Position numbers and translations under genes: made by a program
Origin: a virus
DNA length: 29,432 bases
Strand: one strand, 5' to 3'
IMG/VR virus record: IMGVR_UViG_3300017971_000177
The notes under the pieces: generated by a model
Told to the model about the DNA's origin: nothing
What the model saw: only the letters and a program-made list of their open reading frames with translations
The model's database searches: none
Shown: positions 1-29,432 of the stretch, piece after piece
Position numbering within the stretch: the stretch's first letter is position 1
Layout of the letters: each line of letters opens with the position of its first letter

Positions 1-31
1 AATACGACAGTTACACCTTTGCTGATGAAGC
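1..31. repeat. Terminal direct repeat, copy 1 (identical to 29402..29432); circular-assembly overlap
   Basis: aatacgacagttacacctttgctgatgaagc is present at both ends of the window. The frame of the last gene is continuous across the join. Confidence 0.95.
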
Positions 32-509
32 GGAAATGTTCACCGTTATCGAAGGTCAAGGCTACCTGATAAATGCCACTGAGGAGGGTGTATCGGGTGA
101 ATTGCAGTCCAACAATATCATCACTGATACCAATGCGGGAGAGGGGGATGCTACCTACCTTGACATGCATTGGATGGGTCAGATACCCTTAGACGACCTT
201 GAACCGCCAACGATGTCAGTTGAAGTTTATGTTACCTCAGCACGTAAGGGTAATTTCAAGATCCCGTCTAACTACAAGGTAGGTGGTCAGATGCGGAAGT
301 ATGTCAATTCACTGAATGGTTATGCGGGGGAACCAAACCTTAATGAGGAAGTCATCATTGAACCTGAAGTGTTGAACACCGTTACCACCACTTACACCAA
401 GACGCAGATACTTCAATGGATGGATGATAACGATGTGCCTAATGAATTGTATCAGGAGAGTTGGACGAAGGCGAAGTTAATCCTGGTTATCCTGGCTTGG
501 TTTGTTTGA
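1..509 (+). CDS. 3' portion of junction-spanning hypothetical late protein (173 aa in the circular molecule), hydrophobic C-terminus AKLILVILAWFV
   Basis: Frame 3 is open from base 3 to the stop at 507..509 and is contiguous with the ATG at 29389 through the terminal repeat. The ORF-track entry 36..509 is an internal Met. Confidence 0.75.
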   Translation, partial: YDSYTFADEAEMFTVIEGQGYLINATEEGVSGELQSNNIITDTNAGEGDATYLDMHWMGQIPLDDLEPPTMSVEVYVTSARKGNFKIPSNYKVGGQMRKYVNSLNGYAGEPNLNEEVIIEPEVLNTVTTTYTKTQILQWMDDNDVPNELYQESWTKAKLILVILAWFV

Positions 510-869
510 GCCTCCTTTCAGTAACTCCTCACCTGTCAAGGCAAAATAAAGGTTTTGAAGTTGGTGAACGTAATCAGCTGACGCTACAAAACAAGCGGTA
601 TCCCCGTCCTCTACCCAGTATTCAATAGTGTAACCGTTCCAACTCCAATTCTTGCTGTTAAGTATTCCAAAATCAATCAACCATTGTTCGGTTAGGGGGA
701 TGGGTATGGCTTTCCATCCGTTTGGTAGGGGATATTTATCCCGGTTTAAAACCCTGAATGTTTTATCTTTGTGTGTGATTCCGATAATAATCAATATCTC
801 ACCTGTTAACTGATCTTTAAAAAGGTTTCCTAATCTTAATTCTTTAGTTGTCGTTGTTTTATCCATCAT
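477..869 (-). CDS. Hypothetical early protein (130 aa)
   Basis: Long ORF. The track start at 872 is GTG; the first ATG is at 869, preceded by AAAGGAGGTGAT. It is the last gene of the minus-strand operon. Confidence 0.7.
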   Translation of the reverse strand: MMDKTTTTKELRLGNLFKDQLTGEILIIIGITHKDKTFRVLNRDKYPLPNGWKAIPIPLTEQWLIDFGILNSKNWSWNGYTIEYWVEDGDTACFVASADYVHQLQNLYFALTGEELLKGGSNKPSQDNQD

Positions 870-1155
870 CACCTCCTTTCAGTAATTCAATTAAATTATA
901 GTGCTTAATTAAAGCGGCAGTGTCTTTAAAGTTTCCTGTTTCATCTGGATGCTCCCATGTTCCGTCAGGATTCATATACCACCCCATCTCACCAATCCTA
1001 GTTATTGCATTTTCGAGAATTGTCGCTTGATGACCATTCACATGCTCGGAATGAGATTCAAGTATAAGTCCTAACTTACGATTAAATTCCTCAACTGTAT
1101 AAGCGTTAGTCGAAAACAACGCATATATTTTTTCTATGGCTGTTTCCTTTGTCAT
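859..1155 (-). CDS. Hypothetical early protein (98 aa)
   Basis: ATG at 1155 forms an ATGA overlap with the stop of the upstream ORF and follows AAGGAGG. The track start at 1173 is TTG. Confidence 0.65.
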   Translation of the reverse strand: MTKETAIEKIYALFSTNAYTVEEFNRKLGLILESHSEHVNGHQATILENAITRIGEMGWYMNPDGTWEHPDETGNFKDTAALIKHYNLIELLKGGDDG

Positions 1156-1424
1156 TGTTTCCTCCTTTTCCAATACGGTACTTTACTCTTCATTATTTTA
1201 TTGTGTTTACGCCTGTTGGCTTTCCTTAACTCGTGCCGGTCATCCAGGTCCTTTACTACGTGGTCCAGGTACCTGCTATCATATAGCAGTTCGACCTCAT
1301 TCATTATATCCCCACTGTGCTGCTTCTCGTACTGATCGATCGCCCAGTCCACAAGCGGCATGATATCAGTCGAGGGGTAATGCTCCAGATATGATACAAC
1401 TACTGATGTTATTTGTTTGATCAT
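1152..1424 (-). CDS. Hypothetical early protein (90 aa), basic C-terminus
   Basis: ATG-initiated ORF in the operon, translationally coupled to the next gene. Confidence 0.6.
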   Translation of the reverse strand: MIKQITSVVVSYLEHYPSTDIMPLVDWAIDQYEKQHSGDIMNEVELLYDSRYLDHVVKDLDDRHELRKANRRKHNKIMKSKVPYWKRRKQ

Positions 1425-1471
1425 TTTATTTCCTTATAAGTGAAGTCTACATATTCAACGTTATACTTATT

Positions 1472-1588
1472 TTAATATTGGGCTCTGATGGCTTCAATTT
1501 GTTCAATGTGATCTAGCACAATCTTCTCCGGAAAATCAATTCTAGCGCCGTTTCTGGTCAATCTGATGCGTTCTATTATTATCCCCAT
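1472..1588 (-). CDS. Possible 38-aa micro-ORF (MGIIIERIRLTRNGARIDFPEKIVLDHIEQIEAIRAQY)
   Basis: ATG at 1588 overlaps the end of the VRR-NUC gene, and the ORF fills an otherwise empty 150-bp gap. It is below the ORF-track length cutoff. Confidence 0.3.
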   Translation of the reverse strand: MGIIIERIRLTRNGARIDFPEKIVLDHIEQIEAIRAQY

Positions 1589-2058
1589 AATGGCAAAATA
1601 TCATCAAGAGTTTTTACTATAATATATTTGAACCCACGGCTCTCTACTTTCTTTTGAAACTTGATCTGCCTTTCACTTTGCCGGTCCGACTTAGAGAACT
1701 TTACCTCTATGTATACTGCACCAACATAACCAGGGATAGATGCGATCAGATCAGACGTGCCTACTTCGGTTGTGCCTGGTATCCATTTATCCTCGATCAG
1801 AGTACGTTCATGACCCAGGACATCTTTGACCTTTGACTTATTTACAAGTCTTCTGCCTGATGTAGTTACTTTCGTACAGATTCCACCCTTAAGCTCAATG
1901 AATTCACTTATTAGTGATTCGAGTTGAGCCGCAGACTTAGGTTTTTTTACATTAAATTCCTGGAGGAAGTACTTATGCGGTTCTTTCCCAGTTCGCGCCC
2001 GGTGTCGGTCTAATCTTAGGGACTTCAAGATTTCGTTTGCGTTTGATGATCCTTTCAT
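1579..2058 (-). CDS. VRR-NUC family nuclease
   Basis: GTSDLIASIPGYVGAVYIEVKFSKSDRQSERQIKFQKKVESRGFKYIIV carries the D...E-V-K...Q signature of VRR-NUC / PD-(D/E)XK nucleases. The only in-frame ATG is at 2058. Confidence 0.75.
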   Translation of the reverse strand: MKGSSNANEILKSLRLDRHRARTGKEPHKYFLQEFNVKKPKSAAQLESLISEFIELKGGICTKVTTSGRRLVNKSKVKDVLGHERTLIEDKWIPGTTEVGTSDLIASIPGYVGAVYIEVKFSKSDRQSERQIKFQKKVESRGFKYIIVKTLDDILPLWG

Positions 2059-2209
2059 AATTTGTACTAAATGTTAAGTAATATTCTATTTGTAAGTGAA
2101 ATATATCCCATAATTCAAGTATCTTATCACGTTGCCTTTCGTTGATAGGATAGGTTGTGTCTACCTTCATTTCATAAAGGAGCCACTTCATAACTTCTGT
2201 ATCAGTCAT
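1973..2209 (-). CDS. Hypothetical protein (78 aa)
   Basis: ATG at 2209 shares a base with the TAA of the helicase gene (TAATG). The 3' end overlaps the VRR-NUC gene by 86 nt. Confidence 0.5.
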   Translation of the reverse strand: MTDTEVMKWLLYEMKVDTTYPINERQRDKILELWDIFHLQIEYYLTFSTNYERIIKRKRNLEVPKIRPTPGANWERTA

Positions 2210-3429
2210 TAGAACGGTACGCCTCCTTCCTCATTATCTTCTATGAACATGTCCCTGGTTAATGTAAACACTCTACCAGTTTTCCAGTCAATAGATTCTT
2301 CAAAAGGTTTATATGACTGTGGTTCGCTTGCTACTAAACCGAAATCATCCTTTAATACTTTACGGATATAATTGATACTTATTTGATTGTTGTAATGAAA
2401 CCATTTTTCCTTAATATCCTTTGGTATAACTTTTAATTCATATTCATTATTATTACTAAACCAATCAACTATCAACTCGTTTAGTTCTTTATATAAACCT
2501 GACCTAGATGCTTCCTTAACCTGGTCCAGATACTCGTTTCTTAATTGATCAGGTGTGAAAACCATTCGATCATGAGAGTAATCTATTTCGGGCATATTTT
2601 TAAGATAGTATAATAAATAAGGTATTTCTTTTATTAAATCCTTTTCTATGTTATGATTCTTAATCCTTGGTTTATTAAGTTTCCTGATCCAAAACCTGAT
2701 CTCTTCCTGTTCAATCCTCATGAAGTCGCTTTCGTTATTAGTGGCCATCACTATTTTACCATAAAAGTCTATTTTCCTTGGTTCAACAAACTTCATGTGT
2801 AAAGTAATATGTTTAGCAGTGGCTAACGCTTTAATCTTTTCAACTGCAGATTTACGCTCAATTATTGTTTCGTCTATCCCTATTATATTAGCTCCTGCAT
2901 AATCACCATTAAAAGTGCTTCCTATAGATTCAGGGTTGATCATAGCCATATTTTGCCCAAAAATAGCGTTAAGTAAATTAAGAAACGTACTTTTACCAGT
3001 TTCCCTAACTTTTGATACTAACACTAATACAGGTAATATTTGAGTTGGTTCATCGTATAAAACTTTAAGGTATTGAAAACCAAGTTTATATTGATTACCG
3101 AATACTTCCCTCATTAAAACATGAGTCCAATAGATGCCTTTATATGGCTTGTCAGGTGGTGGTTTTTCTGGTTTATATGTAAGTTCATGATATATATTAT
3201 AGTTATTACCATGCTCTAACTTATAATTGTGATGATCTGGTTGAAGAGTAAATCTATCATACTTAGGTATATTATCCTTCATATAACGTAAACCTTCATC
3301 TTGCATCAATTCCTGTCTATTCCACTTTTCTAAGTATTTTATTTTAGTACCAAACCTTTTGTGATAGTCGTAAGTTACTTTGAAATAAGTGGTTCCGACT
3401 CTTATGTAAGTTTGTTCACTTTTCTCCAT
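2209..3429 (-). CDS. SF3 (P4/D5-type) replicative helicase, possibly with an N-terminal primase-associated domain
   Basis: Walker A VRETGKSTFLNLL, Walker B NIIGIDET, motif C IVMATNN. The size and architecture are typical of phage D5/P4-like NTPases. Confidence 0.75.
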   Translation of the reverse strand: MEKSEQTYIRVGTTYFKVTYDYHKRFGTKIKYLEKWNRQELMQDEGLRYMKDNIPKYDRFTLQPDHHNYKLEHGNNYNIYHELTYKPEKPPPDKPYKGIYWTHVLMREVFGNQYKLGFQYLKVLYDEPTQILPVLVLVSKVRETGKSTFLNLLNAIFGQNMAMINPESIGSTFNGDYAGANIIGIDETIIERKSAVEKIKALATAKHITLHMKFVEPRKIDFYGKIVMATNNESDFMRIEQEEIRFWIRKLNKPRIKNHNIEKDLIKEIPYLLYYLKNMPEIDYSHDRMVFTPDQLRNEYLDQVKEASRSGLYKELNELIVDWFSNNNEYELKVIPKDIKEKWFHYNNQISINYIRKVLKDDFGLVASEPQSYKPFEESIDWKTGRVFTLTRDMFIEDNEEGGVPF

Positions 3430-3668
3430 GGATCAAGTCCCCTCCTTACGAACTGCTTATTAATATTACTAATCAACTTCATGTTATTGTACTGAGACTC
3501 AATGAGTTGGAGCCTTTGTTGAAGGAGCATGATTGTGACCTGGGAGTTATTCCAGGTCACGCTCATTTGTAAGTTATCCATTTCGATCTGATCAACATAC
3601 GCCTCAATCTGATCAAGGTAATCATGTTGACGGTCGAACGCAAGGGATTCGCGGAGGTCGTTAAACAT
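3402..3668 (-). CDS. Hypothetical protein (88 aa), predicted coiled coil
   Basis: The ATG at 3668 overlaps the upstream stop by 8 nt. The track start at 3704 is TTG. Confidence 0.55.
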   Translation of the reverse strand: MFNDLRESLAFDRQHDYLDQIEAYVDQIEMDNLQMSVTWNNSQVTIMLLQQRLQLIESQYNNMKLISNINKQFVRRGLDPWRKVNKLT

Positions 3669-4041
3669 TGTCGAATAACTCAGGTTGATCCTTTTCTTGA
3701 ACAACAGGTTCCCATGCCCATAACCCTGTTACACAAACATTACCTGTGTCGATCGGGTGAGGTAAATCAGGGTGCCATCGTCCATTACAATACGCCCTGT
3801 CATCTTTGTTACAATGGAATTTTTGCCACTCTTTAATGTTGTTGCCACCTATATATAGGCTTACTTTATCTCCTTCTTTAAGCTCTCTACCTATTAACTT
3901 AGATAGTTTACTCGTCCTTGTTGATGGATTTTCACCAGTCCTGTTCATAAATAGTTCAATATATCCTATTCGTTTCTTTTCCTGGTGTTTTAATTCTACC
4001 TCTCTTATTGTTACAAGGTAAGTTTTTTCGATTGTTTTCAT
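3661..4041 (-). CDS. Hypothetical protein (126 aa), Cys/His/Trp-rich C-terminal half, coupled to the hydroxymethylase gene
   Basis: ATGA overlap with the stop of 4038..4763. No motif recognised. Confidence 0.6.
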   Translation of the reverse strand: MKTIEKTYLVTIREVELKHQEKKRIGYIELFMNRTGENPSTRTSKLSKLIGRELKEGDKVSLYIGGNNIKEWQKFHCNKDDRAYCNGRWHPDLPHPIDTGNVCVTGLWAWEPVVQEKDQPELFDNV

Positions 4042-4763
4042 GTTACTTGATTTTTATTTAACTTATTATTATACAGATGGAGATTATTAACTATATGAGT
4101 ATAGGTCCCCATCTTTAGACCTAACTCTAAGGTGATCTGTTCCTGCAACTTAGAAAAACAATAAGTATCATTCGGAAACCCGAACCACAGGTCATTGCTT
4201 CTCATCATCACAGTCATATGTAACCGGCTCTCGCGGATACTGAATTGAATGCCTAAGGTACAGATCACGTCCTTATCATTCATGTGTGCCTTATTGCCAT
4301 CGTACAGACTTATTACGGCTCTCCTTGTTTTAGGATCTTCCCGCAGTAGTTTAATTACTCCAGGTAGTTGATCTTTCCACCAGTAACCATAGTTGCTCAT
4401 GACGTTGCCGTCTTCGTCCCTGAGAGTATCCCACAGACTTGCACCCGCCTGGATGACTCTTGTAGGGTCCAGTGTTGCGTCCTTATACCATAACCATTCT
4501 TGTTCGGCATAAGACTTTGACCAGGCACGCCATTTGGGCAATTCTAAGCGCTTCTCTGGGCGTTTTATCAAAATCGTGGCGTTGTATATGGCTTTCGTTT
4601 TGGATTCATTAGAACCCATTAGATTGATCCATTTATAAAGCTCCTCGAACGCCTCAGATGCAGTTTCAAAAGTCCAGATACTACATTCCGGTACTGCCAA
4701 AACCACCTTCTCCTCGTTCAGTTTGAGTTGAATGGATTGACTCGTCTTCGATTGGTGTTGCAT
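4038..4763 (-). CDS. Thymidylate-synthase-fold deoxynucleotide hydroxymethylase/methylase, T4 gp42 (dCMP hydroxymethylase)-like
   Basis: Motifs seen: EQEWLWYK, SNYGYWW, DPKTRRAVISLYD, catalytic Cys in DVICTLGIQF, MMRSNDLWFGFPND and NNLHLYNN. Asp occupies the position of ThyA Asn177 / T4 gp42 Asp179. Confidence 0.8.
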   Translation of the reverse strand: MQHQSKTSQSIQLKLNEEKVVLAVPECSIWTFETASEAFEELYKWINLMGSNESKTKAIYNATILIKRPEKRLELPKWRAWSKSYAEQEWLWYKDATLDPTRVIQAGASLWDTLRDEDGNVMSNYGYWWKDQLPGVIKLLREDPKTRRAVISLYDGNKAHMNDKDVICTLGIQFSIRESRLHMTVMMRSNDLWFGFPNDTYCFSKLQEQITLELGLKMGTYTHIVNNLHLYNNKLNKNQVT

Positions 4764-5169
4764 AATTCACTGGTGTTAAGATAAACTGAATGATTTTCTG
4801 ACCTGCGTATATATCGATCCAGTGCGGACTGACGTTAGTCAGGTGTATGTGAATTTCTCCCTGGTAGTCTTCATCGATTACCTGGGCACCTACGTATAGT
4901 TTATACCTGGTGGCGATCCCGGACTTGTTAAAGGCGATCAAAGCGTGTCCTGGTGGTATTTCTACCTTGATCCCGGACGGTATGTTGACGCCCTCGTGTG
5001 GACCCAACCGGACTGTCTTCGAGTCAAGTCTCATTGATAGGTGTTCGTTCTTGTCCAGGAACTTCTTAATGAAGTTATCCGTGAACTCAGGTATAAAAAA
5101 GTCGATACCTGCCGACTGTGGTGTGCCCCGTTCAGGGGACTTAACTTTTAAGGTTTTTTTGTATTTCAT
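4681..5169 (-). CDS. dut: Trimeric dUTPase-fold nucleotide pyrophosphatase (dUTPase, possibly also dCTPase)
   Basis: All five dUTPase motifs are present: SAGIDF, NKSGIA, VIDEDYQGEIHIHL, GQKIIQF and ERGEGGFGSTG. Confidence 0.85.
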   Translation of the reverse strand: MKYKKTLKVKSPERGTPQSAGIDFFIPEFTDNFIKKFLDKNEHLSMRLDSKTVRLGPHEGVNIPSGIKVEIPPGHALIAFNKSGIATRYKLYVGAQVIDEDYQGEIHIHLTNVSPHWIDIYAGQKIIQFILTPVNYATPIEDESIHSTQTERGEGGFGSTGM

Positions 5170-5170
5170 A

Positions 5171-6133
5171 TTATAATAATATTAACTCGTTTATATCTAC
5201 TACTGTCATGCTTGTATCGATCACGGGTCTTGCTGACTGGATAGTGTCATGAGCCATTTTACTGATCCACTCACCTGCGGCCGGTTGTACTGCCTGACCC
5301 ATCTGAGCAGCCCAGGTCTTAGGGTTGCCTTTGAACTCGTACGTGTCAGGATAGGTTCCTATACGTTTGAGCTCGTTGATCCCTAGCCACCGGTTTTCAG
5401 TCGGATGAATCTTACCATATCCCATAAGTACATTTGAAGGTTTATCAAAATCCATCCTGTAAATACCCAATGAAGGGTGCCTTGGTTCAATCTCTTTGTC
5501 CCAGACTTTAGTCATGTTCTGTCCTGGAAGTAGTTGATCTCCGAACAGGTCCAGGTGAGACTGGCACGTTCTTGAGTATATGTCCTGCCGTCCAGGGTGT
5601 GGTACGTCCTTAATGACATCACCGACGGTGAACGGCCTGGATATAGTGCTCCACTCCAGTTCATATTGACTTAAGATAATAAACACTCGCTTACGGTTCT
5701 GAGGAACTCCCAGATACTTGGTGTTGTGTTTGAACAGGGTCATCTTGTAACCCTCTTGTTGATACTTATCCAGTAACCATTTACCTTTTTTTAATATCCC
5801 CATGACTGATTCTGACACGAATACCTTAGGTTGGTAGTGCCTTATCAAATGAATACCTAAGTAATGATGACTAAAACGTGGGTCGTTCTCCTTTTTGTTG
5901 GAGTTAGCCACTGAGAACATAGCACAGGGTGGATTGCCAAAGATATAGTCGATCTGACCGTAGTCATTGAACTCCCAAAGGTCCTTAAATACTATGTGTT
6001 CTACAAGTGGGTGGTTTGCCTTGAACGTCTCTGTGTAGTTATGTTCAGGCTCATAATTAGCGAGAACGTCGAAGTGCCATTGTGCTCCTTCGACGAACCC
6101 GCCTGCGTAAGTACAGAATGATATCGCTCTCAT
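5171..6133 (-). CDS. DNA (cytosine-5)-methyltransferase
   Basis: Motif I FCTYAGGF, motif IV GNPPCAMFS, motif VI ESV (ENV-like), motif VIII PQNRKRVFI, motif IX RWLGINELKRIGTYPDTYEF, motif X GQAVQP. Confidence 0.85.
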   Translation of the reverse strand: MRAISFCTYAGGFVEGAQWHFDVLANYEPEHNYTETFKANHPLVEHIVFKDLWEFNDYGQIDYIFGNPPCAMFSVANSNKKENDPRFSHHYLGIHLIRHYQPKVFVSESVMGILKKGKWLLDKYQQEGYKMTLFKHNTKYLGVPQNRKRVFIILSQYELEWSTISRPFTVGDVIKDVPHPGRQDIYSRTCQSHLDLFGDQLLPGQNMTKVWDKEIEPRHPSLGIYRMDFDKPSNVLMGYGKIHPTENRWLGINELKRIGTYPDTYEFKGNPKTWAAQMGQAVQPAAGEWISKMAHDTIQSARPVIDTSMTVVDINELILL

Positions 6134-6381
6134 ATATCCTCATCTCCCATTATCCTGTCTTCATACTCCTGGTCAAGGTAAAAATCTTCCGGAGGGTTAA
6201 ACCAACTTTCCAATACTGAAATCAGATTATAGTAATCACCTGATGTTGCTTTTTCTAACTCTTCGTTGATCTCATCCTGTGTCCAGCCGTTAGCCATGGC
6301 TTGCTGTTGAAAGTACCCCATAAGGGCAAAGGCATTTCCATCCTGTCCCACTAAGGTACCTGTCATTTTAACTTTTGTCAT
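6130..6381 (-). CDS. Hypothetical small acidic protein (83 aa)
   Basis: ATG-initiated ORF that overlaps both neighbouring genes within the operon. Confidence 0.6.
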   Translation of the reverse strand: MTKVKMTGTLVGQDGNAFALMGYFQQQAMANGWTQDEINEELEKATSGDYYNLISVLESWFNPPEDFYLDQEYEDRIMGDEDI

Positions 6382-6667
6382 CTTTACTATTATTTAATTG
6401 TTCCCTATAATCGTTCCACTGTGCTATATAACCTACTGCATCGAACAGGTTATCTTCTTTATGGTGATATGCCTCCCTGGATAGTTTTAAGGCAATGATG
6501 CTCATATAAACCATATCAGGGTGCTTAGCTTCGTCATACTCTTCGTCCATGAGGCCGGCCAGGAGCTTCCCTGCCTGCTTCATGTTACGTTGGTAGGGAC
6601 CATACATGCGGTCCTTCTCTTCAGATCGCTCATAGGCGACCTTGTGTTGCTCTAACAGTATACTCAT
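6368..6667 (-). CDS. Hypothetical protein (99 aa); possibly a small all-alpha NTP-pyrophosphatase-like protein
   Basis: The pattern R-M-YGP...IALKLSRE...D-AVGY resembles a small phage family I associate with MazG-like folds. That assignment is not verifiable here. ATGA coupling to the upstream gene. Confidence 0.55.
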   Translation of the reverse strand: MSILLEQHKVAYERSEEKDRMYGPYQRNMKQAGKLLAGLMDEEYDEAKHPDMVYMSIIALKLSREAYHHKEDNLFDAVGYIAQWNDYREQLNNSKDDKS

Positions 6668-7143
6668 GATTGTTCTATACTCCAGGTGATCTTCACATTA
6701 ACATTTAAGTTCAGGTTCTTGGTGATCGTCTCAGTGATCGCCTGCTGGAACGCGTTCACCAGTTCAGGGCTGACCTGTTCGGGTGACTTCTTAGGCACGG
6801 GCTGCTTAGCCAGGGAATCGTTGAGCTTCTTCTGTTTAGCCTTATTATCTTTCCTAGTCTGTTCCCTTTCACGCCAGTACTCACGCTCACGGTCGATCAA
6901 CTGGTCTGCCAACTTGAACAACTTGACATCGTTCTTACTGTAGTACGTTTCCCACACACCAGGGCGAACCTGTTTAATCTTGTCCCAATCTTCCAGCCAG
7001 TTGAGCGTCATGACATTCACCTTACGGGCTGAGCAATACTGAGACTTCATGATCCTCTTACCGTGCTCTACGTCGCTGTGAAACTCGTTCAGGAACCCTA
7101 CGAGCTTAGTCTGTTTATCTACCTTTTCATTGGTGTCATTCAT
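6664..7143 (-). CDS. Hypothetical protein (159 aa) with a basic, Lys-rich central segment
   Basis: The ATG at 7143 overlaps the exonuclease stop by 8 nt. The track start at 7161 is TTG. Confidence 0.6.
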   Translation of the reverse strand: MNDTNEKVDKQTKLVGFLNEFHSDVEHGKRIMKSQYCSARKVNVMTLNWLEDWDKIKQVRPGVWETYYSKNDVKLFKLADQLIDREREYWREREQTRKDNKAKQKKLNDSLAKQPVPKKSPEQVSPELVNAFQQAITETITKNLNLNVNVKITWSIEQS

Positions 7144-7780
7144 CGTCCTGAAGTTTATCAATTATTGACTGAACTAATTCATTGAACGGTCTGAGGCGGG
7201 CTTCCATCTCACTGATGAGCTTCTCGTCCCTTTCGATGCGGTGTACCCTGGCTCTGAGATTACCATCAAACTCAGGGTGATACGTCATGAAGTCCGTCCA
7301 TTCAGCGCCTGTGATCATCATCTGGAACTGCATCTGGTAGACGTACCTGCGTTCAGGACCCTCCATGATATAGTTAATGTGGTTCGCCCACTGCGGGCAC
7401 TTGATCTCCAACAGCCCTATGATCATATCATCGCCGTTCAGTATTGTTCCGTCAGGAGTACAGCCTGACATGTTGTCTCCAGGGATGAACCCAGGCATAT
7501 CGACACTGATACCGCGTGAGGTGCTGTAGACTTCCCTGGCGTCGGCTTCGTACTCGATCCCCCATTCCATCTGCCAGGTGGTGATATCGTAGCCGGTTAT
7601 CTCACTCATATCTATGCCCATACGTTGTAACGCCAGTTCGTAGGCATACTTCTTTGCAGTCTCTCCGAAGATATCTCCGGAACGCCTCCCCTTTGTCATA
7701 AAGTCGACTGCTCTCGAGGCTGTTATTCGTCCTTGTCTCATAACTTGAAAATTATTATTAATATTACTTTGATTGTCCAT
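7136..7780 (-). CDS. YqaJ/lambda-Exo-like recombination exonuclease
   Basis: RITASRAVDF, EYEADAREVY, CTPDG, GLLEIKCPQ and YVYQMQFQMMITGAEWTDF give the PD-(D/E)XK YqaJ pattern. Confidence 0.8.
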   Translation of the reverse strand: MDNQSNINNNFQVMRQGRITASRAVDFMTKGRRSGDIFGETAKKYAYELALQRMGIDMSEITGYDITTWQMEWGIEYEADAREVYSTSRGISVDMPGFIPGDNMSGCTPDGTILNGDDMIIGLLEIKCPQWANHINYIMEGPERRYVYQMQFQMMITGAEWTDFMTYHPEFDGNLRARVHRIERDEKLISEMEARLRPFNELVQSIIDKLQDDE

Positions 7781-7865
7781 ACTACCAGGCTCATCAACAA
7801 TTCTACTAGTACCTGTATCAACCCTGCAGCCTGGTTTACAAGGCTGATGATCAACACGTAGCCAT

Positions 7866-8216
7866 TCACACCTTATACTTACTTAGGTCTTCCTTGACAC
7901 GTACTGCCAGGGTCTGTTGACCGAAGGCGTTCACCATCTGTGGCCTGAGAATGATCTTCGTGCCGGTCCAGTCCTCTACGTTCTGACTGCCTGCGATCTT
8001 AGCGATCACCTTAGCGTTCGTCTTATTCAGGACCATCATCTTGTCTGCCTCTTTGAACGAGACAACTACAACGTCCTCTTTTTCCCGCCCGTTGAAGGCT
8101 TCATCGATACCGACCTTGTCGATCGTTACTGTTACCTCTTTTCCGTCGAGGTCTTCCCCTGCTATGAACCGGTAGTCGTAATTTTTTTTCCAGGGACCTT
8201 TTAACACTTTTTTCAT
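7866..8216 (-). CDS. Hypothetical protein (116 aa)
   Basis: ATG-initiated ORF upstream of the exonuclease. An ssDNA-binding or annealing role is only a positional guess. Confidence 0.6.
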   Translation of the reverse strand: MKKVLKGPWKKNYDYRFIAGEDLDGKEVTVTIDKVGIDEAFNGREKEDVVVVSFKEADKMMVLNKTNAKVIAKIAGSQNVEDWTGTKIILRPQMVNAFGQQTLAVRVKEDLSKYKV

Positions 8217-8217
8217 G

Positions 8218-8646
8218 TTACTTGTTTTTAATTAATACTTGATATTTATTAACTGCATCCTGATAGTTATCAAAATAACCACCTTGAATGTATTTATTAT
8301 CCTTTCTTATTATCACTCTCCACTTATTATTGTGTTTAGACCAGTATACTCCCTTTGGTTTATTTTTACGATGGGACACGTTTTGTTATACTGTTAACAA
8401 TCTTAAGTTCTCAATCCTATTGTCATCCTTGATATGGTTGATGTGATCTATTACTAATCCATCAGGTATTTTTCCATAGTGGAGCTCCCATATAACTCTA
8501 TGAACTAAATAGGCTTTACCTTTTAATCTAAACATTAAGTACCCAGTGTTCATTTTTGTACCAACTTGCTTACCAATCCAATTCCTGGGTGATAACTTTA
8601 CTTTCCAGTACAACTTTCCATCTTTATACTCAACATAGTCGTTCAT
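8218..8646 (-). pseudogene. HNH-AP2 homing endonuclease interrupted by an in-frame TAA (8386..8388)
   Basis: The N-terminal part has LVHRVIWELHYGKIPDGLVIDHINHIKDDNRIENLRLLTV, then TAA. The same frame continues QNVSHRKNKPKGVYWSKHNNKWRVIIRKDNKYIQGGYFDNYQDAVNKY (AP2-type DNA-binding domain) to a TAA at 8218..8220. Confidence 0.8.
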
Positions 8647-8706
8647 ACCACCAAAACCCCGCCAGGTACAGGACTTGGCAGGGTGGTGCGGGGCGTTCAG
8701 TGGTAG

Positions 8707-8931
8707 TTACTCTTCCATCAGGAAATCCTTGGTCTGATCATGCCACAGTTGGAACTTATCGCCATCGCAATACATGTCTATGTCAGCCAGGTCCTGGGCG
8801 GCTTCGAGTAGGGTCTGCAACCCTTCGGCTGCCTTGGTTTTCTCTTTCGTGTTGGACTTCCTGATCAGCCTGTCATAGTAGTACTCAAACCTGTCTTCCA
8901 GGCCGTCTATCAATACTTGTGTTGTGTCCAT
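8707..8931 (-). CDS. Hypothetical acidic protein (74 aa)
   Basis: The ATG at 8931 lies 1 nt after the upstream stop. The track start at 8940 is TTG. Confidence 0.55.
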   Translation of the reverse strand: MDTTQVLIDGLEDRFEYYYDRLIRKSNTKEKTKAAEGLQTLLEAAQDLADIDMYCDGDKFQLWHDQTKDFLMEE

Positions 8932-8932
8932 C

Positions 8933-9301
8933 TTAGTCAATTAACGTTAGTTTATCCTCAGCCACACTGGTGTGGTACTCCTTGCCATCATAGTGATACT
9001 TAATTCTATACTCACTGCCACGCTCTGCAGGGTTGAACGCAACCAGGGTACAGAATTCTATGTCATGGTACTCTTTCGTGTCCCAGTCATAGTGCTGGGC
9101 GGTGGTCGAGTACTCACTATGGAGTTCGTGCACCGGATTAGGTATTCCATTTCTTACTACGTCCAGAACCATGTCCAGGCGGTAACTGTCTTTAAGGACC
9201 TCCACTAAGAACACAGCCAGGTCCTGATCATTACCCATCTCATTTACTAGCATCGTTGCCACTTGCTCGATAGGCAGTTCAATTTGAATTGTCTTACTCA
9301 T
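8933..9301 (-). CDS. Hypothetical acidic protein (122 aa)
   Basis: ATG-initiated ORF in the early operon. Confidence 0.6.
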   Translation of the reverse strand: MSKTIQIELPIEQVATMLVNEMGNDQDLAVFLVEVLKDSYRLDMVLDVVRNGIPNPVHELHSEYSTTAQHYDWDTKEYHDIEFCTLVAFNPAERGSEYRIKYHYDGKEYHTSVAEDKLTLID

Positions 9302-9342
9302 TTTTATTAAGGTTTGATGGTCCTGGTGGACCGGTTAATTAA

Positions 9343-9528
9343 TTACAACTCGATCTTAGGCAGGTGTGTCTCACGAGCCAGGTCATACTTCCTTGTGATG
9401 TGGTCGTCATACAGGCGCTCTAACAACGTCTCCAGGTAGTTCTTGAGCGGGCGGTTCTCAGCCTTGGCTAACTCTACCAGGTGTGTGTGCGACTCTTCTT
9501 TGATAACGATTGACTTTAATTTAGGCAT
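9343..9528 (-). CDS. Ribbon-helix-helix (CopG/Arc-like) DNA-binding protein
   Basis: N-terminal beta strand KSIVIKEESH followed by helices LVELAKAENRPLKNYLETLLERL. Confidence 0.6.
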   Translation of the reverse strand: MPKLKSIVIKEESHTHLVELAKAENRPLKNYLETLLERLYDDHITRKYDLARETHLPKIEL

Positions 9529-9583
9529 TTTTTAATTGTTTTTTTATGTTATTCATTCAATGGTGTAAAGATATATATAATGT

Positions 9584-9778
9584 TTATACGTTCGACACAG
9601 TTGGCCGTATTTTTTTATTATACCTATCAGGTACGTCAAACTTAACTCCCATCTTTAACAGGGATTTGATCATGTGATTCTCCAGGTTCTCACTGACACT
9701 TGTTTTGTACTTACGGCACAACTCCTGGAATTCAGTGTGTACCTCACTGTTGACATAGATAGTTACTTTTTTATTCAT
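9584..9778 (-). CDS. Ribbon-helix-helix DNA-binding protein, first gene of the early operon
   Basis: MNKKVTIYVNSEVHTEFQELCRKYKTSVSENLENHMIKSL fits the RHH pattern. The alternative ATG at 9841 would translate through the operator palindromes. Confidence 0.6.
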   Translation of the reverse strand: MNKKVTIYVNSEVHTEFQELCRKYKTSVSENLENHMIKSLLKMGVKFDVPDRYNKKIRPTVSNV

Positions 9779-9784
9779 GGTTGT

Positions 9785-9856
9785 AAATTTATACGTACAA
9801 AGATACAAATTTATACGTATAAATGGCACAGTTTTGATCATTTTGTACGTACAAAG
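9785..9856 (-). promoter_or_regulatory. Early promoter with three TACGTA-core operators
   Basis: O1 is at 9787..9802 (hybrid half-sites). O2 is ATTTATACGTATAAAT at 9809..9824 (perfect 16-mer palindrome). O3 is TTTGTACGTACAAA at 9842..9855 (perfect 14-mer palindrome). Centres are 22 and 32 bp apart. The minus-strand TAAATTTG (-7 box, plus-strand 9806..9813) overlaps O2. Confidence 0.55.
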
Positions 9857-9898
9857 TTTTTAGGGAACTGACGACGAAGACGCGAAAAAGATAGGTTG

Positions 9899-10056
9899 TG
9901 TAATACCAATGTAACAACTTGTAATATCCAATTTGTCTTATCTAGTCTATATTTATTACATTTATTACAATATTACAATAATGATAAAACTATATGGGAT
10001 CGTATATATATTTAATATTAGAACTTTCGATGGGGTGTAATATGTAATGTGTAATA
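9899..10056. repeat. Heptamer repeat cluster TGTAATA / TATTACA in the divergent intergenic region
   Basis: TGTAATA at 9899 and 9920. TATTACA at 9954, 9963 and 9971. Tandem TGTAATA-TGTAATG-TGTAATA at 10036..10056. Confidence 0.8.
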
Positions 10057-10093
10057 TAACTTGTGTCGGCTGGGATTATTGAAAATTTTTGCT

Positions 10094-10132
10094 TATCTTT
10101 GCCTCCCACATTGAAAACCAGTGTGTTATAAT
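10094..10132 (+). promoter_or_regulatory. Candidate promoter(s) for the plus-strand gene at 10147
   Basis: TATCTTTG (TAnnTTTG) at 10094..10101 and an extended -10-like TGTTATAAT at 10124..10132. Confidence 0.3.
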
Positions 10133-10146
10133 CGCTTAAACGGAAA

Positions 10147-10455
10147 ATGGCTGGAAATACCTTTGCTAATGATCGCGAACTCGCACGCGAAGCCGGCCGA
10201 AAAGGTGGCAAAGTAAAAAAATACGATGAGGCCTGGCTTCGACTCGGACATAAGTTAACCGGAGACCATGCTGAACACATCAGGAAGTACATGAATAAAC
10301 TTATTAGAGAGGGACGTGACGATGAGTTCTTTGAAAACTACCTAAAACTATTACAGTACTTCAAACCTAAGGTAATGGCACATGCAGTTAAAACCCAAAC
10401 TGAAATTACTTTCCGTTTCGAGTCAGGCGACAAAGAGTTATTCGAGGATATTTAG
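10147..10455 (+). CDS. Hypothetical protein with an N-terminal KGG motif; possible small terminase subunit or regulator
   Basis: NDRELAREAGRKGGKV at the N-terminus and LKLLQYFKPKV near the C-terminus resemble some small terminases. It is the only plus-strand gene between two minus-strand blocks. Confidence 0.6.
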   Translation: MAGNTFANDRELAREAGRKGGKVKKYDEAWLRLGHKLTGDHAEHIRKYMNKLIREGRDDEFFENYLKLLQYFKPKVMAHAVKTQTEITFRFESGDKELFEDI

Positions 10456-10548
10456 ATTTATTTCTAACGGCACGGAGTTATTCGGTGTGGTTTATTATTA
10501 TTTCGGCTTAAAAATGTCTTAGAATTGATCTATGGGCTTCTGGTGGGC

Positions 10549-10578
10549 AAAAAAAAGCCGGACAAATACATCCGGCTT
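10549..10578 (-). terminator. Rho-independent terminator of the accessory cassette
   Basis: On the minus strand the stem AGCCGGA / TCCGGCT with an 8-nt loop is followed by T8. Confidence 0.7.
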
Positions 10579-10586
10579 GAATCCAA

Positions 10587-10647
10587 TTAAGGTAGGTTTT
10601 TAATTAACCAGGTTAAGGTAGGTTTTTAATTAACCAGGTTAAGGTAG
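10587..10647. repeat. Tandem 26-bp repeat, about 2.3 copies (ttaaggtaggtttttaattaaccagg)
   Basis: Exact copies at 10587..10612 and 10613..10638, plus a 9-nt partial third copy. Confidence 0.9.
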
Positions 10648-10747
10648 TTAATATTATTTCAACTATCGTGCCAATAAGCCAGGCAATGGCTGATCCCCAA
10701 ATGACCAGGCACAATATGAACAGTGTTATGATTATAAACAGTATCAT
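10613..10747 (-). CDS. 44-aa hydrophobic micro-protein (MILFIIITLFILCLVIWGSAIAWLIGTIVEIILTTLTWLIKNLP)
   Basis: The ATG forms an ATGA overlap with the stop of 10744..11025. The sequence is predicted to be membrane-spanning. It is below the track cutoff. Confidence 0.5.
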   Translation of the reverse strand: MILFIIITLFILCLVIWGSAIAWLIGTIVEIILTTLTWLIKNLP

Positions 10748-11025
10748 TCTGGTATCAGTTCAAATACTATATCAATATCATAGTAATCCTTAAAACCAAG
10801 GCTTTTGATTTCGTAGTGGTATCCATCATTAAAATCACTAAAAATAAGTGTGGTTATCAATACATCCTGGTTAAATTCAAGGTGAAACAACTTGTGGATA
10901 TTACTTAAATTATATTCACTAAATTCCAGGGTGAATGTTATTTTACCTTTACTCGTTTTGATCACAGGGAAGTCATCCAGATCAAAATGAGACAAAATTT
11001 TGTTAAATACTTCGTTTGAATTCAT
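10744..11025 (-). CDS. Hypothetical small acidic protein (93 aa, no Arg)
   Basis: ATG-initiated ORF in a very AT-rich segment. Confidence 0.6.
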   Translation of the reverse strand: MNSNEVFNKILSHFDLDDFPVIKTSKGKITFTLEFSEYNLSNIHKLFHLEFNQDVLITTLIFSDFNDGYHYEIKSLGFKDYYDIDIVFELIPE

Positions 11026-11100
11026 ACTAATTTATTTATTATAGGGTTATTATTATTATCGTGCCTGGGGTTGCCAGGATCACAGTATGCTGAGTGTGGA

Positions 11101-11129
11101 TAAAAAAGGGGGATCATCTCTGATCCCCA
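11101..11129 (-). terminator. Rho-independent terminator after the 161-aa gene
   Basis: On the minus strand GGGGATCA-gaga-TGATCCCC (8-bp stem) is followed by CTTTTTT, 7 nt after the stop codon. Confidence 0.7.
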
Positions 11130-11135
11130 TTCGAT

Positions 11136-11621
11136 TTACTTTTTGGCTTTTTCAGCCTGGGCTTTTTCAGCCTCCTTTTTGGCCTGGGCTTCTTTTTTGG
11201 CGGCTTCTTTTTCCGCCTTTTGTTTAGCCAACTTTTCCTCACGTTCTTTTGCCTTTTGGGCTTTTATTGCCTCAGGAAAAGTTTGTACCCACTTTTGAGG
11301 CACAGGCTTTTTAATGGTTTTGAAATAACTTTCAATAACAATTTGCCTGTTATTTCCCCCAATTCCGGCGGCTGGTTTTGATCCCTTCAAAACCTGGGCA
11401 CCAATTTCCTCCATTACAAAGGAAATATTTTGAAACCTTAATGGGTATTGGTTTGCCTTACGTCCAAACTTTTTTTCCAATTCCCTGAAAAAATCAACTT
11501 TTTTGAATTTTTCTTTTTTGGCCTGAAGTTTGGTCATTTCGACATAAACATCTAGGCATGCCTGGAATTCTTCCACGGTCCATGCCACGGGTTCATTTAC
11601 CCTGTTTTCTTTTTTGATCAT
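11136..11621 (-). CDS. Hypothetical protein with a Lys/Ala/Glu-rich, histone-H1-like C-terminal tail
   Basis: The C-terminal 45 aa read AQKAKEREEKLAKQKAEKEAAKKEAQAKKEAEKAQAEKAKK. The N-terminal domain begins WTVEEFQACLDVY...GRKANQYPLRFQNISFV. Confidence 0.7.
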   Translation of the reverse strand: MIKKENRVNEPVAWTVEEFQACLDVYVEMTKLQAKKEKFKKVDFFRELEKKFGRKANQYPLRFQNISFVMEEIGAQVLKGSKPAAGIGGNNRQIVIESYFKTIKKPVPQKWVQTFPEAIKAQKAKEREEKLAKQKAEKEAAKKEAQAKKEAEKAQAEKAKK

Positions 11622-11679
11622 AAAATTAAGAACTGTTTAATTAATAAATATGGAGTATTTCCCCATTTGAATTATAATA

Positions 11680-11706
11680 CAAATATACAAATAATATGTA
11701 TACAAA
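11680..11706 (-). promoter_or_regulatory. Bacteroidota-type promoter P1 (TTTG ... TATATTTG on the minus strand)
   Basis: The minus strand reads TTTGtatacatattatttgTATATTTG, about 60 nt upstream of the ATG at 11621. It is duplicated at 11849..11875. Confidence 0.45.
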
Positions 11707-11751
11707 CACACTTTTGGGTAAAAAAGTTTTAACTATTTTTAGTAAAAAATA

Positions 11752-11844
11752 CTAATGAGTCAAAAGTAATATAATACCCACGACCTGGATGATTGTATAA
11801 ACAATTGCCAGGACATTAAATACTAGGTTTTTTGAATTTTTCAT
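11752..11844 (-). CDS. Possible 30-aa hydrophobic micro-protein (MKNSKNLVFNVLAIVYTIIQVVGIILLLTH)
   Basis: The ATG lies 4 nt downstream of the P2 -7 box, so the mRNA would be leaderless or nearly so. One predicted TM helix. Confidence 0.35.
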   Translation of the reverse strand: MKNSKNLVFNVLAIVYTIIQVVGIILLLTH

Positions 11845-11848
11845 AGGG

Positions 11849-11875
11849 CAAATATACAAATAAAAAGTATACAAA
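11849..11875 (-). promoter_or_regulatory. Bacteroidota-type promoter P2 (duplicate of P1)
   Basis: The minus strand reads TTTGtatactttttatttgTATATTTG. The palindrome AGTAAAAAATACT lies upstream of both copies (11741..11753 and 11900..11912). Confidence 0.45.
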
Positions 11876-12081
11876 CCATAAAAAACATATAATACTTTTA
11901 GTAAAAAATACTGACAAAAAACTAATCAAAAACATATATGAATTGACTGGTATATAATCAAGGTCATATGTGAATAACCTATATATGAATGGGGCTGGTC
12001 ATATATAACCCATCAACATATATAACATATGTATATACATTGAATATGTCTACCATTGAACACCTGGTCAATGTATCTCTC

Positions 12082-12218
12082 TCTCGATCCCTGGGTTGTG
12101 GTGTCTCGATCTCCAGGCTGTCTCCCTCTCGATCTGTGGGTTGCCTCTCTCTCAGCCCAGGAGGCCAGGCTCTCTCAGCCCCCCAGGTGTGTGTCTCTCA
12201 ACCCAGGAGACGAGAGGC
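12082..12218. repeat. Array of six phased ~23-bp iterons (GC-rich island)
   Basis: Units start at 12082, 12104, 12127, 12150, 12173 and 12196. The first three begin TCTCGATC and the last three TCTCAGCC or TCTCAACC. Five of six contain CCWGG. Confidence 0.85.
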
Positions 12219-12324
12219 GCGCAACGGCCTCCACCCAACCAATTTCACAAAATACAACATCAGTAGAACTATTCAAATCCAATATATAAAAGGGGAAAGC
12301 TAAAATTTTTCAAGCCCGAAACGG

Positions 12325-13476
12325 CTAAACAGGGGACAATGTAAACTCCTTCCGGCCAGCCAGCAAATGACTTACAGCATAACGGGTGGCATCGATCAGG
12401 TGGTTCCAGGAATCATGAGGTTTACCAGTAGGTTCGCCAGAAGCGTTGGTAGCCCATCTATAATTCCTGAATTCTTTTATCAGGTTAACTGATCCAGAGT
12501 CAATATTAATAGGTATAGTCTTCATCAGATCAATCCCACTATTAATCGAGTCTCTTCCTTTTTTAGAGGGTATAATATCAAGTTTCTTGTTTCTTAATTC
12601 CTGAATCGACTTAGGTTCGGCGCTGTCAGCTACAACTGTTATATCCGGGCGTAGTAATCCTGCGATCATGTCATTAGTCAGTTCCAGTTTGTAGCAGCGT
12701 TCTCTTAACCACAGTTCGCCGCCGCTCAGTCCAACTTCTACTATACCAGTTGGGTGGACCGAGTAGCCGAAGTCCAATCCATACAGGGTCCTCTTATACA
12801 TTGCGGGCCAGTCAGCACTTGACCTAATAATAAAGTGTTTTCCTTCCTCGAAGATCATTCCTTCCAGTAGACCGAACTCCCCCTTAACGTACACTCTATA
12901 GAAGTTCTCATCGCCTTTAGCCCTGCGCTCGAGTGATTGAATGATAGACTCGTCCAGGTATGGGTTGTCATGATACGTGGAATGATCTACAAACACATTG
13001 TTAGTATCAAAGAACTCCTGTACCCAGAACGGACCGACAGGGTTGAACGAACCGAACATCAGTGGTGTCCTGATCTCCGCTTGGTCCCAGATGCTCCTCT
13101 TCACGTAGAACAGTTCGTCGAAGTAGGCTATGTCCTGGCGCATGCCGTGGAACCTGGATTCGTCGTCTGCAGGTATGAACGAGATGGTAGTGCCGTTGGG
13201 TACGTTGTAGATCATCTCTGACTTGTTGAAGGCTGAGGGGTCGAACTGGTCCTGCATCACATGCTTGATCCAGTCAGGGAACAGTGTCTTCTTGATGACA
13301 GGCATAGATTCACTACTGATGGTGATGCGTTTGTTAGGGTATTTGTGGGCGTAGATGGTGATATACTGAAGGATTGATATGGTCTTGCTCGAAGAGGAAC
13401 CACCGTAGCAGATGACAGTGTGGTTGCCGTCCTTGACAGCCTTGACTATGCGGGGGAAGACTTGGGTGAACTTCAT
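12325..13476 (-). CDS. terL: Terminase large subunit (PBSX/Terminase_3-like)
   Basis: Walker A ICYGGSSSSKT, Walker B DIAYFDE, and nuclease-half motifs LYGLDFGY, VVADSAEP and HLIDATRYAV. Confidence 0.85.
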   Translation of the reverse strand: MKFTQVFPRIVKAVKDGNHTVICYGGSSSSKTISILQYITIYAHKYPNKRITISSESMPVIKKTLFPDWIKHVMQDQFDPSAFNKSEMIYNVPNGTTISFIPADDESRFHGMRQDIAYFDELFYVKRSIWDQAEIRTPLMFGSFNPVGPFWVQEFFDTNNVFVDHSTYHDNPYLDESIIQSLERRAKGDENFYRVYVKGEFGLLEGMIFEEGKHFIIRSSADWPAMYKRTLYGLDFGYSVHPTGIVEVGLSGGELWLRERCYKLELTNDMIAGLLRPDITVVADSAEPKSIQELRNKKLDIIPSKKGRDSINSGIDLMKTIPINIDSGSVNLIKEFRNYRWATNASGEPTGKPHDSWNHLIDATRYAVSHLLAGRKEFTLSPV

Positions 13477-13646
13477 TAGACTATGGTAAAAGACTGAACA
13501 AGCTGAGCCGGAGAACCGACCCAGCCATGTTCAGAGTCCTTAATAAAAATCAAGTATGAGCACGATAAACAAAGTTTTACAAAATTAATTAAAAAATGGA
13601 TCAAAATGAAAAAATTGTTATAACTTCGTGAAATACAGTCTTTACT

Positions 13647-14933
13647 ATGCCTACTTCCTTGGAGCGCTTCAGTGGTCTCATGTCTAACTTATTTAGGCGT
13701 AAGTTGTATATTAATGCCTATGAGAACGTGGTCTATGAGCACCTGACATTTAATGCCCGTTCAAACCAGGAGCTACAAAAGTTATATACCAGTCTCGTCG
13801 AAGTAAGGATCATCGAGGACTTCATTGCTGACTTTATCAGCCGTATACCGGCAGGAGTTGAAGATGCGGCAGGTAATGAAGTTAAGCGCTCGCCACTGAA
13901 CCAGTTGATCCAGCAAGCCAATCCTCAGCAGTCGTTCCAGGAGTTGCTCAAAGAGTACCTGGTGTACTACGGTTTGACAGGTAACGCGTATATGTTCTAC
14001 AACGATAACTACCTGTATAACCTGCCTACTGATGAGGTTGAGATCGTTACGAGGTTCCCTGTTGAAGTACCGGAGTACAGGAACTGGGTGGAGTACTTCA
14101 AGCACAACTATGAGGGTATTGACTACCTGCTGCCTGGTGACCAGGTGTTGCACCTGAAGACAGCACAGTTGGAAGCTGAACGGGGCAGTTGGGTCTATGG
14201 GTCCAGTCCTTACTCAGCAGCTGAGCCTAATATCAAGGCGCTCGAAGCGAACAACTCAGCCCGGGTAAGTACGATGAATGACAGGGGTGCACTTGGGTTC
14301 ATCACGAATGACAGTGAGTACCCTGACAAGGATGCAACGGAGGAAGCACAGGAGAACATGCAGAAGTACGGGTTGAAGGAAGGGCAGTATAAGTTCCTCA
14401 TCAGCACACAGAAGCTCAGGTATCAGAAGATGAGTATGAACCTGGAGGAGTTGAAGCTACTTGAGAATCTCGAGGTTGACTTCAACAAGCTGTGTATGCT
14501 CAGGGGTATCGATCCGGTGATCTTCTTCTCAGGGGATACAACCTACGCGAACCAGTACCAGGCGTACAAGGCTACGGTGAAGCGTGCACTGCTACCCCTG
14601 GCGTATCACTTCTATGACAAGGCTAACCTGTGGATCAAGAGGAACACAGGTACTACCAACCGGCTCGTACCGCAGGTGGATAAGCTGCCTGACTACAGCG
14701 AGCTTGGCGTTGAGCACAGTGCCCGCCTGGTCAAGGAGGTTGAAGCAGGTGTACTCAGCAGGGCACAGGCGTTAGAGATACTCTACCCTGACCTTGAGTG
14801 GGTTGAGGACGCTCCGCAGATGATGCAGGTCGTGGAAGCTAATAGAGGAGGCTCGTCCTCCTCAAGTAGTTCCACGACCAATGGAGAAGCCTCAGATGAA
14901 GATAAGTTGTTTAACATTAAACTATATAAGTAA
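13647..14933 (+). CDS. Portal protein
   Basis: 428 aa and first gene of the late operon next to terL. It has a poly-Ser acidic C-terminus. Its size and position are typical of HK97/SPP1-type portals. Confidence 0.75.
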   Translation: MPTSLERFSGLMSNLFRRKLYINAYENVVYEHLTFNARSNQELQKLYTSLVEVRIIEDFIADFISRIPAGVEDAAGNEVKRSPLNQLIQQANPQQSFQELLKEYLVYYGLTGNAYMFYNDNYLYNLPTDEVEIVTRFPVEVPEYRNWVEYFKHNYEGIDYLLPGDQVLHLKTAQLEAERGSWVYGSSPYSAAEPNIKALEANNSARVSTMNDRGALGFITNDSEYPDKDATEEAQENMQKYGLKEGQYKFLISTQKLRYQKMSMNLEELKLLENLEVDFNKLCMLRGIDPVIFFSGDTTYANQYQAYKATVKRALLPLAYHFYDKANLWIKRNTGTTNRLVPQVDKLPDYSELGVEHSARLVKEVEAGVLSRAQALEILYPDLEWVEDAPQMMQVVEANRGGSSSSSSSTTNGEASDEDKLFNIKLYK

Positions 14934-15367
14934 TGAGTTTTGATTTTGGTGTAGGAAGTAATCAGCCTTCAGGTGCCCGTGGAACAGCAGGGCAAACAAA
15001 GGATGAGGTTATTAACGGTCAGTTCTTACAGGGTACTCAAGGGTGGACCCTGGGGGCTAATTGGTCTTTATCGGGCAGGAGTTTACTGCACGAGGCCGGT
15101 GCCATTGAGGCGGTCAGTCAGGATTTGGCTGGGGCGACACACACGACTGTGACGTATTCATTTATGGTTCATCTTTCCGGCATCAGTGCCGGGACGCTGA
15201 CTGTTACTGAGGGCAGTGGTGCTACTGGTGAGGAGCTTGATGCTAACGGCTGGCACACCTGGGAGGCTGTTTTGACAACAGATACTACTTTAGCCTTCAC
15301 TCCATCGACTGATTTTGATGGTCAGATCGATGTTGTAAGGGTAAGGGCATTGAAAGTACAACCGTAA
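14933..15367 (+). CDS. Small jelly-roll/CBM-like protein (144 aa); possible head decoration or accessory protein
   Basis: INGQFLQGTQGWTLGANWSL is typical of the first strand of carbohydrate-binding/galactose-binding-like domains. TAATG coupling to the portal gene. Confidence 0.55.
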   Translation: MSFDFGVGSNQPSGARGTAGQTKDEVINGQFLQGTQGWTLGANWSLSGRSLLHEAGAIEAVSQDLAGATHTTVTYSFMVHLSGISAGTLTVTEGSGATGEELDANGWHTWEAVLTTDTTLAFTPSTDFDGQIDVVRVRALKVQP

Positions 15368-15373
15368 GGAATT

Positions 15374-15619
15374 ATGGCAGTAGCATTTGTCCGCAGGGGC
15401 GACATACAGGAGTATGACGTTGAGGAGGAACTGCGTAAATACAGGCAGTGGGCTGCTCACCGTAGTCAACAGATAACTAATATCAGTTGGGGTGGTACCA
15501 TTGGTAATCCTGCAAGCCAGGTGGTGGATGAGTATGCTGCAAGAGTACGTCAGGACGAGGGAGTTGTGGAATCATTGGATTGTTTACAGGCGAGAGTCTA
15601 TCAACTTATGCTATTATGA
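15374..15619 (+). CDS. Hypothetical 81-aa protein carrying the shared Y-x2-RV-x2-D-x-GVVE-x3-C motif
   Basis: ATG-initiated ORF with ATGA coupling to the protease gene. The motif is DEYAARVRQDEGVVESLDC. Confidence 0.6.
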   Translation: MAVAFVRRGDIQEYDVEEELRKYRQWAAHRSQQITNISWGGTIGNPASQVVDEYAARVRQDEGVVESLDCLQARVYQLMLL

Positions 15620-16398
15620 CAAGACAGGAGCGTATTAAAAAGGTTATCCTGGAAAAGGATACTATCATTGCCAAGAAAAAGAGTAAGATGAAGCAGGCTG
15701 ATGGCGTGGTGATCACTGACGCGGCTAAGAAGACAGTTGTAAAGGCTGTCCGGGACGATGAAAAAAAAAGTGAACTCGACGCAATCCTGATCATTAATAC
15801 TACTAACTTCATGGACTCGCATAGTGATGTTCACATACCTGGATTGTGGAGCAAGTCTCTTCAGGAGAACAAGAACATTATGCACTTACAGGAGCACAAA
15901 CTTGAGTTCGAGAAGATCATTGCTGATGGAGACGACTTAAATGTATATACGAAGACTTTCAACTGGTCCGACCTTGGTTATCCATATCCAGGACAAACAG
16001 AAGCATTGGTTTTTGATAGTAAGATCAGACGAGAACGCAATGAGTATATGTTTAACCAATACAAACAAGGCCGCGTTAATAATCATAGTGTCGGCATGGG
16101 ATATGTGAAGATACTTTTAGCCGTTGATGATCCTGATGAAACTCAATACTATGAGAACTGGGAAAAGTACATTGATCAGATAGCAAACAAGGAAAAAGCC
16201 CAGGAACAAGGTTATTTTTGGGTAATCAAAGAAGCAAAGGTTGTTGAAGGCAGTGCAGTTCCAATAGGTTCAAATACTGCAACACCTACATACGATATTA
16301 AGTCAGAGCCGTTTCAGGACACTCTGAACATTCTAAAGTCAATCATTGAGCCGGAGGTTGATCCACTCAATTTATTTATTAACAAATTAAAACTATAA
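15616..16398 (+). CDS. Prohead maturation protease (HK97 family, S78/U35-like)
   Basis: NFMDSHSDVHIPGLW, LQEHK, NNHSVGMGY and VVEGSAVPIGSN. It sits immediately upstream of the capsid gene. The track start at 15580 is TTG; the ATG at 15616 overlaps the upstream TGA. Confidence 0.75.
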   Translation: MTRQERIKKVILEKDTIIAKKKSKMKQADGVVITDAAKKTVVKAVRDDEKKSELDAILIINTTNFMDSHSDVHIPGLWSKSLQENKNIMHLQEHKLEFEKIIADGDDLNVYTKTFNWSDLGYPYPGQTEALVFDSKIRRERNEYMFNQYKQGRVNNHSVGMGYVKILLAVDDPDETQYYENWEKYIDQIANKEKAQEQGYFWVIKEAKVVEGSAVPIGSNTATPTYDIKSEPFQDTLNILKSIIEPEVDPLNLFINKLKL

Positions 16399-16401
16399 AA
16401 A

Positions 16402-17673
16402 ATGGCAGACACCATTAAAACACCTGAGGAACTTGCCAAGGAGATCAACGAGGCTCTTAGTGGAATCAGGGACATGATCAAAAAATCCGCTACCAAAGAA
16501 GAGGCGGAAGCATTGAAGGATGACATCGCAAAACTGCGTAATGAATTCCCTCAGGAAGAGTATGCTGACAAAATTGACTCGATCGAGCAATCAGTGAAAG
16601 AACTCTCAAACAAGGTGAAAAACGTTTCTATCGTGGGCATGCCTAACGGCGTTACCCTGCGTGACCGGATCAAGGAACAACTTGAGACTGAAACCTGGCA
16701 GAAGCACCTCAAGAACCGTGCCGAGGGAGAATCACCTATCGCTAACATCGAAACTAAGGACATCAACTGGGGTGCGGCCGGAGCCAACGGTACCAACGAC
16801 GTAGTTCAGAACGCGATGCCGTTCCTGGTACCACAGTATCCGTTTGAAGAGCCCTTTGACGTCCGCAGTGTGTTCCCGGTAGGCTCGATCGATACAGGTT
16901 CACTCGACTATCCTCAGGAACTGTTGTACACTGATGGAATGGGCATGTTGGCGGAGACAGGCGGTTCTAGTGAGACCAGTATCACATTTCAGATGGTTAC
17001 TGAGAACGCGCACAGGATAGCAACCTTTGCTGAAGTCAGCCGCAGGGCGCTCCGCAACACCACCTGGTTGAGTGCGTATCTGGCCAACCGTTTCATGGAG
17101 AAGTTCGTGAAGCTCCTGAACACACAGTCGCTTGTTGGTGATGACACCGGTGAGAACCTGAATGGAGTGTACAACCAGGCTACCGCGTATGCTGCGGCCG
17201 GGGCGTTCACTGATACGATTCCTTCAGGCGAGTCAACACTGATCGACGCAGTTATTGCCATGAAGTCCCAGCTGTATGATACTGCGAATGTGATGGCGAA
17301 TGTTTGCATGGTATCTCCTGTCACCCATTATCAGCTGACCGTTCAGAAGACTACTACACGTGAGTACGCTTACGAGCAGCAGTTGGCTCAGGTTGATTCA
17401 ATGGGAATGTGGAGAATCAACGGCATGACCCTGATCATGAGCAAGGACATACCTGATGGAGAGGCATTGATCGGACTTGTCGCTCCTACCGTACTTGAAC
17501 TGTTGTTCAACGGTGGCCTGGACATGAGTACTACTCAATCGCACGCAAGCAACTTTATCGGAAGTATCGTTGCGTTCCGGTTCGAGGCTGACGTACTGTT
17601 CCCTGTTTACCGTCCGTATGCCTGGATAAAGGGTGACCTTGCAACCGTACAGGATGATATTACTGCGGCATAG
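16402..17673 (+). CDS. Major capsid protein, HK97 fold, with an N-terminal coiled-coil delta (scaffold-like) domain
   Basis: 423 aa. The first ~100 aa are rich in Glu/Lys heptads. It follows the protease, and no separate scaffold gene is present. Confidence 0.8.
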   Translation: MADTIKTPEELAKEINEALSGIRDMIKKSATKEEAEALKDDIAKLRNEFPQEEYADKIDSIEQSVKELSNKVKNVSIVGMPNGVTLRDRIKEQLETETWQKHLKNRAEGESPIANIETKDINWGAAGANGTNDVVQNAMPFLVPQYPFEEPFDVRSVFPVGSIDTGSLDYPQELLYTDGMGMLAETGGSSETSITFQMVTENAHRIATFAEVSRRALRNTTWLSAYLANRFMEKFVKLLNTQSLVGDDTGENLNGVYNQATAYAAAGAFTDTIPSGESTLIDAVIAMKSQLYDTANVMANVCMVSPVTHYQLTVQKTTTREYAYEQQLAQVDSMGMWRINGMTLIMSKDIPDGEALIGLVAPTVLELLFNGGLDMSTTQSHASNFIGSIVAFRFEADVLFPVYRPYAWIKGDLATVQDDITAA

Positions 17674-17699
17674 TCTGTTCTGCTCATCATGTGATCCTT

Positions 17700-17730
17700 G
17701 GGGTAGAGTCCCTGCCCCTTGGGTTTTTTT
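17700..17730 (+). terminator. Rho-independent terminator/attenuator after the capsid gene
   Basis: GGGGTAG-agtcc-CTGCCCC followed by ttgggTTTTTTT. Confidence 0.6.
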
Positions 17731-17742
17731 AACATCAAGGCA

Positions 17743-18255
17743 ATGATCAAAACAAAAAAGACATTAGTAGGAACAAGTCCTCTTACACTTGAGGCTGCTA
17801 AGCAATGGTTGAGAATAACTGATGACCCTTCTGCTGATGACAGTCTTATCACTGATCTTATCGAACAGTCGCGTGATTTGATTGAGGAAAATTTGAACAT
17901 TGCTATGGTTGAGTACTCTGTTGAGATCGAGGCAACCGAAAGAACTGAGCTTACATTACCTTACCGACCCATTGTTTCAGTTACTCAAGTGCAGGACCGG
18001 GAGATGAATGATCTGACCTACTCATTTAATGGGTTTGCCATATCCCTCAACTCTCCGTCCGATATCGTGGCTACTTATACATGTGGCTATGGGTCCAGTG
18101 AGCTTCCTTCTGGACTTTTGTTAGGATGGAAGGAAGTACTCACTGGGTTTTATGAGAATCGAGGCGACCGTATGAATACAGATTTCAACCCGATGATTTT
18201 AATCCGTCAGAACCCCGTTCTAGCGGCGTATAATAAACAATCTTGGTGGGTCTGA
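17743..18255 (+). CDS. Head-tail connector (gp6-like, DNA-packaging/head-tail adaptor)
   Basis: LTLEAAKQWLRITDDPSADDSLITDLIEQSRDLIEENL is the typical N-terminal pattern. The track start at 17719 is TTG and lies inside the terminator T-run. Confidence 0.7.
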   Translation: MIKTKKTLVGTSPLTLEAAKQWLRITDDPSADDSLITDLIEQSRDLIEENLNIAMVEYSVEIEATERTELTLPYRPIVSVTQVQDREMNDLTYSFNGFAISLNSPSDIVATYTCGYGSSELPSGLLLGWKEVLTGFYENRGDRMNTDFNPMILIRQNPVLAAYNKQSWWV

Positions 18256-18269
18256 CATAATGTATTGCT

Positions 18270-18590
18270 ATGGGCATTGGACGCTTTAGAAGCCGGATAA
18301 AGATTATTGAAGTTCAGAGAGGGCAACCGGATGGATTAGGTGGCTACTATACAACCAAAGAAACAGTCGCAACGGTTTGGGGCAATGTTGAACTGAATGA
18401 CGGCTCCAGGGCTCTTGAAGGTAACAGGGTGACTAACCATACACCTTATGAAATTACTTTAAGGGCAGGTACGTACGTTGTTACTACAAATAACCTGCTT
18501 GAGTATGATGGTATTGAATTAACTATAAACTCTGTAAGGATTGACCAGGACAAACGATGGACAATAGTACAGGCTTATTCTGATGGCTGA
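18270..18590 (+). CDS. Head closure / head-tail adaptor protein
   Basis: 106 aa with the pattern FRSRIKIIEVQ...VWGNVE...YEITLR, in the expected position. Confidence 0.65.
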   Translation: MGIGRFRSRIKIIEVQRGQPDGLGGYYTTKETVATVWGNVELNDGSRALEGNRVTNHTPYEITLRAGTYVVTTNNLLEYDGIELTINSVRIDQDKRWTIVQAYSDG

Positions 18591-19011
18591 AAAAACCGAT
18601 ATAAGAGTAATAAATTTAAGTGAGGTCATTAAGGACATTGACGACTTTGATGGAAAGACTCAGGTAGACTTTGAGAAGATGCTTGACAGGTATGCTAAAC
18701 AGGTAGCGATCAATCAAAAAACTATCCTGCGTCAAAAAGTAAAGCAATGGACTGGTAATCTTGCAGGCTCAATCGGTTTCAGTGCTAGTAAATTAGCAAG
18801 AACAATATATCCTGGGCGATACTATATTCCACGTGGTAAAGAAACAGGTGAAGACTACAGGTTATTCATTGAAGAGGGCGGGCAACCTTATAACAATCCA
18901 AAGGCGAAACCTTTTATGGGTTACTGGTACGTGAAGGACAGTATCAAGGGTATCGAGGAAAAAATGAAAAAGGAGATTAATCAGATCATTAAAAAGAACC
19001 AAAAGAAATGA
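18583..19011 (+). CDS. HK97 gp10-like neck/tail-attachment protein
   Basis: Position, size, and the VKQWTGNLAGSIGF motif. Confidence 0.55.
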   Translation: MAEKTDIRVINLSEVIKDIDDFDGKTQVDFEKMLDRYAKQVAINQKTILRQKVKQWTGNLAGSIGFSASKLARTIYPGRYYIPRGKETGEDYRLFIEEGGQPYNNPKAKPFMGYWYVKDSIKGIEEKMKKEINQIIKKNQKK

Positions 19012-19499
19012 CTGATGTTAGGGCAGATATAATTGGGGCAATCAATACTTTGCTTGCAGATCACCCTCTTGAAGTGTTCAATGATGTTCCTCAGAACGCT
19101 GACTATCCTTTAATATTCATAGGTAATATCGAGTTGAATACTCAGGTAGATAATAAGTCGACCTATGAAGTCCAGGGGTATGTCGAGGTTCATTTATACA
19201 CAGGTGATAAACCATGGCAAAAGTCCCTTGTTGAACCTTACCAGTGGTTGAACAACTTAAAAGTAAGGTTGCAGCCTTATGTTTCATTCGTACTGCCTTT
19301 GAATGATCATCACATGGTATGGTGGAAACTTGATACTGACACTGATTTTAACGACATATCTGTTACTGAAAAACATTATGTTGCGCAGGTTGTCTACCAG
19401 TTTGAAATTTTTCATAACTTTACATATTATGACAGGGTCTCTAATGATGGAGGCGTTGTCGAAAATTACACTGATTGTGTATTAAATAAAATACTATAA
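19008..19499 (+). CDS. Tail terminator/completion protein (DUF3168-like) with the shared motif at its C-terminus
   Basis: It sits just before the major tail gene with ATGA coupling. The C-terminus reads YYDRVSNDGGVVENYTDCV. Confidence 0.55.
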   Translation: MTDVRADIIGAINTLLADHPLEVFNDVPQNADYPLIFIGNIELNTQVDNKSTYEVQGYVEVHLYTGDKPWQKSLVEPYQWLNNLKVRLQPYVSFVLPLNDHHMVWWKLDTDTDFNDISVTEKHYVAQVVYQFEIFHNFTYYDRVSNDGGVVENYTDCVLNKIL

Positions 19500-19501
19500 T
19501 T

Positions 19502-20113
19502 ATGGCAACAGTTCAAGGAAAAAACCTAGTTGTAAGAATCCTGGATGGTACTTTCAAGGGTTACGCCGACACAACAACAACTCCTGCTACTCCGGCTGAT
19601 GGTGATTATTATATCGCTACTGAAGATGGTGACTACACTAACTTTGATGTTAGTCTTACTGGTGTTCTTGCCGGCGACATTCTTAAGTACATAACCGATG
19701 CGTGGACGAATGCAGGTGTTTCAGGTGGTGGTGTGATTGCTTGCTCTACTTCCTGTACAATGACACTGAATCAAGCGTTCACTGAAGTAACATGTAAGGA
19801 TGCTGACTCTTGGGTATCACAGATCGAGGGTCAAAAGTCATGGGAGATGACAGTCGATGCTCTTTACCAGGAAGACGATATCGCCGGTGCAAAGGGATTT
19901 GTCGACTTATCTCAGTTGATCATCACCGGTCCTAACATTGCTCACGTGGCATTCGAGGAGATTAACAATCCGTTTGCTACAGTCAATGACAATACCTGGA
20001 GTGGCATGGCAAGGCTTAGCACCTGTTCGTTAACCGGACCTGACAATGAGGCTGCTACTTACAACGCGACATTGATGGGTAACGGCCCACTTTATTTCAC
20101 TCAAAGGACGTAA
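19502..20113 (+). CDS. Major tail (tube) protein
   Basis: 203 aa, located immediately upstream of the frameshifted chaperone pair and the tape measure gene. Confidence 0.75.
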   Translation: MATVQGKNLVVRILDGTFKGYADTTTTPATPADGDYYIATEDGDYTNFDVSLTGVLAGDILKYITDAWTNAGVSGGGVIACSTSCTMTLNQAFTEVTCKDADSWVSQIEGQKSWEMTVDALYQEDDIAGAKGFVDLSQLIITGPNIAHVAFEEINNPFATVNDNTWSGMARLSTCSLTGPDNEAATYNATLMGNGPLYFTQRT

Positions 20114-20115
20114 AT

Positions 20116-20460
20116 ATGTTTATCGGAGGAGAAGACAGACCTATTAAGTTCGGTATTAATCAAACTGATCTTTATTGCACCCTGCGTGGTATATCAATTA
20201 CTGTTATGCAGGAAGAGATGAAAAAGTTTGTTAACGGTGATTACACAGGGGGAGAGATTCGTGACCTTATCTGGTCAGCCCTGGCAGATGGTGCCAGGAA
20301 AGAAAAGATCGATTTTCCTTTTACTAATCTTGATGTAGGCGACTGGCTTGAGGAAGTCCAGGAAGGTGAATTAACTAAGGCACTTAATGAAATGAACGCC
20401 GGTGCACCTAAAGTTAGGGCTAACTCTGCGAAAAAAAAAGTCAGAGTGAGCTCTACATAG
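20116..20460 (+). CDS. Tail assembly chaperone (G-like, zero-frame product)
   Basis: Its position between the tube and tape measure genes, and the A9 slippery run near its 3' end. Confidence 0.75.
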   Translation: MFIGGEDRPIKFGINQTDLYCTLRGISITVMQEEMKKFVNGDYTGGEIRDLIWSALADGARKEKIDFPFTNLDVGDWLEEVQEGELTKALNEMNAGAPKVRANSAKKKVRVSST

Positions 20461-20738
20461 AGGACGTTATAGATCACCTGAGTGAGATAGGTATACGTTA
20501 CGAGGATATGCTCGATATGTCCTGGGCTGAGTACCAGTATTTAGCAACAGGTCATCAATTGAGACTTGAAAGACAGTGGGATTATACCAGGCACTTGATG
20601 GCAGCGATGCACAATTCAAGTGGTTTTGCTAAGCGCAGGGTCAGACCTATCGAAATAATTAAACTTGATTTGCTCGATAAACCCAGGAAGATCAAAAAGA
20701 TACCAATCGAGGACGTAATGAGAATACTTAGGAACTAA
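20116..20738 (+). CDS. Tail assembly chaperone, -1 frameshift fusion product (GT-like, about 207 aa)
   Basis: The -1 frame is open from the A-run (20439) through the ORF 20508..20738 with no stop codon. Confidence 0.65.
20431..20439 (+). promoter_or_regulatory. Slippery A AAA AAA run for -1 programmed ribosomal frameshift
   Basis: GCG AAA AAA AAA GTC in the zero frame. After a -1 slip the next codon is AGT at 20439. Confidence 0.65.
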
Positions 20739-22462
20739 TGGGACTGCTTACAAACATAAGGGTCTTCATGACCTTAAACACTAAGAACTTTAGTAAAGGT
20801 CTTAAAAAGTCGCAGAAAGAAACCAGGGACTTCGACAAAAGTATATCTAGTTTAGGTCAGAACATAGCAGGTGTATTTTCAGCCGGTGCTATTATTGCCT
20901 TTGGTCAGGAGTTAGCCAGTCTCAACGCGAAGATATACAACGCCAGGATTGCCTTTGAAAGATTTGGAGGGCAAACTTTGTTCATGCAGGAGTTGCGTGA
21001 TTCAACTGGTGGTATGGTCGATGATCTTCACCTGATGCAACAGGCTATCCAGGCAACCAACCTTGGATTGAGACAATCAGACTTACCTACATTCTTTAAG
21101 TTTGCTACTATACGTGCGGCTGAAACAGGTGTTGCTGTTGATTACCTTGTCAATTCAATTGTCAGTGGTGTTGGCCGTGAGTCCAGGCTCGTACTTGACA
21201 ACCTTGGTATATCACTTAAGGACTTAAACCTTGAAATCGAGCAACTTGGTTCTACTTTTACACCGGCGGCTATCAGTCTCATCTCTAAAAACTTCCTTGA
21301 AGCAAGGCGTGAAATTGACGATACCACAAACAGTGTCTTCAAGCTCAATGCTCAGTGGAAAAACTTTACGCAAAACCTGGCTGAGGGAGTTGTTGGTGAC
21401 ACTGCAGCCGGTATCATAGGAAGATTATCATCAGGACTTGAAACTATTAACAGGTTTTTCGACAGGGACCTTGGTGAGCAAACCGTAGCTGAGGAACTTA
21501 GTAAGATAACTGATGATACCGAAGAGTGGTATAAGTGGTTAGGCTTTGTCAGGAATAAATGGCTTGAGATAGGCAGGGAGTTTGATGGATGGGCTTCGAG
21601 TGAAAACAATCCCTCTAACTGGTTCAGGATTAGTGAGGCTGAGTTTTTCGATCAGCAATCTGATCAGGTACTTAAGTTTATCAACAACTTAATGAAAGTT
21701 GAAGGTGCCTGGGATAAGTTTATTGAGAAGTATACTAAAAAGGTAGAACCACCTGAAGTATTGGAGCCTGAGGAAGGATTTGATCCTTCATTTGGTTATC
21801 TTGAGGGACTTCGCCGCGAGCTTGAATTAGCCACTGAAGCACAGTTGAAACTAGCCAGGACTGATCCAGAGTTTGACGTTAAGGCAGAGGGATTACGTGA
21901 GTTGATCGCTGGACTTAAAGAAATGATTGACCTGTATCTTAAGGGCGTGCAGGCTACTGAAGAGATGGAAGATGCCACTGAAGATTTAACTGAACAGGTA
22001 TATAACTTAAGCGAGGTGTTTGCTGAAGTGGCCGGTATAGCAGTACGTAGTTTTGTTGATTCGTTATTGCAGGCGATAGAAACAGGCGATGTCATAGGTG
22101 CTTTTGCTAGTTTCTTAACTGACCTTGGAAAGATGTTGACTGCTTACGGTTCGGCTCTTGTTGCCTTTGGTATTGCCGAGGAAGTATTGAAATACGGTGA
22201 CCCATATAGTAAGATCGCAGCCGGTGCAGTGTTGATAGCTGCTGGAGTTGCCTTGAGTGCTATCGGTGGTGCCATCAGTAAACATGCTGGAGGTGGAGGC
22301 GGAGGTTACGGAGGCGGTCGTGGTTCCTATAGTTCTTATGGCGGTGGAACAGGACCTGATATGGGTTTTGACTATAACAGGGAAATAGTAATGGTTGCCC
22401 GTGGTGAAGACTTAGTTGCAGTTATCAATCGTCAAAACTTCAGACAAGGTGTCAATCTATAG
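20738..22462 (+). CDS. Tape measure protein
   Basis: 574 aa and largely helical, with hydrophobic segments and the Gly-rich stretch GGGGGGYGGGRGSYSSYGGGTG near the C-terminus. Canonical position. Confidence 0.8.
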   Translation: MGLLTNIRVFMTLNTKNFSKGLKKSQKETRDFDKSISSLGQNIAGVFSAGAIIAFGQELASLNAKIYNARIAFERFGGQTLFMQELRDSTGGMVDDLHLMQQAIQATNLGLRQSDLPTFFKFATIRAAETGVAVDYLVNSIVSGVGRESRLVLDNLGISLKDLNLEIEQLGSTFTPAAISLISKNFLEARREIDDTTNSVFKLNAQWKNFTQNLAEGVVGDTAAGIIGRLSSGLETINRFFDRDLGEQTVAEELSKITDDTEEWYKWLGFVRNKWLEIGREFDGWASSENNPSNWFRISEAEFFDQQSDQVLKFINNLMKVEGAWDKFIEKYTKKVEPPEVLEPEEGFDPSFGYLEGLRRELELATEAQLKLARTDPEFDVKAEGLRELIAGLKEMIDLYLKGVQATEEMEDATEDLTEQVYNLSEVFAEVAGIAVRSFVDSLLQAIETGDVIGAFASFLTDLGKMLTAYGSALVAFGIAEEVLKYGDPYSKIAAGAVLIAAGVALSAIGGAISKHAGGGGGGYGGGRGSYSSYGGGTGPDMGFDYNREIVMVARGEDLVAVINRQNFRQGVNL

Positions 22463-25127
22463 ACTACAATATACTGCTTTAGACGGGAGTCATACACAAA
22501 TCGACTTTTTTAAGGATTATTTTCCTTTAACTGATGAATATGTTAACAGGGTTGAAGCTGATCAAGGTGTTGTTGAAGCTGAAAGTTGTGTTACTCGGTT
22601 TATATATGGTCAGGGAGATGATATAGTTGACATGTGTGGTTCCGAGGAGCCTTTACTGATCAACTGGGGTAACGGTGATCATAACGCTACTACATTGCCT
22701 AGTTCAGCCACGCTTAACTTAGTTATACGTAACCTTGATGAAAGAGCAGCCCTGGAAGATGTTTTTAATGGAGGGTGGGTAATAATAGTGTATAAAGATA
22801 CTAATGTATTCTGGAGGGGAAAGATTACCGATACACTTAACATTGAACAGTACAAAGAATATCCATACCGTCTCAGTCTTAACTGCAACGATGGTGTAGG
22901 TGAAACTAAAAACAATCAATTCCTTACGATCGATTTTCCTGAACCATGGCCGAACAAAGTAAATGTATTACAGTTAATAACTAAATTAATTAATAAGTTT
23001 CTTTATCCTAACGATGAATACAAACTGTTCGTATCATTTAACTTATATCCTGATGGGACCATTGATGACGGCCGCAGGCTTGAGTATGTTTATCTCGACC
23101 CTTTGGTATTCATGGACTACGATCAAGACCAGTACATACGTAACAGTGACCTGATTGACTCTTTACTTGGTATACTTGATCTCAGGATGTTTCAGTGGGG
23201 TGGTAATTGGTACTTAATGTCCAAAGACGCCCCCTGGAACGCTGGGAATATCCAACTAACTGAATACGATGTAGTTGATGAAACGCCTGTTTATATTAGC
23301 AGGACCACGTTGAACCAGGGTATACTCGATCTTTACAAATGTATTTACGGTGAAGACGTTCAAATCAGGGGTACAGCAAACATTAATTTCATTGCTCCTT
23401 TGAGACAGGTCGTGTTAAGTCAGCAATTCCAGATGAACAGTAATATCTTACCGGCTTTTGCTAACAGGGGTGCTAACTTCTACAGGGGTTTTGATGGTGT
23501 TGATCTTGAGTATAATCCTGCACCTATAGCAAACAGGATGAGGCACTGGACAAACGTCAATAATTTTAACGGAATACCTTATACATTACAAGATAACGCA
23601 GGGTATTTACAGGTTCCAGTATTTAGCCCCGGTGGTGAGTTAAACAGTAGTGCTTATGTTGAATGGACTATTGATCCTGAGATTCAATTTGACAGGTTCT
23701 TTTTTGCTATTAACTCAGTTCAAACATTTAGAAACAATATACTTAATCAAAGGCAAGATAAAGTAGGTATAAAACGAGTAGTTGAGATCAGGTATACTTC
23801 CGTTGGTGGTACTCATTACTATTTTTGGCGTAACAATCCTAATACTATTAATGACCCTGAAGCTTTTGACGGTTGGACGACTGATGCCAGGCAATACCGC
23901 TGGGATTTTAGTGATCCTATCAGTCTTGAGTCGCTTATGCCTGAGGATGCTTTGTGGACAGGTGGTACGTTCAGATTTACCTTTTATAATGGGTACGATG
24001 AAAACTTTTTCCTTCCTGATTATTACCTATTATACAGTGGCCTTCAGCTTGGTATCATTACTGCAGGGTATAAAATACTACCAGAGGAGCAAAAGACTAA
24101 CTGGTTAAAGAAAGGCATGTTGCCTATATTAGGTGAATTGTTATTGTCTCCTATGCCAATTGGTATATGGACAATGTACTATGGAACGAAGCACATACAG
24201 CAAAAGAAAAGGGATAAAAGACTCAAAAGTCAAATCGGTAATGATGCTCAACTTAATTTTCAGACTACAGATATTGACTGGGATAATGATCTTGTAGTTG
24301 ATATTAACCCTAATTCCAGGTCGCAGTTGAATATGGCTTACCGTATTGGTATTACTTATGCAGGTCTTAAAAGTTACCATGATATTCACCTTAGTTCGTT
24401 CTATGACATTTCAGGTGTTTCACTTGAGTCATGGCTTGATCAGTCAGAAGTATTTAAGCAGGGTGGCGAAACAACCGTATTGGACCTTATTACGTGGAGA
24501 GGCAGGCAATTCATCCGTGATAATTCAACTTATACAACCCAGTTATCAGGTGAATGGAGATCATCAAACATTACTCCGTTTCAGTTAGTTAATGATTTTG
24601 AGGGGCGTATCTACCAGGCATTTAAGCTGCAGTGGCGTGATTACAGGGCTACCTGGGATAATATATACACTGAATTTAAGGCTTTACAAAACGTTGATGG
24701 TTTACCACTTGTGTGCGACTTTAACCAGTATGCTTTTGATGACAGTTTCTGCAAAGGTTCTGGTGGTCAGCCTGTTCCGGGTATTCAATACAACTGGTTG
24801 ATAGGTACAGATGGTGTTGACTTTGGTTTCTGGTTGAACGTGGAACCTCCTCAAGGTTTCATATCTCCTACAGATTTTGAAGGTGAAGGAATAACTAAGT
24901 TAGCTAATGTAGGGGGAAGTACGATCGAACTGTCCCTTGGATTAATATCTCCCACCTTACTTCCGGGAGTATCAAAAATTGAATTATATTTGCTTGAGTT
25001 AGACGAGGTCATCGATATGACGCCTACACCAAGTAATACATATTCAGGAAGTTATACAGGTATACGTACTTATCTTGAGGGTAAAGAAAACGATACCTTG
25101 AAAATAACACTTAAGGCAATCGAATAA
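22416..25127 (+). CDS. Large distal-tail/baseplate-hub protein (Dit-like N-terminus fused to a long C-terminal extension)
   Basis: About 900 aa, directly after the tape measure gene. There is no ATG near the 5' end: candidate starts are TTG at 22416 and GVG-context GTG at 22449. Confidence 0.65.
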   Translation: MQLSIVKTSDKVSIYRLQYTALDGSHTQIDFFKDYFPLTDEYVNRVEADQGVVEAESCVTRFIYGQGDDIVDMCGSEEPLLINWGNGDHNATTLPSSATLNLVIRNLDERAALEDVFNGGWVIIVYKDTNVFWRGKITDTLNIEQYKEYPYRLSLNCNDGVGETKNNQFLTIDFPEPWPNKVNVLQLITKLINKFLYPNDEYKLFVSFNLYPDGTIDDGRRLEYVYLDPLVFMDYDQDQYIRNSDLIDSLLGILDLRMFQWGGNWYLMSKDAPWNAGNIQLTEYDVVDETPVYISRTTLNQGILDLYKCIYGEDVQIRGTANINFIAPLRQVVLSQQFQMNSNILPAFANRGANFYRGFDGVDLEYNPAPIANRMRHWTNVNNFNGIPYTLQDNAGYLQVPVFSPGGELNSSAYVEWTIDPEIQFDRFFFAINSVQTFRNNILNQRQDKVGIKRVVEIRYTSVGGTHYYFWRNNPNTINDPEAFDGWTTDARQYRWDFSDPISLESLMPEDALWTGGTFRFTFYNGYDENFFLPDYYLLYSGLQLGIITAGYKILPEEQKTNWLKKGMLPILGELLLSPMPIGIWTMYYGTKHIQQKKRDKRLKSQIGNDAQLNFQTTDIDWDNDLVVDINPNSRSQLNMAYRIGITYAGLKSYHDIHLSSFYDISGVSLESWLDQSEVFKQGGETTVLDLITWRGRQFIRDNSTYTTQLSGEWRSSNITPFQLVNDFEGRIYQAFKLQWRDYRATWDNIYTEFKALQNVDGLPLVCDFNQYAFDDSFCKGSGGQPVPGIQYNWLIGTDGVDFGFWLNVEPPQGFISPTDFEGEGITKLANVGGSTIELSLGLISPTLLPGVSKIELYLLELDEVIDMTPTPSNTYSGSYTGIRTYLEGKENDTLKITLKAIE

Positions 25128-26593
25128 TGGCAGTTAAGACACGACAAGAGCTACTTGATTACTGGAATAGTAAAATAATTCAGAATAGTAATCAGGCTAT
25201 TACAGGTCAGATCATGAACCAGGGCGGTGTTGATATTATCGACTCGATGGCGATGGGTACTGATGCTAGTAACGCGATGAACTGGAAAAACAAGTGGGCT
25301 GCCGGTACCTATAATATCAATGATGTTGTAAGGGATGGAGACTGGACAATGGTTGCCAATAAAACAACTACTGAACGCCCTGCACCGCAATTGGTAGGAG
25401 ACCCTATATATCTGTTTCCAGGCACATTGAATGGTGTAGGCAGTCCGAGTGCTTCACAGGTGATCGTAGGGCAGAGATATACGCCTCCAGTAGACAAGCT
25501 CATAACAGGCTTCAGGATATATACTGACGCAGGGCAGAAGTACGGGGTCTATATTGTTACTGACCCAACAGGCACACCGCAGTTCAACCAGGTGGCATCG
25601 TTCACTGCTACTACAACAGGGTGGGTAGCAATCAACACGAGTAATGTCTTTATTGATGCAGGTGAGGCTTTTGATCTTATTGCAACTATCAATCCTGACA
25701 ATACGCCTACAAACACCAATGCTACTTATGTTTACACTACTCCTCAAAATACTGCTGTTCCATTAGCAGGGCAAATCATTCACGCTAATAACGCTATTGA
25801 TGAACTGTGGATAAGTACAACTGATAACAACGCTACTGACCGCAGTGCTTTACTTGCATCGTTGAAACTTGGTGATGTAATAGTCAGTGAAGGGCAATCG
25901 TGGACAGTACAGGGCAATACCAATGCAGGCACGTACCATATCATCCAGGTGGTACCAACAATACAGTTGGTTGTTGACGGCACTTTCACCTTCCAGTTCC
26001 AAGTCTATCCTGTTGCTACTATTTTAAGACAGCAGGCAACAGATGAGTGGCCTGGTGATCCTGAAGTGAGCGGATTGCTTGCTGTTGATACTGGTTATGA
26101 TACAATCGTTCCTGATGATAACCAGTACAATGTTGATATTCAATACCAGGATATAAGATTCTCAGATGATTGGGATATACTGGCGTTCTCCGGTCAACAA
26201 GAAACTTGGGAGCCTGATTACAATTTTGAAAAGGTCAGTGCATTTACAGTTACTTCACAGCAGCCGACCTACGATACTGTTGCAAGGCTGCCTATCAACA
26301 TTCCAGCAGGATTGACTACTTATGAGATCAAGTTTTCGTGGACTTATACATTGAACAGTACGGTCAATAGTGCTTATTTTAGGTTTAGTATTGATGATGG
26401 TGCAACGTGGAGTACATTCCAGGAAGAGCCAAAAGATATAACCGATCAGAGACCGAGGTACTATGCTTTTCCAAGAACGTACAACGAGGAGAATGTAGTG
26501 CAGAGCGGTTTGGTTTTCGAGGCTGCTAAGGGCAACGTAAGTGATGTAATGACAATTGACTTTTTAGATGTTATTTTTCAAAAAGTGCAATGA
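25127..26593 (+). CDS. Tail fibre / receptor-binding protein candidate
   Basis: 488 aa, TAATG-coupled. The N-terminus TRQELLDYWNSKIIQNSNQAITGQIMNQGGVDIIDS resembles fibre N-termini. Confidence 0.5.
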   Translation: MAVKTRQELLDYWNSKIIQNSNQAITGQIMNQGGVDIIDSMAMGTDASNAMNWKNKWAAGTYNINDVVRDGDWTMVANKTTTERPAPQLVGDPIYLFPGTLNGVGSPSASQVIVGQRYTPPVDKLITGFRIYTDAGQKYGVYIVTDPTGTPQFNQVASFTATTTGWVAINTSNVFIDAGEAFDLIATINPDNTPTNTNATYVYTTPQNTAVPLAGQIIHANNAIDELWISTTDNNATDRSALLASLKLGDVIVSEGQSWTVQGNTNAGTYHIIQVVPTIQLVVDGTFTFQFQVYPVATILRQQATDEWPGDPEVSGLLAVDTGYDTIVPDDNQYNVDIQYQDIRFSDDWDILAFSGQQETWEPDYNFEKVSAFTVTSQQPTYDTVARLPINIPAGLTTYEIKFSWTYTLNSTVNSAYFRFSIDDGATWSTFQEEPKDITDQRPRYYAFPRTYNEENVVQSGLVFEAAKGNVSDVMTIDFLDVIFQKVQ

Positions 26594-26799
26594 AACAATG
26601 GAGACCGTCAGACTGGATAGCAATAGGGCTTTTGGGGCTTATTTATATCTACCTGATATTTGTGTTTATACTAATGTTAACGGGAAAGGATAAACTGGAT
26701 AATGACGCTGGCGTAAGAACTAAAGAAATAATAATTTACATCCTGGGTGTGCTTTCAGGGTATATCGGGATAAAAAAAGTAAAACAAAATGGCAACTAA
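26590..26799 (+). CDS. Small membrane protein with two TM helices (holin-like), embedded in the fibre module
   Basis: WIAIGLLGLIYIYLIFVFILML and IIIYILGVLSGYIGI. ATGA coupling. Confidence 0.6.
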   Translation: MKQWRPSDWIAIGLLGLIYIYLIFVFILMLTGKDKLDNDAGVRTKEIIIYILGVLSGYIGIKKVKQNGN

Positions 26800-27829
26800 C
26801 TTCTACGACAAGGCATCATTGGTCCTGATACCTTCGGGTTATAAAGCAGGCAAACTCTATTCTGTCAAACCTACTGATGGTACTGGCGACTTCACTTTCA
26901 GTCGTGCTACAGGGTATTCATCCAGGACAGGACCAACCGGCAAGATCCAGGAAGTTGCTGACAACACTCCACGACTTCAATACCCTAAGTGTCCTGCGGT
27001 GTTGCTTGAACCGAGTAGGGAGAATTTGTTTCTCAACAGCGATGTAGGGGCAACTCAAACAATAACAGTTGTTAGTGGTTCAGACTATGCCATCTACTTT
27101 CTTGATGGTGATGGGCAGATTGATTTGACTGGTGCTACTACTGCAACGGTGACTAAAAGCGACCTTGACTTGTCAGGAGCGTATCTGTTCACAGCAGGCA
27201 GCACATCACTGACTTGTACTGTAACTGGTACTGCTAATATGGTTCAGTTAGAATTAGGCACCTACCCCACAACCTACATTAAGACTGAGGGGAGTACTGT
27301 TACGAGGGCTTTGGAAAACCTTTTATTGACAGGCATTGATACAAGCGGTATCCTAACAGGGGCAACAGGCACATTGTTTTTCAAACAGGTATCATTGAAT
27401 AATGATGCGGAAACAAAAAGGATTTCCCTTAGTGATGGAACATCAGCAAACAGGCTTGTTTTAGCGTTCAATTCTGATAGTACAATTTCTTCGTTTATGC
27501 AGATTGCAGGGGTTACGGTTGCATCCAATCCTGTTGTTGGGTTCACTTATGATGCAGGGCAAACAATTAACGCCTGTGTTGCTTGGGGTGGTTCTGATTT
27601 CAAGGTATCGCTTAATGGAGAACTGTTTGCAGGCTCATTGACAGGAACTCCGATAGCATTTCCCAATTTCAATACCTTAGACCCTATTGGTTCAAGATAC
27701 TATGGGGAGATTGATGAAATGCTCATATTCCCCACCGCCCTGACCGATGATGAACTTTTTGAACTGACCAATCCTGAGTGGACCTCCTACTCACAGATGG
27801 CACAGGCATTAAATTATACACTGATATAG
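26789..27829 (+). CDS. LamG/concanavalin-like fibre-associated protein, paralogue 1
   Basis: AVLLEPSRENLFLNSD, LELGTYPTTYIKTEGSTVTR and the C-terminal YYGEIDEMLIFPTALTDDELFELT (LamG-type end). Confidence 0.65.
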   Translation: MATNFYDKASLVLIPSGYKAGKLYSVKPTDGTGDFTFSRATGYSSRTGPTGKIQEVADNTPRLQYPKCPAVLLEPSRENLFLNSDVGATQTITVVSGSDYAIYFLDGDGQIDLTGATTATVTKSDLDLSGAYLFTAGSTSLTCTVTGTANMVQLELGTYPTTYIKTEGSTVTRALENLLLTGIDTSGILTGATGTLFFKQVSLNNDAETKRISLSDGTSANRLVLAFNSDSTISSFMQIAGVTVASNPVVGFTYDAGQTINACVAWGGSDFKVSLNGELFAGSLTGTPIAFPNFNTLDPIGSRYYGEIDEMLIFPTALTDDELFELTNPEWTSYSQMAQALNYTLI

Positions 27830-27831
27830 AT

Positions 27832-29085
27832 ATGGCAACTCCAACATTGATACTCGGAAATAACGATTGGGCTACCAAAGACGGCAAGCTCCTCGGATAC
27901 TATCAGAATAAGGGATACTACTTCCCCCGAGAATTTACCTTTTCCCGAACTTCTGAGGGTACATACATTGGCAGGGATGGGCTGATTAAAACTGCTGATG
28001 CAGGGATAGCGAGGGTGGACTTTCAGAATAACCCTAATGGTGCTTTGCTGTTAGAGCCTGCGAGGACTAATATTGGTCTGTGGAGTGAGGATATAAGCCA
28101 ATGGAATTTGAGTTTTGCAACTGTTCAGGATGGTTTTACAGACCCATTTGGTGGGAATAAGGCATTTCAAGTTGACTTTGCACCTGAAGTTGATGGAACT
28201 TGGCCTTCTTTTATCAGGCAGGGTGTTACTACTTTTGCTGACGTTGTTCATACATCAGCGCTGTACTGCAAGTATGTGGACATTCAATACCTGAAATTTG
28301 TATTGGATGGTAACTCAGCACCTATGGTTTTTGACCTGACTGATGGTAGTGTTATTGAAAATGATACATCGGGTACTTGGTATGTTAAATCACCTGAAGT
28401 TACTGATATGGGTAATGGTTGGTGGAAGATTGTCTTCTATAGGAATGAAACAGCATTTGGTTCAAACAAGCCAAATATGTACTTTTTTGTAGGTAACAAC
28501 GCATTAGATACCCTCAACCCTAATGTTGGGAGCGTACAGGTGGCTTTTGCACAGGTAGAACAAGGCTCCTACCCAACTTCCTACATCAAGACCGAAGCGA
28601 GTACGGTTAATCGGGGGATTGACGATATAGCTTATAGTAGTCTGCAAAATGGAGTTTTAGGTACTGATTCAGGAACCTGGTTTATGCACTATCAATGGCT
28701 TAATCAAATAGGAGGTGCTACATCTGCTGTCCATATCAGGAAATCAGCTTGGAATAATGAAAGTTTCTACCTGTACAACTATGAAAATACTGTTAGGATT
28801 GGCAGTACAACACCTGTAGAAACACTATGTTTTCATACCTTAACCGGGGATGAAGTAGGAAAACCTGTAAAAGTAGCTTTGAGTTGGGATGCAGGGGTGT
28901 ACCAAAAAGCGTATGTTAATGGAGTTGACCGTTCAGCAGCAAATATTGGAGATGCTACAGCCTATGCTTTTACTCATTTAGGGTTAGGTAATGTATCAGG
29001 ATTAACTGCTAATGGACTGATATGGGAGATGCGGTTTTATCCTACAGCCCTGACAGACACTGAACTTGAACAATTAACCTCATAA
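27832..29085 (+). CDS. LamG/concanavalin-like fibre-associated protein, paralogue 2
   Basis: ALLLEPARTNIGLWSED, VEQGSYPTSYIKTEASTVNR and IWEMRFYPTALTDTELEQLT. The ATG at 27832 lies 2 nt after the upstream stop; the track start at 27778 is GTG. Confidence 0.65.
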   Translation: MATPTLILGNNDWATKDGKLLGYYQNKGYYFPREFTFSRTSEGTYIGRDGLIKTADAGIARVDFQNNPNGALLLEPARTNIGLWSEDISQWNLSFATVQDGFTDPFGGNKAFQVDFAPEVDGTWPSFIRQGVTTFADVVHTSALYCKYVDIQYLKFVLDGNSAPMVFDLTDGSVIENDTSGTWYVKSPEVTDMGNGWWKIVFYRNETAFGSNKPNMYFFVGNNALDTLNPNVGSVQVAFAQVEQGSYPTSYIKTEASTVNRGIDDIAYSSLQNGVLGTDSGTWFMHYQWLNQIGGATSAVHIRKSAWNNESFYLYNYENTVRIGSTTPVETLCFHTLTGDEVGKPVKVALSWDAGVYQKAYVNGVDRSAANIGDATAYAFTHLGLGNVSGLTANGLIWEMRFYPTALTDTELEQLTS

Positions 29086-29087
29086 CT

Positions 29088-29399
29088 ATGAACAAGACAA
29101 TTATCAATTTAATCCTCGTATTGGGTGGTGCAATCCTTCTGATACTTGCAGGCCAGAACGAGGCTGTAATGCACGTAATAGGTGATGAACTTTCCTTTGC
29201 CATAGGTGGGTTGTTATTTGGTGCTATCCTTGTCTTTGGCATCATAGTGGCTATCAGGGTCAATAAGCCTGAAACTACACCAACAAGGGCTGAGAAAATA
29301 TCCAAACAGGTTGCCTGGGAGATTATGGATGCTGAGGATCAGGAGACCAGAAAGAAGTTATTTGAAACACTTAAAAAGGAGTTTGAAAATGGCAAATGA
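29088..29399 (+). CDS. Membrane protein with two TM helices and a charged C-terminal tail (holin candidate)
   Basis: IINLILVLGGAILLILAG and GGLLFGAILVFGIIVAI, followed by a Lys/Glu-rich tail. Confidence 0.6.
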   Translation: MNKTIINLILVLGGAILLILAGQNEAVMHVIGDELSFAIGGLLFGAILVFGIIVAIRVNKPETTPTRAEKISKQVAWEIMDAEDQETRKKLFETLKKEFENGK

Positions 29400-29432
29400 G
29401 AAATACGACAGTTACACCTTTGCTGATGAAGC
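29389..29432 (+). CDS. 5' end of junction-spanning hypothetical late protein (continues at 1..509)
   Basis: ATG at 29389 overlaps the TGA of the preceding ORF (ATGGCAAATGA). MANEKYDSYTFADEA continues in frame into position 32 onward. Confidence 0.75.
   Translation, partial: MANEKYDSYTFADE
29402..29432. repeat. Terminal direct repeat, copy 2 (identical to 1..31)
   Basis: Exact 31-nt identity with the window start. Confidence 0.95.

Follow-up and report, generated by a model that had tools for sequence, protein, structure and literature searches.

Gene content of the locus

The analysed window is a 29.4-kb stretch of DNA corresponding to the complete, circularly assembled genome of a siphovirus-like phage, which probably infects a host from the Bacteroidota. 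Between positions 3661 and 6667, its minus strand carries the six open reading frames listed in a preliminary description of this DNA, at the same coordinates, and all the peptides quoted there (EQEWLWYK, SNYGYWW, DPKTRRAVISLYD, DVICTLGIQF and MMRSNDLWFGFPND) were found in the translations. By descending coordinates, they encode a small four-helix protein of the DUF6378 family (6368..6667), an 83-aa protein (6130..6381), a C5-cytosine DNA methyltransferase (MTase; 5171..6133), a putative dNTP pyrophosphatase of the trimeric dUTPase fold (4681..5169), a thymidylate synthase (TS)-fold enzyme predicted to be a folate-dependent dCMP 5-hydroxymethylase (longest ORF, 4038..4763), and a Cys/His/Trp-rich protein of 126 aa (3661..4041). 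Pfam searches assigned the TS-fold ORF to PF00303 (Thymidylat_synt, E = 1.9e-21), the dUTPase-fold ORF to PF00692 (dUTPase, E = 3.2e-19, with a weak DCD match at 3e-5), the MTase to PF00145 (DNA_methylase, E = 1e-31, profile positions 1-319 of 324) and ORF 6368..6667 to PF19905 (DUF6378, E = 1e-6); the 83-aa ORF matched phrog_1933 (PHROGs, E = 8.9e-17). The PF00303, PF00692 and PF00145 assignments are far above chance, and PHROGs agrees on the families. The genes from 7780 down to 2209 abut or overlap (spacing -44 to +1 nt), forming an operon, presumably an early one, of which the 3661-6667 block seems, on balance, to be the nucleotide-modification part.

The TS and dUTPase genes are adjacent, as described previously, but the reported overlap of 83 nt was derived from the first ATG (4763). 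TS homologues are 210-222 aa long and begin two to six residues ahead of a conserved F-x-x-A-x-E-A-F helix; because homologue length and N-termini fit, the true start is probably TTG 4700 or GTG 4706, giving a predicted product of 220-222 aa and a dUTPase overlap of 20-26 nt. A start at M49, as in the public annotation (193 aa), was rejected as too short, since it would remove a strand and a helix modelled by AlphaFold at pLDDT ~96.

Profile searches of the 29.4-kb genome returned no kinase family match, and hence no dNMP kinase, nor any glycosyltransferase or TET/JBP-type dioxygenase; none of its ORFs contains a Walker A motif, and the complete genome encodes no phage DNA polymerase. The earlier statement that kinases and glycosyltransferases are not recognisable here therefore holds. 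GGCC is strongly depleted in the genome (31 observed vs 80.6 expected, z = -7.8), as is AGCT (47 observed vs 79.5 expected), which argues against long-standing full replacement and protection of cytosines. Given the missing dNMP kinase and the strong avoidance of GGCC, 5-hydroxymethylcytosine (5hmC) in the phage DNA is regarded as putative.

Signature residues and predicted structure of the TS-fold enzyme

Among solved structures, the top sequence match of the TS-fold ORF was the CMP hydroxymethylase MilA (2.9e-18), with T4 gp42 found in the same search at 4.9e-12, and its NCBIfam ThyA equivalog scores were all far under the cut-off (81.6 vs 327 bits). Public annotation of its relatives reads 'thymidylate synthase'. 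HMMER aligned RSNDLWFGFPND of the ORF with RSADIFLGVPFN of ThyA structures, and in a MAFFT alignment (A1) the proposed specificity Asp paired with N177 of E. coli ThyA and D179 of T4 gp42, both alignments thus bearing out its placement. This Asp is invariant in 52/52 aligned relatives and occurs in nearly all of the 57 TS matches from DUF6378-seeded loci. In ThyA numbering, A1 further shows Cys at C146, Thr at H147 and Asp at L143, places Y94 in SNYG (serine), and reveals that D169, S167, R126 and W80 are all retained; the ORF ends ~10 aa past H207-x-Y209, without the ThyA C-terminal tail.

Asp at ThyA N177 is the residue that determines the choice of cytosine (PMC6400193, PMC13326640). An experimental tie to cytosine-modified phage DNA exists for metagenomic TS homologues that combine Asp177 with a non-His147 (PMC8670742). 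Since 2025-26, however, this Asp alone no longer implies hydroxymethylation, because it is also found in 5-hydroxy-dCMP synthases (PMC13326640). The hydroxymethylation signature of T4 dCH consists of an Asp three residues before the Cys together with the SNYG Ser, and its D145N mutant is inactive (PMC6400193), while Ser167 and Arg126 mark the deoxyribose form (PMC5175136). As 5-hydroxy-dCMP synthases likewise have Asp/Glu at L143, the choice between hydroxymethyl and hydroxyl leans mainly on D169 and W80. The ORF passed this further residue test in A1: it reads RSND where RB69 gp48 reads RSQN and retains the W80 absent from gp48, and the corresponding Asp170 and Trp90 are invariant in 52/52 family members aligned. 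Judged by its residues, the ORF has every feature of the signature published for folate-dependent dCMP 5-hydroxymethylases, and these positions and the missing tail support the view that it is a candidate dCMP-directed hydroxymethylase and not a ThyA. It does not match the signature of a flavin-dependent 5-hydroxy-dCMP synthase, nor those of dTMP synthases or CMP enzymes.

The AlphaFold model of the enzyme (pLDDT 93, pTM 0.90) had MilA as its best structural match in Foldseek (TM 0.89, rmsd 1.7 A), in addition to matches to the HY126 dCMP hydroxylase (TM 0.83-0.86; target-normalised 0.81-0.84), E. coli ThyA (TM 0.80) and T4 dCH (TM 0.70-0.72).

Conserved core and variable genes among relatives

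The genes for DUF6378 (6368-6667), the dUTPase fold (4681-5169) and the TS fold (4038-4700) constitute a conserved three-gene core, and the trio recurs in more than a hundred uncultured phages. The relatives come from sewage and coastal/marine viromes; among isolates, the closest homologue is found in the cultured Bacteroides phages BF503P1/P2/P4. Among 111 distinct TS proteins with the specificity Asp, hereafter TS(D), 74 are accompanied by MazG only, 33 by a dUTPase fold only, four by neither and none by both (Fisher p = 3.7e-24 for mutual exclusion), and the dUTPase-fold gene holds the module position that MazG has in the 74. The MazG proteins also match PRA-PH, a Pfam family co-occurring with TS in cytosine-modified contigs (PMC8670742). 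No conserved kinase was found in the neighbourhoods of the TS(D) relatives.

The five-motif dUTPase-fold assignment of the 4681..5169 product was confirmed by its PF00692 match and by motif alignment: the protein can be aligned over its whole length with dUTPases of solved structure, motif V (RGEGGFGSTG) included, and AGIDF, NKSG, VIDxDYQGE, GQKxxQ and GFGSTG are conserved in its clade (alignment A2). This match to genuine dUTPases, with every canonical motif in place, counts against the pathway proposed below, as does Croceibacter phage P2559Y, where the same dUTPase clade adjoins only a decayed TS remnant.

The third partner, DUF6378 (at least 4372 homologues), was missed as such in the preliminary description, where ORF 6368..6667 was considered possibly NTP-pyrophosphatase-like. 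This suggestion found no support: the AlphaFold model consists of four helices (pLDDT 67.5), a PDB search gave neither a fold nor a sequence match, and hhalign against MazG returned a probability of 0.3%. DUF6378 occurs in 39/73 TS-seeded loci, and 57/79 DUF6378-seeded loci have a TS(D) within 5 kb, so that co-localisation is seen from either gene; since DUF6378 is usually near TS(D) and is fused to a complete dUTPase in two related contigs (L137 and L147), we regard it as a real partner of the module. It is not specific to cytosine chemistry, as it adjoins ThyX in Faecalibacterium phage FP01.

The C5-MTase (5171..6133) is complete, as claimed, matching PF00145 over its full length and resembling M.HaeIII in the catalytic GNPPCAMFS (GGPPCQSWS in M.HaeIII), SESV (AENV) and QNRKRVF (QDRKRVF) segments; its best isolate-phage relative is 27% identical. 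Its combination with TS(D) is indeed unusual, occurring in 1/111 distinct relatives, but the reading of this rarity as a sign of a coupled two-route pathway found no support, since none of the other 110 TS(D) loci has the MTase. Relatives fill the same slot, which separates DUF6378 from the dUTPase and TS genes, with different cargo, such as a class-I SAM methyltransferase or a PLP-enzyme cluster. Given this other cargo and its presence in a single locus, the C5-MTase is probably an independent, lineage-specific insertion in a variable slot. The 83-aa ORF (6130..6381), overlap-coupled to both the MTase and DUF6378 genes, has homologues scattered in unrelated phages (Acinetobacter T4-likes, Listeria phages and mycobacteriophages), and among TS(D) loci was found only in copies of the 29.4-kb stretch.

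The start of the 126-aa ORF (3661..4041) overlaps the stop of the TS-like gene (ATGA), as read directly from the sequence. It matched nothing in Pfam, PHROG or NCBIfam, retrieved from 1.84 billion representative proteins only itself and a single marginal match of 37 residues, and was not found beside TS(D) in any other related locus. No role could be demonstrated for this orphan, and its proposed participation in the pathway was not substantiated.

Proposed pathway and alternative explanations

We propose, with a probability of roughly 0.55, that the DUF6378/dUTPase-fold/TS(D) module makes 5-hydroxymethyl-dCMP (5hm-dCMP) for the phage DNA, the MTase and the 83-aa ORF being a lineage-specific insertion into its variable slot. 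The dUTPase-fold pyrophosphatase would hydrolyse a pyrimidine dNTP to its dNMP, namely dCTP to dCMP if it is functionally equal to the MazG it replaces and to T4 gp56. As the complete set of signature residues suggests, the TS-fold Cys would then attack C6 of dCMP, take the methylene from 5,10-methylene-THF and, with water added and no hydride transferred, release 5hm-dCMP. Carrying the product into DNA would fall to kinases and a DNA polymerase of the host, the weakest step since the phage encodes neither. DUF6378 may work together with the pyrophosphatase, the gene fusions pointing to a link and not to a chemistry, and the C5-MTase is most likely an independent orphan methylase with sequence specificity that modifies leftover unmodified cytosine.

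The same enzyme could be an active dCMP hydroxymethylase whose product is not incorporated into DNA in bulk; the module would instead reshape nucleotide pools, for example by draining dCMP/dCTP or folate one-carbon units or by causing only partial substitution, and the genome would be guarded by the C5-MTase and by restriction-site avoidance. The missing kinase, polymerase and glycosyltransferase, the avoided GGCC and AGCT sites and the independent C5-MTase all agree with this, as does the trace incorporation observed in vivo for TS homologues lacking a cognate kinase (PMC13326640). Against it, selecting for DNA with fully modified cytosines enriched metagenomic TS(D177) contigs as a class (PMC8670742), the module is kept in 111 relatives with no neighbouring kinase, which suggests that host kinases suffice in such hosts, and putative hypermodification enzymes accompany it in some relatives, which is sensible only if the base reaches DNA. 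This explanation is considered unlikely.

The remaining alternatives concern the chemistry. An XP12-type dCMP methylase, with both genes leading to 5mC, would suit the adjoining C5-MTase, and Asp at N177 alone converts ThyA to a dCMP methylase (PMC8670742); but the enzyme has neither the hydrophobic Leu143 nor the tail, which together close off the site for hydride transfer, and the water-activating Asp and Ser pair of T4 dCH stands in their place, making a methylase quite improbable. Very improbable, too, is a flavin-dependent 5-hydroxy-dCMP synthase placing 5-hydroxycytosine in DNA: the enzyme shares with RB69 gp48, DLP3 gp80 and HY126 AfhB a similar size, a short tailless TS fold, N177D, an acidic residue at L143 and the Foldseek similarity to the HY126 enzyme noted above (PMC13326640), yet it lacks the diagnostic D169N, keeps the folate-contacting Trp80, both positions being invariant in its family, and its genome has no sugar-nucleotide genes and no arabinosyl or other glycosyl transferase that could use a 5-hydroxyl. 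Finally, dUTPase/ThyA pairing is common in phages, and the public 'thymidylate synthase' annotation would fit a salvage pair making dTMP beside an unrelated DNA methylase; the invariant Asp instead of Asn at the uracil-selecting position, Thr for His147, Asp for Leu143, the missing tail and the low equivalog score leave this with hardly any likelihood.

Relationship to known cytosine-modification systems

The pre-replicative T-even 5hmC pathway of T4 comprises gp56 dCTPase, gp42, gp1 dNMP kinase and alpha/beta-glucosyltransferases. With gp42, the phage enzyme shares the TS fold and catalytic Cys, the RSNDxxFGFxND motif with its cytosine-selecting Asp, the Asp three residues ahead of the Cys, the SNYG serine, the lack of a ThyA tail and an adjacent dNTP pyrophosphatase gene. 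It differs, however, in its ~25% identity and in size (~220 vs 246 aa); its pyrophosphatase neighbour adopts the trimeric dUTPase fold in place of the MazG-like fold of T4, the dNMP kinase, glucosyltransferase and phage polymerase are missing, DUF6378 and the C5-MTase are absent in T4, and the genome is 29 vs 169 kb. MilA, from the Streptomyces mildiomycin pathway, shares both signature Asp residues, but its Ala176 and Lys133 favour ribose, where the phage enzyme shows the Ser and Arg typical of enzymes that use deoxyribonucleotides (PMC5175136), and it is a 318-325 aa enzyme of bacterial secondary metabolism.

The MetaGPA TS(D177) homologues (PMC8670742) offer another parallel, with Asp177, non-His147, a PRA-PH/MazG-type pyrophosphohydrolase co-occurring in relatives and a sewage, coastal or marine virome origin of the relatives; no carbamoyltransferase or deaminase is present here, and the MetaGPA study does not describe DUF6378, the replacement of MazG by dUTPase or a C5-MTase partner. 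Post-replicative C5-MTase plus TET/5mYOX systems (PMC8256090) likewise place a phage C5-cytosine methyltransferase in an early DNA-modification region, whereas 5hmC here would come from the nucleotide pool and not from oxidation of 5mC. Going by all the sequence signatures published, the TS-fold enzyme of this small phage should carry out the T4-like conversion of dCMP to 5-hydroxymethyl-dCMP.

Genome organization and the early-gene run

The window represents a whole assembled genome: a 31-nt direct repeat at its two ends (positions 1-31 and 29402-29432) marks the assembly as a complete genome, either circular or circularly permuted, and ENA and Logan both list this 29.4-kb contig. The records of the source samples (ERZ27256798, SRR6963591) are short-read assemblies. 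Genes for a portal, a major head protein, a head-tail adaptor, a major tail protein and a tape measure lie in the plus-strand half, with none for a sheath, so the phage is siphovirus-like; no tRNA genes are present. Since the nearest isolate relatives of its terminase and dUTPase are phages of Bacteroides, Croceibacter and Prevotella, a host within the Bacteroidota appears likely. Megablast of the region 3400-7200 against 50,697 phage records returned no match.

On the minus strand, six tightly packed ORFs occupy positions 3661-6667, within an early-gene run extending from 7780 down to 2209 whose ORFs overlap or abut (gaps of -44 to +1 nt). This six-ORF layout had been noted in the preliminary description, and all peptide segments quoted there were recovered from the translations; the ATGA start/stop overlap between the thymidylate synthase (TS)-like gene and the 126-codon ORF next to it is likewise real (4041-4038). 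Over positions 1-13600, neither predicted promoters (43, against 36.7 ± 5.7 in shuffled sequence) nor terminators (13, against 10.0 ± 3.1) exceeded expectation, and no operon boundaries were drawn from these scans. The same strand carries a YqaJ-type exonuclease (PF09588, 7e-18) and then an unassigned 165-aa ORF, where a single-strand annealing protein would be expected (ORFs at 7136-7780 and 6664-7161). With a VRR-NUC-like gene (1579-2058) and a VapE/DUF5906 primase-helicase-like gene (2209-3429), the phage has a minimal gene set for replication and recombination, one that lacks a polymerase. Further along the minus strand, a single in-frame TAA separates an HNH_3 endonuclease ORF (8386-8646) from an AP2-like basic ORF (8218-8379) in the same frame (…NLRLLTV*QNVSHRKNKPKGVYW…), and the region 8218-8646 looks like one homing-endonuclease gene broken by a stop codon, that is, a pseudogene, an assembly error or a case of read-through.

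The TS-fold enzyme as a predicted dCMP hydroxymethylase

The minus-strand ORF at 4038-4763 matches Thymidylat_synt (PF00303, E = 1.9e-21). It has no close relative among isolates, the best being Bacteroides fragilis phages of the BF503/BF486 series (41% identity), and belongs to a family that is large in metagenomes (341 matches, 43-51% identity). The 83-nt overlap with the dUTPase-fold gene described earlier holds only from the first ATG (4763); the starts that fit the family shorten it to 20-26 nt. The start was argued from the N-termini of homologues together with a structure model: homologues are 210-222 aa long and begin 2-6 residues ahead of a conserved F-x-x-A-x-E-A-F helix, and among canonical start codons only GTG 4706 and TTG 4700 are compatible with this. 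The AlphaFold model of the 220-aa form has a pLDDT of 93, with the first strand and helix (residues 8-28) at about 96, and judged by this model the public gene call (M49, 193 aa) is too short. A GAGGAG lies 9 nt upstream of TTG 4700, a Shine-Dalgarno argument that counted for little, since the nearest relatives have hosts in the Bacteroidota.

Among solved structures, the best sequence match was the CMP hydroxymethylase MilA (2.9e-18), followed by several ThyA proteins, T4 gp42 (4.9e-12) and entries for the dCMP hydroxylase of phage HY126 (about 2e-11). In a Foldseek comparison, the model matched TS-family structures with a probability of 1.00; MilA came closest (TM-score 0.89), ahead of the HY126 hydroxylase (0.83-0.86), E. 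coli ThyA (about 0.80) and the T4 dCMP hydroxymethylase (0.70-0.72). As the fold alone is not decisive for the chemistry, published discriminating residues were mapped by alignment with E. coli ThyA, T4 gp42 and RB69 gp48, using the sequences of annotated records, and followed through 52 family members. The catalytic Cys (ThyA C146, T4 C148) is invariant in both alignments. The claim that the specificity position (ThyA N177, T4 D179) holds Asp, the residue that selects for cytosine, was borne out, the window segment RSNDLWFGFPND aligning opposite RSCDVFLGLPFN in E. coli and RSNDVVFGFRND in T4, and this Asp is invariant in the 52 relatives. Position 147 is occupied by Thr. In the MetaGPA study, two positions gave the clearest distinction between TS homologues from cytosine-modified and from unmodified contigs, namely Asp177 and a residue other than His at 147 (PMC8670742).

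Further residues bear on the reaction itself. An Asp three residues ahead of the catalytic Cys, at least 90% conserved in the family, is shared with T4 (KDVIC in the window, SDFMC with D145 in T4), E. coli ThyA having Leu143 there (ALAPC); according to the T4 ternary-complex study, D145 activates the substrate water and is a signature of hydroxymethylases, a D145N mutant being inactive, and a conserved Ser two residues ahead of the catalytic Tyr is named as well (S94 in SNYG of T4, the criterion being Ser/Thr) (PMC6400193). The window enzyme reads MSNYGYWW, identical to T4 over SNYG, and S102-N103-Y104 are invariant in the family. Use of the deoxyribose substrate is marked by Ser167 and Arg126 (ThyA numbering), which are replaced by Ala and Lys in MilA (PMC5175136); the window enzyme has RSND and TRRAVIS against RAND and SKRAVIQ in MilA. 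Because the protein ends about 10 residues past HLY, it is missing the tail that in ThyA seals the site for hydride transfer (E. coli ThyA runs on for about 55 residues). An alternative chemistry must be weighed here, since TS homologues combining N177D with an acidic residue at L143 have been known since 2025-26 to make 5-hydroxy-dCMP by means of flavin and O2, with D169N as the diagnostic change (PMC13326640). This change is absent from the window enzyme (RSND, against RSQN in RB69 gp48, which also lacks Trp80), and both Asp169 and Trp80 are kept in it and in all 52 aligned relatives.

Every hallmark of a folate-dependent dCMP 5-hydroxymethylase that can be read from sequence is found in the window enzyme, for which this activity is predicted, and its identification as a dCMP hydroxymethylase is likely to be correct. 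Its predicted chemistry is the same as that of T4 gp42, and the system is therefore of a known kind of chemistry; the enzyme call is solid yet unsurprising to specialists.

A dUTPase-fold enzyme at the position of MazG

The adjoining minus-strand ORF (4681-5169) matches dUTPase (PF00692, E = 3.2e-19), with a weaker dCTP-deaminase-like match (3e-5), and the five dUTPase motifs previously assigned to it could be verified (AGIDF, NKSG, VIDEDYQGE, GQKIIQ and RGEGGFGSTG), including motif III, (I/V)DxDYxGE, and the C-terminal motif V, RGxxGFGSTG, of trimeric dUTPases. The protein is divergent, as it scores 90.9 bits against the NCBIfam dut cut-off of 102.55, and the conserved Gly preceding (V/L/T)ID is Gln in the window protein and Cys in its clade; the protein aligns with genuine dUTPases. 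Lys-for-Arg changes in motifs II and IV were considered as a mark of dCTP versus dUTP specificity and dropped, as they also occur in the genuine FIV dUTPase. In IMG/VR, a single-protein scan with this dUTPase yielded one truncated relative and no other.

The gene neighbourhood was compared across 73 IMG/VR loci seeded with the enzyme (65, plus 8 from exact-protein look-ups) and 79 new IMG/VR loci seeded with DUF6378, the ORFs of both sets being searched with profiles built in this analysis. Among 111 distinct TS-fold enzymes with Asp at the specificity position, hereafter TS(D), 74 are accompanied only by a MazG of about 100 aa, mostly immediately downstream, and 33 only by a dUTPase-fold protein of the window's clade; none has both, and the remaining four, mostly on truncated contigs, have neither (Fisher exact p = 3.7e-24 for mutual exclusivity). 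The module MazG also matches PRA-PH, a Pfam family reported to accompany TS on cytosine-modified contigs (PMC8670742). In the window, the MazG position is held by a dUTPase-fold enzyme with the motifs of an ordinary dUTPase, and its clean replacement of MazG is an argument for a shared function within the module. On the model of T4 gp56, this function would be hydrolysis of dCTP (and dUTP), which would supply dCMP to the hydroxymethylase and lower dCTP.

Among cultured relatives, the Bacteroides fragilis phages BF503P1/P2/P4, BF486P2/P3 and BF494P1 have a TS(D) that is 41% identical and a dUTPase that is 38% identical to those of the window. In L001, the locus from Bacteroides phage BF503P2 (OP172671), a dUTPase of the window's clade lies between two different TS-fold enzymes (4109-4915 and 6989-7669), each having Asp at the specificity position (RSSDMMKLLPYD and RSNDLIYGFCND); DUF6378 is absent. 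This cultured phage is tractable for work on cytosine modification. In Croceibacter phage P2559Y (NC_023614), the "hypothetical protein" P2559Y_0036 (4941-5465 in locus L159), directly after a dUTPase of the same clade (43% identical), is a decayed TS(D) remnant: its N-terminal helix region matches TS(D) (3.7e-9), and it has lost both the catalytic Cys and the RSND motif.

DUF6378 as the third component

The product of the minus-strand ORF at 6368-6667 belongs to DUF6378 (1e-6), a family with at least 4372 homologues. It occurs in 39 of the 73 enzyme-seeded loci and, reciprocally, TS(D) lies within 5 kb in 57 of the 79 DUF6378-seeded loci, with the specificity Asp readable in nearly all of them. 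In two loci (508-1248 in L137 and 1030-1770 in L147), a single 246-aa ORF comprises a complete DUF6378 (residues 1-87) and a complete five-motif dUTPase (108-246), and in L147 a TS(D) gene lies just upstream; this fusion links the two functionally. Together, co-occurrence and fusion define the conserved unit as DUF6378, a dUTPase-fold protein or MazG, and TS(D), of which the window carries the dUTPase version.

The suggestion that this ORF is possibly NTP-pyrophosphatase-like found no support: its sole Pfam match is DUF6378, and hhalign against the module's own MazG family gave a probability of 0.3%, compared with 4% against an unrelated 87-aa helical family. Structure prediction with fold and profile searches pointed to no relation with MazG or any solved structure, the profile search of the PDB giving no match and Foldseek nothing below E = 5 with a four-helix AlphaFold model of moderate confidence (pLDDT 67.5); assignment as an NTP pyrophosphatase was rejected for want of support. 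The 87-aa helical protein is usually found about 1.5 kb downstream in TS(D)/MazG loci without DUF6378 (7407-7670 in L073 and in 24 other loci, only 3 of these 25 also having DUF6378); it matches no Pfam family, its profile resembles neither DUF6378 nor MazG, and it may be a functional analogue. In the searchable literature, DUF6378 appeared only in three genome-annotation tables and no description of its triad with a pyrophosphatase and TS(D) was found. Both the architecture of the module and its link to DUF6378 are new to a modest degree.

The C5-methyltransferase and other cargo of a variable slot

The minus-strand ORF at 5171-6133 is, as the preliminary description held, a complete C5 DNA methyltransferase (PF00145, 1e-31; profile positions 1-319 of 324 covered), with GNPPC (motif IV Pro-Cys), SESV (motif VI Glu) and QNRKR (motif VIII QxRxR) in alignment with M.HaeIII. 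The best match in an isolate phage is only 27% identical, a single-protein IMG/VR scan found no relatives, and no such gene occurs in the remaining 110 TS(D) loci. The interval between DUF6378 and the pyrophosphatase/TS genes is a variable slot among relatives, holding a generic class-I SAM methyltransferase (Methyltransf_23/25/12) in 20 distinct relatives (e.g., 4742-5533 in L005) and a three-gene set in about 16 loci (1775-4513 in L013: unassigned proteins of 316 and 302 aa and a 297-aa homologue of PLP-dependent enzymes; PF00291, 3e-6). In L012, the closest relative, the slot contains an unassigned protein of 315 aa. The SAM methyltransferase and the PLP-enzyme set are candidates for tailoring enzymes that would hypermodify cytosine further. 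DNA methylases are also found next to DUF6378/ThyX in Faecalibacterium phage FP01 and, in Croceibacter phage P2559Y, in the vicinity of the dUTPase. Because the slot is variable and the C5-methyltransferase occurs in none of the other loci, its co-location, real and rare, is best read as cargo put into a hot spot and not as a sign of a coupled pathway, so that the proposed functional unit with two routes to one carbon is not supported. A C5-methyltransferase cannot methylate a cytosine already substituted at C5, and the window enzyme could therefore act only on residual C. Its target was also sought through M.HaeIII; only the catalytic half aligns, and GGCC is depleted rather than tolerated in the window, which argues against a GGCC target and gives no positive assignment.

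Homologues of orf83 (6130-6381, minus strand; phrog_1933, 8.9e-17, no assigned function) are scattered through unrelated phages, and orf126 (3661-4041, minus strand) is an orphan, with no match in Pfam, PHROGs or NCBIfam and only itself and one marginal partial match in an exhaustive HMMER search.

Fate of the predicted 5-hydroxymethyl-dCMP

The joint reading, in which the TS-fold enzyme is a dCMP hydroxymethylase whose product is meant to be built into phage DNA, is given a probability of about 0.55. It compares as follows with the T-even paradigm, whose 5hmC pathway includes the dCTP pyrophosphatase gp56, the dNMP kinase gp1 and a 5hmC glycosyltransferase in T4. The window offers a minimal, kinase-less setting in a 29-kb genome, with a dUTPase-fold enzyme at the MazG/gp56 position, a DUF6378 partner (fusions included) and a C5-methyltransferase unique to this phage. 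The absence of a recognizable dNMP kinase was confirmed, with no kinase family match in the scanned ORFs and no Walker A motif in any window ORF of at least 40 aa, as was that of a glycosyltransferase, with no match in any scanned ORF; a DNA polymerase, a TET/JBP dioxygenase and MazG were looked for in the window and not found.

The lack of a kinase, a polymerase and a glycosyltransferase in a complete genome favours the main rival, namely only partial substitution or a module that chiefly remodels nucleotide pools. Relatives likewise have no conserved kinase near TS(D), and TS homologues expressed in vivo without their own kinase gave only trace incorporation (PMC13326640). Site frequencies in the window point the same way: GGCC falls 2.6-fold short of expectation (31 against 80.6; z = -7.8) and AGCT 1.7-fold (47 against 79.5), CTAG counting 20 against 49.4, while CCGG (66 against 44.6) and TCGA (106 against 79.9) are over-represented. 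Depletion of GGCC and AGCT is typical of phages still open to type II restriction at C-containing sites. The bias suggests continuing selection by GGCC/AGCT-type restriction, and the avoidance of GGCC counts mildly against a long-standing complete replacement of C; the bias may also hint at the target of the phage's own methyltransferase. This rival is nevertheless unlikely, given that a physical selection of DNA with fully modified cytosine enriched TS(D177) contigs as a class (PMC8670742) and that some relatives carry likely downstream tailoring enzymes, both of which speak for incorporation of the hydroxymethylated product. A more far-reaching scheme is quite improbable: DUF6378, TS(D) and a dNTP pyrophosphatase of either kind (dUTPase-fold or MazG) would form a self-sufficient system of cytosine replacement that requires no phage kinase, widespread in small aquatic and gut phages, in which DUF6378 would be a required third component (e.g., retuning the pyrophosphatase to dCTP or coupling the module to host kinases), and to which this phage would add site-specific 5mC on residual C, giving two C5 marks by two unrelated chemistries.

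Implications

That many metagenomic TS(D177) enzymes are tied to cytosine modification has already been published (PMC8670742). The comparative result raises the questions of whether the dUTPase-fold enzyme acts as a dCTPase, what role is played by DUF6378, with more than 4000 homologues, some of them fused to dUTPase, and whether 5hmC and enzymatic 5mC can exist side by side in one genome. If incorporation is correctly predicted, pre-replicative cytosine hydroxymethylation would not be limited to large T4-like phages with a full enzyme set, and 29-kb siphovirus-like phages would carry it out on host kinases and a host polymerase. Relatives of the enzyme are routinely labelled 'thymidylate synthase', and the reading of viromes would be affected as well, since such DNA would react differently to restriction enzymes, bisulfite/EM-seq and modification-dependent defence systems.
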